Shown: one piece after another, positions 1 through 64,000 of the stretch
Layout: every line of letters begins with the position of its first letter
How positions within the stretch are numbered: the stretch's first letter is position 1
NCBI GenBank assembly: GCA_041648335.1
Contig: JBAZPG010000002.1
Span: 30,528 to 94,527 of the forward strand
DNA: 64,000 bases
Origin: Candidatus Micrarchaeia archaeon
Lineage (GTDB): Archaea > Micrarchaeota > Micrarchaeia > Norongarragalinales > Norongarragalinaceae
Reading direction: 5' to 3'
Notes under the pieces: model-generated
The model's input: only the letters and a program-made list of their open reading frames with translations
Databases searched by the model: none
Told to the model about the DNA's origin: nothing
Made by a program: the position numbers and the translations under genes

Positions 1-455
1 TGAGGAAGACCGCGCTGCAGTCCGTTTTCGTTGCCACGCTCGTGTTCGTGGCGTTCGCGGTGTTCGGGGACTCCGTGCTCAGCGTCTTGGGCGTTAACCT
101 CGAGAGCTTCCGCGCAGCCGGCGGAATCATATTGATACTCATGGGAATCCAGCTTTCGCTGGGCATCTCGTTCCCGAAGGAGAAGGAGGAGCCCGAGGAC
201 ATTGCGGTGGTCATCGGTACCCCGCTGATAAGCGGGCCCGCCACGATTACGACTACGATTATACTCGTGAAGGACTTCGGGTTGCACACCACCCTGCTCG
301 CGGGCGGCGCGTCCCTGCTCGTGGTGCTCGCGTCGCTGTTGCTCGCCGGGAACATCCGGAAGCTGATCGGGCGCGCGGGCTTGCGGGTGCTCTCCACCAT
401 GATGGGCATCGTGACGATGGCGTGGGGAATGCAGTTCCTGCTCGCGTCGTTCTAG
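1..455 (+). CDS. MarC-family (UPF0056) integral membrane protein, C-terminal part (5' end outside window)
   Basis: ORF runs to the window edge; multi-pass hydrophobic protein with a GIxLSLG..PLISGPATIT motif typical of the MarC family. Confidence 0.55.
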   Translation, partial: RKTALQSVFVATLVFVAFAVFGDSVLSVLGVNLESFRAAGGIILILMGIQLSLGISFPKEKEEPEDIAVVIGTPLISGPATITTTIILVKDFGLHTTLLAGGASLLVVLASLLLAGNIRKLIGRAGLRVLSTMMGIVTMAWGMQFLLASF

Positions 456-479
456 AGCGTTGCTAAAAAAAAGGTTGAG

Positions 480-550
480 CGCCTTAGTCGGGAGTTGAAC
501 CCGAGCCGCGGCCTCGACAGGGCCGAATGCTACCGTTACACTACCAAGGC
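480..550 (-). tRNA. tRNA-Asp (anticodon GTC)
   Basis: Reverse complement folds as a cloverleaf: acceptor GCCTTGG/CTAAGGC, anticodon stem GGCC/GGCC with loop CTGTCGA, T-arm TCGGG-TTCAACT-CCCGA; AT-rich TATA-like tract (ttatatatttt, 586-596) upstream. Confidence 0.7.
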
Positions 551-790
551 TTGTTGGGACGCGTAATGTTTACGCTGCCGCGCGGTTATATATTTTGGGG
601 GGGCGCGTTGAGTCCCGCAGGCCAGATTTGAACTGGCAACCCTCTGATTTCGGCTAAGCAACTGTTTCTTTTTTCCGCGAACGGAAAAAACGCCTGACTA
701 CAGTCAGATGCTCTGCCAAGTTGAGCTACTGCGGGGCGTCTGCGCATACCCCCCAAACACTTATAATGCCTCAAAGTTTTATTAAGCGTT

Positions 791-2347
791 ATGCAAGCCC
801 GCCCAAGCCTTTGTTTGACTATAATTCTGTTCGCCTGCCTGGCGTTCGCGAACACCGCGATGGAAGAAGGACGCCTGTACGCGGACGGCTTGGAGGAAGT
901 TTCCCTCGCCAGCGTGTCGGTTGGCGGGAACGACTACCACATCCTACTCTTCGACAACGTGGAGAGCGTTGTCCTGGACGCCGACTCGCTCGAGGCGGTC
1001 ACGGATTCCGCGAAAATCGAGGCTGTCGCCGTAGAATACCAGAAGGCGCAACTGCCGTTGCTGGACCCGGATTCCAAGTATGCGGCGGTCAACGCGTCGT
1101 TCGCGCCCGTGGACTCGGTTGCCGGCGACTGCGTTGAAGGTTTGCAGTTCTTCTTCTCGCGCCCGGGAAGCCAGCTCATAGTTTACACGCGGGGCGCACC
1201 GAATCAGTACCCGCGTTCGCACGACGTGCTCGAGGAGCCGGACAGCGAGTTCATCAACGTTTCATCGTTCAACGACACCTCCCAGCTGGGCGACGCGCAC
1301 TCGGACTTGTGGGACGCGTTCAATGCGATGCAGTCCTCGGTCGCGACCCTCGAGGCGGCGCGCGATTCGGACAGCATAGACGACGCGGTCACCGCGCTCC
1401 ACACCATCGTGGAGAACACGGATGCGCTCCTTTTGGCGTACAACGCCTCGTGGTTTTACATCAACGAGATTGAGGCGGAGTGGAACCAGAACTTCATGTA
1501 TATGTGGATTAACGGCCAGGAGAGGAACTGCGAAGCGTATACCGAGCTGGCGTCGGGCATTTCCGCGCTCGAGTCCGCGGCTAGCGCACCCGAGTTCGAG
1601 ACCACGGATGAATTGATTTCACGGATAATCAGCGAGACCGCCGAACGCGCCCCGATGGCAGCCCAACTCAAGGTGGTGGACGAGAAGCGCGACGCGTTGT
1701 CCGAGTTCAGCGTTCAAGCCAACGCGATAATCAGCGGGTTCGCGGCTTACAACGCGGGTTCCGCGTTCTTCGCCGGGGAATACGCGGCGTTGAACGCGTC
1801 GTTTGACGCCATGGCCGCGGAAGGCGCCGAGGACTCCCTTGAAGCGAACGCAGCCGCGTTCGACGCGAAATTCGCGGAGGTTAAGGCGCTCGCGGACTCG
1901 TATTCGCTCGCCTTGCAGGAGTATTCCGGGGCTAGGGACGTGCTCGCGAACGCTTCCACGCACCTCGCTGCCGCAGCCGAGAAGTACGGCGGCACGGACG
2001 AGCGCATCGTTTCCCTCCAGGCGACCGTCCAGCAGTTGAACTCGCGGCTCACCGTCGAGGAGCAGTTGCTCTCGAGCGGTGCCTACAACGGTTCGACCGC
2101 CGAGTTGGATTTGATTTACGTGAACGCAACGAGCGTGAACGCGGCGGCGTTCGGGATGCAGCCCCGCGAGAACGAACTGGATTGGGTAATGATAGGCGGG
2201 ATAATCGTGCTCTTGCTCACCCTCGTGGGCGGTTTCATTTACCTCAAGAAGTACAAGGACGAAGGCGGGTTCGGCGGAGGCCCGAGCGGACCCAAGTTCC
2301 ACGAGGAAGGCACTTCAAGTTCGCCCGGCACCATAGTCGAACGCTGA
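791..2347 (+). CDS. Ala-rich cell-surface protein with N-terminal signal peptide and C-terminal transmembrane anchor
   Basis: N-terminal hydrophobic signal (LCLTIILFACLAFA); C-terminal TM helix (IGGIIVLLLTLVGGFIY) followed by short Gly-rich tail; long helical Ala/Glu-rich body. Confidence 0.6.
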   Translation: MQARPSLCLTIILFACLAFANTAMEEGRLYADGLEEVSLASVSVGGNDYHILLFDNVESVVLDADSLEAVTDSAKIEAVAVEYQKAQLPLLDPDSKYAAVNASFAPVDSVAGDCVEGLQFFFSRPGSQLIVYTRGAPNQYPRSHDVLEEPDSEFINVSSFNDTSQLGDAHSDLWDAFNAMQSSVATLEAARDSDSIDDAVTALHTIVENTDALLLAYNASWFYINEIEAEWNQNFMYMWINGQERNCEAYTELASGISALESAASAPEFETTDELISRIISETAERAPMAAQLKVVDEKRDALSEFSVQANAIISGFAAYNAGSAFFAGEYAALNASFDAMAAEGAEDSLEANAAAFDAKFAEVKALADSYSLALQEYSGARDVLANASTHLAAAAEKYGGTDERIVSLQATVQQLNSRLTVEEQLLSSGAYNGSTAELDLIYVNATSVNAAAFGMQPRENELDWVMIGGIIVLLLTLVGGFIYLKKYKDEGGFGGGPSGPKFHEEGTSSSPGTIVER

Positions 2348-2475
2348 ACCGTGTTTCAGAACGAACCTTTTTCAAAAAAAGGTTCATCAAAAACCTGCTT
2401 ATGGGGGAACCGTGATTCAGAACGAACCTTTTCTTTACGAAAGAAAAGGTTCATCAAAAGAAAACTGGACGGCTT
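2347..2475. repeat. Two tandem partial copies of the tRNA-Pro 3' end, each followed by a perfect hairpin (gaacctttttcaaaaaaaggttc; gaaccttttctttacgaaagaaaaggttc)
   Basis: The motif (t)atgggggaaccgtgattcagaacgaacc at about 2348 and 2401 mirrors the 3' acceptor/T-arm of the adjacent tRNA-Pro (2476-2500); hairpins carry T/A runs. Confidence 0.55.
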
Positions 2476-2548
2476 ATGGGGGAACCGTGATTCGAACACG
2501 GGTCTCCAGCTCCCAAAGCTGGCAGGATGCCAAGCTACCCCATTCCCC
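2476..2548 (-). tRNA. tRNA-Pro (anticodon TGG)
   Basis: Reverse complement: acceptor GGGGGAA/TTCCCCC, D-arm, anticodon stem CCAGC/GCTGG with loop TTTGGGA, T-arm CCGTG-TTCGAAT-CACGG, discriminator A. Confidence 0.75.
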
Positions 2549-2579
2549 CTCTTACTTATTTTTACACCCACACGCGGTT

Positions 2580-2855
2580 TTAAGCAATGGGGAAACCCGC
2601 GAGCGAGGCGAGTATCAGCAAACCGACGCCCGCCAAGCCCAGGAGCCCGCACAACGCGACGGTTAAAAAGTTCACGGCCACGTTCACGCCGTAAGCAGCA
2701 CCCAGGTAGTTCACCGCGAACAACGCGATTACGCCGAGTGCAGCGTTCACTATGAACTTCTTCAACAGGAACACGATGACGAGCCCGGCGATTATCAACA
2801 CGACCGCGGCGATTGCGAACGGAATCAAGCTCAAGGCGAACCACTCGAAAATCAT
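2580..2855 (-). CDS. Small hydrophobic membrane protein (3 predicted TM helices), unknown function
   Basis: 91-aa ORF, almost entirely hydrophobic; lies immediately downstream of rad50 on the same strand. Confidence 0.45.
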   Translation of the reverse strand: MIFEWFALSLIPFAIAAVVLIIAGLVIVFLLKKFIVNAALGVIALFAVNYLGAAYGVNVAVNFLTVALCGLLGLAGVGLLILASLAGFPIA

Positions 2856-2886
2856 TCTTCCACCCTTTTCACTTGGTGCGTCCGGC

Positions 2887-4884
2887 TTATTTCTTCGTTA
2901 CGGTGGACGCCCCGCCCTTCTTCGAGACGAGCTGCACGTTGTCTGCGAACGCCTCGAGTTCGGGTTCGTGCGACACTAGTATCACCTGCCCCTCCTTCAG
3001 TTCGTCGAAGACTAGACGCATCCTCTCCAACTGCTCGCGGCTGAACCCATCCGTTGGCTCGTCCAAGATGAGCAGGTTCTCCTTCATAGCCGCGCACTCG
3101 CGCTTCACCAGCTCGTTCAACGCCAGGCGGTACGCCAATGCAACTGCGGTCTTCTCTCCGCCGCTCAACGCGTTCACATCCTGTTCATAACCATTCTGGG
3201 TGACGGTGGGCGCGAACGACTCGTCCAGCGATGCCTCCAAGTCCCCGCCCTCCAGCAGGGCTGCGGTCCACTTCGAGAAAAGCGAGTTGAACTCGCGGTT
3301 CAGGTAACGGAGCACGTGCTCTTCAATCGAATCAAGCGCAGGCGCGAAATACTCCTCGAGCCACGCCTTCTTCCCCGAGAGCGCGGTTGCCTCGGCTTCG
3401 AAGACGCGCGCCTCCTCTTCCCCGCGGCGCGCCTCGGCTAGGCTGCGTTCGTCGCGCTCCAGCGAGGCGTGCGCAGCTGCTGCGGCTTTTTCCGTGTTCC
3501 CGGATTCGAGGCGCAGCGAACGCACTCCCTTTTCCTTTTCCAAGCAGGCGGCCAGCGCGTCCTTCGCTTCCTCCAGGCGCTCCTTCTTCCCCTTGAGTTC
3601 GGCTTCCTCGCTGGCAATGTTTTTTTCCGTAACCGTAATTTTCACGGAGAGCGCTTTCGCGCGTTCCTCTGCGGCAGCGGCTTCGGCTTTCCGCTTCTCG
3701 GCTTCATTCCAAGCCGCCTCGGCTTTGATTGCCGCGTCTTTTTCCCTGCCCAACTCCTCGCAGCGCGCGTGCGCCCCTGCCGCTTGGCAGGCGAGCTTCC
3801 CTTCCTTCTCGTCGTTGTCCTCGATTTTCTTTTTGAAACCCTCGGCTGAGGTTTCCTGTCCGCAAGTCGGGCACGCGCCCTTCTCGACCAGGCGCGCCAA
3901 GTCCTCGCTCCTCGCCTGGAGGCGCGCCTTCTCCGACTCGAGGGTGCGCGCCTTCGCTTCGGCGTCACGCAGTTCCCCTGCGAGCGCAGCCGAGGATTTT
4001 GCGGGTTTCACAGCCGCGGTCATCTCAAATGTTTTTTTCGCGAGGCGTCCGGCTTCCGCGGCGTACTCGGCGAGCGCGGCGCGCGCCAATGCAACCGAGC
4101 GTTCGAGGCGGGGCACCTCGGCTGCGAGCGCGGCTGCCGCTGCCTTGCTTTTCCCGAGCGCTTCGAATTCGGCTTCCGCTGTTTCGAGCGCGGCGCGCTT
4201 GAGTCCGGCTTGCGTTTCGAGTTCAATTGTTTTCGCGCGCTCCTCCTCCACCGCCTCGGCGAGCGAAGCGATGCTCTCGCGCAACGCGGGCAAACCCCGC
4301 AACGCGCCCTCGAGGAAATTGGCGCGCAGGCGCATCGCCTGTAGCGCCGAGCGCGCGTTGTCCTTCGCGTTCTTGTATTCCTCTACCCCGAACGCCTTGC
4401 GGAGCGTCTGCAACCGCTCGTCGGGCTTCTGGGCGAGTATGAGCTTCATTTCCTCCTGGGGGGTGAAAACCGCGTAACGGTAGATCACGCTCGTGCTCTT
4501 CGCGTCCGGCGGCTCGTTGAACCCGAGTATCTTGAGCACCGCGGGCTTGATTTCCGAAGGCGCGAGCGTGCGGCGCACGCCGTCCGACTCGAGCCAGCCC
4601 TCCCCCTGCGTCACCGCCTTCCTGCGCTCGAGGGTGCGTTCGACCGCGTACCTGACGCCGTTCGCTTCGAAGTCCAGGCGCACCCTGCCGTTCTTGGCGC
4701 CGTGCCTCAACAAGTGGCTCGCCTTGATTTCACCGAGTCCGAACAACGCGAATTCCACAGCGTACAAGAGCGTGCTCTTTCCCGAACCGATGTCGCCCTC
4801 GAATAGCGTGACTCCATTCGCGAAGTCCACGACCGCGCTGGAGTAAGAGCGCACGTTCTCGAGTTCGAGGCGCAACAGTTTCAC
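2887..4884 (-). CDS. rad50: DNA double-strand break repair ATPase Rad50 (SbcC family), short coiled-coil variant
   Basis: Walker A GDIGSGKST near the N-terminus, zinc-hook CPTCG in the middle of the coiled coil, ABC signature LSGGEKTAVALAYRLAL, Walker B LLILDEPT, H-loop VILVSHE. Confidence 0.9.
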   Translation of the reverse strand: MKLLRLELENVRSYSSAVVDFANGVTLFEGDIGSGKSTLLYAVEFALFGLGEIKASHLLRHGAKNGRVRLDFEANGVRYAVERTLERRKAVTQGEGWLESDGVRRTLAPSEIKPAVLKILGFNEPPDAKSTSVIYRYAVFTPQEEMKLILAQKPDERLQTLRKAFGVEEYKNAKDNARSALQAMRLRANFLEGALRGLPALRESIASLAEAVEEERAKTIELETQAGLKRAALETAEAEFEALGKSKAAAAALAAEVPRLERSVALARAALAEYAAEAGRLAKKTFEMTAAVKPAKSSAALAGELRDAEAKARTLESEKARLQARSEDLARLVEKGACPTCGQETSAEGFKKKIEDNDEKEGKLACQAAGAHARCEELGREKDAAIKAEAAWNEAEKRKAEAAAAEERAKALSVKITVTEKNIASEEAELKGKKERLEEAKDALAACLEKEKGVRSLRLESGNTEKAAAAAHASLERDERSLAEARRGEEEARVFEAEATALSGKKAWLEEYFAPALDSIEEHVLRYLNREFNSLFSKWTAALLEGGDLEASLDESFAPTVTQNGYEQDVNALSGGEKTAVALAYRLALNELVKRECAAMKENLLILDEPTDGFSREQLERMRLVFDELKEGQVILVSHEPELEAFADNVQLVSKKGGASTVTKK

Positions 4885-6090
4885 TCAAAGCGCCTCCAAT
4901 GCCTTCGCCGCCTTTGCCGTAACACGCGCCTCGAAGTCAGTGCGCGTCTCCCCCTCGGGTTTCGCCTCTTTGAGCGCGTCAAGCAGGGGCAGGGCGGGTG
5001 CCGTGTTCCACTTCCCGCAAGAGAGTTCTTCGAACAGCTTCTCCTCGACTTCCCGCTTGTTCTCCCCTTCGACTTTGAACGCTGCTGATTCGGGCGACGA
5101 CAAGCCCGCGCGGTTCACTTTCACCGCCAGCGCACCAGTGAACGCCGCGGCAATTGAGTTGAACTCGATTTCCCCGGGATTCCCGGACGCGAGCGTCCCG
5201 TGCACCTTGAGCAGGACTATTTTGCCCGCGCACTTGCATGCACGCGCCTTTTCCAACAAGGCTTCGCGCACTTGCGCCGGACTCTTTTCGTTGGCGTCCG
5301 CCTCGACCGCAATTGCCTGCGCCGCGTTAACGGGTTTGAATTCAGTTGTTGTTTTTCCGTTGTTCACGCGCACCAGGTAGAACCCGTGCTCTTTTTTTGA
5401 GAGGTCCTCCAAGTCACGGTAATCCGCGGCGAACAACGGCCCCGGAAACACGATTTTTCCATAGTTTTTCTCGGTTGTTTCGATGCGTTCGTGCACGTGC
5501 CCGCCCGCGTAATAGTCGAAGCCCTTCGGGAACAGCGAGAGCGGCACGCCGTCCACTCCCTTCAGGAAGTCCGGCTTGTGTTCCTCTACCCCCGAGTGGA
5601 AAACGAATATCTTGTAACCAACACCCGCCTCGAGGGAAGCGCGGTCGAGCGCCTCGAAGTGCTCGCGTTCGATGCCGCGCTTTCGGGCATCCAAGCCCGT
5701 GAGGCGCGCCCCGGTTTCCTTGTCCTCGGCGAACGAGAGCTTCAAGCGTTCCCCCTCGTAATCTCCGAGGGACACCTTGGACAGGAGCCCCGCGCTCTCG
5801 AGCACGTCGATTAAGTTTTTCTCGGCGGGAGAATAGTCGTGCGAGCCGTACACCGCGTACACGCGCTTGCCTTGGTCGCGGAGGCGGCGGAGCGCGCGCA
5901 CCGCGCGGTTTGCCACCCCTAAGTCGGGTAACGGGGAGTCGAACAAGTCGCCCGCGATGATTACGAAGTCCGCTTCGCCGCACCCATCCAAGGCGAGCTC
6001 GAAGGCACGGCAGTTCAACTCGCGTAACTCGGGTTCCCGGAAAGCCCCGAGGTGGACGTCGCTGATGTGCGCGAAGCAGAAGTCCTTCAT
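4885..6090 (-). CDS. mre11: DNA double-strand break repair nuclease Mre11 (calcineurin-like phosphoesterase)
   Basis: N-terminal HISDVHLG and GDLFD phosphoesterase motifs; abuts rad50 (stop/start adjacent) in the canonical mre11-rad50 order. Confidence 0.9.
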   Translation of the reverse strand: MKDFCFAHISDVHLGAFREPELRELNCRAFELALDGCGEADFVIIAGDLFDSPLPDLGVANRAVRALRRLRDQGKRVYAVYGSHDYSPAEKNLIDVLESAGLLSKVSLGDYEGERLKLSFAEDKETGARLTGLDARKRGIEREHFEALDRASLEAGVGYKIFVFHSGVEEHKPDFLKGVDGVPLSLFPKGFDYYAGGHVHERIETTEKNYGKIVFPGPLFAADYRDLEDLSKKEHGFYLVRVNNGKTTTEFKPVNAAQAIAVEADANEKSPAQVREALLEKARACKCAGKIVLLKVHGTLASGNPGEIEFNSIAAAFTGALAVKVNRAGLSSPESAAFKVEGENKREVEEKLFEELSCGKWNTAPALPLLDALKEAKPEGETRTDFEARVTAKAAKALEAL

Positions 6091-6115
6091 AGCAGTTTTT
6101 TGGTCGCCAGCGAAT

Positions 6116-6412
6116 TTAAACGAAGCGAGGGGTGACTGCCGGTGTTAATTGCCCTTTATACCATCGCTCGTATTCCTTGTGGTTGCCCACGAAGACGACG
6201 CGCTTTTGTTTGAGGTCCGCACGCGTCTTGAACACGATTCTGTAACCGCCGACTTCCTCCACGAACACGGGCAAGCCGCGCCTCAAGTGCCTGGATTCGG
6301 CGTCCTCGCGCTCCAGCCACGCCAGCTTTTTGGCTATCTTGTCGCGCGCCGTCTTGTCCAACCGCGACAACTGCCTCGCGGCTTCCTCCTCGAGCGCTAC
6401 TTGAAACGCCAA
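6116..6412 (-). CDS. parE: Type II toxin, RelE/ParE family
   Basis: 98-aa protein with YRIVF...RVVFVGNHKEYERWYK C-terminal motif typical of RelE/ParE toxins; 4 nt downstream of an RHH antitoxin gene. Confidence 0.65.
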   Translation of the reverse strand: MAFQVALEEEAARQLSRLDKTARDKIAKKLAWLEREDAESRHLRRGLPVFVEEVGGYRIVFKTRADLKQKRVVFVGNHKEYERWYKGQLTPAVTPRFV

Positions 6413-6416
6413 TGAA

Positions 6417-6689
6417 TCACTTCCGCGCGTTCGCGCGCTTTACCGCCTCGCGCCAGGGCACGAGCTTGCGCTTGCCGGCGTCAATCTCGGCGTCAATCCG
6501 CTCGGTTTTGCGCGCCACGAGTTCAACCTCGATTTCCTTTGGGTCCATCAAGCAATACTCCCTGCCGAGTTCGAGCACGCCCGCGCGAATGGCTTCCGAA
6601 CGGGTTTGAAAATAACCCCGTTCAACGAGCTTATCCAGCACCACGGAAACCGCGCCCTCCAACCTAACCACTGCTTCCAAGCAAACCAC
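6417..6689 (-). CDS. parD: Type II antitoxin, ParD-like ribbon-helix-helix protein (GTG start)
   Basis: LDKLVERGYFQTRSEAIRAGVLEL matches the ParD/RHH consensus (sGrYasrSEvIRaaLR); operon partner of the ParE-like ORF. Confidence 0.65.
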   Translation of the reverse strand: MVCLEAVVRLEGAVSVVLDKLVERGYFQTRSEAIRAGVLELGREYCLMDPKEIEVELVARKTERIDAEIDAGKRKLVPWREAVKRANARK

Positions 6690-6790
6690 CTATAGAACAT
6701 ATACAAAACACCTATTATTATAGGTATTCTGTATTTTGCGGCGGGTTGCCCGGTAGCTGTTCCGCGGCCGGGTTAAAAAACGATTTCCAA
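6690..6790. promoter_or_regulatory. AT-rich divergent intergenic region with near-palindrome acctat-tatt-ataggt (6710-6725) and TATA-like tracts; candidate parDE promoter/operator
   Basis: Palindrome sits about 20-36 nt upstream of the parD start; GC drops sharply relative to flanks. Confidence 0.35.
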
Positions 6791-6887
6791 CCCGTGCCTG
6801 CCGGTGGAGATGCCTCGTTTTTGTTTCGAGTCCGCGCGTTTTGAGTGCCAGCCGAGGTTATAAGGCGGGCTTGCCAGTAATGTTTTT

Positions 6888-7556
6888 ATGCCTAGGCCTA
6901 TGCTTGAGAAGCCGGCGTTTAATCGTCGGGATTTGTCCCGGTTATCCGGAGAAGAGCGCAAAAACTATCTCGCTAACCTGCTTAGGTTGGTGCCAAGCCC
7001 GATCCATTCTAACACTAAACCCATAATCGCCGCGTTTATGAAAAATAGGTCACTTAATACTGCCGCGAAAGTGTTGAATGATACCGGCGTTGTTGTCAAC
7101 AAAATAGCACAAATATTTAGGGCGCACGGCGCTGATCACCGCGGAATTACTAATGGTTTGAATGCTGCGGGTTTTGGTAATGAGGATATTGCTCGTGGTT
7201 TGAAGTCTGCTGGTTTTGATTACGAGGATATTACTAGTGGTTTGAAGTCTGCTGGTTTTGGTCATGAGGATATTGCTCGTGGTTTGATTTCTGCGGGTTT
7301 TGGTGAGGATACTATTGCTAGTGGTTTGAAGTTTGCTGGTTTTGGTAATGAGGATATTGCGGTTGGTTTGTTTGCTGCTGGTTTTAGTCATGTGGGCGTT
7401 GCGAGTGGTTTGAAGGCTGTAGGGTATAATCATGTGGACGTTGCTCGCGGTTTGATTGCTGCTGGTTATGGTCCTAAGGATGTTGCCCGTGGTCTGATTG
7501 ATGCGGGGTTTAGTCCTGAGCGCGTTGTTCTTGGTTTGAAGTTTGCGGGGGTATAA
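6888..7556 (+). CDS. Tandem-repeat protein, N-terminal segment (18-residue GL(K/N)(S/A)AGF..EDIA repeats); terminated by a frameshift in a G5 run
   Basis: Non-repetitive N-terminal 75 aa, then 8 or more repeats of ..EDIARGLKSAGFGH..; stop created at the homopolymer gcggggg (7547-7551). Confidence 0.55.
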   Translation: MPRPMLEKPAFNRRDLSRLSGEERKNYLANLLRLVPSPIHSNTKPIIAAFMKNRSLNTAAKVLNDTGVVVNKIAQIFRAHGADHRGITNGLNAAGFGNEDIARGLKSAGFDYEDITSGLKSAGFGHEDIARGLISAGFGEDTIASGLKFAGFGNEDIAVGLFAAGFSHVGVASGLKAVGYNHVDVARGLIAAGYGPKDVARGLIDAGFSPERVVLGLKFAGV

Positions 7557-7870
7557 CCCTATGGCTGTTGCGATTGGTTTGAATGCTGCTGGTTTTAATC
7601 ATAAGGCTATTACCCGCGGTTTGAATGTTGCTGGTTTTGATCATAAGGCTATTGCCCGTGGTTTGAATGCTGCGGGTTTTGATTATGTGGATATTGTGGC
7701 TGGTTTGAAGTATGCGGGTTTTGGTCACGAGGATATTGCGGTTGGTTTGAAGTCTGCTGGGTATAGTCCGGCGGATGTTGCTCAGTGTTTGAAAGCGGTT
7801 GGTTCTAGGGATTACAACGAACTTGCTCGTGCTTTGAAAGCCGCTGGTTTTGATAACCTAGACATTGCCC
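7130..7870 (+). repeat. About 54-bp coding tandem repeats (ggtttgaa..gctggttttg..gaggatattgc..) underlying the repeat protein
   Basis: Direct repeats visible at nucleotide level; produce low-complexity shadow ORFs on the opposite strand. Confidence 0.6.
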
Positions 7871-7962
7871 GCTTTTTGAAGGCTTCCGGTTTGAGTACTG
7901 CCCGTTACCCCTATAATCCTGGACCTAGTCGGGCGGTTCTTAAAAAAGTTATAAAAAAATAG
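7543..7962 (+). CDS. Tandem-repeat protein, C-terminal segment (same repeat family, +1 frame relative to 6888-7556)
   Basis: Continues the identical repeat (GLNAAGFNHKAITRGLNVAGFDHKAIARGL...) and ends in a non-repetitive tail; removing one G at 7547-7551 fuses both ORFs into one ~357-aa protein. Confidence 0.55.
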   Translation: MRGYNPMAVAIGLNAAGFNHKAITRGLNVAGFDHKAIARGLNAAGFDYVDIVAGLKYAGFGHEDIAVGLKSAGYSPADVAQCLKAVGSRDYNELARALKAAGFDNLDIARFLKASGLSTARYPYNPGPSRAVLKKVIKK

Positions 7963-7980
7963 GTGCCGGCGGGTGTTGGT

Positions 7981-8397
7981 TCAGCGGAGTGATACGTGGT
8001 GGTGGCGGAAGCGCTGCCACACGCTCGGCTCCTTATTCGTGAGCGTCACCGTGCGGTCGTCGTGGATGCGCGCGTGCGCGTGCTTTGCGTGCAAGCCGTG
8101 TGCACGGAATGCCTCGCGCAAGGCGGCGCGTTCGCGTTCGACTATGCTGCGGCTGTAATACATTCCCGCGAGGATTACGAGCGCGAAGAACAGGGGCGCG
8201 TTCGACAGGACGAATTCCGTTAGCGGGTGGATTGCCGTGCGAAGTATTATGGGGTGTGCGGCGAGCGCGCTCAACGCCAGCGCGGTTAAGCCCAGGGCTT
8301 CGGCAGCGTAGTAACGCGCGCGTAACGCCACGAAGCGCGAGACGCGCGCGCGCAACGCCGCGGGTAACTCGGCGTGCGCGTAGTGCCGGTCCTTCAC
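7981..8397 (-). CDS. Hypothetical membrane protein, translationally coupled (ATGA overlap) to the herA stop
   Basis: 138-aa ORF with 2-3 hydrophobic helices; start overlaps herA stop by 4 nt. Confidence 0.45.
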
Positions 8398-9836
8398 GGG
8401 TAACTCCTCTTCGCCGCCTGGCTGGGGCGGATGTGTTCTTCGAACAACGGCACTGCCACGGGCAGGGCGAAGCGGGTGAAAACGCTCGTGACTATAGCCT
8501 CGCCCTTGTCGAGCGCGGCAATCGCCTTATCATCCGTGGACAAATCCTGGGAGGCGCTTGCTATGAGCGCGTCGCGCTCCTGTTTCATCTCGTTTCCGAG
8601 TATGATTTTCGTGTTCAGGTTCGCGAGCACCTCGCGGGGAATCAAGCTCGCGAGCTGGGTGACTGCTATCAAGCCGACGCCGAACTTGCGTCCCTCGCGC
8701 GCGATGCTCGAAAACACGTTCGCGCCCGCGGCTTCGCCGAGCACGCGGGGCGCCTCCTCGAGCACCACGCTAACTACGGGTTTGTTCTCTTGTGCTGCCT
8801 TGCGTTTGTTGAAGAGCGCGTTCGCGAAAACGCTCGCGACTAGGAGTTCGGCTTCGCTCGAGAGGCGCGAGGTATCCACGAGCACCTTGCGGGAGGCGAG
8901 CAGGTGGCTGGTGACATCGTCCACTATTGTCTTGCCGCCTTCCGCGGTGAAAACGCGTTCGTCGAGCACGATTCCGAGCTTGCGTTGGAGCACGTTGAGC
9001 GTAATGTCCTGGACTTTGTCGCCCAAGGTTTCGCCGGCGAGGAGTTTGGGCACCCACTCGTGGTCCCAGCTCTTGAACGCCAGGTGCATGGTTTGCTGTT
9101 GCGCTTCGGTGAACGGCATCACGCCGTTGAAGTGCCACGGCTTGAGCGACGCGTAGTTGATGCGGAGCGAGACCTGTCCGTTCTCGGGGTTCGGGGAATA
9201 CGATTTCAGCCACTCGCCCGCGTGCGGGTGGCTGCGTAGGGCGCGGTGGTACTCGTTGTGCGGGTCCATCACAAGACAGCCGCAGTAACCCTTGTCAAGC
9301 AAATCGTAGAGCATGACTTTCACGAGGTTGCTCTTGCCGCGTCCGGTGGTTGCGGGTATGAGGATGTGGTGGCTCAACACTTTCTCGCCGTCGAGCTCGA
9401 TGCGCTTGCCGGTTGTCTTGCTCCCGTTCCGTAAGTTACCAATGTACAACGGTTTCTCGGGTTTCTCGAGGAACGCCAAGTCCGAGTCGTTGATGCGTCG
9501 CAAACCCTTGAAGAAAGCGGGGAGGCGCTTCGTCGCGACTGCTTTCCCGTTCCGCAAGGTAACCAAGCCCTTGACCTTGGCTAGCACGTAGTTGCGTAAT
9601 TCTTCCTCGAAGAAAACCGATTTCTCCGCCTTGCCTTCGAGTTTGAGTCCGCTCATCAACTCGATTTGCTCGGGCGCGGTCTGGCTCCCGTACTCCAAAT
9701 CGTACACCTGGAGGAGCTGCGTGGAGTCGCCTTCCTCGCACGCGAGCAACTCGCCGATTTCGAGCGCTTCGCCGCTCTTCTGGCGCACGGCGATTTCCCC
9801 GAAAGCGCCCGAGACAATCTGGCTTACTATCTCCAT
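8394..9836 (-). CDS. herA: HerA-family DNA repair helicase (FtsK/HerA ATPase)
   Basis: Walker [17 protein letters not shown], FtsK-like ATPase core; preferred start is the internal ATG (MEIVSQ...) 10 nt after the nurA stop rather than the longer track ORF (to 9992). Confidence 0.8.
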
Positions 9837-9846
9837 TTGAAGCACC

Positions 9847-10833
9847 TCAAATCCTATCCAAGTAATCGTGAGCGTCCACGGTTGCGGAGTCGCGTTCGAT
9901 TTCCCGCCACGCTTCCACGCCGAGTTCCGCCGCGGCAACCGTGCGCAACTGCCTTGCCTCCTCGAAGGACACGCGGGCGCGCTTGTCTGCATCCACCAAG
10001 CCGTACGGGTAACCGAGGAACGCCAAGTCCGCGGACTGGAACGCGAGCGCAGGAAGAACGCTGAACGGGTCGCACCCGCGCTTGACTTCGAAGCGGAAGC
10101 AGTGCGTCGCGTTCTCGTGGAGTTTGGCGACGAACAAGTCCGCGTCGTGGTCGGGCTCCGCGTTCACGCAAAGCGGACCGTACACCCAGGGCGCCTTGCG
10201 GGCGCCGGCGAGGCGTGCGACCGCGGACACGAGCGGCAGTCCCGTTGTAGTGTAAAGCGAACTCGTCTTGGCGAGCGCCGAGAACACGCCTTTCGCTTGC
10301 GCGTACGCGCTTTTCGCGTAAGCCGCTTCGTTCGTCACGCTCGACTGGAGCGTGCCGTCCCGCACTGGGTTCTCGCACGCACCCGCCAGGATCCATTCGG
10401 CGTAACGCCGCGCAACGGCACCCAGGGCGCTCGGGGGTGCCTTGAACCCGCCTTGCGCGAGCGAAGGGTCAACCCAATCCAATGCAACGATGTCGTCGAG
10501 TAGCTTTTCGCCGCTCAACTGCAGCGTTTTTGCAGTCAAGAGCATCTTGCCGCCCGACGGTTCGACGCGCGTGATTACGAGGAACTCGGATTCGCGCGAG
10601 CCCGTGCGCGCGGCGCCGTCGAAAGTGTTCGCGTAAATGCGCACGAGCTGGATTGAGAGGTTCGGCGTGTTCACCACGCTCGCGTTGCCTCCGTCCACGC
10701 ACGACAGCAAGCCGGGTTCGGCGTCGAACGAGCGGAAGCGCGCCTCGTCGAACGCGAGCGAGCGGTAGCGCGGGTCCGTGAACAGCGGTTCGCCCAGCTC
10801 GGTTGCGTGCGGCTTCAAGTCAAGGGAGAACAT
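9847..10833 (-). CDS. nurA: NurA-family 5'-3' nuclease
   Basis: About 330 aa with N-terminal VDGGNASV (NurA D-G-S-type motif) directly upstream of herA, the canonical nurA-herA pairing. Confidence 0.65.
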
Positions 10834-10988
10834 GTTAACGACTCTTTGTTTTTCGATTCTTATTTAGGCTTTCGCGTTCGAAGCCGCGCGGGCGGACGGC
10901 GGGTTTTGCGTTTGGACTGCGGTTACCCGGTTTTTCGCGTGCAATCCGCTATCGAAAATGTTTTTAACGCAGCCATGGTGCGGCTTGC

Positions 10989-11627
10989 GTGGCGGAGCTT
11001 CTCAAGGAAATCGTGCAGCACAAGGGTCTCGCAATCGGCGGTTTCCTGCTTTTGCTGTTCGGATTTTTCCTCGCCGCCGCAGTCGACAACATAAGCCACG
11101 ACCTTGCGGCGAATGAACGGGTGCAACTGGAGAAAGGGATGCAGGATGCGGTGAGCCGGCACCAAGAGGACCGGTTGCAACAGCAAATCCAGTTTGATTC
11201 CAACAAGAAGGTGGAGCTCCAGAAGACCGTGGCGCAGTTCACGATGGCGCTGAATTACGATGTAGCCCAAATCGAAGCCTCCATCTCCGAATACGGTCCG
11301 GAGGACGTTTCGGACCTCAACCTAGCCAACAAGTCCGCCGCAGCCGAAAAATTCGCCTTGCAGGCAAACGAGCTTTTCTCGCATCTCGACGGTTTCATGG
11401 TTTTCATCAGCGACAACGAGGCGGAGTTCGAAAGGCTCGGGGACAACGACTTGAACCTGACCGAGGGTATAGAAAGCTTCTCCGCAGCCAAGACGGGTAT
11501 AATGGAATTGAAAAGCCAGATGGCTCTTGAACTGGAAACATTCGCGAAATCGAATACTTACAAGGAAAGCGAGCGAATGCGGGTCATCGGGGACGCGCTC
11601 GCGCTTCTCAGGAGTGAATCCCAATGA
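10989..11627 (+). CDS. Membrane-anchored protein (N-terminal TM, helical extracytoplasmic domain), paralogous to the next gene
   Basis: Single N-terminal TM (GGFLLLLFGFFLAAA); C-terminal region resembles that of 11624-12247 (LNLTEG..ELETFAKSN..ERM vs LNASLTQ..ELEEFAGSNPERM). Confidence 0.45.
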   Translation: MAELLKEIVQHKGLAIGGFLLLLFGFFLAAAVDNISHDLAANERVQLEKGMQDAVSRHQEDRLQQQIQFDSNKKVELQKTVAQFTMALNYDVAQIEASISEYGPEDVSDLNLANKSAAAEKFALQANELFSHLDGFMVFISDNEAEFERLGDNDLNLTEGIESFSAAKTGIMELKSQMALELETFAKSNTYKESERMRVIGDALALLRSESQ

Positions 11628-12247
11628 AATACTGTCCGGCATGCGGAAAGGCGCTCCCCCAGCCGAACCCGAAGCACTGCCCGGAATGCGGCGAGGCAAC
11701 GAGCGCGCGGTTTGCCGCAAAAGCCGTGGAGAAGAAGCCGAAGATGAGTATTGTCGGACGCCTGCGGGTACTCGGCATTGCAGCTCTCGTGTTGATTTTC
11801 CTTTTCGCGGCTGCAATGTGCGCGGCTGCGCCTTGGCAACGCGCGGCTGCGGCGGGAAACCAGTATTACGAATACCTGACAATGTTCAACAACGACTTGA
11901 ACGACCTCCAGCAACTCAACGAACAATACGACGAACTGCCGCTCGACGATTCGGCGTTCAATCGGAAGTCCGCGATTGCGGGCAGTTACGCCCTGCAGGC
12001 AAGCCAGGCGGTAACCACCTGGAGGTACTTCGATTCCTTCATAACCAAAAACCAGGCGTCGCTGGCGCGGTGGGATTTGAACGCCAGCCTGACGCAGGCG
12101 CGGATAACGGATAGTCGGGCGGTCGTACGGAACACCGCGAATAAAATGGCTTCGGAACTCGAGGAATTCGCGGGCTCGAACCCGGAGAGAATGGCTTCGA
12201 TTTCAAGGATGCTCGAAAAACTCAAGGAACTGGGGAACTTGCAATGA
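11624..12247 (+). CDS. Zinc-ribbon (CPACG..CPECG) membrane-anchored protein, paralog of the previous gene
   Basis: N-terminal C-P-x-C-G x2 zinc ribbon, one TM helix, helical extracytoplasmic domain; ATGA overlaps with both neighbours. Confidence 0.45.
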   Translation: MKYCPACGKALPQPNPKHCPECGEATSARFAAKAVEKKPKMSIVGRLRVLGIAALVLIFLFAAAMCAAAPWQRAAAAGNQYYEYLTMFNNDLNDLQQLNEQYDELPLDDSAFNRKSAIAGSYALQASQAVTTWRYFDSFITKNQASLARWDLNASLTQARITDSRAVVRNTANKMASELEEFAGSNPERMASISRMLEKLKELGNLQ

Positions 12248-13998
12248 AACTGATTGCCAACGGATACGGGTTGACTGCGCTGTTGCTTGCGGCGTTGTTG
12301 TTGGCTGCGCCCCTTGCAAGCGCTCAGGAGGAAGAAATGATTTCCGTGCCGTTCGTTTTCCAATTCTATTTCCTTTATGGAACGAGCGTAGGCGAATGCG
12401 ATGCCAATTGCGTGGGCTCGTGCATGTCCCCGTGCTATGCCGCTGCGGCAGCTGCAGGCGGGTTAAGTGGCACCTCCAACTGCGGTTCCGTGTGCCCGTC
12501 CAGGTGCGCCAGCGAATGCGCCGCGGTATTTTCAAACGCGTACCAGGCGGACGACGGGCTTCCCTCGACCCCATTCGAACCGGAATGCAGTTACGGCTCC
12601 TACACCGCTTGCGAAGTACCGCAACAATCCGTGTCGGAGATAGAACCGTCCTGGCCCGTTATTTCCGAGGGAACGCCCTCGCTCGATGGACCCGGGATGC
12701 TTGGCGGAGGCACGGAGAGCGACGGGGAATACGATGGTGGCGCGGGCATAACCGTCGAGCCGCAAACCTGTGCCGCAACAGCACCCGACGGCCACCCGCT
12801 GCGGTGGGACCAGATTTGGGGTTGCTATGACATTTTCTGGAAGAACGATTACTGCGCTGTCGCAACCGGCTGCAACACCGGCGTGCCGTGCACCGGAAGG
12901 CAGGGTTGCATATGGAATGGTGCCTCCTGCGTGCCGTGCAATGCGCCGACCTGCATATACTCGTGTCCTGGAACTGGTGGCGGACCCGCTGCGCCAGCCG
13001 ACCGGGTGACTGCGGTTCAAAATGAAATTCCCGCGCCCACTGCTGCACCGACGCGCCAGGCGGGCGGAACACCGACTCCCGTGCCAAGCGCAGCGCCAGC
13101 ACAGCCCACCCCAACAGCCATCCCTACTGCAACGCCCGCCCCGGTATGCGGCGCCTACGGGAACTGCAAGGCGTGCGTGAACGCGGCGAAAGAGGAGGGT
13201 GAAAGCGTTTGCGGGTGGTCCGAATTCCTAAACATTTGCATGGACGGCGACACCTGGCGCGCGGTGAACGCGAGCGGGCTCAAGGCCGGCTGGGCGGATG
13301 AGGAAAAGTACTGTCCGGTCCAAGCCGAGGTTTACTGTTTTGAATTCACCGACTGCTTTTCCTGTGCTGGCAATGCCGGCGTCAAACGCGAGTGCCTGTG
13401 GTCAACCACCCAGGAAAAATGCGAGCCCTACGACGCGTTCGGGGATTTCAAAACCGAGGACAACCCGAAGGGCAAGGACGTGATTCTTCCAACAATGTGC
13501 TCGGAGCGCGACTGCTCGGCGTATTCCGGGTGCGCGGAATGCGAGGGTAACGCCGCGTGCATTTGGCCGGAGGGCGGCGATGAGTGCTCGACGTTCAAAG
13601 GCGACGGCGAGGGCGCATACTTCTTCCCGAGCGCGTGCCCTGATGCAACAATTGAAGCGGTTGTGGCTGCGCCGACGTCCGTCCCCTGTCCGGCGGGCTG
13701 CAAGTGCAACTCGCAGGCGAAACCGGTTTCGTGCGGCGGCAAGAGCATTGATTCCGCGAGCCTGGTTTCAGTTGACCGCGCGGTTGTAAACGCGGGCGCT
13801 TCTCTCCAGCGGGTGAACGAGGTGGAGTTCAACCAGGCTGCTGCCGGCGGGAACGCATCCTACGCCGTGCGCGGTTCCCGGAGTGGAGTGGTATTCTTCG
13901 TGTTGCCCGTGAGCTTTGACGTTACCGCGGTTGTGAACGCGGAGACCGGCGAAGTCGAATCAGTCGAGCAGCCCTGGTGGAGCGTCCTAGTCGGCTGA
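12244..13998 (+). CDS. Secreted Cys-rich protein with repeated PSI-like (C..C..C..W..C) modules and a Pro/Thr/Ala-rich linker
   Basis: Signal peptide (LLAALLLAAPLASA); over 40 Cys in recurring CxxC..CxW..C patterns; PTAAPTRQAGGTPTPVPSAAPAQPTPTAIPTATPAP linker. Confidence 0.5.
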   Translation: MKLIANGYGLTALLLAALLLAAPLASAQEEEMISVPFVFQFYFLYGTSVGECDANCVGSCMSPCYAAAAAAGGLSGTSNCGSVCPSRCASECAAVFSNAYQADDGLPSTPFEPECSYGSYTACEVPQQSVSEIEPSWPVISEGTPSLDGPGMLGGGTESDGEYDGGAGITVEPQTCAATAPDGHPLRWDQIWGCYDIFWKNDYCAVATGCNTGVPCTGRQGCIWNGASCVPCNAPTCIYSCPGTGGGPAAPADRVTAVQNEIPAPTAAPTRQAGGTPTPVPSAAPAQPTPTAIPTATPAPVCGAYGNCKACVNAAKEEGESVCGWSEFLNICMDGDTWRAVNASGLKAGWADEEKYCPVQAEVYCFEFTDCFSCAGNAGVKRECLWSTTQEKCEPYDAFGDFKTEDNPKGKDVILPTMCSERDCSAYSGCAECEGNAACIWPEGGDECSTFKGDGEGAYFFPSACPDATIEAVVAAPTSVPCPAGCKCNSQAKPVSCGGKSIDSASLVSVDRAVVNAGASLQRVNEVEFNQAAAGGNASYAVRGSRSGVVFFVLPVSFDVTAVVNAETGEVESVEQPWWSVLVG

Positions 13999-14020
13999 AA
14001 GCAAGTTTTTTTAACCCATT

Positions 14021-14503
14021 TTGATTGACCAATTTATGAAAGACCGACAAGTCGGGTTGATGCTCGTCGCAGTGGCTGCGCTAGTTGGCTTCCTCATATG
14101 GTCGTACGACGGCGCGCTCACCACGATAGTGAACGCCACCTGTTCGCACGGGCCCACCTGCTCAATGTACGCCACGATTGATGCGCAGCGCAATGTGGCG
14201 TATGCGTTTGCAACGCTCGTCGCCTTGGCGGGTGTGTATTTTGTTTTCTTCAAGAAGGACGAGCCGCCCGTTGAGGGGAATAAACGCAATGCAGCGTCTG
14301 CGGACTTGTTGAAATTGGAGGGCGACGAGAAAACCGTTGCTTCCTACGTTCAAGAAGCTGGCGGCTCCCTCTATCAAAGCGACCTTGTTTCCAAAACTGG
14401 ATTCTCCAAAGTCCGCGTGACGCGCATTTTGGATAAGCTGGAGAACGACGGCGTGATAGAACGCAAGCGCCGCGGCATGACTAACATAGTCGTCCTCCGT
14501 TGA
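14021..14503 (+). CDS. Membrane-tethered winged-helix (MarR/TrmB-like) transcription regulator
   Basis: N-terminal TM helix plus second hydrophobic segment, C-terminal wHTH (SDLVSKTGFSKVRVTRILDKLENDGVIERKRRG). Confidence 0.5.
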   Translation: MIDQFMKDRQVGLMLVAVAALVGFLIWSYDGALTTIVNATCSHGPTCSMYATIDAQRNVAYAFATLVALAGVYFVFFKKDEPPVEGNKRNAASADLLKLEGDEKTVASYVQEAGGSLYQSDLVSKTGFSKVRVTRILDKLENDGVIERKRRGMTNIVVLR

Positions 14504-14518
14504 ACGCATGGAACCTTC

Positions 14519-14560
14519 CCTGAAACCAGTCTTAGACGGCGCCTGAAACCAGTTTCATCA
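14519..14560. promoter_or_regulatory. Direct repeat tgaaaccagt x2 with inverted half-site (tgaaac-ca-gtttca) between the regulator and the metal-transport genes; candidate operator
   Basis: Repeats at about 14521 and 14545 in the 90-nt intergenic region upstream of the HMA-like/CopA operon. Confidence 0.3.
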
Positions 14561-14595
14561 GCAGTAATACTAGCTGTTTCAAGCCAGTAAACTGC

Positions 14596-15297
14596 ATGAA
14601 AAATTTAATCGAGGCGCCCGCATCCTGTTGTGAGGTGCCAAAGGACAATGACGGACTGAAACGGAGCGTGCTTTACGGCTTGTTGCCGCACGCGGGCTGC
14701 ATCGCATTCATCGCCGCTTCCGTTCTGGGGGTCACCCTTCTGGCAGACCTTTTCAAGCCGCTATTGATGAGCCGGTACTTCTTTTACGGGCTGATAGCGC
14801 TCTCGCTCGGGTTGGCGGCGGTTTCCTCTGCGCTATACTTGAAGCGCAACGGCCAGCTTTCGGCTTGTGGCGCGCGCAAGCGGTGGAAGTACCTCACAGT
14901 CATGTTCGGCTCGACCATCGGCGTGAACCTGTTGTTCTTTTTCGTGCTGTTTCCCATGCTCGCCAACTTCACCGCAGCCCAGCCCGTTGCACTGGCAAAC
15001 GAGTCGTGTCCGTTTGGCAGTTCCGGACAAGCGGACTGCGCGCTTGCGGGTTTCAGCATCGTGCGGCAAGCTTTGCCGCAAACGGCTTCGCTGCAGCTAT
15101 CTGTTGACATCCCCTGTTCGGGGCACGCGGCGCTCATTTCCGGCGAGCTTAAGAAAGTCGACGGCGTGACTGCCGTGCGGTTCGACTCACCCAACCTGTT
15201 CGCGGTTTCCTACGATGCGTTGCGCACGAGCCCGCAGGGCATACTGTCGCTTGCGGTTTTCAAGGAGTATCCCGCAACGATTATCAACGGGACTTAA
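14596..15297 (+). CDS. Polytopic membrane protein with N-terminal Cys-Cys motif and a C-terminal HMA-like (ferredoxin-fold) domain carrying CxxH instead of CxxC
   Basis: ASCCEV and LPHAGC in or near the first TM; C-terminal LQLSVDIPCSGHAALISGELKKVDGVTAVRFD aligns to the heavy-metal-associated fold; immediately upstream of copA. Confidence 0.45.
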   Translation: MKNLIEAPASCCEVPKDNDGLKRSVLYGLLPHAGCIAFIAASVLGVTLLADLFKPLLMSRYFFYGLIALSLGLAAVSSALYLKRNGQLSACGARKRWKYLTVMFGSTIGVNLLFFFVLFPMLANFTAAQPVALANESCPFGSSGQADCALAGFSIVRQALPQTASLQLSVDIPCSGHAALISGELKKVDGVTAVRFDSPNLFAVSYDALRTSPQGILSLAVFKEYPATIINGT

Positions 15298-15319
15298 GTG
15301 ATTGCAGGAGGGCTGGCTG

Positions 15320-17446
15320 ATGAACAAGACAACGTTGCGTGTCACGGGAATGCACTGCGCTTCGTGCGCCGTCAACCTTGAGAAGGCGCTCAAGAAGACG
15401 CCGGGCGTTACCGGCGCGTCCGTCAATTTTGCCACGCAAAAGGCGACGGTGGAGCACGCCGAGCACGTGCATTCCGCGGAACTGGTGGCTGCGGTAAGCA
15501 AGGCGGGTTATACCGCGTTCGAGCAGGGAATCGCGCATGTGCCGGTCGAGGAGTCAACGGAAGTCAAGAATGATTTGCTCGTTGCCGTGCCGCTCGCTTT
15601 CCTCGTTTTCGTGCTTTCGTTCGTCGAAAGCGTTCCTTCGCTGCTCTTGTTTTTCCTTGCGCTGCCCGTGCAGTTCTGGGCGGGCCGCAGCTTTTACGCC
15701 CGCACGCTTGCAGCGTTGCGCCGCGGAAGCGCGGACATGGACGTACTCGTGGCAATCGGCACGAGCGCCGCGTTCTTCTACAGTGCGGCGGTAACTTTCG
15801 GCTTCCTCCAGGGTTCTCTGTACTACGACGGCGCGGCGGTCATAATCGCGTTCATCCTCCTCGGGCGCTACCTTGAGGCGCGTTCGCGCTCGCTTACCGG
15901 CGAAGCCGTGCGCAAGCTCATGGATTTGCAGCCAAAAAAAGCGCGCGTCCTGCGCAACGGACGCCTAGTCGAAGTGCCCGTTGAACTGTTGAAAGCCGGC
16001 GATGTTTTCCTCGTTAAGCCCGGCGAGCGCGTGGCAACTGACGGCATCGTGGTTTTTGGGGACTCGGCGGTGGACGAGTCCATGGTAACGGGCGAGTCCA
16101 TGCCCGTTGAAAAAAGAAAAGGCGACGCGGTGGTCGGCGGCACGGTTAACGGAAGCGGGGCGCTTCGCGTGCGCGCCACGCGCGTCGGTTCCGAGACGAT
16201 GCTCGCGCAGATAGTCAAGCTGGTCGAGGACGCACAGGCAACCAAGGCGCCCGTGCAGCTCCTCGCGGATCGTGTCGCAGCCGTGTTCGTGCCCGTGGTG
16301 ATAGTGATTGCCTTTGCAGCCGCAGGATACTGGTTGCTTCTCGCTCACGCGTCGTTCGACTTCGCGCTAACGGTTTTCGTTTCCGTGCTCATAGTCGCGT
16401 GCCCGTGCGCGCTGGGCTTGGCGATGCCCGTAGCCGTGCTCGTTGGAACGGGGAAGGGCGCGGAACAGGGCATACTAATCAAGGGCGGCGACGCGCTGGA
16501 AGCCGCGGGAAAAATAAATACTGTTGTTTTCGACAAGACGGGCACGCTCACCAACGGCAAGCCGAGTGTTACGGACGTGGTCGCGTTCGGGAAGGTTGAC
16601 GCGCTGCGCTTTGCCGCAATCGCGGAAAAGAATTCCGAACACCCGCTCGCGAAGGCGATTCTCGCCAAGGCGGGTCGCGTGCCGAACCCGACTGCATTCA
16701 AAAGCGTCACCGGCAAGGGCGTGAAGGCGCGCTATGCTGGGAAGGAAATCGCGGTTGGCAGCAGGAAGCTGGTGAAGTGCGGTGCGAAGGAGGATTCGGC
16801 TGCGAAAAAGCTGGAGGCGCAAGGTAAGACGGTCGTTTTCGTTGGTTTGGACGGCAAGTGCGTGGGCGTGATAGCGATTGCGGACACCATCAAGCCGCAC
16901 GCCGCCGAGGCGGTTGCCGCACTCAAGCGCAAGGGCTTCAACGTGGCGATGATTACGGGCGACAACGAGAGCACTGCGCGCGCGATTGCCACCGAAGCGG
17001 GCATTGACGAAGTGATAGCCGAAGTGCTTCCCGTGGAAAAGGAACGCGAAGTCGCGCGCATGCAAAAAGCCGGTCGCAGGGTTGCCTTCGTTGGCGACGG
17101 GGTGAACGACGCACCCGCCCTCGCCCGCGCTGAGCTGGGCATCGCGTTGGGCAGTGGTACGGATGTGGCTATGGAAACCGGTGGCATCGTTCTCGTGCGT
17201 AACGACTTGCGCGACGTCGCCGCGGCAATCGACTTGAGCTGTTACACGCTGCGCAAAATCAGGGAGAACCTGTTCTGGGCGTTCGCCTACAACGTCGCCG
17301 CGATTCCAGTCGCCGCGGGCGCGCTGTATTCGTACGGCGTGATGCTTGACCCCATGCTGGCAGGTGCTGCGATGGCGTTCTCAAGCGTTTCCGTGGTTGG
17401 CAACGCGTTGCTAATGCGCGGCTGGAAGCCGGAAGATCACGGGTAG
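15320..17446 (+). CDS. copA: Copper-translocating P1B-type ATPase
   Basis: N-terminal HMA GMHCASC, TM CPC motif (ACPCALG), DKTGTLT phosphorylation site, [10 protein letters not shown] hinge; ATG at 15320 with GGAGGG upstream is preferred over the TTG at 15302. Confidence 0.9.
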
Positions 17447-18714
17447 GCGCGGTTGATTACGCGCGGGAACGGCACCGCGTCCCGGATGTGCTCGAGGTTC
17501 AAGAGCCACTTCACGAGGCGCTCGATTCCCAACCCGAACCCGCTGTGTGGCACCGAGCCGTAACGCCGCAAGTCCAGGTACCACTCGTACTCCTTCAAGT
17601 CGAGCCCCTGCGCGCGCATCTTGTTCACGAGCGCGTCGTAATTCCACTCGCGCTGGGAGCCCCCGATTATTTCGCCGTGCCCCTCGGGTGCGAGGACGTC
17701 CGCGTTCAACGCGTACTTGCCGTCCGGCGTTGTCGCCATGTAGAACGGCTTGATTTCCGCCGGGAAGCGCGTCACGAACAACGGCTTCTCGAGGCCCTCG
17801 GTGAGCTTCTCTTCCTGGGGGACGCCGAAGTCGTCGCCCCACTCGATTCCGCACGTTTCCACTGCCTCGTCGTAAGTCATGTGGTGGAACGGCGGCTCGA
17901 TTGCGAACAACTCTTCCGTCTTGCGGTTGAAGTGCCTCAAAAACGGAGCGTCGTTTTCGGCGAGCTTGCGCGCCACGTACGAAACGAGTTCCTCCTGGAG
18001 GCGCATGTTGTCCTCGTTGTCGTAGTGCGCGGCTTCCTCCTCGAGGTGCCAGTACTCGGTCAAGTGCTTTACCGTCCGGCTTTTTTCGGCGCGGAACGAC
18101 GGCGCGAGAATGAATACTTTCTCGAGGGAGGTGATGAACGCCTCGTTGTAGAGCTGCCCGCTCTGGGACAGGTATGCCTTTTCGCCGAAGTAGTCGAGCT
18201 CGAATAGCGTGGAGCCGCCCTCGCACCCGCTCTTCGTGATTATCGGGGGTGAAACCTCCCAGAAGCCCTGCTGCTGGAAGTACTCGCGGAGATAACGCAC
18301 GATGTGGTCGCGCGCCTTCATGGCGTTCGTTAGCTTTTGCGAGCGCAACCACAAGTGCCTCTTGTCCAACAAGAGCTCGGGGCTCTGGTGCTCGGTAATC
18401 GGGAACGCCTCGCCGTGGTGCGTCAAACGGAACATTGTCGCACGGAGCTCCCACCCGCCCGGGGCGCGCTCGTCCCTGTGCACGGTGCCGCTAACCTCGG
18501 CTGCGGACTCGATGAAAACCTTGCGCGCATCCTCGAAGTCGTTCTCCGGCACGGAGTCCTTCTTGACTGCGCACTGGATCGTGCCCGTGGAGTCGCGCAT
18601 CACCACGAAAGCCAGGTTATTGCTCGCGCGCGCCCGGTGAACCCATCCGCGAAGCGAAACGCTTTCGCCTTCGGCAGCCTTCCCATCCAGGACGAACCCG
18701 ATTGGCGTGAACAT
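17437..18714 (-). CDS. asnS: Class IIb aminoacyl-tRNA synthetase, most likely asparaginyl-tRNA synthetase (AspRS not excluded)
   Basis: N-terminal OB anticodon-binding domain; motif 2 [21 protein letters not shown] resembles AsnRS ([21 protein letters not shown]) more than archaeal AspRS; motif 3 GFGLGIERL. Confidence 0.7.
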
Positions 18715-18800
18715 GGTTAAACCATTGTGCGCGAACCAATAAAAACATGGCTTTACGGCGCGGGCGAAAAGCAGTTATTAACGCGCGCAGTTCGCTCGTC

Positions 18801-19151
18801 ATGTTCAAGCAAGCCATAATCCTGCGTTCGGATTTGGGCATGGGAAAAGGCAAACTCGTGGCGCAAGGAGCACACTCCTCATTAGAAGCGTTCCACGAGG
18901 CGCAGAGGAACAACGCGCTCGCGGCAATCGCTTGGCGGCAGGGCGGCGCGAAGAAAATCACGTTAAAAGTGGATAGCGAAGCCGCGCTCCTCGAGTTGCA
19001 CGCGCAAGCGAAGCGGGCGAAGCTCCCGTGCGCCTTAATTCGGGACGCGGGGCACACCCAAGTCGAGGCGGGCACGATTACCGCGCTCGCCATCGGGCCC
19101 GCTTCGGACGGGGCAGTGGACAAGCTCACGGGCGACTTGAAGCTACTCTGA
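18801..19151 (+). CDS. pth2: Peptidyl-tRNA hydrolase, archaeal PTH2 type
   Basis: MFKQAIILRSDLGMGKGKLVAQGAHSS matches the PTH2 N-terminus; about 116 aa from the internal ATG at 18801. Confidence 0.8.
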   Translation: MFKQAIILRSDLGMGKGKLVAQGAHSSLEAFHEAQRNNALAAIAWRQGGAKKITLKVDSEAALLELHAQAKRAKLPCALIRDAGHTQVEAGTITALAIGPASDGAVDKLTGDLKLL

Positions 19152-20100
19152 TTGCTTTGCCTGAAACCGCTTTTTTCAAGAATTCTTTTGCACCTGGCGG
19201 AAGTGTTATGTTACGTATGCTGCGCGCTATCACCGCCCTGCGAGCTTTCTTCGTGCCCATTCCGGACACGAGGTTGCGTAAGTATTCGACTCCCCCGTTG
19301 GGCATATGTTCCTCCATTTGGTATGCTTCCCGTCCCAAAAACGTGCCCAGCCAGTATGCGTTTGATTTCTCGTTTTTTTCTACGTCTTCTTTTTCTTTTG
19401 GCTCCTCGGCAGCCATAATCTCTTCGTGAGTGTATTCCGGTTGGCTTTTCGCAGTCACAACTATTTTTGTGCCTGCAGGGTAATTGGTAACCATTGCGGT
19501 GTATTTTCCGATTGCATTCACTATTGCGTGTGGCAGTTCCAAGGCGTGCCCGGTTTCATGGGACATTACCTGCGCAACAAAGATTTCCGCGGACTTTGGA
19601 ATCCTTTGTTCTGTATATTTTTTGATTGGACCCACAGTTATTAATCGTAATCCATCTATTCTACCACATCCAGCGGATTCTTCTTCAAAGCGGGTTCCAG
19701 CCAATATAATCCGAGCTTTAAGGTTCGGTCTTTTTGCTTTTGCTACCCTGAGGGTGGTGAATATTCCCCGTATTGCCGCATTTTTTTGCGATGGTGTGAG
19801 CTGGTTCCAACGGCTTTCATTAGGCCAATCGTATTCTTCAGCAAGTTCTCTGGCGCGTTCCAGACTCTTTTCGGCGAGTTTCCTCAAACCTTTTTCAGCT
19901 TCACTCTTCAACAACGCTTCTTTCTCTTCCGGTGTTAGACTAAAACAATATCTTAAATCGTTTAAGATTTCCCGCGCTCTTTCTGGTTGATTGTGAATGG
20001 CGTCGGCTGCTTCGTGCAAGTTGTCTGCATTATCTATTTCCCGAGATAAGTGCAAACCCCGGCAGTTCATTTGCGATTCGGAGAATTTCTCTTCAGGCAT
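19126..20100 (-). CDS. HExxH zincin-like metallopeptidase of unknown family, in a low-GC (about 47%) segment
   Basis: HETGHALELPH motif; Lys/Glu-rich; GC clearly below flanks (eye estimate from AT-rich runs). Confidence 0.5.
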   Translation of the reverse strand: MPEEKFSESQMNCRGLHLSREIDNADNLHEAADAIHNQPERAREILNDLRYCFSLTPEEKEALLKSEAEKGLRKLAEKSLERARELAEEYDWPNESRWNQLTPSQKNAAIRGIFTTLRVAKAKRPNLKARIILAGTRFEEESAGCGRIDGLRLITVGPIKKYTEQRIPKSAEIFVAQVMSHETGHALELPHAIVNAIGKYTAMVTNYPAGTKIVVTAKSQPEYTHEEIMAAEEPKEKEDVEKNEKSNAYWLGTFLGREAYQMEEHMPNGGVEYLRNLVSGMGTKKARRAVIARSIRNITLPPGAKEFLKKAVSGKAIRVASSRP

Positions 20101-20472
20101 TCAAGCGACCTCCTCGAACGAGAGCCCCGAACTTGTTTCGCGCTTGTTGAGCGAGTGCCCCGCGGGCGTCTCGTTAAAGCATGCGAGCGGGAAGAAACGC
20201 CAGCCCTTCCGGCACTGCCTCCACGCCACGAACACGGGCACGCCCGTGGCACGCTCCCAGTCGCACATGATAGCAAACTTCCGTTTCTCGATGTAAAGGC
20301 TGTTCGCCCAGTACTTGCACTCTATCGCGAGACGCTTGGTTGTTTTCAACGCGAGCAAATCAGGGCTCGTGCCGTCCGCGCCGCTCCCGCCCGAGCGCAC
20401 CACGCGGTAACCGCGCGCTTCAAGGAGCTTCTTGAGTTCGCGTTCGGCAGCGGAACCCTTGTTGTAAGCCAT
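20101..20472 (-). CDS. hjc: Holliday junction resolvase Hjc
   Basis: KGSAAERELKKLLEARGYRVVRSGGSG...DLLALK...LAIECK with downstream GVPVFVAWR..GWRF matches the Hjc fold/catalytic motifs (E..D..ExK). Confidence 0.75.
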   Translation of the reverse strand: MAYNKGSAAERELKKLLEARGYRVVRSGGSGADGTSPDLLALKTTKRLAIECKYWANSLYIEKRKFAIMCDWERATGVPVFVAWRQCRKGWRFFPLACFNETPAGHSLNKRETSSGLSFEEVA

Positions 20473-20504
20473 TTAGAATAATTAGATTGTTTTCGGGCGT
20501 TTAA

Positions 20505-21209
20505 TTATGCGAGCTTGACGCGCTTCACTCCACCCCAGTTCTTGAGCGCGCTGATGACTTGACTCGCGTCGCCTTCAACCGCTTCAACTACCGGGTTGCG
20601 CCATCTAGAGAAGGTTATCCGCACCTTGTTTTGCCCGCGTTGGTTGCTTGGCGAAGTGTAGGTAACCGCGTTGCCGTTGATTTCAACCGCGTGGTATTTC
20701 CCGAAGTGCGCTTCCAGTATCTGCTTCGTGCGCTGGGCGCGTTCTTTCGGTCCGAACAAGCGGGACAGCCTGATTTTTGCCCGAGGCAAGTCATACAGCG
20801 AGTAGGTTTGGGGCATTGTCTCGTGAAACACGGGTTTTATGGCGCCGTCCTTGTAACCCGCGGTTTCCTCGAGTTTGCTCGCAAAATCTCTTACCGCCTG
20901 CATTCTCAAATAATTCCCGCTCGCGTGTATTACCGGCGTTTCTTCTCCCCTTTTGACTATCACAATGCCGTTCAGCCGGGTTGTCGGGGTAAGGCGGTAT
21001 ACTTGGGTGTGGACTCCGTCGCTTCCAGCCAGCAGTACGACTTGGTCCGCGGGCGGCAGGCTTACTTTCGACAACAGGGTTTTTCGTTTTTGCAGCTTTT
21101 CCAGCGCTTCACCAATCCGAGGGTGCAGGTACGCCTCGTTTTCGGGCGTTGATTCGAGCATCAACGTGCGTTTCATCCTCGCTTCGGGTGTTCGAACCAT
21201 TTCAATCAA
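20505..21209 (-). CDS. Hypothetical protein (234 aa)
   Basis: Long ORF with normal composition; no motif recognised by eye. Confidence 0.4.
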   Translation of the reverse strand: MIEMVRTPEARMKRTLMLESTPENEAYLHPRIGEALEKLQKRKTLLSKVSLPPADQVVLLAGSDGVHTQVYRLTPTTRLNGIVIVKRGEETPVIHASGNYLRMQAVRDFASKLEETAGYKDGAIKPVFHETMPQTYSLYDLPRAKIRLSRLFGPKERAQRTKQILEAHFGKYHAVEINGNAVTYTSPSNQRGQNKVRITFSRWRNPVVEAVEGDASQVISALKNWGGVKRVKLA

Positions 21210-21318
21210 GTTAACTCAGCAGGGGGATGCTTTTATTCGTTTTTACGCCCCCCAAGAATGTTCGCCGATTGCCGTATTCAAGTAGGTATTTAAAGTCGGA
21301 TTCAGAGTTTATTAGTGA

Positions 21319-21741
21319 ATGGAGACAGGAGTCAAGGTCGGAGATTGCATGACTACGACCCTCGTCACCGTCAGGGAAAGCGCATCCGTCGTTGAGGCGG
21401 CGCGCTTGATGAAGAAGTCACGAATTGGCAGTTTGCTGGTAACAGATGACGATGGAAAAATTTACGGGATTTTGACCGCTGATGACATCGTTGGAAAAGC
21501 AGTAGCATTCGAGAAGACGAACGAGCCCGTCAAGGCTTTCGCGAGCAAGCCGTTGTTGTGCGTCCCGATGGACGCGGACTTGAGCGAAGCCGCAGAGTTG
21601 ATGGGCAAGAAGAACGTGAAGCGCCTTATTGTGACGGGTCCTGGCGGACGGATTTCCGGGTTGATCTCGGATAGGGACATAGTCAAGATTTCTCCTTCTT
21701 TGTACGACCTGATAGCCGAAAGGGAACGGCTGAAGGCGTGA
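21319..21741 (+). CDS. CBS-domain pair protein
   Basis: Two CBS repeats (..CMTTTLVTVRESASVVEAARLM..IGSLLVTDDDGKIYGILT.. and ..LSEAAELMGKKNVKRLIVTG..GLISDRDIV). Confidence 0.8.
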   Translation: METGVKVGDCMTTTLVTVRESASVVEAARLMKKSRIGSLLVTDDDGKIYGILTADDIVGKAVAFEKTNEPVKAFASKPLLCVPMDADLSEAAELMGKKNVKRLIVTGPGGRISGLISDRDIVKISPSLYDLIAERERLKA

Positions 21742-21860
21742 AGTTTCCCGCGCGGACGCACTGCGCGTAGGATGGCTCCCGCACTCCCCCCGCCAAAAGC
21801 GGAAGGGGGCATGACCGGGCAGTTCAACATGCGCGCGCAAACGCGCCGGGAAACCCAAGG

Positions 21861-22280
21861 GTGAATGCGTTGGACGAACGGCTTGAAAGGCGTTTGGCTG
21901 CGCTAGACCGCGTTTTCAGTATTCTCGAAAAACGGGTGGTCCTCGTGGAAGGCAAGCGGGATGAAGCGGCGTTGCGCGCCATAGGCGCGTCGCCCGCACG
22001 CGTGCTCGAAGCGAATGGAAAACCCGAGGGAGTGGTCGCGCGCGCCTTGCAGGCGTGCGGTGCGAACCAACGCATTGCGTTGCTGTTCGACTGGGACACG
22101 GAAGGCGTTCGGAAAACGAGGTTTTTCGAGGAACGCTTCCGTGCGGAAGGCGCCTACGGGCTCCTGGACCGCGCCACCCCCAAGCGCTTGAAGGCGCTGC
22201 TCGGCTATTGCTTCGTCGAGGAAGCCTTGACAAAGCACTCCGAATTGTTAGATGGATTAAAGGTGAAGGAAAATGGGTAA
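21861..22280 (+). CDS. Small Toprim-domain protein
   Basis: VVLVEGKRDEAALRAIG (Toprim E motif) and LLFDWDTEG (DxD); overlaps the dnaG start by 8 nt. Confidence 0.55.
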   Translation: MNALDERLERRLAALDRVFSILEKRVVLVEGKRDEAALRAIGASPARVLEANGKPEGVVARALQACGANQRIALLFDWDTEGVRKTRFFEERFRAEGAYGLLDRATPKRLKALLGYCFVEEALTKHSELLDGLKVKENG

Positions 22281-23655
22281 AACGTATATTGACACGGTCA
22301 AGTACATGGTTCGCGCTAGCTTCGAAGTCGACGGTTTGGTTGAAAAGCCGGACATCGTGGGCGCGCTCTTCGGGCAGACCGAGGGGCTCCTAGGCGACGA
22401 ACTCGACTTGCGCGAGTTACAGAAGAACGGGCGCGTGGGACGCATCGAGGTTACCTCGAGCGCCCGCGGAGGCAAGAGTTACGGCACGATATTGCTGCCC
22501 TCGAGCCTGGACATGGTGGAGACGAGCATACTCGCGGCAGCCATCGAGATAGTGGACCGCGTGGGCCCGTGCGAGGCGCGCATCAACGTCGAGAAAATCG
22601 AGGACACGCGGAGCCTCAAGCGCAAGCAGGTGTTGAGCCGCGCCAAGCAACTCTTGAAGGCACTGTTAACCGAGGAGATTCCCGAAAGCAAGGAACTCAG
22701 CGAAATGGTGCGCGAGGACGCCAAGATAAGCGACGTCGAGTCCTACGGACCCGACCAACTGCCCGCGGGACCCGAGATGGCTTCGAGCGACTCCATAATC
22801 ATGGTGGAGGGACGCGCGGACGTCATCAACCTCTTGCGTAACGGCATCAAGAACGCCGTTGCAATCGGAGGGGCGAACGTGGGCGAGACAATCGCTAAGC
22901 TCGGCCGCGAGAAGGAAGTCACCGCGTTCCTGGACGGGGACCGCGGCGGGGACATCATCCTCAAGGAACTCATGGACGCCACCGACGTGGATTACGTCGC
23001 GCGCGCGCCCACGGGCAAGGAAGTCGAGGAGTTGACTCGCAAGGAGCTCATCCAAGCGCTCCGCCGCCGCGTCCCACTGGACCAAGGTGCGGGCGACCGC
23101 GGGCGCGGACGCCGCGACTTCCAGTCGCGCCGCGAACCCGAACCCCGCCGCGAGCCAACCGAACGCCGCGAACCCGAGCCCCGCCGCGAGGAAGGCGGCG
23201 AGGCGCAGCGGAGGGACGAGTTCAAGCGCGAGGAGTTCGTGCGCCGCGAGCCAACCGAACGCCGTGAAGAGGTAGTTGGCGAGGCGCCGCGCAGGGACGC
23301 GTTCAGGCGCGAGGAGTTCGTGCGCCGCGAACCCGAAGCGCCGGTTGCCGACATCATGACTCCCGAAGAGCTCGTGAAGGTCACCGAAGCCAAGCGCGTG
23401 CTAAAGGAACTCGAGGGCTCGCTCAAGGCGCGCCTCCTGTCCCAGGACAGCACCACGCTCTCCGAGGTGCCCATCCGCGAGATAATGAAGGTGCTCTCGG
23501 AAACCAAGGGCGTGGAAGCCGCGGTGCTCGACGGCATCGTGACCCAGCGCCTGGTTGACTTAGCCGAACAGAAGGGCGTGAAGTTCCTCGTGGGCATACG
23601 CTCGGGTAACCTCACCCGCAAGCCGCCCGGGCTCAAGATAATCCTGGGCAAGTAA
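22273..23655 (+). CDS. dnaG: Archaeal DnaG-type primase (exosome-associated), with an internal Arg/Glu/Pro-rich tandem-repeat insertion
   Basis: Conserved archaeal DnaG N-terminus (MGKTYIDTVKYMVRASFEVDG..), Toprim IMVEGRADVINL / FLDGDRGGD; RREPEPRREPTERREPEPRRE low-complexity segment. Confidence 0.85.
   Translation: MGKTYIDTVKYMVRASFEVDGLVEKPDIVGALFGQTEGLLGDELDLRELQKNGRVGRIEVTSSARGGKSYGTILLPSSLDMVETSILAAAIEIVDRVGPCEARINVEKIEDTRSLKRKQVLSRAKQLLKALLTEEIPESKELSEMVREDAKISDVESYGPDQLPAGPEMASSDSIIMVEGRADVINLLRNGIKNAVAIGGANVGETIAKLGREKEVTAFLDGDRGGDIILKELMDATDVDYVARAPTGKEVEELTRKELIQALRRRVPLDQGAGDRGRGRRDFQSRREPEPRREPTERREPEPRREEGGEAQRRDEFKREEFVRREPTERREEVVGEAPRRDAFRREEFVRREPEAPVADIMTPEELVKVTEAKRVLKELEGSLKARLLSQDSTTLSEVPIREIMKVLSETKGVEAAVLDGIVTQRLVDLAEQKGVKFLVGIRSGNLTRKPPGLKIILGK
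23190..23345 (+). repeat. In-frame tandem duplication (two approx. 75-90-bp units) inside dnaG
   Basis: Units encode GEAQRRDEFKREEFVRREPTERRE and GEAPRRDAFRREEFVRREPEAP. Confidence 0.55.
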
Positions 23656-23666
23656 GCGCTCGAACG

Positions 23667-23705
23667 GGGGTTAAACCCCCTAAACCTTTTTTTAATTTTT
23701 TTTCC
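23667..23705 (+). terminator. Hairpin gggggttaaaccccc followed by T7/T8 runs downstream of dnaG
   Basis: Perfect 5-bp GC stem plus oligo-T tracts, the usual archaeal termination signal. Confidence 0.5.
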
Positions 23706-23774
23706 CGTGCCACGACCGGAGGGCAATGCGTTTTTATTCACGGCAGCGTCCTTTTCTCGGAGGGGTTTTTCCAA

Positions 23775-24062
23775 ATGCACTCGATTGTCAAGCGCCTGAA
23801 GTCCAAAGTCCTCCAGGCGAAAGTCACGCCCGAAGGCGTTGGGATAATACAATTGCACCGCAAGGTGACCGAAGCCGAATTCGCGAAGGCGGCGAAAGCC
23901 GCGGGGCTCTCGACGGGTTTCCAGAAGTCCAAGAAGTACCTGGAGGCGCGCAGCGGGGAAAAACTCGTCGTGGTGCTCGTGGACCACAACCACCTCGTGA
24001 TTCCCAAGGACGCGCCCAAGCAAACCGCGCTCGAGTTCGCGGAAACCTTGTTGGGGCGTTGA
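23775..24062 (+). CDS. Hypothetical small protein (95 aa)
   Basis: ORF with plausible start directly upstream of the Lon-like ATPase gene; no recognisable motif. Confidence 0.35.
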   Translation: MHSIVKRLKSKVLQAKVTPEGVGIIQLHRKVTEAEFAKAAKAAGLSTGFQKSKKYLEARSGEKLVVVLVDHNHLVIPKDAPKQTALEFAETLLGR

Positions 24063-24063
24063 A

Positions 24064-25476
24064 TTGTTGAAGTCCACCGCGGAAGTGCGCGTGCCCAAGG
24101 ACCCGCTCGAGCAGGTCATCGGACAGGAGCACGCCGTGGAAATCGCGAAGGTCGCCGCCCGCCAGCGCCGCCACCTCCTCTTGGTTGCCGCGCCCGGCAC
24201 CGGGAAGTCCATGCTCGCCCAAGCCATTGCCTTCCACTTGCCCGAGCCCACCGAAGAGATATCCGTGCTCCACAATCCCGCGAACCCCGAACGCCCCACG
24301 GTCGAGGTACGCTCGCGCCAGCAAGCGTCGCGTGAAGAGAAGGCGCGCGAGAGCGTGAAGGGGCGCCTCGTGGATCCCGCGGACGTGCCCTCGTTCGTTG
24401 CCGAACGCCTGGGCTTCAGGTGCCCGCGCTGCGGACAGCTCGGACGCGCCTCCGAGGAGGCGTGCGCGAACTGCGGTGCTGACAAGTCGTTCTCGGTGAA
24501 CCCGTTTTCGAGCATCTACTTGGACAAGCGCGAGCGCCCGAACCAGGTATCAACAACGCGCCTCAAGGAGGACAACTCCGAGGAGGTAATCGTTTACGAG
24601 CGCCAAGGCGAACGCGTGCGCGTGCTCGACCAGAGCGCCCTGGAAAAGCTGGAGGAGCTCAGCAAGCGCCAGCCCCGCAAGATTATCGTGCCCTTCAACC
24701 GGAACGCGTTCGTTGTTGCAACGGGCGCCTCGGAAACCGAGCTCCTCGGGGACGTGAAGCACGACCCGTACGGCGGGCACCAGCAGATTGGGACGCTCGC
24801 TTATTTGCGCGTTGTCCCTGGAGCGGTGCACGAAGCCCACCAAGGCGTATTGTTCATTGACGAGTTGAGCGCGCTCGCGAGCGTCCAGCGCTTCCTGTTC
24901 ACCGCAATGCAAGAGAAGAAATACCCAATCGTGGGGCGCAACCCCCAGAGCGCGGGGGCGAGCGTGAAAGTCGAGGGCGTGCCCTGCGATTTCGTGCTCG
25001 TCGCGGCATCCAACATAAAGGACTTGCCGTCAATCCTGCCCCCGTTGCGGAGCCGCATAATCGGGAACGGTTACGAAGTGCTCCTAGATACCGTGATGCC
25101 GGACACCGCTGGAAACCGCGCCAAAATGTGGCAGTTCACCGCACAGGAGATACGCAAAGACGGGAAAATCCCACACGCCTCCCCCGAGGCTGTGGAGGAA
25201 ATAATCAATGTGTCGTGCGGGAAGGCGCGCGAGTACGACGACGCCGACGACTCCCTCACTTTGCGTTTCCGCGAGTTGAGCGGCATCGTGCGCATCGCCG
25301 GGGACTTGGCGGTTTCGCGCGGAGTTGACTTGATTGACGCGGAATGCGTGCGCGGCGCACTCAAGCTGGGAGCGCGCATCGAGCGCCAGATAGAGGACAA
25401 GTACGATTCGGTGTGGAAGGCGGAAGCCGCGGACTCCCTGCGTCCGGCGGCAAAACCGGACAAGTCGAACGCCTAA
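24064..25476 (+). CDS. LonB-like AAA+ ATPase lacking TM insert and protease domain, with a Zn-ribbon insert
   Basis: LonB-type N-terminus (DPLEQVIGQEHAVEIAKVAARQRRHLLLVAAPGTGKSML), CPRCG..CANCG insert, Walker B GVLFIDEL, sensor/arginine-finger region; ends about 120 aa after the AAA module without a Ser-Lys protease domain. Confidence 0.6.
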   Translation: MLKSTAEVRVPKDPLEQVIGQEHAVEIAKVAARQRRHLLLVAAPGTGKSMLAQAIAFHLPEPTEEISVLHNPANPERPTVEVRSRQQASREEKARESVKGRLVDPADVPSFVAERLGFRCPRCGQLGRASEEACANCGADKSFSVNPFSSIYLDKRERPNQVSTTRLKEDNSEEVIVYERQGERVRVLDQSALEKLEELSKRQPRKIIVPFNRNAFVVATGASETELLGDVKHDPYGGHQQIGTLAYLRVVPGAVHEAHQGVLFIDELSALASVQRFLFTAMQEKKYPIVGRNPQSAGASVKVEGVPCDFVLVAASNIKDLPSILPPLRSRIIGNGYEVLLDTVMPDTAGNRAKMWQFTAQEIRKDGKIPHASPEAVEEIINVSCGKAREYDDADDSLTLRFRELSGIVRIAGDLAVSRGVDLIDAECVRGALKLGARIERQIEDKYDSVWKAEAADSLRPAAKPDKSNA

Positions 25477-25958
25477 CCCGCGAGCGCCATGTTCACGAGC
25501 CCGCGCACCACCATGGACGCGTTGTACATGAACTCGGGCGAGCCCTCGATTACCATTGTCCCGCCGGTGAGCTGGAGGCAGTCGCATTCGCCCGGGCGGA
25601 TTATCACGCGGGGGTTCGCGCACAGCGTGGCGTTTTCACAGCCGATGAGCGTGCCGTCGTCCACCACCGCGTACACGAACGTTTCCCTCCCCGAGGTGGC
25701 GAGTGCGTAAACGATTTCCGTGCCCATCATCGCGATTCCGCTGTTCTGGGTGCTGTTCTCGGCGGTAACGCGTTCCTCCAGGACTACCGGGTTGCCGGAG
25801 AGCGCGTCGCGGATTCCCTGTTGGACGTCGCCGTCCGAGAGGATGCGCACCCCGTCCAGGTAAACCTCGCGTTGGGCGAGCGCCTGTGTTGCGAAATAAA
25901 ACGCGCCCGCCAGGAACGCGAGCGCCACGATTGCAAGAGCCAAAGAGTCCTTTTTCAA
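25473..25958 (-). CDS. Hypothetical membrane-anchored protein (N-terminal TM, Cys-containing extracytoplasmic domain)
   Basis: 161-aa ORF; N-terminal LALAIVALAFLAGAFYF helix. Confidence 0.4.
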   Translation of the reverse strand: MKKDSLALAIVALAFLAGAFYFATQALAQREVYLDGVRILSDGDVQQGIRDALSGNPVVLEERVTAENSTQNSGIAMMGTEIVYALATSGRETFVYAVVDDGTLIGCENATLCANPRVIIRPGECDCLQLTGGTMVIEGSPEFMYNASMVVRGLVNMALAG

Positions 25959-25976
25959 TTTAATTTCACCTTTTTT

Positions 25977-26864
25977 TCAAACTGCGAGCGTCACGCCCTC
26001 TTCCACCGCGAGCGAGTCCTTGAAGATGCGGCGCGCCTCCTCGAGGAGGGGCGCGCGGTTCTCGTAACGGTTGCTGAAGTGGGTTAACGCGAGCTTCTTC
26101 ACCTTCGCCTTGCACGCGAGTTCAGCGGCATCCGACGCCGTCGCATGCTTCTTCTCTTTTGCAAGCGCGGCATCCGCGCGCGAGAAGCACGAGTCGTGCA
26201 CGAGGAGGTCCGCGCCTTCCGCTGCTTTCGAGAGCGCGGGGCACGGTGCGGTATCCCCGCTGTAAACGATTTTCTTGCCCGCCTGCCGGTAGGTCACGTC
26301 CGCGAGCTTTATCGTCTTGTTCTTGACTTTCAACTTGCCTTTCTCGGTTATCTCGGCGAACATCCTGCCCTGGAGCCCGAGCTTCTTGGCTTTCTCCTCG
26401 TGGAACCGCGTCTTCTCCGGCTCCTCGATTGCATAGCCGAGTGCAGGGCAGCCGTGCTCGACCGGGAAACAGCGTACTGCGAACAATTCGGTGCGCAGGC
26501 ATTCGCCTTCCTCGCAGTCCCGCACCTCCACTGGAAAAGAAGCGCGCAAGTGCGGTAACGTGAGTAAGTCGTTCACGAACTTGCGGGTGCCTTTCGGGCC
26601 GAATACGAGGAGCGGCTCGGTGCGTGCGGCCATGTTAAGCGTTTGCACGAGTCCGGGCAAGCCGAGGAAGTGGTCGGCGTGCAAATGCGAGAGGAAAACG
26701 GCTTTGAGGCTCCCGTAGCCCGCGCCGTATTTCATCATCTGGCGTTGGATGCCCTCGCACGCGTCGAACAGGTAGACGCCCCCGCAGGTTACTGCGAAAC
26801 AGCTGGGGTGGTGCCTAGGCGAGGGTAGAGACGCGCTGGAACCCAGGAAAGTTACTTTGAACAT
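25977..26864 (-). CDS. rnz: Ribonuclease Z (tRNA 3' endonuclease, metallo-beta-lactamase fold)
   Basis: HLHADH zinc motif, N-terminal FLGSSAS..P and C-terminal H residues characteristic of the short-form RNase Z. Confidence 0.85.
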   Translation of the reverse strand: MFKVTFLGSSASLPSPRHHPSCFAVTCGGVYLFDACEGIQRQMMKYGAGYGSLKAVFLSHLHADHFLGLPGLVQTLNMAARTEPLLVFGPKGTRKFVNDLLTLPHLRASFPVEVRDCEEGECLRTELFAVRCFPVEHGCPALGYAIEEPEKTRFHEEKAKKLGLQGRMFAEITEKGKLKVKNKTIKLADVTYRQAGKKIVYSGDTAPCPALSKAAEGADLLVHDSCFSRADAALAKEKKHATASDAAELACKAKVKKLALTHFSNRYENRAPLLEEARRIFKDSLAVEEGVTLAV

Positions 26865-26921
26865 ACCAAGACATAGTTGGCTTCCAAAGCCCTTTTATTA
26901 CTTGCCTGAAAAACTCTTTTC

Positions 26922-27182
26922 ATGCCTCCCCTGTCGATTCGCCCGGGAATGCGCCCGAAGGAGCTGAAGGAGGAATTGAGCCGCCAAGGTTTCGGTTTCT
27001 CGAACGAAGCCAAGGGCGGACACGTTGCGTTGACTTGGGAGGGCGAACTGTTGCGCTCCGAAAGCGGGCGTCCGGTGGTAATACCCGTTCATGGCAGCAA
27101 AAACGCGTTGAGTTCGGGTGTTGCCTCGCAGTTGAGGCGTCAAGTAGCGCCTTATTTGGAGCAAATAAGAAAGAGAGCGTGA
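26922..27182 (+). CDS. HicA/YcfA-like small protein (candidate toxin); its stop overlaps a GTG start of the LonB fragment
   Basis: KGGHVAL...RPVVIPVHGSK.ALSSGVASQLRRQ resembles HicA (G-S/G-H ... vPvH ... ilrQag). Confidence 0.4.
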   Translation: MPPLSIRPGMRPKELKEELSRQGFGFSNEAKGGHVALTWEGELLRSESGRPVVIPVHGSKNALSSGVASQLRRQVAPYLEQIRKRA

Positions 27183-28198
27183 AGCAATTTTTGAAAAAGA
27201 AAAAGGAAAAGAAGAAGGAACTGTTGTTGCCCGAGTCCATCACTTCTACCAAGGAGCTGGCAGTGCCCAAGCGCCTCGTGGACCAGGTCATCGGGCAGGA
27301 GTCCAGCGTCGAGGTAATCAAGAAGGCGGCTTCCCAGAAGCGGAATGTCCTGCTCGTGGGCACGCCGGGCACCGGGAAGTCCATGCTCGCCCAAGCCATG
27401 GCTGAGCTGATGCCCATTGGAAAGCTAGAGGACGTGCTCGCTTACCCGAACCCCGAGAACGAGAACGCGCCAATAATCAAAGTCGTTCCCGCGGGTGAAG
27501 CCAAGAAAATCGTTGAAAAGGAGCGCGCGAAAGCAACGGTTCCCGGCGGAAGCCCGAACCTCGTGGTAATGCTCGTCATGCTCCTCTTCTCGTTCCTCCT
27601 ACTCACGTTCTGGCGCGAGAGCCTGGGCGACGTGATAACCGCCGCGCTCCTCCTCTGCCTGTTCTTCACCGCGGGCTTGTTCGCTCTCGGTTCCCAACTC
27701 GGACGCGGCGCCCGTTTGTTCGAGCCCGGCGAAACCGCCAAGATACTCGTGGACAACTCAACGCACACCCGCGCCCCGTTCATCGACGCCACGGGCGCGC
27801 GCGCCGGCGCCCTCCTCGGGGATTGCCGCCACGACCCGTTCCAGTCGTTCGAAGCCGGGCAGCGCCTTGAAGTCGATTACAACGGAAAGAAGACCGTGGT
27901 GTCGTTCGAAGATTTGTGGACGCGCGCCGCAACGGATTACCCCGAATCAATCGAACGCAACGAGGACGGGTACGAGGCGCTCGCCTTGCCCGCGGAATTG
28001 AAAGCGTACACCGTGGGTTTCAAGGACAACAAAAAAACACGGACGCGCATCCTCTCGTTGAACCGCCGCCCGTACGACGGCGAACTCGTGAGCGTGGAAG
28101 GCGTGACGGTGACGCCCGAGCACGAGTTGTTCCTAACGGACGGCTCCCGCAAGCCCGCCTCGAAAATCACGAAAAGCGACCGCCTAGTCGTTGAGTGA
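27179..28198 (+). pseudogene. lonB: Membrane LonB protease gene truncated after the AAA+ N-terminal half, ending in an intein N-terminal splicing region (blocks A and B) without intein C-terminus or downstream extein
   Basis: LonB signature VIGQESSVEVIKKAASQKRNVLLVGTPGTGKSML, two-helix TM insert, GDCRHDPFQS, then SFEAGQRLEVDYNGKKTVVSFEDLW (intein block A, Ser1) and GVTVTPEHELFL (block B TxxH); stop at 28198, no Walker B or protease domain follows. Confidence 0.5.
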
Positions 28199-28256
28199 AG
28201 TGCGTGGCATCCGCCGCCTGAAAACCTATTAAAACCCGCGCCCGTTAACTGCGTTC

Positions 28257-29339
28257 ATGAAACTCGACGACGTGCTGGTAAAGGGGAAGAAGAACGTAAT
28301 CCAAGTCGCGCCCGCGGTGCGCGTCACGCTCGGCGAACTCTACGGTTTGCCTGCGGGCACGCCGGCGACCGGGAAAGTCGTGGGCTGCCTCAAGGCGTTG
28401 GGTTTTGACTTCGTATTCGACACGAGCTTCGGCGCCGACGTCGTGGTGGCCGAGGAGAGCGCGGAGCTCGCCAAGCGCCTCAAGGACGGCGGTCCGTTCC
28501 CGATATTCAACTCGTGCTGTCCCGGTTCGGTGCTCTTCCTCGAACACGCCTACCCCGAGCTCGTGCCCAGCATAGTCACGGTGAAGAGCCCCATGGAAGT
28601 CACCGGCTCGCTAATCAAGTCGTATTTCGCGGAGAAGAAGAAAATCGCGCCCTCGAAAATAAATTCCGTGGCGTTGATGCCGTGCATGATAAAGAAAACC
28701 GAAGCCAGGAAGCCGGAGTTCGACTTCGAAGGCATCCGTCCCGTGGACTGCGTAATCACCACGGTCGAACTCGCCGCCCTGCTCGAAGAGGCGGGTGTGG
28801 ACTTCAAGAAGGTTAAGGAATGCGCGTTCGACGACTTGCTTGGTGTCGCGTCGGGTGCGGGACAGATTTTCGGTTCGAGCGGGGGCGTAAGCGAGGCATC
28901 GATACGCAACTACGCTTTCCTCAAGGGGTTGCCCCTCGAGAAGCTGGACTCGAAGCCGCTCCGCGGTTCGGAGGGCTTGCGCGAGGAAACGTTCGACTTG
29001 GGCGGCGAACGCGTGAGCGTCCTGGTAATCAACTGTTTGAAGAACGCGCCGGCTGCGCTCTCGGACAAGAAGCGCCTTGCGAAATACAATTTCGTGGAAA
29101 TGATGGCGTGCCTGGGCGGCTGCGTGGGCGGCGCCGGACAGCCGCCCTCGACGCTCGAGACGCTCGAGGCGCGCCGCAAGGGGCTTTACGGAATCGACGC
29201 CGGCGCGCGCGTTAAGGTCGCCGCCCAGAACCCCCAGATTAAGGCGCTTTACGATTCCTACCTCGGGGAACCGAGGAGCGAGAAGGCGATGCGTATCCTG
29301 CACACCCAGCACGACAAGGTGTGCCAGCACTGCGCTTGA
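28257..29339 (+). CDS. [FeFe]-hydrogenase catalytic H-cluster domain protein (HydA-like, no accessory FeS domain)
   Basis: L1 FNSCCPGS..YPELVPSIVTVKSPMEVTGSLIKSY, L2 VALMPCMIKKTEARKPE, L3 VEMMACLGGCVGGAGQP; N-terminus KGKKNVIQVAPAVRVTLGE..LGFDFVFDTSFGAD matches the start of the CpI H-domain. Confidence 0.8.
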   Translation: MKLDDVLVKGKKNVIQVAPAVRVTLGELYGLPAGTPATGKVVGCLKALGFDFVFDTSFGADVVVAEESAELAKRLKDGGPFPIFNSCCPGSVLFLEHAYPELVPSIVTVKSPMEVTGSLIKSYFAEKKKIAPSKINSVALMPCMIKKTEARKPEFDFEGIRPVDCVITTVELAALLEEAGVDFKKVKECAFDDLLGVASGAGQIFGSSGGVSEASIRNYAFLKGLPLEKLDSKPLRGSEGLREETFDLGGERVSVLVINCLKNAPAALSDKKRLAKYNFVEMMACLGGCVGGAGQPPSTLETLEARRKGLYGIDAGARVKVAAQNPQIKALYDSYLGEPRSEKAMRILHTQHDKVCQHCA

Positions 29340-29351
29340 AGGAGTTTTTGA

Positions 29352-30590
29352 ATGTCGAAACGGATTTTGAGCATATCGCGCGCCCCCGGGCAGTTGGCTT
29401 CCGCTAGGGCGGCGGGTTTCAACCGCGTCGAACTTTTTACCAAGGGCATTTCATCCGAGAACATGGAAGCGAAAATAGCTGAGGCGCAACGCCTGCTGAA
29501 AGAGCACTCGCTCTCTGTGGGTTCGGTGGTTATACCCAAATCATCCACGCTCGCGGATTTCAAAGAGAACGCGCGCCTCACGATTGCTTTTGCCTCGGGT
29601 GTTGGCGCGAAAATCGTGGTCGCCGACTACCCCGCTTTCCGCGGCGGCGAGTACCGCAAGAAAGAGCGCGAGGGCGCGGACATTGTTTCCCCCGCGGCGC
29701 TTGGCAACGTGCGCGGCTTGCTCAAGAGCGTGCCGCACCCGTTCGAAGTCGCCGAAGCGTTGTCCGAGTTGAAGAAGGACGCGGCGAGCAGTAAAGTCAA
29801 GATTTTGATTGAGTCGACGGGTGGTTCTGCTTTGCTTTACAAGCCGCTCGGCTTCAAGGCGTTCGAGCGCGTGGCGCGCGCCTCGCACGGACTCGTGCTT
29901 GATTTGGAGCACGTGGCGCAGGCAATGATAGCCCAGCCCGTGGAAGAGGTTTACAACCCCGCAACGCGTTTCCTATCCAACCGCGGCTCCGAGGAGGACG
30001 CGGTTCTGGTGCGCTCTTTCTATCAGGATTACGGCAATCACATGGATGCGCGTTCGAAGCGGGCGTTCCAGGACTTCCTGGAGGCGCACGGCAAACCGGG
30101 CGAAGAGGCGCGCTTCAGGAGTGCCTGCACGCGGTTGCTGGCGTTGACGAAACCCGGGTTACGCGGCTTCGGGAAAGAAGGCGCAACGCCAAAGGACTTG
30201 CAAGTCAAGCCGTCGAAATGGGTGTACGGGTTGTTCGTCAAGGCGTGGGGCTCGCTCCCGATAAAACACGTGCACCTGACCGGCGGGCACCTCGGGGAAC
30301 GCCTCGCGCCAAGCGAAACCGTGCGCACCTCGTTCGGTACCTCGGACTTGGCATTCGAGCACGCTTACGAAATCGAAACCCCGCGCGGCGAGCCGATAAT
30401 CTTGGGTTCGAAGCCCGGGCAATCGCTTTACGAATACCTGCACGCGAAAATGGGCGGCAGGCTTTACGCGAACAAGCCCTGGCACGAGTTCGCGCGCGAC
30501 TTGCTGGACGGCCGCAAGGCAACTGTGAATTTCGAGATAGAACCGAAACTCGTGCGCCCCGCGGACTTGAAGAACGCACGAAATTTGTGA
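29352..30590 (+). CDS. Hypothetical protein, possibly a xylose-isomerase-like TIM-barrel (sugar-phosphate isomerase/epimerase) fold
   Basis: N-terminal pattern AAGFNRVELF resembles this fold; otherwise unassigned; 12 nt downstream of the hydrogenase-like gene. Confidence 0.35.
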   Translation: MSKRILSISRAPGQLASARAAGFNRVELFTKGISSENMEAKIAEAQRLLKEHSLSVGSVVIPKSSTLADFKENARLTIAFASGVGAKIVVADYPAFRGGEYRKKEREGADIVSPAALGNVRGLLKSVPHPFEVAEALSELKKDAASSKVKILIESTGGSALLYKPLGFKAFERVARASHGLVLDLEHVAQAMIAQPVEEVYNPATRFLSNRGSEEDAVLVRSFYQDYGNHMDARSKRAFQDFLEAHGKPGEEARFRSACTRLLALTKPGLRGFGKEGATPKDLQVKPSKWVYGLFVKAWGSLPIKHVHLTGGHLGERLAPSETVRTSFGTSDLAFEHAYEIETPRGEPIILGSKPGQSLYEYLHAKMGGRLYANKPWHEFARDLLDGRKATVNFEIEPKLVRPADLKNARNL

Positions 30591-30663
30591 CGCGCACTTA
30601 TTTTATCGGGTTTTGAAGAATTAATGTAGTTTTAAAAACACGCAAACAAGTTGTTTCGGCGTT

Positions 30664-30903
30664 TTAAACGGGCATTGCAACCTGTAATGTGGTTACAAAT
30701 TTAGTTCCCTGTCGGTTCATAATTTCTTTCTTTTCGTTTGGGGTTAAACATTCTATGTGTAATTCTATTGCTTCCCGTAAATTAGCGGTTGCAGTAGGTA
30801 TGTCCTTACCTTGCGAGGCTACATCTAAATCTGGACACCAGGCGGTGTAGGTTGCACCATCTTTATAGGTTACTGCTGAAAAGCCCAAAACATTCGTTTT
30901 CAT
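30664..30903 (-). CDS. hicB: HicB-like antitoxin N-terminal domain (UPF0150 fold)
   Basis: TYTAWCPDLDVASQGKDIPTATANLREAIELHIECL matches HicB; the real start is the internal ATG at 30903, and the longer track ORF (to 31125) has an implausible N-terminus. Confidence 0.55.
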   Translation of the reverse strand: MKTNVLGFSAVTYKDGATYTAWCPDLDVASQGKDIPTATANLREAIELHIECLTPNEKKEIMNRQGTKFVTTLQVAMPV

Positions 30904-30976
30904 GTAATCTCTTTCGATGCGAGGGTATATAAATAGAGTTAAACAAAAACCATAACTGTAACTTAAGTGATGTTTT

Positions 30977-31636
30977 GTGAGTTTTGTTGAAACATTGACG
31001 GATGATGTTGATCCTCTTGACAGCCTATTTGTAAAGGGCGAATCTCTGAATCGTGAATTACTTAGGGACTTATTGTTTGATTTTATAAGATTAGACGAAA
31101 GCGGACGAATTTTTCCGCTTACCAATTTTTATTCAGAAACTAATCGTAATAAAGTTTTATTATTACTTCTTGCTAGTAAAGCTCTTTCATTGAAAACGAA
31201 CATTGTTGATGATGTTTCGCCAAAAGAGCTAGAAAAAACATCAGATATTCCTGCGGGGTCCATACGTCCAACTCTACGTCAACTTGCCGAAGAACGTTTA
31301 GTTGAGGAAAATGATGGACGGTATAAGATATTATCTGGTGCGTTACCCCGCTGTTCTCAAATTCTAAAATCTGGCAACCGAACCAGACGTGCTGTTTCTT
31401 TTTCTGGAATTTCAACTGAAAAAACTCAAAAGAGCATGGCGTCCGTTTTGAAAGATTTAGTTTCGGAGGGCGAATTAGATTCGGGTCAGGCTGCGTCTGA
31501 AGTTTTTTCTTTGGTTAATCAACGTCGACCTAACACGAAATATAATGCCCTTTACAAAGTGCTTAAGGATTTAGTTCATGATCGAATATTAGCCCGAGAA
31601 ATGAAGGGAGACGTTTGGAATTATAGGCGAATTTAA
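30977..31636 (+). CDS. Hypothetical protein with a central winged-helix-like segment
   Basis: 219-aa ORF in the low-GC island; SIRPTLRQLAEERLVEENDGRYKI looks wHTH-like; stop overlaps the hicA start (TAATG). Confidence 0.4.
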   Translation: MSFVETLTDDVDPLDSLFVKGESLNRELLRDLLFDFIRLDESGRIFPLTNFYSETNRNKVLLLLLASKALSLKTNIVDDVSPKELEKTSDIPAGSIRPTLRQLAEERLVEENDGRYKILSGALPRCSQILKSGNRTRRAVSFSGISTEKTQKSMASVLKDLVSEGELDSGQAASEVFSLVNQRRPNTKYNALYKVLKDLVHDRILAREMKGDVWNYRRI

Positions 31637-31854
31637 TGAAAACGCCGGTTGTAACTGGAAAAGAGGTTTTATCCGTTCTACAAAAAAACGGTTTTGCAGT
31701 AGTTAGGTGGAAAGGATCTCACGCGCATTTAACTAAGGGTAGCTTGCAGGTTACCGTGCCGGTACACAGTAATGATGAGATTAATCCGGGTGTTTTACGG
31801 TCTATTGCACGACAAGCAGGATTTGAACCAAATTCTTTCTTCAATTTGTTTTAG
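31636..31854 (+). CDS. hicA: HicA-family mRNA interferase toxin
   Basis: VLQKNGFAVVRWKGSHAHLTKGSLQVTVPVHSNDEINPGVLRSIARQAGF is a near-consensus HicA. Confidence 0.75.
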   Translation: MKTPVVTGKEVLSVLQKNGFAVVRWKGSHAHLTKGSLQVTVPVHSNDEINPGVLRSIARQAGFEPNSFFNLF

Positions 31855-31876
31855 TAATAATATGCGGATCCGCGCG

Positions 31877-32272
31877 TTAATTTCGCTTCTCGAACTCGTC
31901 GACCGCACCGTGGAAGTATTTGCTCAACTTTTTCCTGCACGTTTCGAGGGGAACCCACTCGCATTGCGAGTGTTCGCCGCCGCACGCCAGCACCCCGCCT
32001 TCCAGCGAGCAGGCGAAGACAATCATGGTTATGGACTGCCCGTCGTCGCGCGTGAAGTGGTGGACCTGCAGGGGCGCGCCCACGCGGGTTTCGAGTCCGG
32101 TTTCCTCGCGCACCTCGCGCTTCAAGCCGTCGAACGGGTTCTCTCCTTCTTCGAGTCGTCCGCCAGGTATCTCCCACAAGCCAGGGCAGTGCTCGTCGTC
32201 CTGGTTCCGCTTAATCAGTAGCACCCGGTTCGAGTCGACTATGAACGCCTTGACGGCGATTGCGTGCTTCAT
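31877..32272 (-). CDS. NUDIX hydrolase
   Basis: Nudix box GGRLEEGENPFDGLKREVREETGL. Confidence 0.8.
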   Translation of the reverse strand: MKHAIAVKAFIVDSNRVLLIKRNQDDEHCPGLWEIPGGRLEEGENPFDGLKREVREETGLETRVGAPLQVHHFTRDDGQSITMIVFACSLEGGVLACGGEHSQCEWVPLETCRKKLSKYFHGAVDEFEKRN

Positions 32273-32499
32273 TTTTTTAGTGCAGGGGAAGGGATTTTCA
32301 TCAAGCCTTTCTTTTCATCGAAGTTTTCTTTCGCGAAAGAAAAGTTCGTTTTTGAACCCTTGAACCCCTAAGGGATTGGCTCCTAAAGCCAACGCGTTTG
32401 ACCAGGCTCCGCCACCCCTGCACAATAATATTTTCGGGCGGCGGGTTAAAAACCGCTTGCGCAAGCAATTAAAAATCCGCGGCGCTTGTTTTCGTTCAG

Positions 32500-33435
32500 G
32501 TGATTCTCGGCATGGGCAAGGGTTCGGGTTACGGGAAAGTAATTTTGTTCGGCGAGCACTTCGTGGTCTACGGCTTGCCCGGCATCGCCTCCGCGGTCGG
32601 CTTGTCCACTGACGCGATTGTCAAGAAGGCGGGAGCGTTGACGGTGTGCGACGAACGCGCGGGAACCGAGGGTTATTCTGCCGCGAAGAAGGAACACCAG
32701 CGCGAGTCCTTCGAACGCATGTTCGACATGATGAACCTAGAGGAAAAAGGGTTCGACATTTGGCTCGGGGGCGCGCTCCCGGTGATGAGCGGGATAGGCG
32801 CGAGCGCCGCCTCGAGCGTTGCAATAGCGCGCGCGGTATCCGACGAGCTGGGTTTGGGTTACGACGACGCGAGAATCAATTCAACTGCCTACGAGATGGA
32901 GAAGGCGTTCGCCGGAAATCCGTCGGGGATAGACAACACCGTGGCGACTTACGGCGGGCTCATCTGGTTCAAGAAGAACATGGCGGGCGGCGCGAACGAC
33001 CTGGAGCCCATCAAAATTCCGCGTCCCGTGGAGATAGTCATGGGCAACTCGGGCGTCGTGGCTGACACCAAGGCAATGGTCGCGGGTGTCGCGGAGCGGA
33101 GGGCGCACGAACCCGAAAAATACGACGCGCTGTTCAAAGCGTACGCCGCGTTGGTTGTGAAGGCGCGCGCCGCGCTTGAAGCCGGGGACTTGTGTGCGGT
33201 CGGCGCGTTCATGGACGAGAACCACGCGTTGCTCCAGAAAGTCGGGACGTCCGGGGTAAAGCTCGACGAACTCGTTGCGCTCGCGAGGGCGAACGGTGCG
33301 TTCGGGGCGAAAGTCACGGGCGGCGGAGGCGGGGGTTGCATGGTCGCGCTCACGCCGGGCAAAGATTTACAGGAGCGCGTGGCGGATGCAATGGAGGCGA
33401 AAGGCTTCCGAGTGCTCCGCACGACTATCGGCTAG
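32500..33435 (+). CDS. mvk: Mevalonate kinase (GHMP kinase family)
   Basis: N-terminal GKVILFGEHFVVYG, GHMP ATP-binding loop PVMSGIGASAASSVA. Confidence 0.85.
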   Translation: MILGMGKGSGYGKVILFGEHFVVYGLPGIASAVGLSTDAIVKKAGALTVCDERAGTEGYSAAKKEHQRESFERMFDMMNLEEKGFDIWLGGALPVMSGIGASAASSVAIARAVSDELGLGYDDARINSTAYEMEKAFAGNPSGIDNTVATYGGLIWFKKNMAGGANDLEPIKIPRPVEIVMGNSGVVADTKAMVAGVAERRAHEPEKYDALFKAYAALVVKARAALEAGDLCAVGAFMDENHALLQKVGTSGVKLDELVALARANGAFGAKVTGGGGGGCMVALTPGKDLQERVADAMEAKGFRVLRTTIG

Positions 33436-33441
33436 CGCGCG

Positions 33442-34167
33442 TTACGAGTACATCGGGTTGGATTCGAGCTTCTTGTAGTCCGCGTGCAGGGCCTGCATCT
33501 TGTTCATTGCGCCCTTCATCTGGTATTCTATCTTCTTGCCTTCGCTGCGGAGTTCGCGCGTGTCCGCCGGGATGCCGGTAACCTGCGAGAGTTTCTCGAG
33601 GAGCGTCGCGGCAGCCGCGGGGTCCATCGCCTTGTTCGTCTCCGACAGGAGGTTCGCGGCGGGGAAGCCCTCGCTCGCGCACTCGGCGATGAGCAAGCCG
33701 CTCACGCCCTGGGTCGCGCCCTCCTTGATGAGTTCCACGCCGTTCTTCTTGAGCAGCTCGGCGATTGCGGGCGTGCTCGCTATCCCGCGTATCTTGCCGC
33801 CGGGAGTGGGCGAAGCGATGCCCGCCAACGAGTAGACAGCGCGCGCCTTCTTCTTTTTCGCGTAACCGTGGATCGCCTCGGCGAGGTGGTAGACCGCGTC
33901 CGCGGGGATGACGAACTCCGAGAAGAGGATTATCACGTCGTGCTTCTCGGACGCGTACACGCGCGCCGGGGAAACGGGCTTGTAATCGTGAATCGCCGAA
34001 ATGGGCGGGAAGCGAGGCGAGGCGATGTAACCCACGAGCTTGGCATCCAGCTTCTGGGCGAGGTAAGACGCGGAAATCGTGCCTATCATCCCGATTCCGG
34101 GGAAGCCCTCGATTATCACGGGCCTCTTGGTCTTTGCCTTGGCGGTCTCGATTATTTCGACTTTCAT
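33442..34167 (-). CDS. PAC2-family protein (proteasome assembly chaperone-like)
   Basis: KRPVIIEGFPGIGMIGTISASYL N-terminal motif typical of archaeal PAC2/COG1938 proteins. Confidence 0.65.
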   Translation of the reverse strand: MKVEIIETAKAKTKRPVIIEGFPGIGMIGTISASYLAQKLDAKLVGYIASPRFPPISAIHDYKPVSPARVYASEKHDVIILFSEFVIPADAVYHLAEAIHGYAKKKKARAVYSLAGIASPTPGGKIRGIASTPAIAELLKKNGVELIKEGATQGVSGLLIAECASEGFPAANLLSETNKAMDPAAAATLLEKLSQVTGIPADTRELRSEGKKIEYQMKGAMNKMQALHADYKKLESNPMYS

Positions 34168-34193
34168 GAATCCGGTTAACGCGCGCGGGTTTT

Positions 34194-35030
34194 TTAGAGT
34201 ATGCCCGCGGTCGAGAGGAACTCGAAAACGAGGAGGGCGAGCGGCACCGCGAGCGCAGCATAAACCACGGTCTTCTTCGGGTTTCCATCCACCGACGCCG
34301 CGTAATACGACGAAAGCAGGGCGAACAACGCCAGGTAAACCCGGCTGCCCAGCGCCACGGCGTCAACGAGGCGCGCCCGCTCCACCGCGGATAGAGAGGA
34401 GAACGAGCTCAAACCGTCCGTCAGCCCGGAGTTCAATTCGGCCGTGATGTTCAACAACAACGCGAGTATCACGGGCACGAGGAACGCCGAGGCGGCGAGC
34501 ACGGTGTACTTCTGCATCGCGAGCCCGGCCGCGGTCTCGCGCTCGAGCAACTGCATTTCCAGCAGGTCCTCCGCGGTTTCCTTGAACGCGTCGCGCTGGT
34601 CCCCGCCCGTCTCGCTCGCGTTCGCGAGCATCCCCGCCGCGCGCGAGAACAACACCGAACCGTTTTCAACCGCGGTTTTCTCGAGCGCCCGCGCGATTGG
34701 CGAACCGGCGCGCACCCGCCTTGCGGCGCGGTCGAACTCCTCGCTCAACGCGCCGTAACCGCTCCCGGCTATGGACTCCATCACGTCTTCCACGCCGTGG
34801 CTGCGCGGCTGCGAGGCGGCCTGGAGCAGGGCGTCGGGGAGTGCGTCCTCGATTTCGCGGATGCGCGCCGAAGCGCGGTAGTCCCAGTAGGCATAGGCGA
34901 GCGCGGACGGAACGAAGAGAGTGGCAAGGAACGCGAGCGCGCCAGCCGCGAGCGGCAAGTCGAGGAAGGCGAGCTCGAGCAAGGCGAGCGCGGTGGAGGC
35001 GGCGGCAACGCGCGCGAGTTTTTCACGCAT
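34194..35030 (-). CDS. Type IV pilus/Tad-system inner-membrane platform protein (T2SSF-domain, TadC/FlaJ-like)
   Basis: TM helices flanking a cytoplasmic T2SSF-like helical domain (LPDALLQAAS...GSGYGALSEEFDRAARRVRAGSPIARALE). Confidence 0.6.
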   Translation of the reverse strand: MREKLARVAAASTALALLELAFLDLPLAAGALAFLATLFVPSALAYAYWDYRASARIREIEDALPDALLQAASQPRSHGVEDVMESIAGSGYGALSEEFDRAARRVRAGSPIARALEKTAVENGSVLFSRAAGMLANASETGGDQRDAFKETAEDLLEMQLLERETAAGLAMQKYTVLAASAFLVPVILALLLNITAELNSGLTDGLSSFSSLSAVERARLVDAVALGSRVYLALFALLSSYYAASVDGNPKKTVVYAALAVPLALLVFEFLSTAGIL

Positions 35031-35829
35031 TCCCTTTCACCTTCGGGCTCGACTTCTTCAGGTAATAGAGTATCGCGGCATCCGCGAGCGGGAACACGGC
35101 GAAGTAAGCAAGGAGTATCTGTTCGGGGGTGAACGCCGCCTCGAGGAACGCGGAGCCGATTACCGCGTACGCCCCGAAGAACGCCGGGACTATGCCGCCC
35201 ACGGTGACGAACACCAGCCCGAGCACGCTTTGCTTGGCCGCGTGCTTCCTCATTTTTTCGCGTTGAAGGGAAGTCAACTGGTCCGCAAGGCGGCGGAGCC
35301 CCTCGGTTTTCCCGCGCTCGAAGGCGAACGACAGGTGCGCCGCAGCGCGCCGCACGTGCACCGAGTCGATTCGTTCGCCCATCGAGGCCAGGGCGCGCGG
35401 AAACGAATGCCCGCGCTTGACGTCCGCGAGCACGCGCGAGAATTCGCGTCCCGCCTCACCGTAACCCGCCGCGCTCTCGAGGGCGCGCTCGAAAGGCGCG
35501 TTCAACGAGAGCTCGGTCGCGAGGGTGCGCAACGCAAAAGGCAAGTCGGCTTCCACGAGTTCGGCGCGCTTGCGTGCCTTTCGGGCGGGATAGGTTGATA
35601 GGCGGGCGAATGCAAGCGCGAACGAAGCTGCTGCCGCTGCAGCTGACAAAGCGATGCCCGCGTTCAGCGCCAACGCCGTTGCGAGCGCCGCGAGCGCGCA
35701 GGCAACCGAGGCAACGAGTGAGAAGCCGAGCCATTCGCCCGCACCAGTTTTCATCCCCGCCTTGCGTAGCGCCTCCGCGGTAGTGCGGTTGGCGCGCCCG
35801 TCGAAGAGTTTGCCCGCGTCGAATTCCAT
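35023..35829 (-). CDS. Type IV pilus/Tad-system inner-membrane platform protein (T2SSF-domain, TadB/FlaJ-like)
   Basis: LPFALRTLATELSLNAPFERALESAAGYGEAGREFSRVLADVKRGHSFPRALASMGE T2SSF pattern; overlaps the next gene by 8 nt. Confidence 0.6.
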   Translation of the reverse strand: MEFDAGKLFDGRANRTTAEALRKAGMKTGAGEWLGFSLVASVACALAALATALALNAGIALSAAAAAASFALAFARLSTYPARKARKRAELVEADLPFALRTLATELSLNAPFERALESAAGYGEAGREFSRVLADVKRGHSFPRALASMGERIDSVHVRRAAAHLSFAFERGKTEGLRRLADQLTSLQREKMRKHAAKQSVLGLVFVTVGGIVPAFFGAYAVIGSAFLEAAFTPEQILLAYFAVFPLADAAILYYLKKSSPKVKGNA

Positions 35830-35859
35830 CCTGCGTGCGGTTTGGTCTAGCGTTCGATT

Positions 35860-37290
35860 TCACCCGTACAAGTAGTCGTTCACCGCTTGCGTGAACCCGG
35901 CGTTATCCTTCCAATTGTTTTTCGAGAGGAGGACGGCGCGTTTGGCGTGCTCGGCTTGAAAGCCGCGGCGGTCGAAACCATAATTCTTCGAGAGTTCAGC
36001 GAACACCGCGTTGCTGGAGTAGTTCGCGGTGCGTTCGAGCGAATCCGTTTCCGGAACGTAAGCATACAGGGGCCGCGCCTTCCCGCATTTGACTTCAGAT
36101 ATTTCGGTGACGCGGCGTTTCTCGCTTTGGGTGCGCGTCGCCTTGTCATAGGATAGGAAGCGGCGTTGGACGAGCACGAGGTCGATTGCGTTCACTTCGT
36201 CCTCGCGTCCGCCGAGGGTCTTGAGGCGGGCGAGTGCCTCGTCCCCGGTGGAAGCGTGCATTGTCGCGTAAGAGCCGCGCGCCTGCCCCGAGAGCAGGGA
36301 GTCGAACAACGCGGCGGCCTCGGGCGCGTCGCGTATTTCCCCGATGATTACGCGGTCGGGGCGCATGCGCAGCGAATCCTTCACCAAATCCTTGAGCCCG
36401 ATGCCCAACTCCTCGTTCGCCACCAGGCACACCTTGTGCTTGTGCGGCACGTTTATCTCGGGGGTCTCCTCGGTGATTACCACGCGGTCGTTGAGCGGGA
36501 CGAACGAGAAGAGCGCGTTTAACGTCGTGGTTTTCCCGGAGCCGGTGGAGCCGGCGACCACGAGGCTCGTCTCGCCGTAGAGTGCGAGCCAGAGGAAGGC
36601 AGCGGCATCCGCGGAAAGCGTGCGGTTCTCCACGAGTTCGGGAACCGTGAACGGCTTCTCCCGAAACTTGCGGATGGTTAGTTCCACGCCGTTCAAGGCG
36701 AGCGGCTTTATGGTGGCGTGGAGGCGCGAACCGTTCGGGAGCACCGCATTCAAGCGCGGGCTCTGGAGGGTGAGCCGCCTGCCCAGCGAGCGCGCCATCC
36801 TGTTCGCGGCGTTCACGCAATAATCCCTGCTTGTAATCGTGCAATTCGTCTCGAGCCAGCCGCGCGAGCGGTGGAACACGCGCACGGGTTCGTTCACGCC
36901 CGTCACCGCGATTTCCTCGAGTTCGTCGTCCGCCAGCATTTCCCCGAACGGGCCGTAACCCGCGCTTTCCGTTGCGGCGCGGAGCACGCGTTCCGCGGAT
37001 TCTTTCCCGAGCAGTAGGCTGTGGCGGGCGCACATCTTCTTGAGGAGGGCGCGCAACGCGCCTTCGTCCGGCTCTTGCTCTTCCTCGAAAGCGTCCAGCA
37101 GCGCAACGAGCAGGCGCTCTTCCTCGGGGTTCAAGTCGAGTTCGGGGAGCGCGTACTCTGCCTTGCCCGCGATTTTCCAACCCAGCGAGTCGGCTTTCAC
37201 CATGAGAGTTCGTCGCCCGCTTTCACGCCGTTGGACGAGGGCGCTTCGATTAAGTAACGCGCGTTCGGGCAGGAAACCCAAATGCGCCAC
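35860..37290 (-). CDS. Secretion/pilus assembly ATPase of the VirB11/CpaF/TadA (FlaI-like) family
   Basis: Walker A AGSTGSGKTTTLNAL, Asp box, Walker B VIIGEIRD, His box GSYATMHAS. Confidence 0.8.
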   Translation of the reverse strand: MAHLGFLPERALLNRSALVQRRESGRRTLMVKADSLGWKIAGKAEYALPELDLNPEEERLLVALLDAFEEEQEPDEGALRALLKKMCARHSLLLGKESAERVLRAATESAGYGPFGEMLADDELEEIAVTGVNEPVRVFHRSRGWLETNCTITSRDYCVNAANRMARSLGRRLTLQSPRLNAVLPNGSRLHATIKPLALNGVELTIRKFREKPFTVPELVENRTLSADAAAFLWLALYGETSLVVAGSTGSGKTTTLNALFSFVPLNDRVVITEETPEINVPHKHKVCLVANEELGIGLKDLVKDSLRMRPDRVIIGEIRDAPEAAALFDSLLSGQARGSYATMHASTGDEALARLKTLGGREDEVNAIDLVLVQRRFLSYDKATRTQSEKRRVTEISEVKCGKARPLYAYVPETDSLERTANYSSNAVFAELSKNYGFDRRGFQAEHAKRAVLLSKNNWKDNAGFTQAVNDYLYG

Positions 37291-37556
37291 GGCGCGACGC
37301 GGTCCACGCGGAGCACGCGCTTTCGGTTGTCAAGCCATACGGCGGTGAATGGGGGACAGAAGAAAGAGTGGATTGCGTTCGGGCGTGCCCCGAAGTCGAA
37401 CAGGAGCGGCTTGAATTGCGGGGAAGAAAGCATTATACCCTTGAATTTTAGCCAATGCGAACCAGCGGTTCGGCAGTCGAACGCGGGACGCTTGCGCTTG
37501 TAGACCTTCACGGAACGCATTACTGCGGGAGGTATTAAAAGCCGTTCGCGGCGTAA

Positions 37557-38243
37557 TTGTTGCTTATGCGTTCACTCGACTGCCTTGCCGTGATTCCGGA
37601 CGGCAACCGGCGTTACGCCAAAAAACGCGGGCTCCCGTACCCGGAGGCTTACGCGTGCGGGTTCGCGAAGTCCGCGGAAGTCCTCGAGTGGTGCCGCGAA
37701 GCGGGTGTGAAGGACGTGATTTTCTGGGCGTTGAGCCTGGACAATTATTCCAAGCGCGAGCAAACCGAGCTCGCGTTGATTTACTCACTCTTCAAGAGCA
37801 AGCTCGAGGAGGCGCTTTCGGACGGCAGGCTCGGGGAGGCGCGCGTGCGCTTCTTCGGACGCCTCGAGCTCCTCCCGAAGGATTTGCAGGATTTGATGAA
37901 GCGCATCGAAGAACGCACCCGCAACAACAAGGGAATCGGGGTGCACTTCGCAGTCGCGTACAGCGGGCGTGACGAGATACTCGAAGCGTGCAGGCGTTAC
38001 GCTGCCGAAGGCAAGGCAGGCAAACTCGACGAGTCGGCTTTCAGGAAATACCTTTACTCCCCGCTTTACCCGGACCTAGTCATCCGCACGGGCTCCACCC
38101 ACCGTTTGAGCGGATTCATGCCCTGGCAATCCGATTACTCCGAAATATTCGTTTCCGACGCGTTGTGGCCCGAGTTCTCCCGCGGTGACTTCGACGCCGC
38201 AGTCGCATTTTTCAAGGAAACCGAAGCGCGCCGCGGACGCTAA
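37557..38243 (+). CDS. uppS: Undecaprenyl-diphosphate synthase (cis-prenyltransferase)
   Basis: LAVIPDGNRRYAKKRGLP..GF and RTGSTHRLSGFMPWQSDYSE motifs. Confidence 0.85.
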   Translation: MLLMRSLDCLAVIPDGNRRYAKKRGLPYPEAYACGFAKSAEVLEWCREAGVKDVIFWALSLDNYSKREQTELALIYSLFKSKLEEALSDGRLGEARVRFFGRLELLPKDLQDLMKRIEERTRNNKGIGVHFAVAYSGRDEILEACRRYAAEGKAGKLDESAFRKYLYSPLYPDLVIRTGSTHRLSGFMPWQSDYSEIFVSDALWPEFSRGDFDAAVAFFKETEARRGR

Positions 38244-38878
38244 CGCAGCTCGCGCAACAGCGCCGCCCTTTTTACCGGGTTTTTTTCCGCGTCCACCACG
38301 AACAATAGCAAGTCGAGTATGCCCGGCTCGAGCCCAAGGCGCGACGCGATTTTCACCACTTCCCTTTCGAGACGCAAATACTCCTTATTCGTAATCGTTT
38401 TCGGAACGCGGCACCCCTGCGCGCCGAGGACGTGAATCACGTGGCGGTCGATTATCGCAACGTCCAGGCGCCCCGTGTTCCGCAGGAAGTGCGACGCCTC
38501 CTTGTAACCGATTCCCTTGATGTTCGCAACGAGCCACTCGCGCTTCGCGTGCGAGCCCTTGATGCGCGCGAGCGCGCGGGCGTCGAATTTTTTCCGGGCT
38601 TCAAAAAGCCAGCGCGCCTTGTTGTTGTGGAACCGCGTCCTCCCGCGCAGGCAACGCGATATTTCCTTGGTGCCGCCGCGCGCGAGCAACCCCTCCTTTT
38701 CTAGCGCGCGCACCGCGTCCTTGCACTTCTTCATGCTGGACTGCGGCGTGAGCAGGCAAAAAACAAGTTCCCGCAGGGACGGCGGGGTGCGGCGGAACGC
38801 GCGTTTTTTCGCCGCGAGTACGGAAGCGTTGTCGCGCGCCAGCCTGCGGAGTTCCGCGAGTTTCAAACCTTGTCCCAC
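38240..38878 (-). CDS. ogg: 8-oxoguanine DNA glycosylase/AP lyase, archaeal Ogg2 (HhH-GPD) type
   Basis: IKGIGYKEASHFLRNTGRLDVAIIDRHVIHVL helix-hairpin-helix/GPD motif with catalytic K and D; about 210 aa as in Ogg2. Confidence 0.7.
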   Translation of the reverse strand: MGQGLKLAELRRLARDNASVLAAKKRAFRRTPPSLRELVFCLLTPQSSMKKCKDAVRALEKEGLLARGGTKEISRCLRGRTRFHNNKARWLFEARKKFDARALARIKGSHAKREWLVANIKGIGYKEASHFLRNTGRLDVAIIDRHVIHVLGAQGCRVPKTITNKEYLRLEREVVKIASRLGLEPGILDLLLFVVDAEKNPVKRAALLRELR

Positions 38879-39306
38879 ACGGTTTTCTTCTCGGTTTTCT
38901 TGTCTTCGATTGCGTTCAACAGGTCGGTTACGAGCTCCCCGCGGAGTTCGGCGTCAGGGTGGTGGAACAAAAGTTCGCACGCTATCTTGAGTGCCTTGAC
39001 TTCGTTCTGCTTGTTCGCCCCGCCGTTGTTGAATTCGAAGAGCTTCTCGCAGCCCTCGCCAGCGAACTTGAAGCTGTAAGTGTTCGTCTCCGCGCCCGAG
39101 TCCACGCTCAGGTTGAACACCTTCTCGCGGCCGGACTCTTTCTCGTACAGGAAGACTTCGCCGTGCTCGACGCCGTTGTAAGGCCCCTTCTTGAACAGGC
39201 GGTGCCCCAAGTCAAGGCTCCACCACGCCACGCCCTCGTTAGCGTTCGACTTCCAGATGGACGGCTCGAGTTCCACGTTTATGAATGGTGTCTTGGGTTT
39301 CTCCAT
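38863..39306 (-). CDS. Hypothetical protein (147 aa)
   Basis: ORF overlaps the ogg start by 16 nt; no motif recognised. Confidence 0.4.
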   Translation of the reverse strand: MEKPKTPFINVELEPSIWKSNANEGVAWWSLDLGHRLFKKGPYNGVEHGEVFLYEKESGREKVFNLSVDSGAETNTYSFKFAGEGCEKLFEFNNGGANKQNEVKALKIACELLFHHPDAELRGELVTDLLNAIEDKKTEKKTVWDKV

Positions 39307-39360
39307 GTTTTAGCACTGCAAACGAGTTAAGCGGAATTAAAAGGAAAGCGCAACTGGTTT

Positions 39361-40440
39361 TTATCTTTTGCTGAAAACGTAATCCATGTCCCCGAAGCGC
39401 GCGAGCAGCCCAGCGAGTCCGAGGTGTCCGCCCGCTGCAAGTAGGAACTCGGTTTCCTTCGGGCTCAAGAGGTCCAATGCGAAACGCAACGACGAGTGAA
39501 TCTTGAGCGCGCCGGCCTCGCGCCGCCACGCATTTTCGTATTCGCGCGGTTCGCCCCGCGCGACGCACGCGGCGAGAACGCGCGCGCACTTCGCGCCGAA
39601 CACCACGCCCCCGCCCGTAGTCGCTTTCACCTGTCCCGCCGCGTCCCCCACGAGCAAGGCGTTTCCTTTCACGGTGGCGGCGCGGGCGGACAGCGGAATG
39701 AGGGCGTTGAACTCGCGTTCGAGCTTGGCACCCGCCAGGATTTTTTTCACGCGCCCGTTGGAGAGGAACGCGCGCTTGCTCTTGTTTAACGAGGAGTGCT
39801 CGGTGGTGCCGAAACCCACGCGCACCCGGCTCGCGGAAACCGGCACCGCCCAACCGAAGAAGCCCTTGAACAACGAGGGCTCGAGGAACACGCCCGCGAG
39901 CCCGACGTCCGGGACTCGTGCGCGCGAGTACTCCGCCTGCCAGGCGAGCGCGTGGCTGGCTGCGGGAATCGCGGGGAATCCGAGCGAACGCGCGGTGAAC
40001 GACGCGGCCCCGTCCGCGCCCACCAGGTAATCTGCGTTGAATGCGCGCCGCCCCGCAAACACTTTCGTTCCCTTGAATCGCTCGGCGCGCGTCTTGTAGT
40101 AGAACTCGGCGGCGTGCGCCTCGCGACAGCACTCCTCGTCGAATTTTTGGCGGTCGAGCACGAACGCCACGCAGCGCCCGGAGTCCACGGTCATCTCCGC
40201 GTCCCCCGAAAAGATGCTGCAGCCGCGCACCTCGTTTAACACGCTTCCCGAATAATCAACTCTTGTTTCGTCGAGCCCGCGCTTGGAAATTATTCCAGTG
40301 CACCGGTTTTTTTTTCCGGGGTTCGCGTCCTCTTCGAGCACGGCTACCGAGAGTCCGCGTTCGCAGCACTCTCGCGCCGCAATGCAGCCGATTGCCCCGC
40401 CGCCCACCACCACCACGTCCCGTGAAGCCATGCGAAGCAT
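39361..40440 (-). CDS. Geranylgeranyl reductase family FAD-dependent oxidoreductase
   Basis: N-terminal dinucleotide fold VVVVGGGAIGCIAARE..GLSVAVLEE, CTGIIS motif. Confidence 0.8.
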   Translation of the reverse strand: MLRMASRDVVVVGGGAIGCIAARECCERGLSVAVLEEDANPGKKNRCTGIISKRGLDETRVDYSGSVLNEVRGCSIFSGDAEMTVDSGRCVAFVLDRQKFDEECCREAHAAEFYYKTRAERFKGTKVFAGRRAFNADYLVGADGAASFTARSLGFPAIPAASHALAWQAEYSRARVPDVGLAGVFLEPSLFKGFFGWAVPVSASRVRVGFGTTEHSSLNKSKRAFLSNGRVKKILAGAKLEREFNALIPLSARAATVKGNALLVGDAAGQVKATTGGGVVFGAKCARVLAACVARGEPREYENAWRREAGALKIHSSLRFALDLLSPKETEFLLAAGGHLGLAGLLARFGDMDYVFSKR

Positions 40441-40468
40441 TTAATCCGCTTTTACTTTAACCCTTTTC

Positions 40469-40738
40469 ATGTTGCAGGCGTTGTTGGGTGCGGCGTTCTT
40501 CCTATTCGCGGGTTACGTGGCGTCCCTCGCGTTCTTCCGGGATGCGGACGGGGTAGAGCGCGTTGCGTACTCGCTTTTCCTGGCGTTCACTGTGCCGGCT
40601 TTCGTTCTCGTTGCGTTGAACCTGTTCGCGGGCGTGAAACTCGACGCGTTCGTAGTTTACGCGGTGCTCTTTGTTTTCTCGGTTGCCTGCCTCGCGTACT
40701 CAAAGACGCGCGAGGCGAAGATGCACAAGCGCGCTTAG
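40469..40738 (+). CDS. Small membrane protein (3 TM helices)
   Basis: 89-aa hydrophobic ORF; convergent with and overlapping the 3' end of the GT2 gene. Confidence 0.35.
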   Translation: MLQALLGAAFFLFAGYVASLAFFRDADGVERVAYSLFLAFTVPAFVLVALNLFAGVKLDAFVVYAVLFVFSVACLAYSKTREAKMHKRA

Positions 40739-41398
40739 CATCCGCCAAGCCGTGCGCGCCACGCCCGCCGCTCCACCGGACGCAACCGGCCCGCCCGCCA
40801 CGTGCTTCCAACGCACGGGCACCTGGACAACCCGCAAACCCTTTTTCTTGGCGAGCCAGAGGAATTCCACATCCCACACCAAGTGTTTTTCGATGAATTT
40901 GTCGAGGAGGGGCAGGATTTTCGCGCGCTTGGCTGCCTTGAACCCGCACTGCGTGTCCTTGAACGGCAGGAGGAATAGCAGGCGCACCGCGAGGTTGAAT
41001 GCTTTTCCGATGATGCGGCGCACTCCCGGCATTTCGGCTCGCGAGCCCGCACAGTAACGGCAGCCTATCGCGACGTCCGCGCTTTCGAGCGCCTTCAAGA
41101 GCTTCGGAATCTCCGAGGGGGGCGTCGCAGCGTCCGCGTCATACATTAAAACCGCCGGCGCGCGCGCCTTGCGGATTCCCTCCATTACCGCGCCGCCTTT
41201 ACCCAAACGCTTCGGGTGGTGGAAAACGCGCACCCCCGGGAACCGTCGCGCCTTCGCAGCCGTGGAGTCGCGTCCGTCGTCCACCACGATGATTTCCCAA
41301 TCGCCCCGCTTCGCCTCGGGGCGCGCCGAGAGCTTCGCCAGCGTGGACGCGATGCGCTTACCCTCGTCGTGGGTGGGAATGATTATGGATAGTTTCAC
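40700..41398 (-). CDS. Family 2 glycosyltransferase (dolichyl/polyprenyl-phosphate sugar synthase-like)
   Basis: LSIIIPTHDEGKRIASTL..IIVVDDGRDST..MYDADAATP DxD-type GT-A motifs. Confidence 0.8.
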   Translation of the reverse strand: MKLSIIIPTHDEGKRIASTLAKLSARPEAKRGDWEIIVVDDGRDSTAAKARRFPGVRVFHHPKRLGKGGAVMEGIRKARAPAVLMYDADAATPPSEIPKLLKALESADVAIGCRYCAGSRAEMPGVRRIIGKAFNLAVRLLFLLPFKDTQCGFKAAKRAKILPLLDKFIEKHLVWDVEFLWLAKKKGLRVVQVPVRWKHVAGGPVASGGAAGVARTAWRMLSALVHLRLARL

Positions 41399-41940
41399 GG
41401 TTTTTTTCCCGCCAGTTTACGCAATTGTTCGAGTGTGGGCGTACTGCCGAAAAAGTATGTCGTGAATAACCCGGGGTCGATTAGGTAGGTTTTGGTTCCG
41501 TCCGAGCGAAAATTGCGTCCAACATCATATTTGGCGCCAATAGTGATGTCCCCTATTAGCTCCGGAAGCCCGTGTTTTTTTACAAATGATTCCAAGGTTT
41601 GCCTTATTTTTTCCGTTTGCGCTTGTTCCGGCGCTTCGTTCAAACGAGGGGTAATCATGGCTAGCGCGATATTCTGCCCTTTGGCGTAAACCGCGAAGCG
41701 GGTTTCCGGATGGAACACGCCGGCTTCCTTGAGTCGCGCGTACATTTTCGCGGTCAACAATGCGCGCTCCTTCGCGTGTTCCCCGACAAAGCTTAACTCC
41801 CTTTCGTGTGTACCCTCCATTCCTAAGTGCACGAAAAAATCTTGGTTGCTTCGTATGTGGGGTTTGCCCGCCTGCCCTTGCAGGCCCTCATTGAACGGTT
41901 CTCCGTAGCCCGCTTCTCTTTTTGACCTGATTTTTGGCAT
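41395..41940 (-). CDS. Hypothetical protein (181 aa)
   Basis: Translationally coupled (ATGA) upstream of the GT2 gene. Confidence 0.4.
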   Translation of the reverse strand: MPKIRSKREAGYGEPFNEGLQGQAGKPHIRSNQDFFVHLGMEGTHERELSFVGEHAKERALLTAKMYARLKEAGVFHPETRFAVYAKGQNIALAMITPRLNEAPEQAQTEKIRQTLESFVKKHGLPELIGDITIGAKYDVGRNFRSDGTKTYLIDPGLFTTYFFGSTPTLEQLRKLAGKKP

Positions 41941-42047
41941 GATTTAACCCAGTATCGGTTTGCGCGGCGGGCTTTATTGGTTTTTCCCAGCGGCAAGGGT
42001 TTTATACTTGTTCATACAAGTTCATACTTCGTGGGAAGTGGTATGAT

Positions 42048-42779
42048 TTGTCTCTCGAACGCGTAACGGTAACGCTGGACAAGCCGCTCTTGTCGCGCAT
42101 CGACGCGCGCGTGGACGGCTTGCGCCTCAAGAACCGCTCGCATGCGGTGAACCATTTGTTGCGGAGGGCGTTGAGTGCGGAGGACCTGTCAAAGGCGCTC
42201 GTGCTCGCGGGGAGCGCGCCGAACCTGAAGAGCTTGGAGCTCGTGCTCTTGCGCCTCAAGGCATTCGGGATTTTCGAGGTCTACCTCGCGTTGTCCAAGG
42301 GCGGGGAAGCCGCGGTTTCGCGTTTCCACGACGGCGCGGCATTGGGAATGGAACTCAACTACCTGTGGGACGAGGGGAAAGGGAGCGCGCTGGCGTTGAG
42401 GAACGCGGCGCACCTGTTCCGCGAGGAGTTCGTGTTGAGTTATGCGGACGTGCTTTACCCGGGGCTCGACTTGGAGGATTTGCACCGCTTCCACGAATTG
42501 CACGGGGGCGCGTGCACCCTCGCGCTGGCGAGCGTGAGCGACCCGCACAATTACGGTGTTGCGAAGCTCTCGGGCTCGCGCATAATCGACTTCCAAGAGA
42601 AGCCCAAGCGCACGTCGAGTTATTTGATAAACGCGGGCATTGCGGTGTGTGACCCGCGTGTCTTCTCGTTTATTTCCCCGGGAATGAAGCGCCTCGAGGA
42701 GGACTTGCTGCCCGTGCTCGCTTCACGCGGGGAACTTTACGGTTACGCGTACTCGGGCGAATGGAAGCATTTGGGTTGA
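42048..42779 (+). CDS. Ribbon-helix-helix (CopG-like) domain fused to a sugar-phosphate nucleotidyltransferase-like domain
   Basis: N-terminal RVTVTLDKPLLSRIDARV (RHH beta-strand/helix); C-terminal NTP_transferase-like core ending GEWKHLG. Confidence 0.5.
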   Translation: MSLERVTVTLDKPLLSRIDARVDGLRLKNRSHAVNHLLRRALSAEDLSKALVLAGSAPNLKSLELVLLRLKAFGIFEVYLALSKGGEAAVSRFHDGAALGMELNYLWDEGKGSALALRNAAHLFREEFVLSYADVLYPGLDLEDLHRFHELHGGACTLALASVSDPHNYGVAKLSGSRIIDFQEKPKRTSSYLINAGIAVCDPRVFSFISPGMKRLEEDLLPVLASRGELYGYAYSGEWKHLG

Positions 42780-42788
42780 TTTGACACT

Positions 42789-43745
42789 ATGGATTTCAAT
42801 CTCGCGTTGGAATTGGTTCGGGCGACCGAGGCGGGCGCGCTAGGGAGCGCGCGCCTCATGGGGCGCGGGGACAAGCACGCGGCGGACGCGGCTGCAGTGG
42901 ACTTGATGCGGAAGGCGTTGAACTCCATCGAATTCGCGGGAACCGTGGTGATAGGCGAGGGCGAGCGCGACGAGGCGCCCATGCTCTACATCGGCGAGAA
43001 GGTGGGCACCGGACGCGGATTTGAAACCGATTTGGCAATCGACCCGCTCGAGTGCACGAACAGCGTTGCGAAGGGCTGGTCGAACGCCCTGTCCGTGCTC
43101 GCTGCTGGACCCAAGGGTTCGCTGTTCGGGGCGCCCGACACTTACATGGACAAGATTGCGGTGGGTCCCGAGGTGGGCAACCGGGTGAGCTTGGACGCGT
43201 CCGTGAAGGACAACATCCACGCGGTTGCGGACGCGCTCGACAAGGACCCCTCGGACGTTACCGTAGTAATACTCGAGCGCCCGCGCCACGACAAGCTCGT
43301 GGAGGAAGTGCGCAAGGTGGGCGCGCGCATCCAGCTCATAACGGACGGCGACGTTTCCGGCGCGATAGCAACGTGCATGAACGATTCGGGAATCGACTTG
43401 CTGTTAGGGGTTGGCGCCGCGCCCGAAGGAGTGATTTCCTCTGCCGCGGTGAAGTGCCTCGGGGGCTTCATGCAGGGCAGACTCTCGTTCCGCAACGAGT
43501 CCGAGAAGGAGCGCGCGCTTGGGATGGGCGTGACTGACCCGGAGGCGCTCTTGAATATCGAGGATTTAGCCAAGGGGGATAATGTAATGTTCGCTGCCAC
43601 GGGGGTCACGGACGGCTCCTGGCTCGAGGGCGTGCGTTTCACGAGCCGGGGCGCGGAGACGCACTCGGTAGTTATGCGCTGCAGCAGCGGCACCATCAGG
43701 TTCATCAAGGCGTTACACAAGTTCGACAAGGCGCCGAAATATTAA
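42789..43745 (+). CDS. glpX: Fructose-1,6-bisphosphatase class II (GlpX type)
   Basis: N-terminal LVRATEAGALGSARLMGRGDKHAADAAAVDLM and GEGERDEAPMLYIGE..GTG..D.AIDPLE GlpX motifs. Confidence 0.85.
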   Translation: MDFNLALELVRATEAGALGSARLMGRGDKHAADAAAVDLMRKALNSIEFAGTVVIGEGERDEAPMLYIGEKVGTGRGFETDLAIDPLECTNSVAKGWSNALSVLAAGPKGSLFGAPDTYMDKIAVGPEVGNRVSLDASVKDNIHAVADALDKDPSDVTVVILERPRHDKLVEEVRKVGARIQLITDGDVSGAIATCMNDSGIDLLLGVGAAPEGVISSAAVKCLGGFMQGRLSFRNESEKERALGMGVTDPEALLNIEDLAKGDNVMFAATGVTDGSWLEGVRFTSRGAETHSVVMRCSSGTIRFIKALHKFDKAPKY

Positions 43746-43753
43746 CGGAGGGG

Positions 43754-44899
43754 ATGAGGGTTATGGAAGCTTTGGGCGGAGCGCACATGTTCAACGCGTT
43801 GAACCAGGAGAATTGCATCATACTCGCGGCGAACGTCAGGATAGTGCCCGGCGTTTTGAAGGGGATGCTGCGGGCGGCGAAGGACGCGGATTCCGCGGTC
43901 ATCTTCGAGCTCGCGAAGTCCGAGTGCAACCTCGAGGGCGGTTACACCGGGATGACTCCCGCTTCGTTCGCCTCCCAGGTGAAGCGCGTTGCGGGCGAAG
44001 TCGGGTTCAGGGAGTGGGTGCTCCACGCGGACCACTTGACCGTGAAGAAGGGTACTGCCGACGAGCTCAAGGGAGTTAAGGAATTGATTGACGCGCAGGT
44101 GGACGCGGGTTTTTCCTCGTTCGCCATCGACGCCTCGTTCCTTTTCGATTCGAGCAAGGACGATTTGAAGGAGGCGCTCGCGCCCAACGCCGCCGCAACC
44201 GTTGAATTGTTCGAGCACATCGAGAGCAGCGCGCCGCGCGGCTTCGGGCTTGAAGTGGAAGTCGGGGAAATCGGGAAGAAGAACGCCGAGGGGCTCGTGC
44301 TCACCTCGCCCGAAGAGGCGACTGCCTATCTCGAGATGCTGCGTGGACGCGGCGTCTACCCGCACCTGCTCGCGATTGCGAACGGCTCGAGCCACGGGGA
44401 CACTTACGTGGACGGCAAGCGCGTGGACCAGGTTAGCATTGACATTCCGCTCACCAAGCGCGTGGCTGCGGCGTTGCGCGCGGACGGTTTCGGCACCCGG
44501 CTCGCCCAGCACGGAATCACGGGCACGCCCATTCATCTGATTGCCGAGCACTTCCCGAAGGGCGACATACTCAAAGGGAACGTGGGCACGCACTGGATGA
44601 CCCTCACTTGGGACGTGCTCCGCGAAACCGAACCCGCACTCTACAAGCGCATTTGGGATTGGACGCTCGCAAAATACAAGGCGGACGCGCCAGCGCGCGG
44701 GGAGAAGAGCGACGAGGAGATTTTTGGGAAGCACTCCAAGCAGGGCATCGGGTTCTTCAAGAAGGACTTGGACGCGTTGCCCGCGAAGTCGCTCGCGCTC
44801 GTCGAGGAGAAGGCGTACGCCACTGCGACGGATTACTTCAAGGCGTTCAACTCGTTCGGCACGGCAGCCAAGGTGCGCGGCGGGGGTGCCCGTTCGTGA
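43754..44899 (+). CDS. fba: Class II (metal-dependent) fructose-bisphosphate aldolase family protein
   Basis: Class II aldolase pattern incl. HADH and LLAIANGSSHG metal ligands, TIM-barrel length. Confidence 0.75.
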   Translation: MRVMEALGGAHMFNALNQENCIILAANVRIVPGVLKGMLRAAKDADSAVIFELAKSECNLEGGYTGMTPASFASQVKRVAGEVGFREWVLHADHLTVKKGTADELKGVKELIDAQVDAGFSSFAIDASFLFDSSKDDLKEALAPNAAATVELFEHIESSAPRGFGLEVEVGEIGKKNAEGLVLTSPEEATAYLEMLRGRGVYPHLLAIANGSSHGDTYVDGKRVDQVSIDIPLTKRVAAALRADGFGTRLAQHGITGTPIHLIAEHFPKGDILKGNVGTHWMTLTWDVLRETEPALYKRIWDWTLAKYKADAPARGEKSDEEIFGKHSKQGIGFFKKDLDALPAKSLALVEEKAYATATDYFKAFNSFGTAAKVRGGGARS

Positions 44900-46053
44900 A
44901 GGCAATCGTGCTTGCGGGCGGCTACGCGACGCGCCTCCAGCCGTTGAGTTCGCGCGTCCCCAAGCTCCTCCTGCCCGTTGCGGGGAAACCAGTGGTACAC
45001 CACCTCGCCGAGATGTTCAAGGCGGCGGGCGTAACCGAAATCGTGTTCTCGCTGAACGAGACCCAGCGCGCAATCGAGCGCGAACTCGGAAGCGAGTTGA
45101 TGGGCATGCGCCTGTCCTATATCTTCGAAGGAACGCGGAGCGAGGAAGAGAAGCTGGGCGCGGTGGGCGCGATACAATACGTTGCCGAACGCACGCGCAT
45201 CGACTCGGACTGCCTAGTGGTGGGAAGCGACAACTTCGTGCACGGGCTCGACTTGCGGAGGATGGTTCGCGAGCACTCCGAACGCGCGCCTTACGCGACC
45301 ATCGCGTTGTTCGACTTGGAGGACCCGCGGGACGTGGAACACTTCGGCGTCGCGTTACTCGACGAACGGAGGATAACGCGCTTCCAAGAAAAGCCGCGCC
45401 AGGCGGAGGCGGTGAGCAAGCTTGCGAGCACTGCGATTTACCACGTTTCCCCCGCATTCTTCGAACGCATCCCCTTTTTCGTGAAGGAGAAGAAGGCCGC
45501 GGGGCTCAAGGCGGACAAGCCCGGCGATTACTGGGAGCACCTTGTTTCCGCGGGCGAGCAAATCGAGGGTTTCGTGTTCAACGGCGCGTGGGGCGACATC
45601 GGCAACCCGGAAACTTACGTGGAGACGAACAAGCGCGCGCTCGCGTTGCCCGAATTCAAGGCGGGACGCGTTTCGCCAAGCGCCCGCGTCGAAGCGGGAG
45701 CCGTGGTGCGCGGAGCGTGCGTGATAGACGAAGGCGTTGTGATAGAATCGGGTGCCGTAGTCGGTCCGTTCGTGCACTTGATGGCGGGCTGCCGCGTGGG
45801 CGCCGGGGCGTGTGTGGAATCGTCCATCCTGTTCGAGGGCTGCGTTGTCGAGGCGAAGGCGAGCGTGCTCGACTCGGTAATCGACCGCAACTGCGTGCTC
45901 GGCGAATCGTCGAGCGTGGAAGGTTACTCGCTCTTGGGCGAGGAGTGCGTAATCGGAGAAGGCGCGCGTGTGTTCGGGAAGTCGAGGGTGTGGCCGCGCA
46001 TGGAATTGGACGCGAAGGCAACGCTCGCCGGTTCGGTGCGCACCCGCTCTTAA
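44896..46053 (+). CDS. Bifunctional-type sugar-1-phosphate nucleotidyltransferase with C-terminal left-handed beta-helix domain
   Basis: GTG start overlapping the fba stop (GTGA); KAIVLAGGYATRLQPLSSRVPKLLLPVAGKP NTP-transferase motif; C-terminal hexapeptide repeats. Confidence 0.75.
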   Translation: MKAIVLAGGYATRLQPLSSRVPKLLLPVAGKPVVHHLAEMFKAAGVTEIVFSLNETQRAIERELGSELMGMRLSYIFEGTRSEEEKLGAVGAIQYVAERTRIDSDCLVVGSDNFVHGLDLRRMVREHSERAPYATIALFDLEDPRDVEHFGVALLDERRITRFQEKPRQAEAVSKLASTAIYHVSPAFFERIPFFVKEKKAAGLKADKPGDYWEHLVSAGEQIEGFVFNGAWGDIGNPETYVETNKRALALPEFKAGRVSPSARVEAGAVVRGACVIDEGVVIESGAVVGPFVHLMAGCRVGAGACVESSILFEGCVVEAKASVLDSVIDRNCVLGESSSVEGYSLLGEECVIGEGARVFGKSRVWPRMELDAKATLAGSVRTRS

Positions 46054-46056
46054 ATT

Positions 46057-48828
46057 TCACTCGAACTGCAACGCGGGCTTCAACGGCAACGCCCGGCTGG
46101 CTTTCGCGTTCCCGCTTTCCTCTTCTTTTTCGAGCGCCACTGCGACGTTGAGTTCGCGCTCCAGGAACGCCTTCGCCTGGGCGAGGACAAGCGCCTCGTC
46201 GGGATAGTGCTTGCGTTCCTTGAAAGCGTAAAAGTTCTTCGCCGCGTACTCCCCGAGAGCGCCCTCCAGGTGCGTTTCCTCGGGTTTCGCGGCGCGAGAA
46301 AGGCCTTGCTTGAATTCCTCGGTTTTCTTCTTGGACGCGGTTATTATGATAAGCTTCTTGGGCTTTGCCTTCAGGCGCTTGGCTATGGTGCGCGCGTCCT
46401 CGAGCACGCCCGACAGGTAGTCCTCGCCCGCCTCGGCTTCGGGGTTTATGCGCGACTCGTCGGCTTCAGGCCAGGGGGCGTTGCTCGCGAAGCCCTTGCC
46501 CCCGAGCGTCTCCCAGAGTTCCTCGCAGGCATGCGGGGTAACGGGCGTCATCAAACGCACCCACTTCTCGGCGACGCGGTGCCCCACGAACGCCACCTCT
46601 TCGGGAGAGGCGCGGCGTTTGAGGTGCTCGAACAGGTTGAGCGTCTTGTAGACCGCGGTTTGGGCGTAGTCGCGCACGCGCAGCCCCTCCAGGGCGGCGC
46701 CCGCGTCGCGTACGCTGGACTCGAACTTGCTTAACGCCCAGCGTGCGAGCGGCGAGTCCCTCTCGGCGTGCGGCGAGGCGAACTCCTCGCACAACGCGGT
46801 TATCTTCTCGAGCGTCTTGCGCGAGGCGAGCAGTTCCTTCCTGCGGAAGTCGAGGGTGCTCCCGAAGTCGGCTGCCCCCGCGATGTAGAGGCGGAACAGG
46901 TCGGCGCCGTACTCGCGGCTCACGTCGCTCAACAGCACCACGTTGCCTTTGCTCTTGCTCATCTTGGTGCCCTCGCTGATGAGCATCTCGTTGAGTGAGA
47001 TGCCGCGCGGCCAGTGGCGCTCCTCGAAGATTGCGGTGTGCGCGAAGATGTAGAAACTCAAGTGGTTCGTGACGTGGGCGACGCCCGTGTGCCTCAAGTC
47101 GTTCGGGTACCAGTAGAGGAACTCGCGGCGGCACGATTTCGCGGATTCGTTGCCCGCACCCAGCCCCAGGAAAACGAAGTCGAAGAATTCCTCAGTCAAG
47201 TCCTGCGGCTTCAAGCCGAGCTCGCGGATTTTCTTGATTACGGTGTAGAACGCCATGTACGCGGTGGAGTCGCTGAGGGACTCGATTATCCAGTCGCGGT
47301 TGAACGGCAGCGGCGTGCCCAGTCCGCGGCGGCGGGCGCACGGGCGCTTGTCCAGCCACTCGAACACGTCCTCGAACTGCTTGCGGTAAGCCTCGGGGTA
47401 GATGAGCATGGAGTCAAGGCAGCGGCGCGCGTCGTCCTTCCAGCCCGGCGAGTTGAAGTCGATGAACCACTGGTCGCCCATCACGGCCCCCACTATCTTC
47501 CCGCCGCACCTGCATTGCGCGTGTCTGTTCGTCTCGTAGAATGGCGTTGCCTTGCCTTGCGCCTTGAGCCACGCACCCACCGCCGTCTTCGCTTCCGCGA
47601 CCTTGAGTCCCGCGAATTCGGGGACCACGGGCTTCATCACGCCCCCGTAATACTCCGCCTTGTAGAGCTCGTTCGTGGCTTTCTCGAGTTTGCCGTGCTC
47701 CTTGAGGTTCGCTATCTTCATGCGTTCGCTGACTTCCTTTGCCGGGAACTCGCCGTAACCCTCGAGCGAGATTAAGCTCACCATTTTGATGGCTTCGACT
47801 GCGGCGCGCCACTCGTCCTTCTTACGGAGCTCTTCGAGCGCAACATAATCGTAAGGCGCGTGCGCGGGCACCGAGTGCACGAAACCAGTCGCGTTGTCCG
47901 CGTCCACGAAAGCAGCGGGGAAAATCAATATCTCGCGCCCGAGCGGCGTGACGCACTTCTTGCCCGCGAAGAAAACCCCTTTTTGTTTTTCCTCCACAAC
48001 GTGCTTCCTGCCCTGTAAAGCGATTTTCTCAGCCGCCTCGCGGGAAACCCACCATTTCTCGCCGTCGTCGAAGCGTATCTTGACGTAGTCCGCGTCCGGG
48101 TTAACGAACTCGTTGGTAATCCCGAACACGGTCTCGGGGCGCAGGGTGCACGACACGATGAACGCGTCCCCGAAAGGAAACTTCACGGCGGTGAACTCCA
48201 TCAATTCCACGGGGTCGGTGTCGCCGTCGCGTATGTCGTCCTCGCCCGCAGCGTTCCTGCATTGCGTGCAATACAATAGCGGGTAATCCGCCTGGCGCAG
48301 GTATCCCCGTTCGCGGTATTTCCTGAACTGCCAGTCCACGAACGCGTTGTATTCCGGGTCGCCCGTGGTGAAGCGTCGCGTGTAGTCGAGCGAGAAACCT
48401 ATTGACTTGAAGTCCTGGATGAGCTTGCCCGCGAAATAATTTACAAGGTTCCAGGGCTCCTTGAACGACGCGACTATTTTTTCAATTGCCTGCGCGTCCG
48501 CCTCGTAGTGCGAGACGTACTCGGTGTAAAGCGCGAGCGTCTCAGGGTCGCCAGCCGCAACCTTCGCGCTCACCGCGAGCACGGGTGTCCCGGTGATGTG
48601 GAACGCCATGGGCCACAACACGTTGTAGCCCTTCATGCGCTTGTAACGCGCGATTGCGTCCCCGCTCACGTACGTCCTCCCGTGTCCCACGTGAAGGCAA
48701 CCCGAAACGTACGGGTAGGGAACCGTGAAGAACCACTTCTCGCGTGACTCGTCCGCGCGCGGCTCGAAGGCGCGCTCGTGCTCCCAGGCAGCCTGCCACT
48801 TTTTCTCGACTACGCTGAAGTCCTGCAC
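46057..48828 (-). CDS. leuS: Leucyl-tRNA synthetase (archaeal/eukaryal type)
   Basis: HIGH motif HVGHGRTY, KMSKS motif KMSKSKGN, CP1 editing domain; start placed at in-frame GTG 48828 because the longer track ORF (to 48876) runs into the tRNA-Ser gene. Confidence 0.9.
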   Translation of the reverse strand: MQDFSVVEKKWQAAWEHERAFEPRADESREKWFFTVPYPYVSGCLHVGHGRTYVSGDAIARYKRMKGYNVLWPMAFHITGTPVLAVSAKVAAGDPETLALYTEYVSHYEADAQAIEKIVASFKEPWNLVNYFAGKLIQDFKSIGFSLDYTRRFTTGDPEYNAFVDWQFRKYRERGYLRQADYPLLYCTQCRNAAGEDDIRDGDTDPVELMEFTAVKFPFGDAFIVSCTLRPETVFGITNEFVNPDADYVKIRFDDGEKWWVSREAAEKIALQGRKHVVEEKQKGVFFAGKKCVTPLGREILIFPAAFVDADNATGFVHSVPAHAPYDYVALEELRKKDEWRAAVEAIKMVSLISLEGYGEFPAKEVSERMKIANLKEHGKLEKATNELYKAEYYGGVMKPVVPEFAGLKVAEAKTAVGAWLKAQGKATPFYETNRHAQCRCGGKIVGAVMGDQWFIDFNSPGWKDDARRCLDSMLIYPEAYRKQFEDVFEWLDKRPCARRRGLGTPLPFNRDWIIESLSDSTAYMAFYTVIKKIRELGLKPQDLTEEFFDFVFLGLGAGNESAKSCRREFLYWYPNDLRHTGVAHVTNHLSFYIFAHTAIFEERHWPRGISLNEMLISEGTKMSKSKGNVVLLSDVSREYGADLFRLYIAGAADFGSTLDFRRKELLASRKTLEKITALCEEFASPHAERDSPLARWALSKFESSVRDAGAALEGLRVRDYAQTAVYKTLNLFEHLKRRASPEEVAFVGHRVAEKWVRLMTPVTPHACEELWETLGGKGFASNAPWPEADESRINPEAEAGEDYLSGVLEDARTIAKRLKAKPKKLIIITASKKKTEEFKQGLSRAAKPEETHLEGALGEYAAKNFYAFKERKHYPDEALVLAQAKAFLERELNVAVALEKEEESGNAKASRALPLKPALQFE

Positions 48829-48849
48829 TAGCTTTTCGCCTTTTTGGAA

Positions 48850-48954
48850 CGCCGAGGACGAGATTCGAACTCGCACAGGTCAAAGACCCACCAGATTCCT
48901 CGCCCTTTCTCGGGGCTTCGAGTCTGGCGCGTTACCGGGTTCCGCCACCTCGGC
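48850..48954 (-). tRNA. tRNA-Ser (anticodon CGA) with long variable arm and a putative approx. 20-nt intron after position 37
   Basis: Reverse complement: acceptor GCCGAGG/CCTCGGC, discriminator G; anticodon stem CCAGA/TCTGG enclosing CTCGAA + intron (gccccgagaaagggcgagg; intron CGAG can pair with anticodon CTCG as in BHB motifs); variable arm GGGTC-TTT-GACC; T-arm GCGAG-TTCGAAT-CTCGT. Confidence 0.55.
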
Positions 48955-48991
48955 TTTAACAATAGCTAATTAGGGTTCCAAGCGCGTTTTA

Positions 48992-49621
48992 TTAGTTTCG
49001 CCCGCGCCCGCCCCTGCGGTCGCGGAAGCCGCCGCGGCGTTCCCCGCCCCTTCCACCCTCGAAGCGCCTTCCTTCGTCGCGCTCCTGGTTTTCCTCGCGG
49101 CGTCCCGCCCACTTCACGCGGTGCCTGCGCCCGCACTTCGGGCACACTCCGTCGGGGGAGAGTTCGCTCCGGTCGCGCGAACAGAACGCCTTGATTACCC
49201 CGAGTTCCTCGTCCACGATTGTCAGGTAGATTCCGGTTTCCTTCACGAGCTTCACGCGCGCCTTTATCACGTCGCCCACGCGGAGGTAGTCGCGGAAGTC
49301 GCGGGCGTAACCCCGGCTCAACTCGGAAATGCGGATGTAACAGAAGGTGCGGCTCGCCCCGATGCGCGGGTTCACGAGTTGGAAGCGCACGAGCGCCATC
49401 TGGTCGTAAATCGTGTCGATTATCCCGTACACGGGATCGCCTTCCCTGACGTAGTGGGCGACGCGCGGGTTCCGCACGCCCACACTGTGCTTTTCCCCGT
49501 TCTTCTCCACGACTCCCATTGTGACTGCGCACACTGCGTCGCCGTCCTCGATGGTGTTCGCGTCGCCAGCGGTTTCCTCTATGAACGCGAGGGTTTCCCC
49601 GGGATAAGCGATTTCAACCAT
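48992..49621 (-). CDS. csl4: Exosome cap subunit Csl4 (S1 + Zn-ribbon) with an Arg/Gly-rich C-terminal tail
   Basis: S1 domain followed by CPKCG Zn ribbon; tail GRREENQERDEGRRFEGGRGGERRGGFRDRRGGRGRN. Confidence 0.7.
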   Translation of the reverse strand: MVEIAYPGETLAFIEETAGDANTIEDGDAVCAVTMGVVEKNGEKHSVGVRNPRVAHYVREGDPVYGIIDTIYDQMALVRFQLVNPRIGASRTFCYIRISELSRGYARDFRDYLRVGDVIKARVKLVKETGIYLTIVDEELGVIKAFCSRDRSELSPDGVCPKCGRRHRVKWAGRREENQERDEGRRFEGGRGGERRGGFRDRRGGRGRN

Positions 49622-49742
49622 TATTCAATAACACCTTTTTCTCGCGGGGCGCGCGAAAAGCGCCCGCAACAACAAAACCGTTTTTTTCCTTGTTTTGTTT
49701 TGCGCGGACGGGTTTTTATTAGGTTTCCCCCAAAAATTGTTC

Positions 49743-50594
49743 ATGGTACTCGAGTCCCTGCTTGACCCGGAGAGTGCGCGCAGGAGCCCGTTGAAGATAA
49801 CGGTTTTGAGTTTCGTTTTCGTGTCGCTCGCCGTATTCGCCACCCTCTTCCTTGCGAGCAGGGAGTCCAGCTTCCTCCTCGTGCTCTTCGTTGTAGTCCC
49901 GTCAATTCCGTTCGTGCTTAACCTGTTCAGCCTCGAGGAATCCAGGTTCTACAAGCCTAACCCGCCGCGCGTGGTCGGGAGCCGCACCCTAGCCCACCAC
50001 CTGCCCACCATAGTCGTCCTCTTGGCGTACTTCGCGGGAATCACCGCGGGTTTCACGTTCTGGTTCCTCGTGCTCCCGTCCGGCGACTCCGCGAGCCTGT
50101 TCTCGCTCCAGGTGACCGAGCTGGAGAGCGTGCGCTCGGTTTTCCAGGGCAAGTTCGTGGACGAGCCGCTCTTTTTCAACCTCGCGGCGTTCGAGCTGAT
50201 TTTCACCCACAACCTCCAGGTCCTCGCCCTCGTGGTGGCGCTCTCGCTCCTGTACGGTGCCGGGGCGGTGTTCGTGCTCGTGTGGAACTCCTCGGTGATA
50301 TCCGTTTTCCTGGGGTTGATTGCAGCCGCGGCGTTGAAGCTCGACCCCGCGAACGGGCTTTTGTCCGGGCTGGGTTACGGCGTGTTCGGGATACTCCCGC
50401 ACGGTGTTTTTGAGTTGCTCGCTTACCTGTCCACCGCGTTGGCGTGCGGGATACTCAGCCAGGCGCTGGTGCGCAGGGAGTACTCGAAGCCCGCGTTCGT
50501 GCAAGTCGCGTACGATTCCGTCAAGCTCCTCGCCTGGGCTATTCTGTTCTTGGCGCTCGGCGCGCTCATAGAGTGCACTGGCGTGCCAGCTTGA
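49743..50594 (+). CDS. DUF95/SpoIIM-like polytopic membrane protein
   Basis: 6 TM helices with ILPHGVFELLAY motif; ATG at 49743 preferred over the longer track ORF. Confidence 0.45.
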   Translation: MVLESLLDPESARRSPLKITVLSFVFVSLAVFATLFLASRESSFLLVLFVVVPSIPFVLNLFSLEESRFYKPNPPRVVGSRTLAHHLPTIVVLLAYFAGITAGFTFWFLVLPSGDSASLFSLQVTELESVRSVFQGKFVDEPLFFNLAAFELIFTHNLQVLALVVALSLLYGAGAVFVLVWNSSVISVFLGLIAAAALKLDPANGLLSGLGYGVFGILPHGVFELLAYLSTALACGILSQALVRREYSKPAFVQVAYDSVKLLAWAILFLALGALIECTGVPA

Positions 50595-50752
50595 ATTGCG
50601 TCAGACGCTATCAGTCGTCGTCACAGCGCGAAGCGCTCGGAGGTTGTTCAACATCATCAACCGCGTTAACCCTTGTGAAGCACCCTCATTTTAACCCATT
50701 CGCGCGGGTTTTCACAACAATAATAACCGCACGGGGCGCAATTTCTTTGCGA

Positions 50753-50829
50753 GGGCCCGTAGCTCAGCTTGGATTCAGAGCGATTGCCTCCTAAGCAATA
50801 GGTCATGGGTTCAAATCCCATCGGGCCCG
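50753..50829 (+). tRNA. tRNA-Arg (anticodon CCT)
   Basis: GGGCCCG acceptor / CGGGCCC, D-arm GCTC..GAGC, anticodon stem ATTGC/GCAAT with loop CTCCTAA, T-arm ATGGG-TTCAAAT-CCCAT, discriminator G. Confidence 0.8.
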
Positions 50830-50836
50830 CTCAATC

Positions 50837-51259
50837 ATGAAAAAGGCGCAGGTTAGCGTGGAGTTCTTCCTATTGCTTACTCTCATGCTCGCGCTCGCGG
50901 TGCTCTTGTACGCTGGCACGGGCGCCGAACAGGGCCGCGCCCGTTCGCTCGACCGCGCCGCCGAGACGCGCGCCTTCCTCGAGCGCGCCTCGCTCGCGTT
51001 GCGCGAGTCGTGGTTCGAGGGGAACGCCTCGACGCGCGTGTTCTCCGCGTTCGTGCCCGGGGAAACGAACTGCTTCTACTGGAACGCGACTTCTTCGGCG
51101 TTGTATTGCGCGTCGATTGCTGACGGAGCTTTCGTTGCAGCCGCAGCGCCCGGCTTGCCCGAGCCCCAGACGAATTGCACGCTCCCGCTTGCCGCGGGCT
51201 GGCGCGAGTTCAAGGCGTGGCGGGACAACGCCGCGTCGCGCCTGGACTGCCTCGGCTGA
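50837..51259 (+). CDS. Class III signal-peptide (type IV pilin-like) secreted protein
   Basis: MKKAQVSVEF followed by a hydrophobic helix; starts 8 nt after tRNA-Arg; heads the pilus gene cluster. Confidence 0.5.
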   Translation: MKKAQVSVEFFLLLTLMLALAVLLYAGTGAEQGRARSLDRAAETRAFLERASLALRESWFEGNASTRVFSAFVPGETNCFYWNATSSALYCASIADGAFVAAAAPGLPEPQTNCTLPLAAGWREFKAWRDNAASRLDCLG

Positions 51260-51271
51260 CTGGGTTTTTTA

Positions 51272-52597
51272 ATGCCCGACGGATTACTAAGATGCTATAT
51301 GAACAAGCGCATTTTCGCGTTGCTGTTTTTGTGCCAGTTCGCGGCTGCCGGCGGCTCGCCCTTGATTTGCACTAATTACGATGTCACTACCGAGCTTACC
51401 TTGTCGGGCGCGGTTAGTGCTTGCTACCTGTACGTCCACCCGGGCGCTAGCCTGACTATACGCGATGCGGCAGTCAATGTTTTCGAGGACGGCAACATCA
51501 CGGTTGATGCGGGCGGCTCGTTCGCGGCGCGCAACTCCAGCTTCGCCGGCGGAACGCAGACGTTCGCGTTGTTTTCGCCGGGCTCCGCGGTGCTCTTGGA
51601 GTCCGTGGACGCGCACGGTTTCGGGGTGCCCGCCGCGGGCAAGACCGGCTGGACGATTGCCACTGGAACCGCGCAATTGGATAACTTCAGCGTCCACCAC
51701 GGCTTGGACGGGCTCGTGCTCGAACACGCTTCCGGCGCCTCGGTGCGGGGCGGCTCGTTTTACTCGAACTCGCAGTCCGGCTTGCTCGTCTCGATTTCCG
51801 ACGGCGTTTCGTTTTCCCAGGTGAACTCGTCGTACAACCCGTCGCGGTTGGAGTATTCGCGGGTGCGTTGGCTGGACGGCTTCTTCGAGGAAATGGTTTT
51901 CGCGGACGAGGTCTCGCGCCTCGAGCGCGCGTGGAGCGTGCGCTTCGAGTTCAGCGAGGGCGGCGAGCCGGCTGAGGCTATGCTGTCCGTGAGCGATTAT
52001 TTTGGCGATGTTGTTTATTCGTCCTCCGCACCGGAAGAGTACGCGGAGTTCGAGGCGGTTCAGGCGGTTTACGGGCAGGGCTTTTCGGGCGTCCCGTTGA
52101 ACCTCGGGGACGAGTGGACCGAAGGCGCGCGCACCCCCCATTCTTATTCCGCAGTTTCGCCCGGAGGCGTGGTGGTGAGCGGCAAGTTCGAGGCGGGTGC
52201 TGGCGAAGTCGGCGTGTCATTCGCCCAGGAAACCGCGCCGTCTGCTTACCCCGGCTCGCTGTTCACGATACAGGCGCCCTCGAACATCATCGTGAACCCC
52301 CAGGTGACTATTTACGTTGACCTCGTGTTGAACGGCAAGGGTGCCTGCGGGGCCGCGTTGTCCGTGGGCGCCGCATTAATTGCTTTGGAATCCTGCGATT
52401 CCACGACCGGCAGACACGCGTTCCTGCTCTCGCTCACCGAACCCGGAACCTATGAGTTGATTGCGTCTTACGCGGGGCAGACTGCCAAAGCAACGCTGAA
52501 CGTGGTGGGGCAGCCGCCCCTCGCGTTGCCCGACCACTCGGTTTGGAGTGTTTTGTTTTTGTTAGCCGTCGCGCTGTTCGCTTTGAGGAAGAATTGA
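51272..52597 (+). CDS. Secreted surface protein (Ser/Gly/Ala-rich, possible beta-helix) with C-terminal TM anchor
   Basis: Signal peptide IFALLFLCQFAAAG; C-terminal WSVLFLLAVALFAL helix. Confidence 0.45.
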   Translation: MPDGLLRCYMNKRIFALLFLCQFAAAGGSPLICTNYDVTTELTLSGAVSACYLYVHPGASLTIRDAAVNVFEDGNITVDAGGSFAARNSSFAGGTQTFALFSPGSAVLLESVDAHGFGVPAAGKTGWTIATGTAQLDNFSVHHGLDGLVLEHASGASVRGGSFYSNSQSGLLVSISDGVSFSQVNSSYNPSRLEYSRVRWLDGFFEEMVFADEVSRLERAWSVRFEFSEGGEPAEAMLSVSDYFGDVVYSSSAPEEYAEFEAVQAVYGQGFSGVPLNLGDEWTEGARTPHSYSAVSPGGVVVSGKFEAGAGEVGVSFAQETAPSAYPGSLFTIQAPSNIIVNPQVTIYVDLVLNGKGACGAALSVGAALIALESCDSTTGRHAFLLSLTEPGTYELIASYAGQTAKATLNVVGQPPLALPDHSVWSVLFLLAVALFALRKN

Positions 52598-52598
52598 A

Positions 52599-53696
52599 AT
52601 GTCCCGTAATTTGGCTTTACTCAAGAAAGCCGTGACCGCCCACGACGAGCGCGCCGAACTCGAAGTCATCGTGCGCCGACTCAAGGGCGGCGCGGATGAG
52701 CGCGTCAAGCACGAGCCCAGCTCCCGCGTGGCTGCGATAGCCCGCAACTTCCGCGGCGACTCCGAAATCCACGCCGAGTCCCCGGACTTGGAGAAGGCGG
52801 ACGTGCGCGCCATCAAGACCGGACCGCTCTCGCTTCCCGCCGCGTTTTACCGTGCGTTTGCCTCGCCGTTGAACGCGTTCGCCCGCGTCCTTGCCGGCAC
52901 GCCGTGGTTCCAGGACGCGCGCGTCAACTTGGATTGCGCGGGCGTGGTGCTTTCCGTCGAGGCTTACCTGGCGTTGTCGGCGTCGGCTGCCGTGCTTTTG
53001 GGACTCACTGTTTTTGCGTTGTTCGCAGTCCTCGGCTTCGCGCTCGGCGACTTGACGCTCGTGGCGTTCGCGCCCGTCCTCGGTTTGCTCGGGCTGGGGA
53101 GCGCGGTGGCGTTCGCTGCGGTTTACCCTTCCAGCAAGGCGGAGGGCAGGGCGCGCGAAGTCGACCGCGTGCTCCCGTTCGCGTTGCGCCAGCTCGCCAC
53201 CCAAATCAAGGCGGGCGTTAGTTTTTACAGCGCGCTCCGTTCGGTCGCCCAGACGGATTACGGCGTGCTCAGCGACGAGTTCAAGCGCGTGCTCAGCGAT
53301 ATGGCTAACGGGGTGAGCACGGACGAGGCGCTCGCGCGCCTCCTCAAGCGCACGCGTTCGAAGGGGCTGCGCACCGCGCTCACGCAAGTCATCCGCGCGC
53401 TCAAGACGGGCGGCAGTCTGTCCCAGATAATCACGGATATAGCGGACGACGTGTCGTTCGAGTCCCGCATGCGCATCCGCGATTTCACCGAGCGCCTGAA
53501 TTTCATCAACATAATCTACATCATGGTTGCGGTAGTCGCCCCCGTCGGGGCGGCGATCCTGTCGGCGGTGATGCAGATACCAATGTTCTCGGGCGGGCTG
53601 CCGCCGTTCTTCGTTTACTTCGCGTTCGCGGGCGTGACCGTGGCGATGCTGTTGATACTCTACATAACAAAACGCTTGGAGCCGGTGGCATGGTGA
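52599..53696 (+). CDS. Tad/type IV pilus platform protein (T2SSF domain), TadB-like
   Basis: LPFALRQLATQIKAGVSFYSALRSVAQTDYGVLSDEFKRVLSDMANGVSTDEAL. Confidence 0.6.
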   Translation: MSRNLALLKKAVTAHDERAELEVIVRRLKGGADERVKHEPSSRVAAIARNFRGDSEIHAESPDLEKADVRAIKTGPLSLPAAFYRAFASPLNAFARVLAGTPWFQDARVNLDCAGVVLSVEAYLALSASAAVLLGLTVFALFAVLGFALGDLTLVAFAPVLGLLGLGSAVAFAAVYPSSKAEGRAREVDRVLPFALRQLATQIKAGVSFYSALRSVAQTDYGVLSDEFKRVLSDMANGVSTDEALARLLKRTRSKGLRTALTQVIRALKTGGSLSQIITDIADDVSFESRMRIRDFTERLNFINIIYIMVAVVAPVGAAILSAVMQIPMFSGGLPPFFVYFAFAGVTVAMLLILYITKRLEPVAW

Positions 53697-54607
53697 GCTT
53701 TTTAGAATCGCTTTCCACGCGTTACCGCCTCTTGCGCAGGTATTACGCCGCGAGCGGCTTCAAGTATTCCTTCGAATTGTTCGCGCTCGGCTTCGTGCTC
53801 ATTGCATTAACCGTGGCGCTCGCGTTGAACGCGCTCAAGGTGGGCCCCGCGGTTTCTGTGGTTGCCTTCGCTGCGGTCTCGAGCCTCATAATCGCGCTCC
53901 CAATCAGCTCGCGTAACGCGCGCATCGCGGAAATCGAGAAGAACCTGCCGGACGCGTTGAAGCACATGTCGCTCGTGCTCAAGGCTGGCGGCACGGTCGA
54001 GGGTGCGTTACAGGAAGCCGCGGGCGGGGATTACGGTCCGTTGAGCGCCGAATTCGCGCGCGCACTCAGGCAGCTCAAGGAAGGCAAGAGCTTCGAGGAA
54101 GTACTTGTCGGGGCGGCGCGGGACAGCGGTTCGCTCCTGTTCGTGCGCACCGCAACCATAATCGTGGACGCCAAGCGCGCGGGCGCGGGGATGGCGGGCG
54201 TAATCGCGGAGATAGCCGAGGACGCGCGCGATGTTCTCCGCATCAAGCGCGAACGCTACTCGCGCACCACGATGCACGTGCTCTTCCTGGGCGTATCCGC
54301 GATACTGTTGTCGCCGTTCATCTTCGGGTTCACGATAACCATAGTGAATTACATCAGCGTCGGGATTACGAGCGCGATGCCCGGCTCGAAGAGCGGGGTG
54401 GCGTTGTGCGACTTGAACCTCCTGCTCACGGTGTTCATCGCAGTCGAATCCGTCATCTCGGCGTTCGCGATAGGCATAATCCGCGAGGGAAAGATAGCAA
54501 AGTATATATTATACGCGCCGTTCATGATCTTGTTCGCCCTCATCGTCTTCGAACTCGGGAAGTACGCGAGCTCGCTGATCGTCGGGGGCGCGCCGATGGT
54601 GTGTTGA
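53690..54607 (+). CDS. Tad/type IV pilus platform protein (T2SSF domain), TadC-like
   Basis: LPDALKHMSLVLKAGGTVEGALQEAAGGDYGPLSAEFARALRQLKEGKSFEEVL; overlaps neighbours by a few nt. Confidence 0.6.
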   Translation: MVSFLESLSTRYRLLRRYYAASGFKYSFELFALGFVLIALTVALALNALKVGPAVSVVAFAAVSSLIIALPISSRNARIAEIEKNLPDALKHMSLVLKAGGTVEGALQEAAGGDYGPLSAEFARALRQLKEGKSFEEVLVGAARDSGSLLFVRTATIIVDAKRAGAGMAGVIAEIAEDARDVLRIKRERYSRTTMHVLFLGVSAILLSPFIFGFTITIVNYISVGITSAMPGSKSGVALCDLNLLLTVFIAVESVISAFAIGIIREGKIAKYILYAPFMILFALIVFELGKYASSLIVGGAPMVC

Positions 54608-54708
54608 ATGAAGGGGCAATCTAGCGTTGAATACGCTCTGCTGGTTGGCGGTGCGGTCGTTTTCGTGACCGTCATAGCCTATGTCATCAAATCGAACATT
54701 ATTTCGTG
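54607..54708 (+). CDS. Flp-type/class III pilin (33 aa; not in ORF track because shorter than 60 aa)
   Basis: MKGQSSVEYALLVGGAVVFVTVIAYVI: G-x4-EY Flp motif followed by a single hydrophobic helix. Confidence 0.5.
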
Positions 54709-54722
54709 AGGCGGCTGCAGCA

Positions 54723-54914
54723 ATGAAAGCGCAGTCGTCCATGGAATTTTTGATGATGGTAGTCGGCATCATACTGTTCGTCTCGCTCGTTTTCCTCCTT
54801 GTCAACGGCACCCTTTTGCCGCAGGCTGAGGGGCAGATAATCGACCAGAGCGAAATCCTCGCCTCCCTCAAGGCGGGTTTGTTTGCCACGCCGTCGCCTT
54901 CCCCGACTCCGTGA
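54723..54914 (+). CDS. Second Flp-type/class III pilin, with Ser/Pro/Thr tail
   Basis: MKAQSSMEFLMMVVGIILFVSLVFLLV from the internal ATG at 54723. Confidence 0.5.
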   Translation: MKAQSSMEFLMMVVGIILFVSLVFLLVNGTLLPQAEGQIIDQSEILASLKAGLFATPSPSPTP

Positions 54915-54956
54915 ACGCCTGCGTTTTTATTCCCCGCGCGCTTTAGCGTTTTAATC

Positions 54957-56183
54957 ATGACGCGTGCAATCATTTTGTTCGCCCTTTTGTCCGCCTGCCT
55001 GGCGTACGCGGAGGTGTCGAGCACCGAGGCGGCGCAAGCCGCTTCCACCTACGCTTCGCTCGATTCACTCAAGTCGCTCTCGCGTCCCCTCGAGGCGGGT
55101 TCGGACGCGTACTGGGTGTATTATACTCCGTTGACCTCGTCGAACAAGCTCGTGCTCGCCGTGGGGCAGTTCTATGGTTCCGTGCTCGAGGACGAGGAGG
55201 AACTCGCGCGGGTTGCGGGTGCGGTTTACGATTACGAAACGGCTTACACCACGATTACGGGGGAGGGTTATTCTTTCGACGCGCTCGCCCCCGCGTTTGG
55301 CGCGATTGCGACTGCGTTGCAACGGAACGAGGCGAACCTCTACGACCTCGAAGCGGTGACGCAGTCGAAGTACCCGTTCCTCGACTACTCGGGAATACAG
55401 GAGAACATCTCGCTCTTGCTGGTGGCGTCCGACGACTTGAACGTCGCGTTCCAGGAGGGCGCGACCCAACAGCGTATTTTCGAGGAGGAATACTCGGGTT
55501 CCTCGCTCGCAGTCCTAATCAACTATTATGACTCGGGTTTCGAGGGGCTCGCGGGCTTCCTCGCGGTTTACGAGGACTACCTCGACGCCGTAGCCACGAT
55601 GCAGTCCCAGGTGTACAAGTCGAGCATTCCCTCGAATGACCGCACGAGCATTTACGACAGCCTCGAGAACCTCAAGGAAATCGGCGTTTCCGACATATAC
55701 TCGCAGTTCATCGCCTCGAACCCCCAGGCGCTCCTGGCGACGAAGCGCGCGCTCCGCGATTCGTGGGTCAACGACTCCGTCTCCTCGTTCTCTTACTTGA
55801 AGACGCGCACGAACGCCCTAGCGGCGTACGCCCAACAGAAGCCGCGCTTCGATTACGTTTCCTCTGGTAAAGCGGCGCTCGAAAACTGCGGTTTGGGGGA
55901 CGAAGCCGCCAAGTCGGACGGCTATTACGCGGAACTCGAATACTACAAGAACAAGGGCACCGCCGCATCGTACGCCGAGATGATTACCATACTCGACGAG
56001 GCGGTTCCACTGTTGAACGGGATTTACGCGGATTACTCGAACTGCGTCGCGGCGCCCACCGCCCCGGCGTCGCCCGCTAAGGCGCAGGACAACTCGTGGG
56101 CGCTCTACGCCGCCCTCGCCTTGCTCGCCGCTGCTGGCGCGTACACGTGGTGGAAGAAGAAGCAGGAAGAACAGAACGAGTAG
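54957..56183 (+). CDS. Secreted surface protein with signal peptide and C-terminal TM anchor plus KKKQEEQNE tail
   Basis: IILFALLSACLAYA signal; WALYAALALLAAAGAYTWW anchor. Confidence 0.45.
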   Translation: MTRAIILFALLSACLAYAEVSSTEAAQAASTYASLDSLKSLSRPLEAGSDAYWVYYTPLTSSNKLVLAVGQFYGSVLEDEEELARVAGAVYDYETAYTTITGEGYSFDALAPAFGAIATALQRNEANLYDLEAVTQSKYPFLDYSGIQENISLLLVASDDLNVAFQEGATQQRIFEEEYSGSSLAVLINYYDSGFEGLAGFLAVYEDYLDAVATMQSQVYKSSIPSNDRTSIYDSLENLKEIGVSDIYSQFIASNPQALLATKRALRDSWVNDSVSSFSYLKTRTNALAAYAQQKPRFDYVSSGKAALENCGLGDEAAKSDGYYAELEYYKNKGTAASYAEMITILDEAVPLLNGIYADYSNCVAAPTAPASPAKAQDNSWALYAALALLAAAGAYTWWKKKQEEQNE

Positions 56184-56188
56184 AAAGA

Positions 56189-56935
56189 TTACAAGCCGGT
56201 TGGCGCGTCCAGGAAAACGGTTTCAACCCCGAACTTCTTCTCGAGCGCGCGTCCCAGCGCCTTGACGCCCAACGCTTCGGTGGCGTAGTGCCCGCCCGCG
56301 AGCACGCTCACCCCAGCCTCTTTTGCGTAATGGTAGTTACCGTGGTTGAACTCGCCCGTTAGCAGAACGTCGATGCCTTCGGACCCCGCGGCGAACCCGC
56401 CGCCTCCCGAGCAAACGCCTATCCTGCGCACGCGTTCGGGACCGAAATCGAAAACGCGGACTTTGCTTCCGAGGAATTTTCCGTAATCCGAAGCCAATTG
56501 TTTTATTGTCGTGTTCTTGCTTCCAATGCAGCCGATTTTCACGCCGCGGTACTCAAGGCCTCGGCGCACCTTTTTCAAACCCATTCCGCGCGCGATTTCC
56601 GCGTTGTTCCCGTAAACGGAATGCGTGTCGAGCGGGAGGTGCGACGCATACAAGTTCAAGTCGGAATCGAAGCACTCCTTCAAGCGGGCGCGCCAAGCGC
56701 GGTTCACGCGCGCCGGGAGCTTGTCGCGCCAGAACAAGCCGTGGTGCACGAGCAACAACTGGCACATTTTCCTGCCCGCCATCGAGAACGACTCGAGCGA
56801 GGCATCCACTGCGAGCCCGATGCGGCTCACGCGTTCCGCGCCCTCCACCTGCAACCCGTTGCAAGAGGAGTCCTCGCCCGCGTAGGCGAGCGTGGAATCC
56901 AGCCAATCCACTATTTCACGCCTTGACCGCATCAT
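56189..56935 (-). CDS. Nif3/YqfO-family dinuclear-metal protein
   Basis: MMRSRREIVDWLDSTLAYAGEDSSCNGLQVEG..HHGLFW and C-terminal GHYATE motifs; the Arg-rich extension of the track ORF (to 57076) is rejected. Confidence 0.65.
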   Translation of the reverse strand: MMRSRREIVDWLDSTLAYAGEDSSCNGLQVEGAERVSRIGLAVDASLESFSMAGRKMCQLLLVHHGLFWRDKLPARVNRAWRARLKECFDSDLNLYASHLPLDTHSVYGNNAEIARGMGLKKVRRGLEYRGVKIGCIGSKNTTIKQLASDYGKFLGSKVRVFDFGPERVRRIGVCSGGGGFAAGSEGIDVLLTGEFNHGNYHYAKEAGVSVLAGGHYATEALGVKALGRALEKKFGVETVFLDAPTGL

Positions 56936-57440
56936 AACAGGCACGCAGCGCTTTCGCGTTCTTCTCAGCCATTCCCGCCTTGTGCGAGAACTGCTGTTCA
57001 ACCGCCTTCTCGAGGGACTCGATGGACACGATGCCCGTGACTTTCGCGAACGCCCCGAGCACCGGAATGTTGACAAGCGGGCGACCCAGCTCGCGTTTCG
57101 CTATCTCAACCGCGTCCACCACGAACGCGCCTTCAACCGGCTTGTTCGAGGCGACGATTAGTTTCCCGTTCTTCTTCAAGCCCTTGCGTACGTCCACCTG
57201 CGCGAGGAGCGAGTCGTCGAGTACGACAACATAGTCCGGCTCGTAAACCTGCTGGTGTAACTTGATTTTCTTGTCGCTTATCCTGCAGTAAGCCTCGAGG
57301 GGCGCGCCCGTGCGTTCGACCCCGAAGAACGGGAACGCCTGCGCCTCCTTGCCGTCGTGGAACGCCGCGGTGGCGAGCACGCTCGCCGCCGTGACAACCC
57401 CCTGCCCTCCCCGTCCGTGGAACCTTATTTCAACCAACAT
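56916..57440 (-). CDS. 2-oxoacid:ferredoxin oxidoreductase gamma-type subunit
   Basis: LVEIRFHGRGGQGVVTAASVLATAAFHDGKEAQAFPFFGVERTGAP is the PorG/KorC signature. Confidence 0.65.
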   Translation of the reverse strand: MLVEIRFHGRGGQGVVTAASVLATAAFHDGKEAQAFPFFGVERTGAPLEAYCRISDKKIKLHQQVYEPDYVVVLDDSLLAQVDVRKGLKKNGKLIVASNKPVEGAFVVDAVEIAKRELGRPLVNIPVLGAFAKVTGIVSIESLEKAVEQQFSHKAGMAEKNAKALRACYDAVKA

Positions 57441-57443
57441 TTT

Positions 57444-58964
57444 TCAAACCACATCGATTACGACGCGTTCCACGCTCACGATTTCCTCCGCGATTTTCGC
57501 GGCGCGAGCGAGCTTCGCCTTGTCGTTAGCGTAAACTTCGAGCAACGGCTCCCCCGCGTTTACCCTGTCGCCCTTGAGCACTGCGAGCACGAGTCCGGCC
57601 GCCTTATCCTCGGGAGCCCCGGCCGCGCGGCACGCCCGCGAAATCGCGCGGTTGTCCACGTGCCCGATGCGCCCGCCTTTCGCGCTTGCCACCGACTGCT
57701 TGTACTTCCCGAGCTTGAAGTCCCCGGGCGCCACGCGCGGGTTACCGCCCTGCGCCTTCACTATCTCGAGGAACTTCTGCAACGCCTTCCCGGATTGGAG
57801 TTGCTGGCGCGCGAGGCGCGTCCCCTCGTCCTGGCTCACCCCACGGAGCATGGCGAGCATTATCCCACTCATCACGCACGCCTTATCACGCAACTCACTA
57901 CTCCCCCCACCGCGCAATGTCTCCAGTACTGTGCGCGCCTCGAGGTTCGGCCCGATCGTCTTGAGGAGCGGTTCGCTGCCGTCCGTGATGCTGCACTGCA
58001 CGCGCATGCCGAGCATCCTGCCGAGCGCCTCGAAGTCCTTAGCCAGGTCGCGCGCCTGTTCGAGGTTCTCAAGCTTGGCACCCAAACCAATGGGCAAATC
58101 GAGTAAAACGTATTCCGCGCCCTCCGCCTTCTTCTTCGCGAGTATGCTCGTGAGCAAGAGCGCCTTGGGGTCAAGGCACAACGGTTTCCTTATGTGTATT
58201 AGCTTGTCGTCGGCAGCCGCGAGGTTCACCGCGCCCCCCCAGATTATGAACGCGTTCACGTCGTCCACCACGCGCTGCGCCTGCTTGATGTCCAACGCAA
58301 CCGGGCAGAACGCCTCCATCACGTCCGCGGTGCCGGCTGCGCTGCTTATGGCGCGGCTGCATGTTTTTGGAATGCAGATGCCGAGCGAGGCGATTATCGG
58401 CACAAGTAACATCGCGGTGCGGTCACCTGCAACGCCGCCGATGCTGTGCTCGCTGACGACTATCTTCGCGTGCGGCTTGAGGGTGCCGCCGGAAGCGTAC
58501 ATAGCCTTGGTCAACGCAACCGTTTCGTCCGAAGACAACCCGCGGGTGTAAACGCCGCTCACGAATGCGGCGAGCTCGGCGGACGAGAGGCGTTCAGCCA
58601 TCAAGTCGTCTATTATCCCGTTTATTTCCGCTGCCGTGAGTATGTTGCCGTCCAGCTTCTTGCGTATCGCGTCCAAACTGTGCGGGCGTTCGGCCGGCTC
58701 GACGCGCACCTTCTGTCCTGTCTTTAGTTTGAGTTTTTCCGCGGCTTCCCCGAACAAGCCGATTTCGCCGTACTTGATGAACTTGTCCGAGTGGTCCGCA
58801 ATCGCGGTGACGCTCTTCCCGTTTGCAGTGAGTTGGATGCGGTCGAGTAACGCGATGTTCGCTTCGCGCGCCTGAGCGGAGTTCAGCACTGCCTCGTTCT
58901 GCCCTTGTTTCACGTCGAACAAGCGCGCCTTCAAGTCCATGAAAACAATTACCTGCCTTGTCAT
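57444..58964 (-). CDS. AMP/thymidine phosphorylase family (archaeal AMP phosphorylase-like)
   Basis: About 507 aa from the internal ATG (MTRQVIVF..); pyrimidine-nucleoside phosphorylase core (HSIGGVAGDRT, glycosyltransferase family 3 fold) with the extra N-terminal domain typical of AMP phosphorylase. Confidence 0.65.
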   Translation of the reverse strand: MTRQVIVFMDLKARLFDVKQGQNEAVLNSAQAREANIALLDRIQLTANGKSVTAIADHSDKFIKYGEIGLFGEAAEKLKLKTGQKVRVEPAERPHSLDAIRKKLDGNILTAAEINGIIDDLMAERLSSAELAAFVSGVYTRGLSSDETVALTKAMYASGGTLKPHAKIVVSEHSIGGVAGDRTAMLLVPIIASLGICIPKTCSRAISSAAGTADVMEAFCPVALDIKQAQRVVDDVNAFIIWGGAVNLAAADDKLIHIRKPLCLDPKALLLTSILAKKKAEGAEYVLLDLPIGLGAKLENLEQARDLAKDFEALGRMLGMRVQCSITDGSEPLLKTIGPNLEARTVLETLRGGGSSELRDKACVMSGIMLAMLRGVSQDEGTRLARQQLQSGKALQKFLEIVKAQGGNPRVAPGDFKLGKYKQSVASAKGGRIGHVDNRAISRACRAAGAPEDKAAGLVLAVLKGDRVNAGEPLLEVYANDKAKLARAAKIAEEIVSVERVVIDVV

Positions 58965-58965
58965 T

Positions 58966-59538
58966 TTAAAGCATTCCAACGACTTCCCGACGGCGCACGC
59001 TGGGCTCGAATCGTTCGCGTTCGTCGCGTCGCATGAGGACGCACTTGAATCCGAGTTTCCTCGCGGCTTCCAGGTTGCGCGCGTGGTCGTCCACGAACAG
59101 CACTTCCTCGGGCTTCGCGCCGGTAACGCGCAGCACTTCATCGAAAATGCGCTTTTCGGGTTTTGACGACTTCAGTGTGTCGCTTACCACCGAATAGTCA
59201 AGGTCTATTTTGAACCTGTTCAACAAATAATCCGCCCATCGCGTAAGGTGGTTGGTTAACACGCAAGTCGCGATTCCTTTTTCCCTTGCTGCGTCAACCA
59301 ACGCTTTCGCGTCAGGATCCAAGTCCACGGAATCGAGCGCCGCCCGTACGGCGTCTTCGTCCACGCCGAGGGCTTCAATCAATTCGCTTTCGCTGATAGT
59401 TCCTTTGCAGGCTGCGCGAAGTATGTTTATTTTTAGTTGCCTCCATTCTTCGTCAATCTTATCCGCACCTTGTTTTGGAAATGAAACATATTGCTGTACG
59501 GTTATTACGCCCATCAAGTCGAGTGCGAGCACTTTCAT
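58966..59538 (-). CDS. HAD-superfamily hydrolase
   Basis: Motif I LALDLMGVI, motif III/IV KPEKRIF..VDDHARN. Confidence 0.65.
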   Translation of the reverse strand: MKVLALDLMGVITVQQYVSFPKQGADKIDEEWRQLKINILRAACKGTISESELIEALGVDEDAVRAALDSVDLDPDAKALVDAAREKGIATCVLTNHLTRWADYLLNRFKIDLDYSVVSDTLKSSKPEKRIFDEVLRVTGAKPEEVLFVDDHARNLEAARKLGFKCVLMRRDERERFEPSVRRREVVGML

Positions 59539-59629
59539 TTCGAAACGGTTAATAATGCAGTCAATTAAGAATCTTTTGTTGTTTTACCCCCCTAGTCGCG
59601 GGATTAAGGGGGCGCGGTGGTTTCAAGAA

Positions 59630-60724
59630 ATGAGCGACCCTGAATTCGATAAGATGTTCGGTTCCAAACACGAGGTAATCTCCAATCCCGGCCAACCCCT
59701 CTCACCGGAGGACGCGGAGCTCGTCAAATTCCTCGAGGACAGCGCCCCCAAGATTTTCGTCATCGGAACCGGCGGTTCGGGTTGCAACACGATCAACCGC
59801 ATGTCGCAGGTGGGCATAACGGGCGCGACGCTCGTCGCGATGAACACGGACGCCCAGCACCTCCTCGGCGTGAAGGCTTACCGCAAACTCCTCCTAGGAA
59901 AGAAGAAAACCAAGGGGATGGGCGCGGGAAGCAACCCTGTGGTGGGCGAGGCAGCCGCGCAGGAGTCCGAACAGGAAATCAAGACGCTCCTCGCGGACGC
60001 GGACCTGGTTTTCGTGACGTGCGGGATGGGTGGAGGCACGGGCACGGGGAGCGCCCCGATAATCGCGAAGGCAGCGAAGGATTCCGGCGCGCTCGTCGTC
60101 GGCATAGTCACCATACCTTTCTCGTCCGAGGGCGCCAAGCGCATGCGGAACGCCATGGAGGGCGTCGAAAAGCTGAAGCGCGAGGCGGACACCACCATAG
60201 TCGTGCCCAACGACAAACTGTTGTATTTCGTAGCGGACTTGCCGATTGACGAGGCGTTCAAGGCGAGCGACTCCGTGCTCTCGAACGCCGTGAAAGGCAT
60301 CGCCGAACTGATTACGAAACCCGGGTTAATCAACCTGGATTTCGCGGACATGCGCACGATACTCCAGGAGAGCGGTACTGCCATGATAGGGCTCGGGGAA
60401 GCGAGCACAATCGACCAGCGGAACCGCGTCATCGAGGCAGCTGAGAAGGCGTTGACGTCGCCCCTGCTGGATTTGGATTTGTCGCAGGCGAACAAGGCGC
60501 TCATAAACATCACGGGCGGGCACGACATGACGCTCGGCGAGGCCGAGGCGGCTGTGCAGGCGGTGAGTTCGGCTATGGCGAAGGATTCGCATGTCATCTG
60601 GGGCGCCCGCATAGACGACACCCTTGAGAAGAGCAAGGTGCGCGTGCTCGCGGTGGTCACGGGACTCAAGGAGGCGCCCAAGAGCGAAACGGGTGCCGAG
60701 ATGGAATTGGATTTCATAAGTTGA
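59630..60724 (+). CDS. ftsZ: Cell division GTPase FtsZ
   Basis: GTGGSGCN (G-box), NTDAQHL, GMGGGTGTGSAPIIA tubulin/FtsZ signature; start at MSDPEF (alternative upstream ATG about 59555). Confidence 0.85.
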   Translation: MSDPEFDKMFGSKHEVISNPGQPLSPEDAELVKFLEDSAPKIFVIGTGGSGCNTINRMSQVGITGATLVAMNTDAQHLLGVKAYRKLLLGKKKTKGMGAGSNPVVGEAAAQESEQEIKTLLADADLVFVTCGMGGGTGTGSAPIIAKAAKDSGALVVGIVTIPFSSEGAKRMRNAMEGVEKLKREADTTIVVPNDKLLYFVADLPIDEAFKASDSVLSNAVKGIAELITKPGLINLDFADMRTILQESGTAMIGLGEASTIDQRNRVIEAAEKALTSPLLDLDLSQANKALINITGGHDMTLGEAEAAVQAVSSAMAKDSHVIWGARIDDTLEKSKVRVLAVVTGLKEAPKSETGAEMELDFIS

Positions 60725-60731
60725 TGCAAAA

Positions 60732-60910
60732 ATGAACATAATTGAAACACTAAAGGACTTCGTGAAGCAAAGCGAGCGCGTGCTCACCATAACCCACAAG
60801 CCGCGCGACTTCGAGTTCCGCCAAATGGCGTTGACTACCGGCGTGGGGATGGCTATCGTGGGACTCGTGGGCTTCGCCATCGCGATGGTAGCGTATTTCT
60901 TGAAAGGGTG
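60732..60910 (+). CDS. secE: Protein translocase subunit SecE/Sec61-gamma (59 aa)
   Basis: VLTITHKPRDFEFRQMALTTGVGMAIVGLVGFAIAMVAYF; conserved position between ftsZ and spt5. Confidence 0.6.
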
Positions 60911-60915
60911 AAAAA

Positions 60916-61350
60916 ATGTTATTCGCTTACCGCGTTACCGCGGGACAAGAGAGCATCGTGGCTGACTTGCTGCACGAGAAGGCCCGCAAGAAGAAAGTCC
61001 CAATAAACGCGTTCCTCATCTCGCCGCGCCTCAAGGGCTACCTCATCGTCGAGAGCACGAGCGAAGTCGAGGCGAAACAGCTGATTACGAACGTACCGCA
61101 CGTGAAGAGCGTTTTACCGCAGCCGATTCCTTTCGTGGAAATCAAGAGCTTGCTCGAATCCAAGCCCGCGGTGGTGAACTTCAACAAGGGCGATTTGGTC
61201 GAGGTGACGAACGGGCCGTTCAAGGGCGAGCGCGCGAAAGTAGTGCGCATCGACCCCGAGAAGGACGATGTTACGGTGGAACTCGTCGAGGTTGCGGTGC
61301 CGATTCCGGTCACCATCAAGACGGACGCGATAAAGCTCCTGCCGCAGTAA
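60916..61350 (+). CDS. spt5: Transcription elongation factor Spt5 (NGN + KOW)
   Basis: NGN domain N-terminus (FAYRVTAGQESIVADLL), KOW motif FNKGDLVEVTNGPFKGERAKVVRID. Confidence 0.85.
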   Translation: MLFAYRVTAGQESIVADLLHEKARKKKVPINAFLISPRLKGYLIVESTSEVEAKQLITNVPHVKSVLPQPIPFVEIKSLLESKPAVVNFNKGDLVEVTNGPFKGERAKVVRIDPEKDDVTVELVEVAVPIPVTIKTDAIKLLPQ

Positions 61351-61355
61351 CGCGT

Positions 61356-63683
61356 TCAACCGAGCCAGGAGCCGCCCGCATCAACGCACGCCTGCTTGTA
61401 AAACTCGAGAACCCTTTCCGGATAGCGCGCGCCCAAGCCTTCGCCCGTGTCTGGTACTCCATAGTGCGTCCCCGGGCGTCCACAGCAAGCGTTCTGGTCG
61501 TAATTCGAACAGTCGCTTCCACCCGAATAGTATGCCCTACACGCTTCGAGCATTGCGTCCTCGAACAACATGCCACCGTTAATTTTTTGTATTGCCAATT
61601 CCGCGGTGCCCATGCCGCGATTGTAACCAAAAAGCACCATTTGGAACTGCTCCGTCTTGCTTGTGCCAGGCAAATCCGCTTGGACATTATCTAAATCCGT
61701 TGCCAACTTTTCCGTACCGCGGTCTATGTTCTCTTCAACCTCGCAGCCGCCCTCGTTGCCGCAAGTGACTACCTGCATCAAACCCTGGTTGTTATCTTGT
61801 TCGTGGACGCACGAACTCTCAGTCATGATTAAAGCTTCCACCAAACCCAAGTCGAACCCCCGCGAATACAACCCGTTCCGGTACATCGCCGCCTCCAACT
61901 CGGTTTCGTATTTCGTGCAACCTGCGAACGCAGCCGGCGTTTCCGTGACGCTCTGCGAGCACCCGAAAGACGCGCGGTAGGCGCCCGAGTTTATGCGCGA
62001 GTAACCGTAATACTCTGCGATGCCGTCGAATATCGCCTTCGCTGCGGTTCCAGCGAAATCCGCTTGTTCGTAAGCCGGGTCGTCAATTCGCGTCACTTCC
62101 ACTAGAATCGAGGGCGCGCCCGAGTAGAGTACGCCTAACTTGTTGAGATATGACTCGGAGTCTGGAAACAAGCCCCGGTTATCCTCGACCAACGGTGCCA
62201 AGCGGGCGTTAACCGTGGCGGCAACGCGCTTGGATTCGCCGAGCACGCCCGCAGTTGCCTGAATCGGGTAGTAAACCATTCCTATACCTTCGTCACAGGA
62301 GTCGTGGTGAATGCTAACCATCAAATCCGCGTCCCAATCGCGCGCCTTGTTCGCGCGGTCCGTTACTGTCAAGTCTTTTTCGCAGTTTGCGTCAAACAAA
62401 TAAACCTCTGCGCCAGCCGATTTGAGCCAATCTGCAAGTTTTTCACCCACCGCCTTGTTGCGGGAGTATTCCTCGATTCCATTCGTACAAGCCGCGCCGA
62501 AGTCACAGGCTTGCGCATCTGGAAGAACTGCGTGATGTCCTATGTCAACGAATATTTTCTTTCCCGTGAGTGAGTCCGTTATCAATCCCGCACTTGGAAT
62601 TTCCTCGGGCTGTTCGGCTTCCTCTAATTCGGCTTCGAGTTCCTCGCTTTTTTCCAAGTCCGCTACGCGCGAGTGCTCGATCGTGACTTTCACAATTATT
62701 TCCTTTTCCAGTACGAGCGTCTTCAAGCCAATCGTGAGCTTGCCGTCGTAAGCGTCTTCCTTGAACAAGCCATCCGAATCCGTGGGCGCGTCCTCCAAGT
62801 CCACGCGCACGACTCCGTAATACGTTTCGCCGAGCTTCTCGAATTCCACGCTCGCGTACTCTGCGACTCCGCCCGTGAAACGCGTCAACGGCTCCTCATC
62901 CAGCGCGTAAGTAAACGAAAGTTCGCTGTTCGCGGAAGGCTCCAATTCGGATACCTTCAACTCGATTTCGTCAGGCAAGTCGTCAAGCGGGTTTGCAAAC
63001 GGCGTTGGTGTGGGTATTGACTTCACTAGCTCGAGCGCCTCAATCTCGTTTGCCACATCATAGTCCGGGTTGATTATCTTCGCAGTGCGCACCGCGCCCA
63101 CGAACTCGCGCGCGTCCTCCACGATTTCAGCCGACAGTTCTTCCTCGGGCGCGAGCGCCTCGTTCAGCTTCCCCTGTAGCGCAGCAGCCTCGTCCTCGCT
63201 CAAGTCCAGCGAAGCGATATCGCGGAGCAACCCATCGAACGCTACGGCTTGAGCCGCTGCGGCGCCCGGCTTGGTTACCAAATAAATGGGTGCGCTTCCC
63301 TCATCCGCGTATTCTATTGTCTTCTCCTGCGTTTGGTTGGGTGCCAGCGTCACGGACTCCCGCGTTGCAGTCTCGGTGACTTGTTCTTCCAACGGAATCG
63401 GCGGAGTATCCGTTTCTTCTTCCACCGCGCTCGACTCCGGGTTCACGGTGTACAGGTTGAATGAAACGGTTTCGTCGGACGGGTTGTTTATGCTGATGCC
63501 CGCCTTTGTCCCGGCGGCACCGTAGCTCAAGACGAGCGCGGGCTCCGCCAAATACTCGGTTTCCCCTAGAGCGGTCTCCACGCCCACTTGCTCGGCAGTC
63601 GGAGGCACGGGTTGCGAGAAGTAGAGCGCGGCTATGACTAGTAATAGGATGCCCGCGGCGATTGCGATTGTTTTGTCGTCCAT
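61356..63683 (-). CDS. Large exported peptidoglycan hydrolase: N-acetylmuramoyl-L-alanine amidase (Amidase_3) plus lysozyme-like lytic transglycosylase (SLT) domains
   Basis: N-terminal signal/anchor; Amidase_3 pattern IGHHAV..E..N..LVSIHHDS; SLT motif LIMTESSCVHEQDNNQGLMQV ... FGYNRG; Glu/Pro-rich linkers. Confidence 0.7.
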   Translation of the reverse strand: MDDKTIAIAAGILLLVIAALYFSQPVPPTAEQVGVETALGETEYLAEPALVLSYGAAGTKAGISINNPSDETVSFNLYTVNPESSAVEEETDTPPIPLEEQVTETATRESVTLAPNQTQEKTIEYADEGSAPIYLVTKPGAAAAQAVAFDGLLRDIASLDLSEDEAAALQGKLNEALAPEEELSAEIVEDAREFVGAVRTAKIINPDYDVANEIEALELVKSIPTPTPFANPLDDLPDEIELKVSELEPSANSELSFTYALDEEPLTRFTGGVAEYASVEFEKLGETYYGVVRVDLEDAPTDSDGLFKEDAYDGKLTIGLKTLVLEKEIIVKVTIEHSRVADLEKSEELEAELEEAEQPEEIPSAGLITDSLTGKKIFVDIGHHAVLPDAQACDFGAACTNGIEEYSRNKAVGEKLADWLKSAGAEVYLFDANCEKDLTVTDRANKARDWDADLMVSIHHDSCDEGIGMVYYPIQATAGVLGESKRVAATVNARLAPLVEDNRGLFPDSESYLNKLGVLYSGAPSILVEVTRIDDPAYEQADFAGTAAKAIFDGIAEYYGYSRINSGAYRASFGCSQSVTETPAAFAGCTKYETELEAAMYRNGLYSRGFDLGLVEALIMTESSCVHEQDNNQGLMQVVTCGNEGGCEVEENIDRGTEKLATDLDNVQADLPGTSKTEQFQMVLFGYNRGMGTAELAIQKINGGMLFEDAMLEACRAYYSGGSDCSNYDQNACCGRPGTHYGVPDTGEGLGARYPERVLEFYKQACVDAGGSWLG

Positions 63684-63801
63684 TTCGTCTAGTGTTGGTT
63701 AGCAAGGCGTTTTTAATTAGGTTTCTTGCGGGGGGTGCGGAAAGGGTTAAATATGTGCGGGAGGCATTCTCGTTCTTAGCCGTTTGTTATGGTGGGTTTT
63801 C

Positions 63802-64000
63802 ATGGTTGTATCGAAGAAGTTGAAGCCGGTTACGGATGCGTTGGAGTCCCTGATAGGGGACGCGAGCGTGCCCAGGAACGTGCGCACCTCGCTTTCGAAC
63901 GCGAAAGCCAAGCTCACGGACTCGGTTGACCCGGTAGCCGGGATGTCGAGCGCGATTTACGATTTGGATTCCGTGAGCAACGACATCAACCTCCCGATGC
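63802..64000 (+). CDS. UPF0147-family small archaeal protein (3' end outside window)
   Basis: SVPRNVRTSLSNAKAKL...IYDLDSVSNDINLPM matches the UPF0147 pattern (PRNIRR..L.DE.SNDPNLP). Confidence 0.55.
   Translation, partial: MVVSKKLKPVTDALESLIGDASVPRNVRTSLSNAKAKLTDSVDPVAGMSSAIYDLDSVSNDINLPM

Follow-up and report, generated by a model that had tools for sequence, protein, structure and literature searches.

The question raised by this locus is what has become of the second half of a protease. In a 64,000-nucleotide stretch of DNA from a Candidatus Micrarchaeia archaeon, referred to here as the window, an open reading frame (lonB-N) begins as a membrane LonB, runs into what looks like the start of an intein and then stops. 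The original prediction, made from the letters alone, described the gene as broken inside an intein and offered as possible explanations a degraded homing-intein allele, a recombination or insertion event, or a misassembly; it also proposed a search for the missing C-terminal extein and intein blocks F and G elsewhere in the genome, as in a split gene. The analysis described below leads us to conclude, with a probability of about 85%, that lonB in this organism is a naturally split gene whose two halves are joined as protein by a split intein. The features are collected in Table 1.

Table 1. Features of the proposed split lonB system and its surroundings (positions in the window; negative positions lie beyond its left end)
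Feature	Position	Strand	Description or basis
lonB-N, N-terminal half of the putative split lonB	27179..28198	+	339 aa, GTG start, TGA stop; N-extein and N-intein fragment
N-extein, LonB residues 1-222, ending GDCRHDPFQ	27179..27844	+	TIGR00764 match
Walker A / P-loop GTPGTGKS	27359..27382	+	Direct reading; invariant in 17-sequence alignment
Membrane hairpin, two hydrophobic segments (27557-27613, 27632-27700)	27557..27700	+	Kyte-Doolittle
GDCRHDPFQ	27818-27844	+	End of N-extein
IntN, 117-aa N-terminal split-intein fragment; Ser1 at 27845-27847	27845..28195	+	Profile, AF2, Foldseek
Intein block A	27845-27919	+	Within IntN, begins SFEAGQRLEV
Intein block B, TPEH	28112-28123	+	Within IntN
lonB C-half, IntC and C-extein, 452 aa	-2666..-1308 (window-equivalent; L132:6544-7902)	+	ORF, Pfam
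HicA-like ORF	26922..27182	+	TGA stop overlaps lonB-N GTG start (GTGA); context only
LonB-like AAA+ paralogue without protease domain, complete	24064-25476		Database and profile matches

The first part of the frame belongs to LonB, as had been predicted. Residues 22-223 match positions 5-196 of the 608 positions of the NCBIfam model TIGR00764 with an E-value of 2e-57, and the Walker A motif, two transmembrane segments and HDPFQ are all present. The hydrophobic segments were called as two peaks of the Kyte-Doolittle 19-residue mean above 1.6, at a position that we take, from general knowledge of the family, to be that of the LonB transmembrane insert. On its own the frame scores 195 bits against TIGR00764, under the cutoff of 516.6. 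It has no Walker B, and a motif scan together with tblastn using the C-terminal part of a full Micrarchaeota LonB detected neither Walker B nor a Lon protease domain in the 64-kb window outside the AAA+ paralogue, in agreement with the expectation that none follows the fragment. The product is identical to a protein in the public collection (P0001), and its GTG start, overlapping the upstream frame, has the appearance of a gene-caller-style call.

The LonB sequence gives way to 117 residues that are followed directly by the TGA stop, and these form the N-lobe of an intein with the Hint fold according to three independent tests: profile, predicted fold and collinearity with a mini-intein. A profile built from 15 homologues of the IntN region matched inteins alone among PDB sequences at E < 0.1, with Mja KlbA (2jmz) as the best match at 1e-10 and Tvo VMA, Pho RadA, Pho CDC21, PI-PkoII, NrdJ-1 and Mtu RecA among the others. 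An AlphaFold2 model of the 117 residues, for which a 42-sequence alignment served as input, reached a pLDDT of 90.3; the top 12 Foldseek matches to this model in the PDB are all inteins with a probability of at least 0.95, including the Mja TFIIB mini-intein (TM 0.62) and the NeqN/NeqC split intein of Nanoarchaeum. Pfam and NCBIfam returned sub-threshold hints for IntN and no intein model above threshold. Blocks A and B of the original prediction, and with them the break inside an intein, are thus borne out by the structural database, the modelled fold and the mini-intein alignment described below.

The truncated gene recurs widely. Searching protein databases with the lonB-N product yielded 939 matches, grouped in 90%-identity clusters, and the figures given here rest on the best 120, which are those listed. 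These proteins measure 321-428 aa, cover 81-100% of the query and, the identical entry aside, share 43-63% identity with it. They are assigned to Micrarchaeota, Diapherotrites/Iainarchaeota and Norongarragalinales, and the same truncated architecture was also seen in a Woesearchaeota genome. All 120 listed have an intein stretch of 92-185 aa after HDPxQ, the first residue of which is Ser in 87, Cys in 30 and, unusually, Thr in 3. The block B motif TP[EG]H occurs in 104 of them, the eight complete exceptions inspected being T/S-x-x-H variants; TSDH, TSEH, SPEH and TPKH are among the variants seen. Wherever the motif was located in the matches listed, the protein ends 22-70 aa (median 30) beyond it. 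Residues invariant in a 17-sequence alignment include W247, L270-P271, N295, G301 and T312-H315, and when IntN alone was the query, the majority of 22 representative matches (50%-identity) ran to the C-terminus of the protein. The fragment ends where contiguous relatives have a linker or an endonuclease-like domain. Synteny of the gene, seen at loci L003 and L088, is kept in genomes whose N-half protein is 58-62% identical.

This pattern bears directly on two of the explanations first offered. According to one, the frame would be the pseudogene remnant of a lonB allele disrupted by a homing intein and heading for loss, and within the 64-kb window there is indeed nothing after the frame that could complete a LonB. 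Yet architecture, motifs and frame are kept without frameshifts in 120 of 120 clusters listed, each with a stop shortly after block B and with the catalytic residues in place, and the gene holds its syntenic position across considerable divergence. The same frame, stop position and catalytic residues recurring across diverged lineages and assemblies argue against both a decaying fragment and an assembly error. A recombination or insertion event finds no trace in composition, since GC shows no break at the extein-intein junction or at the end of the frame (0.60 for the N-half gene, 0.62 for the C-half gene, 0.59 for the window). With all 120 matches listed and 10 of 80 GTDB species loci split, it would seem that the split state is maintained by selection.

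The N-half alignment served to retrieve the 80 GTDB species loci, which were then classified at the junction. In 64 of them LonB is uninterrupted and reads HDP[FLY]Q-[ST]GGL[GE]TP, which places the intein between the Gln and the Ser of SGGLGTP. Three loci have a contiguous intein at the identical site (L026, L029 and L048, the last a Methanoxibalbensis genome with the intein at HDP.Q|SGGL), ten have split N-halves, and in the remaining three the junction was not recognisable. A further protein, P0370, has a contiguous mini-intein at the LonB site without an endonuclease-like domain. Three loci (L011, L013 and L044) show a fractured arrangement on one strand, in which the N-half frame is followed by a free-standing frame of ~330-400 aa and then by the C-half frame, with more ORFs between the last two in L011 and L044. 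In L012 the endonuclease-like domain is fused to the N-half, and in L008 only a remnant of it is left. The C-halves of the fractured loci open with ~30-45 aa ending G.[VL]YN[VL]TT..GNLF...IL[VC][HK]N and continue with SGGLGTP. The free-standing frame shares homology with the central domain of the contiguous L029 intein (E 1e-43 to 1e-64) and also with the domain that L012 carries joined to its IntN (E 1e-40 to 1e-102). It carries a LAGLIDADG-like LGxLxGDGG motif, the one basis for a putative LAGLIDADG assignment, and had no match to Pfam families or PDB sequences. At the window's own locus the fractured arrangement is absent, and tblastn with three such frames detected no endonuclease-like ORF in the window or in the adjoining region L132.

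If the split is genuine, a partner gene should carry the missing blocks. When the protein database was searched with a C-half profile, most of the matches were fragments or proteins whose starts had been called too far downstream, and P0272 was recovered among them; starts called inside IntC were seen in several C-halves (P0272, P0283 and P0284). P0272 is encoded in a syntenic relative, GCA_964630975.1, where on contig CAZVVY010000002.1 the C-half (77489-78775), which has EamA, DHH and prefoldin genes as neighbours, precedes the N-half (P0006, 100429-101412) by 21.6 kb, and where the true start gives an IntC of 30 aa. A metagenome scan with this C-half brought up only three more split C-halves (L091, L097 and L098), none of them from the window's organism. 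A gene downstream of the relative's C-half has a weak homologue (29% identity) at 779-2188 of the window, which led us to suspect the partner just outside the window's left end.

That region is available on another assembly. A 90% cluster-mate of the lonB-N protein (P0241, NCBI MFA4946166.1, Candidatus Micrarchaeia archaeon) is encoded on the 533,585-bp ENA contig k141_467856 (ERZ27249422), the surrounding 21-kb locus (L130) being 100% identical to window 17179-38198. A second locus from the same contig, L132, found through the window protein at 791-2347 and retrieved with 10-kb flanks, corresponds over its positions 9211-21557 to window 1-12347, again at 100% identity. L132 contains an intact C-half gene 28.5 kb upstream of the start of the N-half, on the same strand and 1.3 kb past the left end of the window; on k141_467856 the two genes lie at 249098-250456 (C-half) and 278943-279962 (N-half). 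The product consists of a 33-aa IntC ending VLCKN and a 419-aa C-extein that starts at SGGLGTP and holds the Walker B motif absent from lonB-N (VLFIDE), the AAA+ LID, and the Lon Ser-Lys protease domain with its serine motif GVEGDSASIS; Pfam recognises Sigma54_activat, LonB_AAA-LID and Lon_C. Upstream lie EamA, DHH and prefoldin genes, as in the relative, and a putative TATA-like element, TTTTAAAA, is found ~45 nt before the ATG. ARAGORN detected no tRNA adjoining the C-half genes. The search first proposed has therefore yielded its object on the same contig, and the two-gene arrangement of a naturally split intein is realised in two genomes, k141_467856 and GCA_964630975.1.

The partner gene also settles much of what remained of the remnant and assembly explanations. 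For the allele on its way to loss, an intact partner on the same contig, halves that rebuild a full LonB, and no other TM-containing LonB detected in the window or in the flanks of the C-half gene that might replace it leave very little probability. Still less is left for a contig that is chimeric or mis-joined inside the intein, or wrongly binned, the true gene being a contiguous intein-containing lonB. The metagenomic origin of the data invites such a concern; against it, the window agrees at 100% identity over 21 kb and 12 kb with a 533-kb contig that contains both halves, a 99.6-kb JGI contig is also listed for the N-half protein, and the C-half region recurs, identical, in a separate Logan assembly. 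The same gene in the same synteny thus emerges from independent assemblies. Moreover, a clean stop is followed by a conserved downstream gene, the stop has the same position in 120 of 120 matches listed from many assemblies, and GC runs on without discontinuity.

The two halves fit one another closely. Joined in silico, the exteins (222 + 419) give a protein of 641 aa that matches TIGR00764 in one stretch over positions 5-607 of 608 with 865.7 bits, and this spliced product alone passes the cutoff of the full-length LonB model. IntN and IntC together (150 aa) align end to end with the contiguous 173-aa mini-intein of P0370, which occupies the same LonB site, at an E-value of 2e-30. The break between them falls in the inter-lobe linker of that mini-intein, between blocks B and F, in the place taken by the endonuclease-like domain of the contiguous L029 intein.

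Two neighbouring genes featured in the original prediction. The LonB-like AAA+ paralogue without a protease domain is a complete protein, as predicted, and belongs to a separate, widespread family; considered as a candidate for the missing half, its C-terminal part used as bait gave only protease-less paralogues and fragments. The HicA-like frame described as coupled to the GTG start does overlap it and is probably co-transcribed with lonB-N, while its likeness to HicA is weak: the Pfam HicA_toxin match (E 1.1e-3) is below cutoff, and identity to the window's canonical HicA is 33% (BLASTP E 6e-5). No gene is called there on the identical contig, and the syntenic loci L003 and L088 have no room for one. 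The frame lies outside the intein system.

Whether the halves are spliced or merely meet is a matter of chemistry. The pair from the window's genome has the residues of a class 1 intein, namely Ser1, the TPEH of block B, the terminal Asn and Ser+1, and the last two (N|S) are invariant in every C-half examined. The assisting residues are less regular. The penultimate intein residue is Lys (CKN) in the window's organism and His (HN) in L011, L013, L086 and L091, and block F, read by us as VYN...GNLF across the C-half family, has Asn for Asp at F:4 and no His at F:13. Positions F:4 and F:13 and the penultimate His are counted as assisting residues, of which F:4 and F:13 are the less conserved (PMC4031507), and splicing without a penultimate His is documented by Chen, Benner and Perler 2000 and, for the Ssp DnaE intein, by Sun et al. 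2005, to judge from their citation in PMC4031507. The penultimate Lys and the non-canonical block F weaken the case for splicing activity without excluding the activity predicted from the remaining residues.

These departures are also what speaks for a different fate of the two polypeptides, in which catalysis has been lost, the intein fragments serve as a dimerisation module, and a two-chain LonB is held together non-covalently through these fragments or through the AAA+ interface. Split protein genes whose products are never joined are known in Nanoarchaeum. A module used only for docking would, however, need none of the catalytic residues, and all residues of the chemistry are kept even between lineages with no more than ~45% identity: position 1 is Ser or Cys in 117 of 120 matches listed, block B retains T/S-x-x-H, and Asn and Ser+1 are invariant in the C-halves examined. 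We therefore regard a permanently two-chain LonB as unlikely. The splicing event itself we infer from this conservation of residues in the two genes.

For the spliced LonB that we favour, the following course of events can be proposed. The hairpin would anchor the N-half in the membrane, leaving both ends of the protein in the cytoplasm, and IntN, displayed on the cytoplasmic face of the membrane, would capture the IntC of the soluble C-half to complete one Hint fold. Class 1 splicing in trans might then proceed through an N-O acyl shift at Ser1, transesterification to Ser+1, cyclisation of the terminal Asn and an O-N shift, and would release the intein fragments together with a 641-aa LonB with a native junction. 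Because Walker A and Walker B reside on separate polypeptides, a complete ATPase site can exist only in the joined, or at least associated, protein.

A close counterpart is the DNA polymerase PolB of Nanoarchaeum equitans (NeqN/NeqC, PDB 5OXZ), likewise with a split intein of a DPANN archaeon in which the halves of an essential enzyme are encoded by distant genes. The resemblance extends to an IntN of ~100 aa, an IntC of ~30 aa, a break at the site of endonuclease insertion and the appearance of NeqN among the top fold matches to IntN. In contrast to PolB, the host here is a membrane protease, the lineages are Micrarchaeota, Iainarchaeota and Woesearchaeota, the nucleophiles are Ser1 and Ser+1, and there are many divergent homologue clusters rather than one organism; identity in the structural alignment is 18%. 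To our knowledge, Neq PolB is the sole archaeal naturally split intein recognised earlier.

The DnaE inteins of cyanobacteria (Ssp and Npu) are comparable in being fixed across a clade at one site with halves dispersed in the genome, and every intein known from the DnaE insertion point is split (PMC4760082). A penultimate His is lacking from the Ssp DnaE intein too, going by the title of Sun et al. 2005 as cited in PMC4031507. The DnaE system differs in being bacterial, in its Cys1 and Cys+1 and in having a replicative polymerase as host, whereas among LonB relatives the uninterrupted, contiguous-intein, fractured and dispersed forms are found side by side. Contiguous LonB inteins are known from Euryarchaeota, with 10 listed, for example the Lon intein of Pyrococcus abyssi (PMC4760082). 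These share the host protein but are single polypeptides spliced in cis, unlike the split form described here.

Fractured genes, in which a free-standing homing endonuclease gene lies between the halves of a split intein, were described from ocean metagenomes by Dassa et al. 2009 (NAR 37:2560). The LonB relatives L011, L013 and L044, with their order of N-half, endonuclease-like frame and C-half, resemble these, whereas in the window's organism 28.5 kb separates the halves and no endonuclease-like ORF was detected. The hosts of the ocean fractured genes reportedly were gp41 helicase, NrdA/NrdJ, IMPDH and DnaE, and not Lon. In the open-access literature we found no split Lon or LonB intein and no inteins in Micrarchaeota, Iainarchaeota or Woesearchaeota, which within that scope points weakly to novelty.

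Few naturally split inteins are known. The mechanism is a textbook one; novelty appears to lie in the host protein and the lineages, in how large the family is and in the side-by-side occurrence of all evolutionary stages. On balance, we lean towards regarding this lonB as the first recognised member of a large, undescribed archaeal split-intein family, the second archaeal case after Neq PolB and the first with a membrane protease as host. Such a family would be fixed in many Micrarchaeota, Iainarchaeota and Woesearchaeota, with stages ranging from the empty site through the mini-intein and the intein with an endonuclease-like domain to fractured, dispersed and three-piece LonB. A single insertion site with contiguous, mini, fractured and dispersed states would offer a natural series for the origin of split inteins from homing inteins.

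There may be practical consequences as well. Protein ligation under oxidising conditions is an application for which split inteins with a serine nucleophile and a short IntC are in demand (PMC13014065). If the proposed splicing holds, the Ser1/Ser+1 chemistry and the 30-33-aa IntC could lead to orthogonal, cysteine-independent trans-splicing tools, and the LonB family would supply many diverged, possibly orthogonal pairs. Where named, the DPANN N-half clusters among the 120 listed carry the source labels "ATP-binding protein", "hypothetical protein" or Lon-related. Such labels, together with the misplaced starts of the C-halves, mean that metabolic reconstructions of these reduced genomes could list LonB as missing or truncated.

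For the organism itself, the division of the gene places Walker A on a membrane-anchored and Walker B on a soluble polypeptide, so that assembly of the protease must pass through trans-splicing or association. If the former is true, the main quality-control protease of the membrane would be completed only through a post-translational ligation that takes place there, and this ligation may provide the cell with a point of control.

Inteins have a hot spot in the LonB of DPANN archaea, where they occupy four or more different sites (listed in the table below). The LonB of locus L008 (8154-13857) is encoded in three pieces that carry two split inteins, the second of which has an endonuclease-like domain fused to its N-terminal fragment (IntN), and the database proteins P0366 and P0376 each combine a contiguous intein with a split IntN at the terminus.

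In the fractured loci L011, L013 and L044 the endonuclease-like part of the LonB intein is encoded by a free-standing ORF, and its counterpart is a domain in the contiguous intein of L029 and in the fused N-half of L012. ORF and domain alike are characterized by an N-terminal segment, ...GYK[RK]IAK.LG....RWWH..., and an LGxLxGDGG motif. No Pfam family was matched at E <= 0.01, nor any PDB sequence at E <= 1, and the ORF/domain may represent a divergent or undescribed family of homing endonucleases.

LonB insertion sites, endonuclease-like ORFs and genes surrounding lonB-N (coordinates refer to the window unless a locus is named)
Feature	Position	Strand	Remark
Insertion site	GTGK|S		within Walker A; P0366
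Insertion site	VDA|TG		P0376
Insertion site	HDPFQ|S		window's split intein
Insertion site	VPC|DF		L008
Endonuclease-like ORF	L011:11045-12247		free-standing
Endonuclease-like ORF	L013:11159-12349		free-standing
Endonuclease-like ORF	L044:11088-12215		free-standing
LonB-like AAA+ protein	24064-25476	+	470 aa; without protease domain
Weakly HicA-like ORF	26922-27182	+	between RNase Z-like gene and lonB-N
[FeFe]-hydrogenase-like gene	28257-29339	+	360 aa; directly 3' of lonB-N
HicB-like ORF	30664-31125	-	low-GC island
219-aa ORF	30977-31636		low-GC island
Canonical HicA	31636-31854		low-GC island

In the AAA+ paralogue a Zn-ribbon insert replaces the TM hairpin. Its gene adjoins a DnaG-type primase gene, and this arrangement is kept in two syntenic loci, L003 and L088, and in the identical contig (L130). 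Methanobacteria, Thermoplasmata and Altiarchaeota have relatives of the protein with approximately 60% identity, which are labelled “sigma-54 interacting” or “Lon-insertion domain” proteins. The stop of the weakly HicA-like ORF overlaps the GTG start of lonB-N; no gene is called at its position in the identical contig, and in L003 and L088 lonB-N begins 10-55 bp past a divergent neighbour gene, so that the ORF does not fit. Also absent from these two loci is the [FeFe]-hydrogenase-like gene of this Micrarchaeia genome, whose product matches Pfam Fe_hyd_lg_C (E 7e-78) and the small-subunit domain. Minimal archaeal [FeFe] hydrogenases have been reported (PMC11216029), and this gene may be relevant to them. 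Further downstream, the GC content falls to 0.36-0.46 between 30400 and 32000, against 0.59 window-wide; this island, in which a 219-aa gene is also called in the identical contig, was probably acquired horizontally.

Immediately upstream of the C-half gene of GCA_964630975.1 lie direct repeats of ~110 bp each (L086:3700-3940), within which a tRNA-5'-half-like sequence was recognized by eye on the minus strand; ARAGORN called no tRNA in these repeats. The public start calls of several C-halves (P0272, P0283 and P0284) fall within the C-terminal intein fragment (IntC), the called starts in this set being “MSITFLCKNSGG...”, “MHNSGG...” and a 13-residue stretch (not shown). For P0272, the protein of GCA_964630975.1 (region L086:3941-4001), an in-frame ATG upstream gives a complete IntC of 30 aa. 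C-half annotations that start within IntC conceal the intein fragment.

Follow-up and report, generated by a model that had tools for sequence, protein, structure and literature searches.

The question raised by this locus is whether a Micrarchaeota genome carries an [FeFe] hydrogenase of its own, and how such an enzyme could become active where no maturase gene is in view. The sequence-only reading of the window (by which we mean the whole stretch of 64,000 nucleotides that was analysed) had pointed to a stand-alone H-domain gene, about 360 aa and M1-type, at positions 28257-29339, and had attributed it to acquisition at a disrupted site. Our analysis indicates that the gene, hydA, very probably encodes a true [FeFe] hydrogenase, monomeric and native to this genome, from the DPANN "minimal group A1" clade, the function being a predicted one. 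HydA is thus an already-known kind of enzyme, and the finding leaves existing knowledge unchanged, as the class, its activity and the puzzle of the missing maturases were all published in 2024.

The description of the gene itself was borne out. The open reading frame is exact and, being maximal with the upstream gene ending 58 bp before it, rules out an N-terminal ferredoxin-like domain; a ferredoxin-type Cys motif was not found in the protein either. A profile search with PF02906 (Fe_hyd_lg_C), which the earlier reading had called for, gave a full-profile match (7.3e-78; 262 bits, the curated cutoff being 22.1; all 245 profile positions). The only other Pfam domain is PF02256 (Fe_hyd_SSU, 2.6e-15); neither PAS nor any signalling domain was matched. 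The top PDB sequence matches are catalytic [FeFe] hydrogenases (1e-86 to 1e-78), collinear with residues 223-574 of the Clostridium pasteurianum enzyme CpI, in line with the colinearity to the clostridial H-domain claimed before. The AF2 model (pLDDT 91, pTM 0.92) agrees with the CpI H-domain in Foldseek with a TMq of 0.92-0.94 and an rmsd of 1.8-1.9 Å. A protein identical to the hydA product is already present in NCBI (MFA4946167.1, from a Candidatus Micrarchaeota/Micrarchaeia MAG with locus-tag prefix WC607). The features of the locus are collected in the table below; A/T boxes comparable to the putative promoter element of hydA are found at similar distance in two other loci (L003 and L004).

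Table. Features of the hydA locus, in positions of the window; residues in parentheses are the CpI equivalents.
Feature	Position	Strand	Basis
Conserved gene joining a LonB N-half (Walker A and two TM helices) to the N-half of an intein; no pseudogene, separate from the hydrogenase	27179..28198	+	sequence, homologues
TATA-box-like TATTAAAA, putative archaeal promoter for a leaderless-type transcript, 22 nt upstream of the hydA ATG	28227..28234	+	sequence, inferred only
hydA, 360-aa minimal (M1-type, H-domain-only) group A [FeFe] hydrogenase	28257..29339	+	ORF, Pfam, PDB matches, AF2, Foldseek
H-cluster domain, Fe_hyd_lg_C, aa 11-293	28287..29135	+	full-profile Pfam match
L1 N85-S-C87-C88-P-G-S91: relay Cys87 (C299), ligand Cys88 (C300); Ser at Trp303, Asn at Thr297	28509..28529	+	CpI alignment
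Val107-Thr108 at CpI Ser319-Ser320: relay Ser lost, neighbouring Ser/Thr kept	28575..28580	+	CpI alignment
L2 M141-P-C143-M-I-K146-K-T-E149: Met141 (M353), ligand Cys143 (C355), Lys146 (K358), Glu149 (E361)	28677..28703	+	CpI alignment
L3 E281-M-M283-A-C285-L-G-G-C289-V-G-G-A293-G-Q-P296: Met283 (M497), ligand Cys285 (C499), bridging Cys289 (C503)	29097..29144	+	CpI alignment
Fused small-subunit-like C-terminal helices, Fe_hyd_SSU, aa 301-353, including His349 (H569) and Met345 (H565 position)	29157..29315	+	Pfam, alignment
Cys356-x-x-Cys359 tail, clade-specific C-terminal extension	29322..29333	+	alignment
Xylose-isomerase-like TIM-barrel gene, 412 aa, co-directional, 12 bp downstream of hydA, GGAG	29352..30590	+	Pfam, sequence

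Aligning HydA with CpI (whose residue numbers were verified against PDB 1c4a/3c8y), we found all four cysteines of the [4Fe-4S]H cluster and its bridge (C300, C355, C499 and C503 in CpI; C88, C143, C285 and C289 in HydA), and the motifs SCCPG (L1, with Ser for Trp), MPCxxK (L2) and ExMACxGGCxxGxGQP (L3) just as they had been read. The 2Fe pocket is likewise complete, comprising C87, K146, E149, M141 and M283 as well as P19 (P231) and F205 (F417). With regard to proton transfer, the Cys and Lys whose conservation was to be checked (Cys87 and Lys146) are conserved, but Ser319 and His565 of CpI are replaced by Val107 and Met345. In the chain itself four of five positions are kept (the equivalents of C299, E279, E282 and R286, with S319 the exception), and at its entrance E278, S/T320 and H569 are kept but H565 is not; the retained residues beyond the relay cysteine are Glu66, Glu67, Glu70, Arg74, Thr108 and His349. 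As the S319A variant of CpI has only 6% activity left (PMC6226526), a Val at this position should slow proton transfer. Given that Ser319 has become Val, Ala or Cys and His565 a residue other than His, water or Thr108 probably bridges Glu67 to Glu70/His349. Differences of archaeal enzymes in proton-transferring residues have been described by Greening et al. (PMC11216029).

The same features recur well beyond this genome. About 40 short DPANN sequences (336-385 aa), HydA included, form one clade with a bootstrap of 95/100 in a neighbour-joining (NJ) tree of 127 sequences, and HydA groups with two of its members (P0002 and P0003) at 100/100; in this tree, which contains no references from groups B-G, the clade sits among the long group A forms. 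Its named members are, by NCBI organism names, Micrarchaeota, Iainarchaeota and Diapherotrites. A scan of genome contigs listed, beside bacterial group A genes, at least two DPANN loci. DPANN proteins are 57-70% identical to HydA and those of bacterial genomes 40-47% at best among the matches listed, and in a profile search a clade representative scored 560 bits and the next match, a long multidomain form, 446 bits. The NCBIfam models gave 389 bits for A6, 328 for group A and 124 for B1, all below their curated cutoffs, as HydA can match no more than the H-domain portion of these multidomain profiles. Partner genes for HydB, HydC or HydD are absent beside hydA, which fits a monomer. By size, architecture and phyla, as distinct from an alignment with that paper's own sequences, the clade corresponds to the archaeal hydrogenases that Greening et al. 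(Cell 2024, PMC11216029) described as "minimal group A1", a class with a mean of 363 aa, monomeric and predicted to be ferredoxin-coupled. The same study reports [FeFe] hydrogenases from nine archaeal phyla, so the earlier statement of their rarity in archaea no longer holds.

Forty-five columns, all cluster ligands among them, are invariant across 30 clade members, and the L2 motif as well as the equivalents of C299, K358, E361, M353, M497 and the bridging C503 are invariant in 40 of 40. Trp303 is replaced in 38 of the 40 members (W in 84/84 long forms), position 319 is A, C, S, V or G (Ser in 84/84 long forms), and the His565 position is non-His across the clade. The CxxC tail occurs in about 24 of 40 members and is practically missing from the long forms; it has a pLDDT below 50 in the HydA model, and the other extra cysteines of HydA are not conserved.

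As to the supply of the [2Fe] subsite, no HydE, HydF or HydG was detected in the 64-kb window, as the sequence-only reading had it: among annotated ORFs of at least 230 aa there is no Pfam radical-SAM protein or HydF-type GTPase, and the CX3CX2C motif is absent from every open frame of at least 50 aa in all six frames, which argues against HydE and HydG in the window. For HydF the search was by Pfam scan, and four large ORFs (791-2347, 12244-13998, 51272-52597 and 54957-56183) match no Pfam family. Radical-SAM motifs were not found within 10 kb on either side of hydA in loci L003-L007. Of the 130 archaeal genomes with a hydrogenase in PMC11216029, most have no maturases and only 5 have a full set. 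Both observations would suit a HydA that is made but, with no HydEFG, never receives [2Fe] and serves in another [4Fe-4S] role, for instance in Fe-S handling of the Nar1 kind or in electron transfer, or persists as a functionless relic. We regard this as unlikely. The residues that serve [2Fe] only are invariant in all 40 clade members although these have diverged to 40-70% identity, which suggests that H-cluster binding has stayed under selection, and for a homologue from Micrarchaeota both binding of [2Fe]adt and H2 evolution have been shown (PMC11216029). A Nar1/NARF-like non-catalytic homologue, whose loss of H-cluster cysteines had been named beforehand as grounds for giving up the hydrogenase assignment, was rejected: all these cysteines are present, the 2Fe pocket is intact, and the Nar1-type N-terminal Cys cluster is absent.

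If HydA is indeed a matured hydrogenase, its working can be sketched by analogy with CpI, CrHydA1 and the Micrarchaeota homologue. The docking site of reduced ferredoxin would be the exposed [4Fe-4S]H face itself; electrons would pass on to the [2Fe] subsite, protons would enter via Cys87, and H2 would leave. Assuming this catalytic direction, H2 production would reoxidise ferredoxin in the fermentation of a genome-reduced symbiont. Genes for ferredoxin or 2-oxoacid:ferredoxin oxidoreductase, which often adjoin the hydrogenase in Micrarchaeota (PMC11216029), were not found in the 64-kb window (Pfam ORFs, six-frame motifs), and neither 2-oxoacid:ferredoxin oxidoreductase nor HydC or hyd6TM is adjacent to hydA.

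The interrupted proton path, with Val at Ser319 and Met at His565, could also be taken to mean that HydA senses or takes up H2 rather than producing it in fermentation; sensory group C/D enzymes reportedly have altered proton paths too. This we consider very unlikely, as the equivalents of Cys299, Glu279, Glu282, Arg286, Glu278 and His569 are kept, the best NCBIfam models (below their cutoffs) and the NJ tree (without groups B-G) place HydA with group A and not C/D, and the published homologue evolves H2 (PMC11216029). Assignment to the sensory group C/D itself (HydS-type) was rejected on the lack of a PAS or signalling domain and the presence of C87 and E67.

Beyond the fermentative reading, we put forward as a tentative and rather improbable extension that the loss of Ser319, His565 and Trp303 together with the flexible CxxC tail reflects more than neutral drift and marks an enzyme rewired to admit protons by another route, its Cys pair helping to acquire [2Fe] independently of HydEFG or to dock a redox partner that is unusual or comes from a host. 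If true, this would make the clade a handle on archaeal [FeFe] maturation without maturases. In any case, the residue signature (S319, H565 and W303 lost, CxxC gained) suggests specific mutants to test.

As to the origin of hydA, the surroundings are archaeal. The source contig, k141_467856 of ENA ERZ27249422 (sample SRR8449827), is 533,585 bp long with archaeal genes on both sides of hydA, those in the window including Hjc, PAC2, archaeal DnaG, LonB, Rad50/Mre11/HerA and a candidate intron-containing tRNA. Next to hydA lie the genes for the LonB N-half, the TIM-barrel protein, HicA, NUDIX and mevalonate kinase. A syntenic block of 17 genes including hydA is common to the related locus L003 (HydA 70% identical, neighbours 51-89%), the order LonB N-half, hydA, NUDIX recurring in the 527-kb contig of a different species, and the divergence of hydA from this relative is about that of the housekeeping neighbours. 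The codon-position GC of hydA (0.60/0.42/0.82) is native, and a second assembly is identical over the hydA junctions. By these comparisons, hydA has been vertically inherited at least since the split from the closest sequenced relative, and any transfer from bacteria to archaea would be old, dating back to the base of the DPANN clade or earlier. A bacterial contaminant or misassembly, raised as a possible objection beforehand, was not seen. The TIM-barrel gene is probably co-transcribed with hydA; as a partner or maturation factor it was rejected, being absent from the syntenic L003 and very rare, with only 4 clusters among 5.8 billion proteins.

The decayed LonB/intein locus that was thought to have received hydA turned out to be no such thing. 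An ortholog of the LonB N-half with the same length and the same end (61% identity) lies directly upstream of hydA in the related genome, and the gene belongs to a large conserved DPANN family of 320-430 aa whose tail is an intein N-half, an architecture widespread in Micrarchaeota and Iainarchaeota. It is probably part of a split intein. The C-half (intein C-part and protease) was not found by motif in the window or in the DPANN loci examined, and a search of a limited literature collection returned no relevant report of a split LonB intein in DPANN. A functional link of the LonB N-half to hydA was rejected, as elsewhere members of this family occur on their own beside different genes; the gene may be a natural split intein that deserves its own study. 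Thus it is hardly credible that hydA was recently acquired into a disrupted locus or is a misassembled bacterial fragment, for although the gene before it resembles a truncated LonB, group A hydrogenases are mostly bacterial and a lateral origin of the archaeal ones has been inferred (PMC11216029), the shared gene order, native GC, conserved LonB N-half family (no debris), identical junctions in a second assembly, long archaeal contig and bacterial identities of at most 47% among the matches listed all stand against it.

Taken together, hydA adds one more well-assembled example (533-kb contig, clean synteny) to the minimal archaeal [FeFe] hydrogenases. These attract interest because no group A H2 catalysts are smaller, and because they raise the question of how an H-cluster could mature without HydEFG. 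Beyond classification, hydA points to vertical inheritance in a Micrarchaeota lineage, with no insertion into a broken locus.

Among known systems, the closest by description are "Mu" (Micrarchaeota UBA95 sp002499405) and "Ia" (Ca. Iainarchaeum andersonii), which resemble HydA in phyla, H-domain-only make-up, size (360 vs a mean of 363 aa) and monomeric state; their class shares the altered proton-transfer residues, and most of its genomes lack maturases (PMC11216029). Mu is active after [2Fe]adt maturation, at half the CrHydA1 rate in lysate (PMC11216029). The MAG behind MFA4946167.1 was probably deposited later than that paper. CrHydA1 of Chlamydomonas reinhardtii (M1-type, 457 aa, PDB 3lx4; match 1.7e-78) is also H-domain-only, with ferredoxin delivering electrons straight to the [4Fe-4S]H face, but it matches HydA in two stretches (the clostridial forms in one), is about 100 aa longer, has the canonical Ser, Trp and His where HydA has Val, Ser and Met (positions 319, 303 and 565), and depends on HydEFG. 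The CpI H-domain (residues ~209-574; PDB 4xdc/3c8y) is collinear with HydA residues 11-354 at 36-38% identity, with all ligands and most pocket residues identical; however, the N-terminal F-domain of CpI holds four accessory Fe-S clusters, HydA has no such clusters, and HydA differs by T297N, W303S, S319V, Q325M, G507A, H565M and the CxxC tail. Finally, the group E "ultraminimal" enzymes (e.g. Ca. Forterrea multitransposorum Fm, ~286 aa) are likewise DPANN and monomeric, with a single [4Fe-4S] plus [2Fe] and a genome without maturases, but they branch apart, as the sister of sensory group C, and have shortened loops, whereas HydA has the full H-domain length (346 CpI-equivalent residues) and is group A-like.

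An ORF with exactly the coordinates assigned by the sequence-only reading, on the + strand, encodes the stand-alone [FeFe] hydrogenase HydA (see the table for all features). The profile search proposed there was run: Pfam Fe_hyd_lg_C is covered over its whole length (E 7.3e-78, aa 11-293), the small-subunit family Fe_hyd_SSU follows at aa 301-353 (E 2.6e-15), and the Pfam scan of all 360 aa found no third domain. In sequence searches of the PDB, HydA aligns collinearly with catalytic [FeFe] hydrogenases over their H-domains; T. kivui HydA1 is the top match (3.5e-86), and residues 223-574 of the Clostridium pasteurianum enzyme (CpI) are matched at ~4e-78. NCBIfam ranks A6 first (389 bits), followed by group A (328), clostridial (297) and group B1 (124); all scores stay under the curated cutoffs because the profiles span N-terminal Fe-S domains that are absent from HydA. 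AlphaFold2, run on an alignment of 30 clade sequences, gave a confident model (pLDDT 91, pTM 0.92) that superposes on the CpI H-domain with a TMq of 0.92-0.94 at 1.8-1.9 A. HydA has the size of an H-domain, differing from CpI 229-574 (346 residues) by a 6-residue deletion and by 16 additional N-terminal and 6 additional C-terminal residues.

Searching 5.8 billion proteins, we found ~40 clusters that share this two-domain make-up, with lengths of 336-385 aa and identities of 40-70%, the named members being Micrarchaeota, Iainarchaeota and Diapherotrites; next below come bacterial group A enzymes, which are long (~570-590 aa) and at most 48% identical. The 40 short sequences form a single clade in an NJ tree (95/100), in which HydA groups with its homologues P0002 and P0003 at 100/100. 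When the clade profile was searched against 1.84 billion representatives, one clade representative scored 560 bits and the next match, a long form, 446 bits; among the matches listed in GTDB species genomes, the best relatives outside DPANN are bacterial (40-47% identity). Outside the window, the representative library also contains a 4,122-aa protein (P0251) that the clade profile matches at seven separate H-domains (2,480 bits); the alternatives are a giant multi-hydrogenase polyprotein and an artefact of gene calling or assembly.

Residues were compared in an alignment of 126 homologues and CpI, whose numbering was verified (H-domain residues 229-574 identical to PDB 1c4a/3c8y). All three H-cluster motifs recognised from the sequence alone proved correct, including the Ser in the Trp303 position. 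The cluster ligands C300, C355, C499 and C503 of CpI correspond to C88, C143, C285 and C289 of HydA, and the relay Cys299 to C87; K358/E361/M353/M497/F417/P231 are found as K146/E149/M141/M283/F205/P19, and E279/E282/R286 as E67/E70/R74. At the level of the alignment, the H-cluster binding site is intact in this bare H-domain and conserved clade-wide. That HydA is an apo or moonlighting protein seems improbable to us, mainly because the residues serving only the [2Fe] site are invariant across 40 diverged sequences. HydA departs from the canonical enzyme by T297N, W303S, S319V, Q325M, G507A and H565M (CpI numbering), while E278, S/T320 and H569 are kept. These substitutions are traits of the whole short clade and not peculiar to the window gene: position 319 is A, C, S, V or G in the short clade versus Ser in 84/84 long forms, position 303 is T, F, S or A versus Trp in 84/84, and position 565 is K, L, R, M or I versus His in 83/84. 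Since the S319A variant of CpI retains only 6% of its H2-release activity (PMC6226526) and a 2026 preprint gives proton-entrance roles to S320, H569 and E278, protons very likely take a modified route in the short clade.

We propose that reduced ferredoxin would dock directly at the [4Fe-4S]H of HydA, and that protons would reach the adt bridge via Cys87, bound water and Glu67. The onward path to Glu70/Arg74/His349 would have to skirt Val107, probably via water or Thr108. The release of H2 would then serve as a fermentative electron sink; a function as sensor or uptake enzyme we regard as very unlikely. A terminal CxxC pair beyond the small-subunit-like helices occurs in some 24 of the 40 clade sequences, HydA included, and is essentially absent from the long bacterial forms in the homologue alignment. 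No partner cysteines are conserved alongside it in the clade alignment, it is disordered in the HydA model, and we found no reference to it in the main text of Greening et al. (PMC11216029).

Features of the window and of the compared DPANN hydA loci (L005-L007)
Feature	Position	Strand	Remarks
42-bp (14-codon) tandem repeat	7154-7793		~15 copies, 73% match; in lower-GC patch (51%)
Second LonB-related gene	24064-25476	+	470-aa soluble AAA+ module; TIGR00764 positions 170-403 and Walker A
Putative LonB N-half with intein N-fragment	27179-28198 (longest ORF from 27035)	+	upstream of hydA
hydA	28257..29339	+	ORF, 360 aa
CxxC tail, HydA aa 356-359 (C356-Q-H-C359-A)	29322-29333	+	sequence, clade alignment
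Xylose-isomerase-like TIM-barrel protein	29352-30590	+	412 aa; weak AP_endonuc_2 match
Low-GC islet	~30600-31900		GC 46% vs ~60%; absent from syntenic L003
HicB-like ORF	30664-31125	opposite to HicA	no Pfam match
219-aa ORF	30977-31636		in low-GC islet
HicA toxin gene	31636-31854		Pfam 7e-18
tRNA, 105 nt	48850-48954	-	Rfam 47.9 bits; missed by ARAGORN
Multi-pass membrane protein, ~170 aa	L005:9473-9985; L007:~9402-9812		adjoining hydA; two distant DPANN loci
Cys-rich ORF, 190 aa	L006:11026-11598		overlaps hydA end; CxxxxxCxxCxxxCC at start; Micrarchaeia locus

The gene had been read as an acquisition at a disrupted site behind a decayed LonB/intein locus, an interpretation that does not hold up against the synteny with the nearest relative, L003, and the conservation of the LonB-like family. 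On L003 (a 527-kb contig of another assembly) at least 17 genes keep a collinear order with those of the window, and the 335-aa gene directly upstream of hydA is 61% identical to the window LonB-like gene over its full length, with the same end point. As the identity of the two HydA proteins (70%) falls within the range of their housekeeping neighbours (51-89%), sequence comparison indicates vertical inheritance of hydA since the two lineages split. By codon-position GC (0.60/0.42/0.82), hydA cannot be told apart from the genes around it, and these other genes of the window are archaeal housekeeping genes: Hjc resolvase, archaeal DnaG-type primase, Rad50/Mre11/HerA, LeuRS, Asx-tRNA synthetase, PAC2, LonB-type ATPases, FtsZ, mevalonate kinase, UPP synthase and type IV pilus ATPase/platform genes. 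A recent horizontal transfer or a misassembly is hardly credible to us. An identical HydA, deposited at NCBI as MFA4946167.1 (Candidatus Micrarchaeota / Micrarchaeia MAG), is encoded both by an ENA contig of 533,585 bp and by a Logan contig of 4,967 bp, the latter matching the window at 100% identity over 27370-32336; this agreement is weaker evidence than the synteny, as the assemblies may share reads. The 105-nt tRNA, which overlaps the LeuRS ORF start as delimited here, is consistent with an intron-containing archaeal tRNA.

The LonB-like protein of the window runs through a Walker A motif and two TM helices to GDCRHDPFQ, followed by Ser, a ~115-aa intein N-fragment with a block-B-like TPEH, and the stop. 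Its family comprises 937 matches (E<=1e-10); the best 120 of these are all 320-430 aa long with 81-100% query coverage, and the names among them are Micrarchaeota, Diapherotrites, Iainarchaeota and Norongarragalinales. The family alignment contains the LonB Walker A, two TM helices and an invariant GD(V/C)RHDP(F/L)Q, after which come at once Ser or Cys, a ~110-aa module, a near-invariant T-P-E-H and the stop. The N-part of the family profile matches archaeal LonB structures (1e-74), and its tail (positions 230-315) matches PDB 2jmz, M. jannaschii MJ0781 (1e-7), which we take to be the KlbA mini-intein. The most economical reading is that the family represents a naturally split and conserved LonB in which the N-half bears the N-fragment of an intein, with a Ser/Cys +1 nucleophile and block-B TxxH; the window gene is a candidate for a natural split intein within LonB. 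A LonB C-half was found neither in the window nor adjoining the LonB-like gene in two other genomes, and a search of the available literature returned no relevant report of a split LonB intein in DPANN. The position of the LonB-like gene beside hydA is lineage-specific synteny, not a functional link. The second LonB-related gene, whose product has a zinc-ribbon/DUF7130 insertion and neither TM helices nor a protease domain, is conserved in L003 (75% identity).

Downstream of hydA, the window has the 412-aa TIM-barrel gene, the HicA/HicB-like 46%-GC islet and mevalonate kinase, all missing at that position in L003; the islet is likely a small mobile insertion. The hydA contexts of the more distant clade members L004-L007 are unrelated. 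The 412-aa gene starts 12 bp past the hydA stop behind a GGAG and is therefore probably co-transcribed with hydA, an association that is not conserved; its product falls into only four 90%-identity clusters among the 5.8 billion proteins, the named ones from Micrarchaeota. A TATTAAAA box precedes the hydA ATG by 22 nt and would fit an archaeal promoter whose mRNA is leaderless or has a short leader; L003 and L004 have A/T boxes resembling it at about the same distance. Elsewhere in the window, the 42-bp repeat, which may code for a repeat protein or else be a non-coding array, overlaps two minus-strand ORFs (7050-7433 and 7510-7728), both without a Pfam family.

The claim that no maturases are in view is borne out for the 64-kb window by Pfam annotation and a six-frame motif scan. 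Pfam (ORFs of at least 230 aa and many smaller ones) detected no radical-SAM enzyme, HydF-type GTPase, ferredoxin or 2-oxoacid:ferredoxin oxidoreductase, and no CX3CX2C or CX2CX2CX3C motif occurs in open frames of at least 50 aa. Four large ORFs (791-2347, 12244-13998, 51272-52597 and 54957-56183; 518, 584, 441 and 408 aa) match no Pfam family at E<=1e-4, and their codon composition is native. As for partner genes, the membrane proteins adjoining hydA in L005 and L007 are 43% identical to each other and lack homologues in the window and in L003, L004 and L006; they are probably the hyd6TM of Greening et al., who describe a membrane protein of this type associated with group A hydA (PMC11216029). 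The Cys-rich ORF of L006 possibly encodes a small Fe-S/Zn protein.

What had seemed surprising, a hydrogenase rare in archaea and without maturases, stands as regards the maturases in the window; its novelty does not, as the class is already published (PMC11216029). Archaeal group A1 [FeFe] hydrogenases are described there from Iainarchaeota, Micrarchaeota and Nanoarchaeota as monomeric enzymes averaging 363 residues, whose H-cluster is exposed to solvent and which have no accessory clusters, keep every ligating cysteine and show altered proton-transfer residues. Their predicted role is ferredoxin reoxidation in fermentation, and several lateral acquisitions of group A from bacteria were inferred (PMC11216029). 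Because only 5/130 hydrogenase-encoding archaeal genomes hold a full HydEFG set, Greening et al. proposed an alternative maturation route (PMC11216029). The remaining value of our analysis lies in the residue signature of the clade and in the maturation puzzle, the latter already recognised in the literature. Taken together, hydA is a real and correctly recognised gene, an additional member of this published class and possibly one already catalogued.

Follow-up and report, generated by a model that had tools for sequence, protein, structure and literature searches.

The window, by which we mean the whole 64-kb stretch of DNA that was analysed, contains a low-GC island of about 1.3 kb that corresponds to a complete three-gene cassette, in which a hicB-like gene is read leftward, and a gene for a 219-aa protein and a hicA gene are read rightward. 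The features of this locus are as follows:

30591–31876, no strand: low-GC island, the whole three-gene cassette (about 1.3 kb), delimited by GC, tetranucleotide composition, GC3 and its borders
30664–30903, minus strand: hicB-like gene, 79 aa, its product probably confined to the partial RNase H-like domain that forms the N-terminus of HicB, from profile matches
30904–30976, no strand: divergent 73-bp control region for hicB leftward and for the winged-helix gene and hicA rightward, conserved in length and order
30919–30935, plus strand: BRE-like GCGAGGG (30919–30925) followed by a TATA box, TATATAAATA (30926–30935), from alignment A6
30940–30962, plus strand: tandem (T/A)AAC hexamer repeats, TAAAC...AAAC CA TAAC TG TAAC, at the predicted rightward transcription start
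30965–30971, plus strand: Shine–Dalgarno-like AAGTGAT, 5 nt before the GTG of the 219-aa gene, from its conservation
30977–31636, plus strand: gene for a tandem winged-helix protein of 219 aa, as seen in its fold model, that presumably regulates the transcription of the cassette
31634–31638, plus strand: TAATG, a 1-nt stop/start overlap between the TAA of the winged-helix gene and the ATG of hicA, read from the sequence
31636–31854, plus strand: hicA, 72 aa, a predicted mRNA interferase toxin of the HicA family with the dsRBD fold, from PF07927 and its GSH motif

The interval 30591–31876 was defined by the stop codons of two convergent host genes, a TIM-barrel gene whose 3' end lies at 30590 and a NUDIX gene ending at 31877, and the edges of the island fall at the ends of host genes. 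Its GC content is 0.386, against 0.599 (sd 0.033, minimum 0.472) in all other 1286-nt windows of the stretch (38.6% versus 59.9 ± 3.3%, z = −6.5), which bears out the fall from about 62% to about 40% over some 1.3 kb reported in the first-pass annotation. In a profile of 300-nt windows the GC drops from about 0.60 to 0.32–0.43 between roughly 30600 and 31900. The k-mer comparison that had been suggested as a check gave a tetranucleotide distance of z = 8, and the GC3 of the three island genes (0.34, 0.26 and 0.34) contrasts with the 0.75–0.85 of six flanking genes. The composition of the island is far beyond intergenic variation. No convincing direct or inverted flanking repeats or target-site duplications were found around it, the best repeat pair being a 19-nt inverted one of 79% with one arm within hicA, and no integrase, transposase or tRNA lies next to it. 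An assembly chimera was ruled out, since an independent Logan assembly (SRR8449827, L002) shows this island in the same flanks.

The hicA product matches PF07927 with 64.9 bits over residues 8–62 (cut-off 27, E = 7.2e-18), in agreement with its earlier description as a consensus HicA toxin gene. In the HicA family the histidine of the Gly-Ser-His motif has a catalytic role; this motif is present in the window copy as KGSHAHL and is kept in eight of nine cassette HicAs, the ninth (L011) having GSR instead. Compared with the HicA of the other cassettes, that of the window lacks four residues through a deletion. The overlap between the stop of the 219-aa gene and hicA, also noticed before, is confirmed, and wherever both genes of a cassette are complete they overlap by 1 nt (TAATG) or 4 nt (ATGA); in the window, hicA is predicted to be translationally coupled to the winged-helix gene through TAATG. 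Both hicA and hicB are absent from the output of the metagenome gene callers for the source contig.

The window copy of the HicB-like protein, when compared alone with the Pfam HicB family PF15919, scores 16.4 bits (E = 0.01), below the cut-off of 27. The family is matched by all seven HicB-like orthologues (best E = 2.7e-5), and a profile built from seven orthologues finds the N-terminal domain of E. coli HicB (6g1c/6g1n) with E = 3.5e-4, in an alignment that reaches residues 2–52 only of the latter. An identical protein (P0178, 100% identity and coverage) is named HicB family antitoxin by NCBI, and its start is the same internal ATG that had been chosen for the minus-strand reading frame at first pass. 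No Pfam match to a DNA-binding domain was found in the window copy or its orthologues, and the proteins lack an RHH or HTH domain, because a length of 77–79 aa leaves no space for one. We presume this protein to be the antitoxin that neutralizes HicA. It had been called unlinked and divergent, and only the second term holds, since the gene is tightly linked to the others and has a conserved control region of 70–85 bp in common with them. In all cassettes the hicB-like gene and hicA are on opposite strands with the 660-nt middle gene between them, neither adjacent nor in one operon, so the earlier remark that hicB is not paired directly with hicA, and that a different gene is coupled to the toxin, applies to every one of them. 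Close relatives of the HicB-like protein (68–78% identical to the cassette copies) are solo genes in three of four further loci probed, with no hicA and no middle gene within 2.5 kb; HicB-like matches in total number more than 7,900. As these relatives are so often solo, the HicB-like protein is not strictly dedicated to the cassette and may have another role.

The middle gene starts with the GTG at 30977, as in the NCBI and ENA protein P0001, and ends with TAA; this start is supported by the conserved Shine–Dalgarno-like element upstream, which takes the form TAAGTGAT or AAGGTGAT ahead of the start codon of the middle gene in most cassettes. A winged-helix-like segment had been suspected in its product, and this is borne out by the structure model, which shows a pair of winged-helix domains of the DNA-binding type (pLDDT 91; an AF2 model from a 149-sequence alignment, an earlier run with four sequences having been poor, with pLDDT 64). 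The N-terminal domain (residues ~12–132) contains a conserved DPLDxLFV motif and a wHTH, and is joined by a basic linker (~133–153) to the second winged helix, which forms the C-terminal domain (154–219). None of the curated families tested (TrmB, MarR, IclR, HVO_A0261_N) reaches its gathering threshold with the 219-aa protein, the scores being 18.3 bits for TrmB (cut-off 25.6) and 16.5 for HVO_A0261_N (cut-off 35), and no match spans both winged-helix domains. Among 149 relatives only scattered, generic wHTH matches were obtained, and in the comparison with regulators of the MarR, TrmB, IclR or Fur type no match to the DPLDxLFV motif and the tandem winged helices with their basic linker extended over the two domains. 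PADLOC, NCBIfam and PHROGs gave nothing significant with the middle protein, for which the best PADLOC match is the wHTH region of Csa3 (E = 0.001–0.01). The wider family comprises 536 matches at E <= 1e-3, mostly of about 130 aa and consisting of the N-terminal wHTH alone. The 'long HicB' of Class 7 has a similar length, 216–233 aa, and contains two DUF1902 domains (PMC10865869); this candidate was rejected for the middle protein, which has two winged helices instead.

A gene lying directly upstream of a toxin gene and overlapping it is classically the antitoxin. The middle gene occupies this place, with its stop/start overlap with hicA, in every cassette, and its product could accordingly be the cognate antitoxin of HicA in a two-gene operon, one of its two domains binding DNA and the other HicA, while the HicB-like protein would serve as a second, back-up or anti-addiction antitoxin or as a modulator. 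The solo relatives of the HicB-like protein, which can evidently exist without hicA, would be compatible with such an arrangement. However, both domains of the middle protein recur in relatives (P0155, P0010 and P0156) that precede genes quite unlike hicA, so neither looks HicA-specific, and in the three relatives for which the context was examined the gene is the first of an operon with other overlapping genes downstream. A regulator module fits this pattern better than a HicA-specific binder. Moreover, every cassette encodes a probable HicB-type domain, the homologue of which contacts HicA in the E. coli complex of known structure, and HicB is reported to be the strict partner of HicA (PMC2701414). 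On balance we regard the two-gene operon as unlikely, though still the foremost of the alternatives, and a regulator as the more likely identity of the 219-aa protein than an alternative antitoxin.

The order of hicB-like gene on the minus strand, middle gene and hicA on the plus strand was found at 22 loci, representing 13 distinct cassettes, with no exception other than at contig ends, in GTDB and metagenome scans that used a narrow alignment (A1), so these figures are skewed to close relatives and undercount the family. All named hosts are Candidatus Micrarchaeota. The first-pass annotation had named a lack of co-conservation between the 219-aa reading frame and hicA, together with a GC deviation within normal intergenic variation, as evidence against its proposal, and what we found is co-conservation with both hicA and the HicB-like gene across the 13 cassettes and 22 loci, along with an extreme GC deviation. 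The pairwise identities of the three cassette proteins are correlated (rho 0.33–0.67), consistent with their inheritance as one unit. All three genes are under purifying selection, with dN/dS of 0.06–0.21 where measurable, that is, in the 2–10 usable pairs per gene, dS being saturated in most pairs.

These data also bear on the view that the locus is a decaying or chance juxtaposition, without any joint function, of a hicB-like orphan, a regulator unrelated to it and what is left of a hicA gene, as might be suggested by the failure of gene callers to report hicA and hicB, by the 4-residue deletion in the window HicA and by the existence of solo HicB-like genes. Against it stand the same layout with intact ORFs in all 13 distinct cassettes, the middle proteins of which are 44–70% identical to each other, the saturated dS with low dN/dS, and the conserved control region and stop/start overlaps. 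Judging from the sequences, the loci are not near-identical copies of a single element, and their co-conservation effectively refutes this explanation, to which we attach almost no weight.

The cassette is inserted at different sites, between or beside genes for PurP-like protein and adenylosuccinate synthetase, L7Ae and GluRS, Nre, PAP2, or the TIM-barrel and NUDIX proteins, and its GC content is below nearly all flanks wherever usable flanking sequence existed for comparison. It is therefore mobile, its neighbours being different housekeeping genes in each genome. Regarding the recent horizontal acquisition proposed for the window island, the foreign composition is upheld, and 'recent' is not, as no date can be given to the acquisition and the AT-richness is partly the cassette's own, its GC being below that of the flanks in nearly every host.

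A further possibility is that the cassette serves primarily for abortive infection directed against viruses or plasmids. Its winged-helix protein would then act not as a housekeeping autoregulator but as a sensor or switch by which HicA is released or induced upon infection. Many defence-island contexts contain HicA domains (PMC10865869), one cassette family adjoins an archaeal ATPase_2/DUF234 gene, and faint matches to DUF4145 (E = 0.04 and 0.09) come from proteins (252 and 258 aa) whose genes follow those of distant middle-protein relatives, although no Pfam or PHROGs match at E < 0.01 was obtained for these downstream genes. By contrast, the lack of a significant PADLOC match for the middle protein, the location of most cassettes amid housekeeping genes rather than in defence islands, and the absence of any virus or plasmid copy in IMG/VR, the INPHARED phages and the PLSDB plasmids all speak against a defence role. 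We consider it improbable, more so than the two-gene operon; it is nevertheless compatible with, and not exclusive of, a tripartite module with a separate regulator.

The control region between the divergent genes is 70–85 nt long in 9 of 12 cassettes, and its internal order is conserved despite saturated synonymous sites. Archaeal promoters contain BRE and TATA elements, and on this ground we infer that the conserved element of alignment A6, with the consensus GCGAAAGG-TATATATA, is an archaeal promoter. The distance between the start of its TATA box and the ATG of hicB is 22 nt in the window and 20–22 nt in 9 of 12 cassettes, which would agree with a leaderless hicB transcript. A scan for bacterial sigma-70 promoters gave nothing in the control region, this model not being applicable to an archaeon.

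Further rightward lie the TAAC repeats, in the window at 30947–30962; the candidate operator of the L010 cassette has TAAAC. The motif TAACNNTAAC occurs in 7 of 12 control regions, where shuffled sequences would lead one to expect 0.02, and lies 26–28 nt after the start of the TATA box in six of these seven and 21 nt after it in the seventh; the three-repeat TAAC pattern has its sole occurrence in the 64-kb window here. The exact repeat is present in seven of the eight cassettes in which the N-terminal recognition helix of the middle protein reads RPTL, and in none of the four with NPTL, RPLL, LPAL or RPML, which do not form a clade (Fisher p = 0.01, for 12 sequences and uncorrected for phylogeny). 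This co-variation suggests the repeats as a candidate operator of the winged-helix protein. Direct hexamer repeats would be an unusual operator for winged-helix dimers, which counts against the regulator reading, and, given their place at the predicted transcription start, the repeats could alternatively be a promoter or initiator element or part of a leader RNA.

Fourteen published contexts of HicA are described by Gerdes 2024 (mBio, PMC10865869), with no mention of a winged-helix, divergent or three-gene layout. The cassette fits none of the classes, which include bicistronic hicAB and hicBA, fused HicA-HicB, Viperin-adjacent hicA and an SMC-HicA fusion, and, as judged from these class descriptions, it is a new variant of the HicAB layout. 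It resembles Classes 1 and 2 in having a HicA of 60–85 aa and a HicB of 60–100 aa that probably has just the partial RNase H-like domain, with neither HTH nor RHH. However, in Classes 1 and 2 hicA and hicB are adjacent or overlapping in one operon, whereas in the cassette hicB is on the opposite strand, across a divergent promoter region, and a gene for a tandem winged-helix protein of 215–224 aa is translationally coupled to hicA. This small hicAB type without a DNA-binding domain is the common, dominant one in archaea, and the small HicBs leave its regulation unexplained (PMC10865869). With canonical HicAB (E. coli K-12, Classes 3 and 4, 6g1c/6g1n) the cassette shares the PF07927 toxin, probably, to judge by profile matching, the HicB N-terminal domain, and presumably the logic of neutralization by HicB and autoregulation at a promoter operator. 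Canonical HicB has a fused C-terminal DNA-binding domain and palindromic operators, whereas the cassette has a separate winged-helix polypeptide and direct hexamer repeats as its candidate operator.

In the haloarchaeal pleolipovirus SNJ2 (PMC10123103) a winged-helix gene also lies beside hicB and hicA (orf4-orf5-orf6), and there HicB was shown to antagonize HicA toxicity in an archaeon. According to its description, however, the wHTH protein Orf4 is the lysogeny repressor of the virus and has the integrase gene as its target, and the toxin–antitoxin pair is a conventional adjacent hicBA; the cassette, in contrast, lies in a chromosome and has no viral genes as neighbours.

The design of the cassette recalls tripartite toxin–antitoxin systems with a dedicated regulator, such as omega-epsilon-zeta. 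A separate regulator is likewise found in PaaR2-PaaA2-ParE2 (PMC8630535). Like both, the cassette combines three co-conserved genes, for a toxin, for a presumed antitoxin that lacks a DNA-binding domain, and for a further protein of a DNA-binding type; in the known systems this protein, encoded within the module, controls transcription, and in the cassette it has a winged-helix fold. These systems are bacterial and co-directional, whereas in the cassette the antitoxin gene points the other way and the toxin gene is coupled to that of the presumed regulator instead of that of the antitoxin. PaaR2 (a CI-like HTH) and omega (an RHH) have no sequence or fold relation to the 219-aa protein, and the toxins differ (ParE and zeta). 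No homology of any component to PaaR2/omega, PaaA2/epsilon or ParE/zeta emerged from the Pfam, NCBIfam, PADLOC and fold searches, which lead to HicA, HicB and generic wHTH. The resemblance lies in an analogous design and not in membership.

These findings lead us to favour, with somewhat better than even confidence, the explanation that the island is a horizontally mobile tripartite HicAB module, known until now from Micrarchaeota (DPANN archaea) alone, with the winged-helix protein serving in trans as the regulator that is missing from the short HicB. For the binding partners, repression and toxicity we infer the following scheme. HicA would be an RNase toxin, and the 79-aa HicB-like protein, having only the HicA-binding N-terminal domain, would be the antitoxin that neutralizes it. 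The 219-aa protein, previously undescribed and probably the separate regulator of the module, would provide in trans the DNA binding and autoregulation that canonical HicB has as a fused HTH or RHH domain. One control region of about 73 bp with a BRE/TATA element would serve both sides, giving a probably leaderless hicB mRNA to the left and a transcript of the winged-helix gene and hicA to the right; the winged-helix protein, by binding the TAAC repeats over the rightward transcription start, would act as a repressor. With hicA coupled in translation to the gene of the regulator, the synthesis of the toxin would be tied to, and capped by, the negative autoregulation of the regulator. A more far-reaching reading joins these elements, with a single bidirectional TATA box giving a leaderless antitoxin mRNA and a regulator–toxin operon, and with a new tandem winged-helix family that reads hexamer repeats, sets the toxin/antitoxin ratio and acts in DPANN and other archaea as a general 'front end' for toxin or defence effectors (HicA here, HEPN/DUF4145-like proteins elsewhere); we offer this combination as a speculation with little chance of holding in full.

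HicAB is among the most widespread toxin–antitoxin families, and the regulation of its small forms was explicitly left open by the latest survey (PMC10865869). For one lineage the cassette offers a possible answer that is concrete and testable, in the form of a presumed separate double winged-helix regulator and a candidate operator. It adds a fifteenth genetic context for HicA and delineates a family of uncurated proteins that numbers over 500 members when clustered at 50%. It also indicates that a small, mobile toxin module is exchanged among Micrarchaeota, DPANN archaea with reduced genomes, and that standard metagenome gene callers partly miss it; and with so many solo HicB-like genes in this phylum, anti-addiction 'orphan antitoxins' may exist in archaea.

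The 300-nt GC profile of the window, which averages ~60%, falls to 0.32-0.43 from about 30600 to 31900, where the first-pass annotation had described a low-GC island with a split HicA/HicB pair and a 219-aa ORF as a possible alternative antitoxin or regulator. The island comprises the following features:
30591-31876, island, bounded by the stop codons of two convergent host genes
30664-30903, minus strand, HicB-like gene, 79 aa from an internal ATG
30977-31636, plus strand, 219-aa gene, GTG start 5 nt past an AAGTGAT ribosome-binding motif
31636-31854, plus strand, hicA, 72 aa, PF07927 64.9 bits, E = 7e-18

Its GC content is 0.386, compared with 0.599 ± 0.033 in all other 1286-nt windows (minimum 0.472; z = -6.5), the tetranucleotide distance to the rest of the window has z = 8, and GC3 is 0.34, 0.26, and 0.34 in the three genes, against 0.75-0.85 in six flanking genes. 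The island is thus as low in GC as first described, and its composition is foreign. On both sides lie unremarkable archaeal housekeeping genes, among them those for an Fe-hydrogenase-like protein, a TIM-barrel protein, NUDIX, a GHMP (mevalonate-type) kinase, and PAC2. An assembly chimera is ruled out and the island is real, since the identical 219-aa protein is recorded on a 533-kb ENA contig (NCBI: 'MAG: hypothetical protein WC607_01355 [Candidatus Micrarchaeia archaeon]') and occurs with the same flanks in an independent Logan assembly. In the metagenome assemblies of this locus the gene callers called the 219-aa gene and missed hicA and hicB, likely owing to a composition so unlike that of the contig, and the exact window HicA sequence is absent from protein records. 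AT-rich small toxin-antitoxin (TA) genes may be systematically under-called in GC-rich MAGs.

Judged by its PF07927 match, the 72-aa product is a clear HicA, and the GSH motif is present. The window HicB-like protein alone matches PF15919 weakly (E = 0.01), but this family is matched by all seven orthologues, the profile of which matches the N-terminal domain of E. coli HicB (6g1c/6g1n, E = 3.5e-4), and in NCBI the identical sequence is labelled a HicB family antitoxin. A length of 77-79 aa is too short to accommodate the HTH or RHH domain that canonical HicB carries. The 219-aa gene ends in TAATG, overlapping the hicA start. The AlphaFold2 model of its product (pLDDT 91.2, 149-sequence alignment) has an N-terminal domain with a conserved DPLDxLFV element, a small hairpin, a winged helix-turn-helix, and a long helix, followed by a basic linker (residues ~133-153, low confidence) and a second winged helix (154-219). 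Pfam, NCBIfam, PADLOC, and PHROGs yielded no curated family for it, and this tandem winged-helix family is uncurated. The winged-helix-like segment and the overlapping stop noticed in the first-pass annotation are borne out, as is, more tentatively, the HicB-like domain on the minus strand.

Close full-length relatives of the 219-aa protein are rare (four clusters in a 5.8-billion-protein index, and eight relatives at E < 1e-59 among 1.84 billion representatives). The DNA that we recovered covers 22 loci, which fall into 13 distinct cassettes; their middle proteins (the 219-aa protein and its counterparts) are mutually 44-70% identical. Apart from loci cut short by a contig end, all share one layout, in which a minus-strand HicB-like gene is followed by the plus-strand middle gene and then directly by hicA, with stop and start overlapping by 1 or 4 nt. 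The proposed arrangement, a divergent hicB with another gene coupled to hicA, is thus kept across the cassettes, and the 219-aa ORF is co-conserved with hicA. Synonymous sites are saturated in most cassette pairs, dN/dS, where estimable, is 0.06-0.21, and the pairwise identities of the three proteins correlate (rho 0.33-0.67). That the three genes came together fortuitously, or are decaying, is very improbable, being effectively excluded by this conservation. In one cassette (L011, 4621-4854) the GSH catalytic motif of HicA is GSR and the remainder is intact; this toxin may be inactivated.

All three GTDB matches are Candidatus Micrarchaeota MAGs. The flanks vary by genome (PurP-like / adenylosuccinate synthetase, L7Ae / GluRS, Nre, PAP2, ATPase_2/DUF234), and in nearly all hosts with usable flanking sequence the cassette has a higher AT content than these flanks, which together are the signature of a small mobile module. 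The HicA cassette is thus a conserved, mobile, three-gene unit in Micrarchaeota. No integrase, terminal repeats, or tRNA target was found at the island, nor any cassette copy in viral, phage, and plasmid collections.

Beyond the cassettes, a middle-protein profile gave 536 matches at E <= 1e-3, the majority of ~130 aa with the N-terminal domain only, and some of 220-290 aa with a similar C-terminal winged helix. Three distant members, whose contexts we inspected, each lead an operon in which the overlapping downstream gene is not hicA and encodes an unknown protein of 252-258 aa or 154 aa; in two of these products the sole similarity, to DUF4145, is faint (E = 0.04 and 0.09). By eye, the 252-258-aa proteins and a 186-aa neighbour (L014 2385-3143, L018 935-1711, L017 1246-1803) contain R-x(4-6)-H motifs that recall those of HEPN RNases; should these be genuine, members of the winged-helix family may stand ahead of RNase toxins of several kinds. 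Since the distant relatives precede genes other than hicA, the winged-helix protein resembles a portable 'front end' before varied cargo genes, as would be expected of a regulator more than of an antitoxin specific to HicA. It is rather unlikely that this protein is itself the antitoxin of HicA, as the classical gene order would favour, given that both its domains are distributed non-specifically and the HicB-like gene is invariably present.

The HicB-like family is large (>7,900 matches). When four further close relatives were probed for neighbours, P0164 proved to belong to a cassette, and P0163, P0218, and P0248 (68-78% identical to cassette HicBs) had neither hicA nor a middle gene within 2.5 kb, so that orphan HicB-like genes are common in Micrarchaeota. 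These solo genes lie between housekeeping genes on other Micrarchaeota contigs (L029 2501-2734, L032 2501-2734, L035 2501-2740), that of L029 adjoining an IS605 OrfB/TnpB gene and a HEPN-nucleotidyltransferase pair. Such orphans may be remnants, anti-addiction antitoxins, or proteins of another role, and they lower our confidence that the HicB-like protein serves solely as the antitoxin of this HicA.

In 9 of 12 cassettes the spacer between hicB and the middle gene measures 70-85 nt, and its elements follow a conserved order:
hicB ATG
spacer of 20-22 nt
GCGAAAGG, BRE-like
TATATATA box
(T/A)AAC hexamer repeats, 3-5 copies
TAAGTGAT, SD-like
start codon of the middle gene

TAACNNTAAC is present in 7 of the 12 spacers (shuffles predict 0.02), and the three-repeat pattern occurs in the 64-kb window solely in the control region. 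The repeats start 26-28 nt past the TATA start in six of the seven exact-repeat cassettes and 21 nt past it in the other. From what is generally known of archaeal promoters, the TATA-to-ATG spacing on the hicB side would fit a leaderless transcript, and the repeats would sit at the expected rightward transcript start, the classical site of archaeal repressors. Changes in the N-terminal recognition helix accompany changes in the repeats: seven of eight RPTL cassettes have the exact repeat, compared with none of the four with NPTL, RPLL, LPAL, or RPML, which are not mutually closest relatives (Fisher p = 0.01, uncorrected for phylogeny). The hexamer repeats are thus an identifiable candidate operator.

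In our view the best explanation, which we favour by somewhat better than even chances, is a tripartite HicAB module. HicA would be the RNase toxin, neutralised by direct binding of the short HicB-like protein, as by the homologous domain in the E. coli HicAB structure; the tandem winged-helix protein would bind the TAAC repeats and autoregulate the divergent promoter region, and translation of hicA would be coupled to that of the regulator gene. The data show the gene content, its co-conservation and selection, the fold of the middle protein, the conserved non-coding motifs, their co-variation with the recognition helix, and the foreign composition; the toxicity and all the protein-protein and protein-DNA interactions of this scheme we infer. 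The initial interpretation of the split pair is supported in substance. A role as a defence or abortive-infection sensor, compatible with the tripartite module, seems improbable.

Other features of the window are:
6417-6689, minus strand, 90-aa ORF, faint ribbon-helix-helix (CopG) signature, PF01402 E = 0.06
6888-7962, plus strand, repeat-protein stretch, GC about 0.46-0.47 (second lowest in the window), strong GC skew of +0.33
26922-27182, plus strand, second, weak HicA-like ORF, 86 aa, PF07927 E = 1.1e-3, 19.4 bits (cut-off 27)
48850-48954, minus strand, tRNA, Rfam, 105 nt, 47.9 bits, unreported by ARAGORN

The repeat-protein stretch, which may be another foreign insert, encodes two adjoining proteins (222 and 139 aa) with tandem ~10-residue repeats like 'GLKSAGFGxEDIAR' and weak, scattered Pfam matches only; the 90-aa ORF directly upstream may be an antitoxin-like or regulator gene. 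The second HicA-like ORF carries GGH rather than GSH, is host-like in GC, and lies in a gene-caller gap, immediately 5' of and overlapping an AAA/Mg-chelatase-like ATPase gene; no adjoining HicB-like gene was found. The tRNA is presumably an intron-containing archaeal one.

HicA and HicB have been described as strictly paired (Makarova et al., 2009, PMC2701414), and none of the 14 HicA contexts catalogued by Gerdes (2024, PMC10865869) combines a divergently oriented hicB with coupling of hicA to a third gene. The nearest are Classes 1 and 2, the common archaeal type, in which a small HicB without a DNA-binding domain adjoins hicA, and the regulation of which that author calls unexplained (PMC10865869). 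The 'long HicB' of Class 7 (216-233 aa) has two DUF1902 domains, in contrast to the winged helices of the 219-aa protein (PMC10865869). A wHTH repressor gene also adjoins a functional hicBA pair in the haloarchaeal virus SNJ2, where, however, the target of the repressor is the viral integrase and the pair itself is of the conventional kind (PMC10123103). Tripartite TA designs are already known in principle. One such system with a separate regulator is omega-epsilon-zeta, which the cassette resembles in design, with no homology to its components. The same holds for PaaR2-PaaA2-ParE2 (PMC8630535), another separate-regulator system, where the likeness is one of design between components without homology. 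The cassette would be of note to TA specialists, and it makes the regulation of HicAB modules without a DNA-binding domain directly testable.
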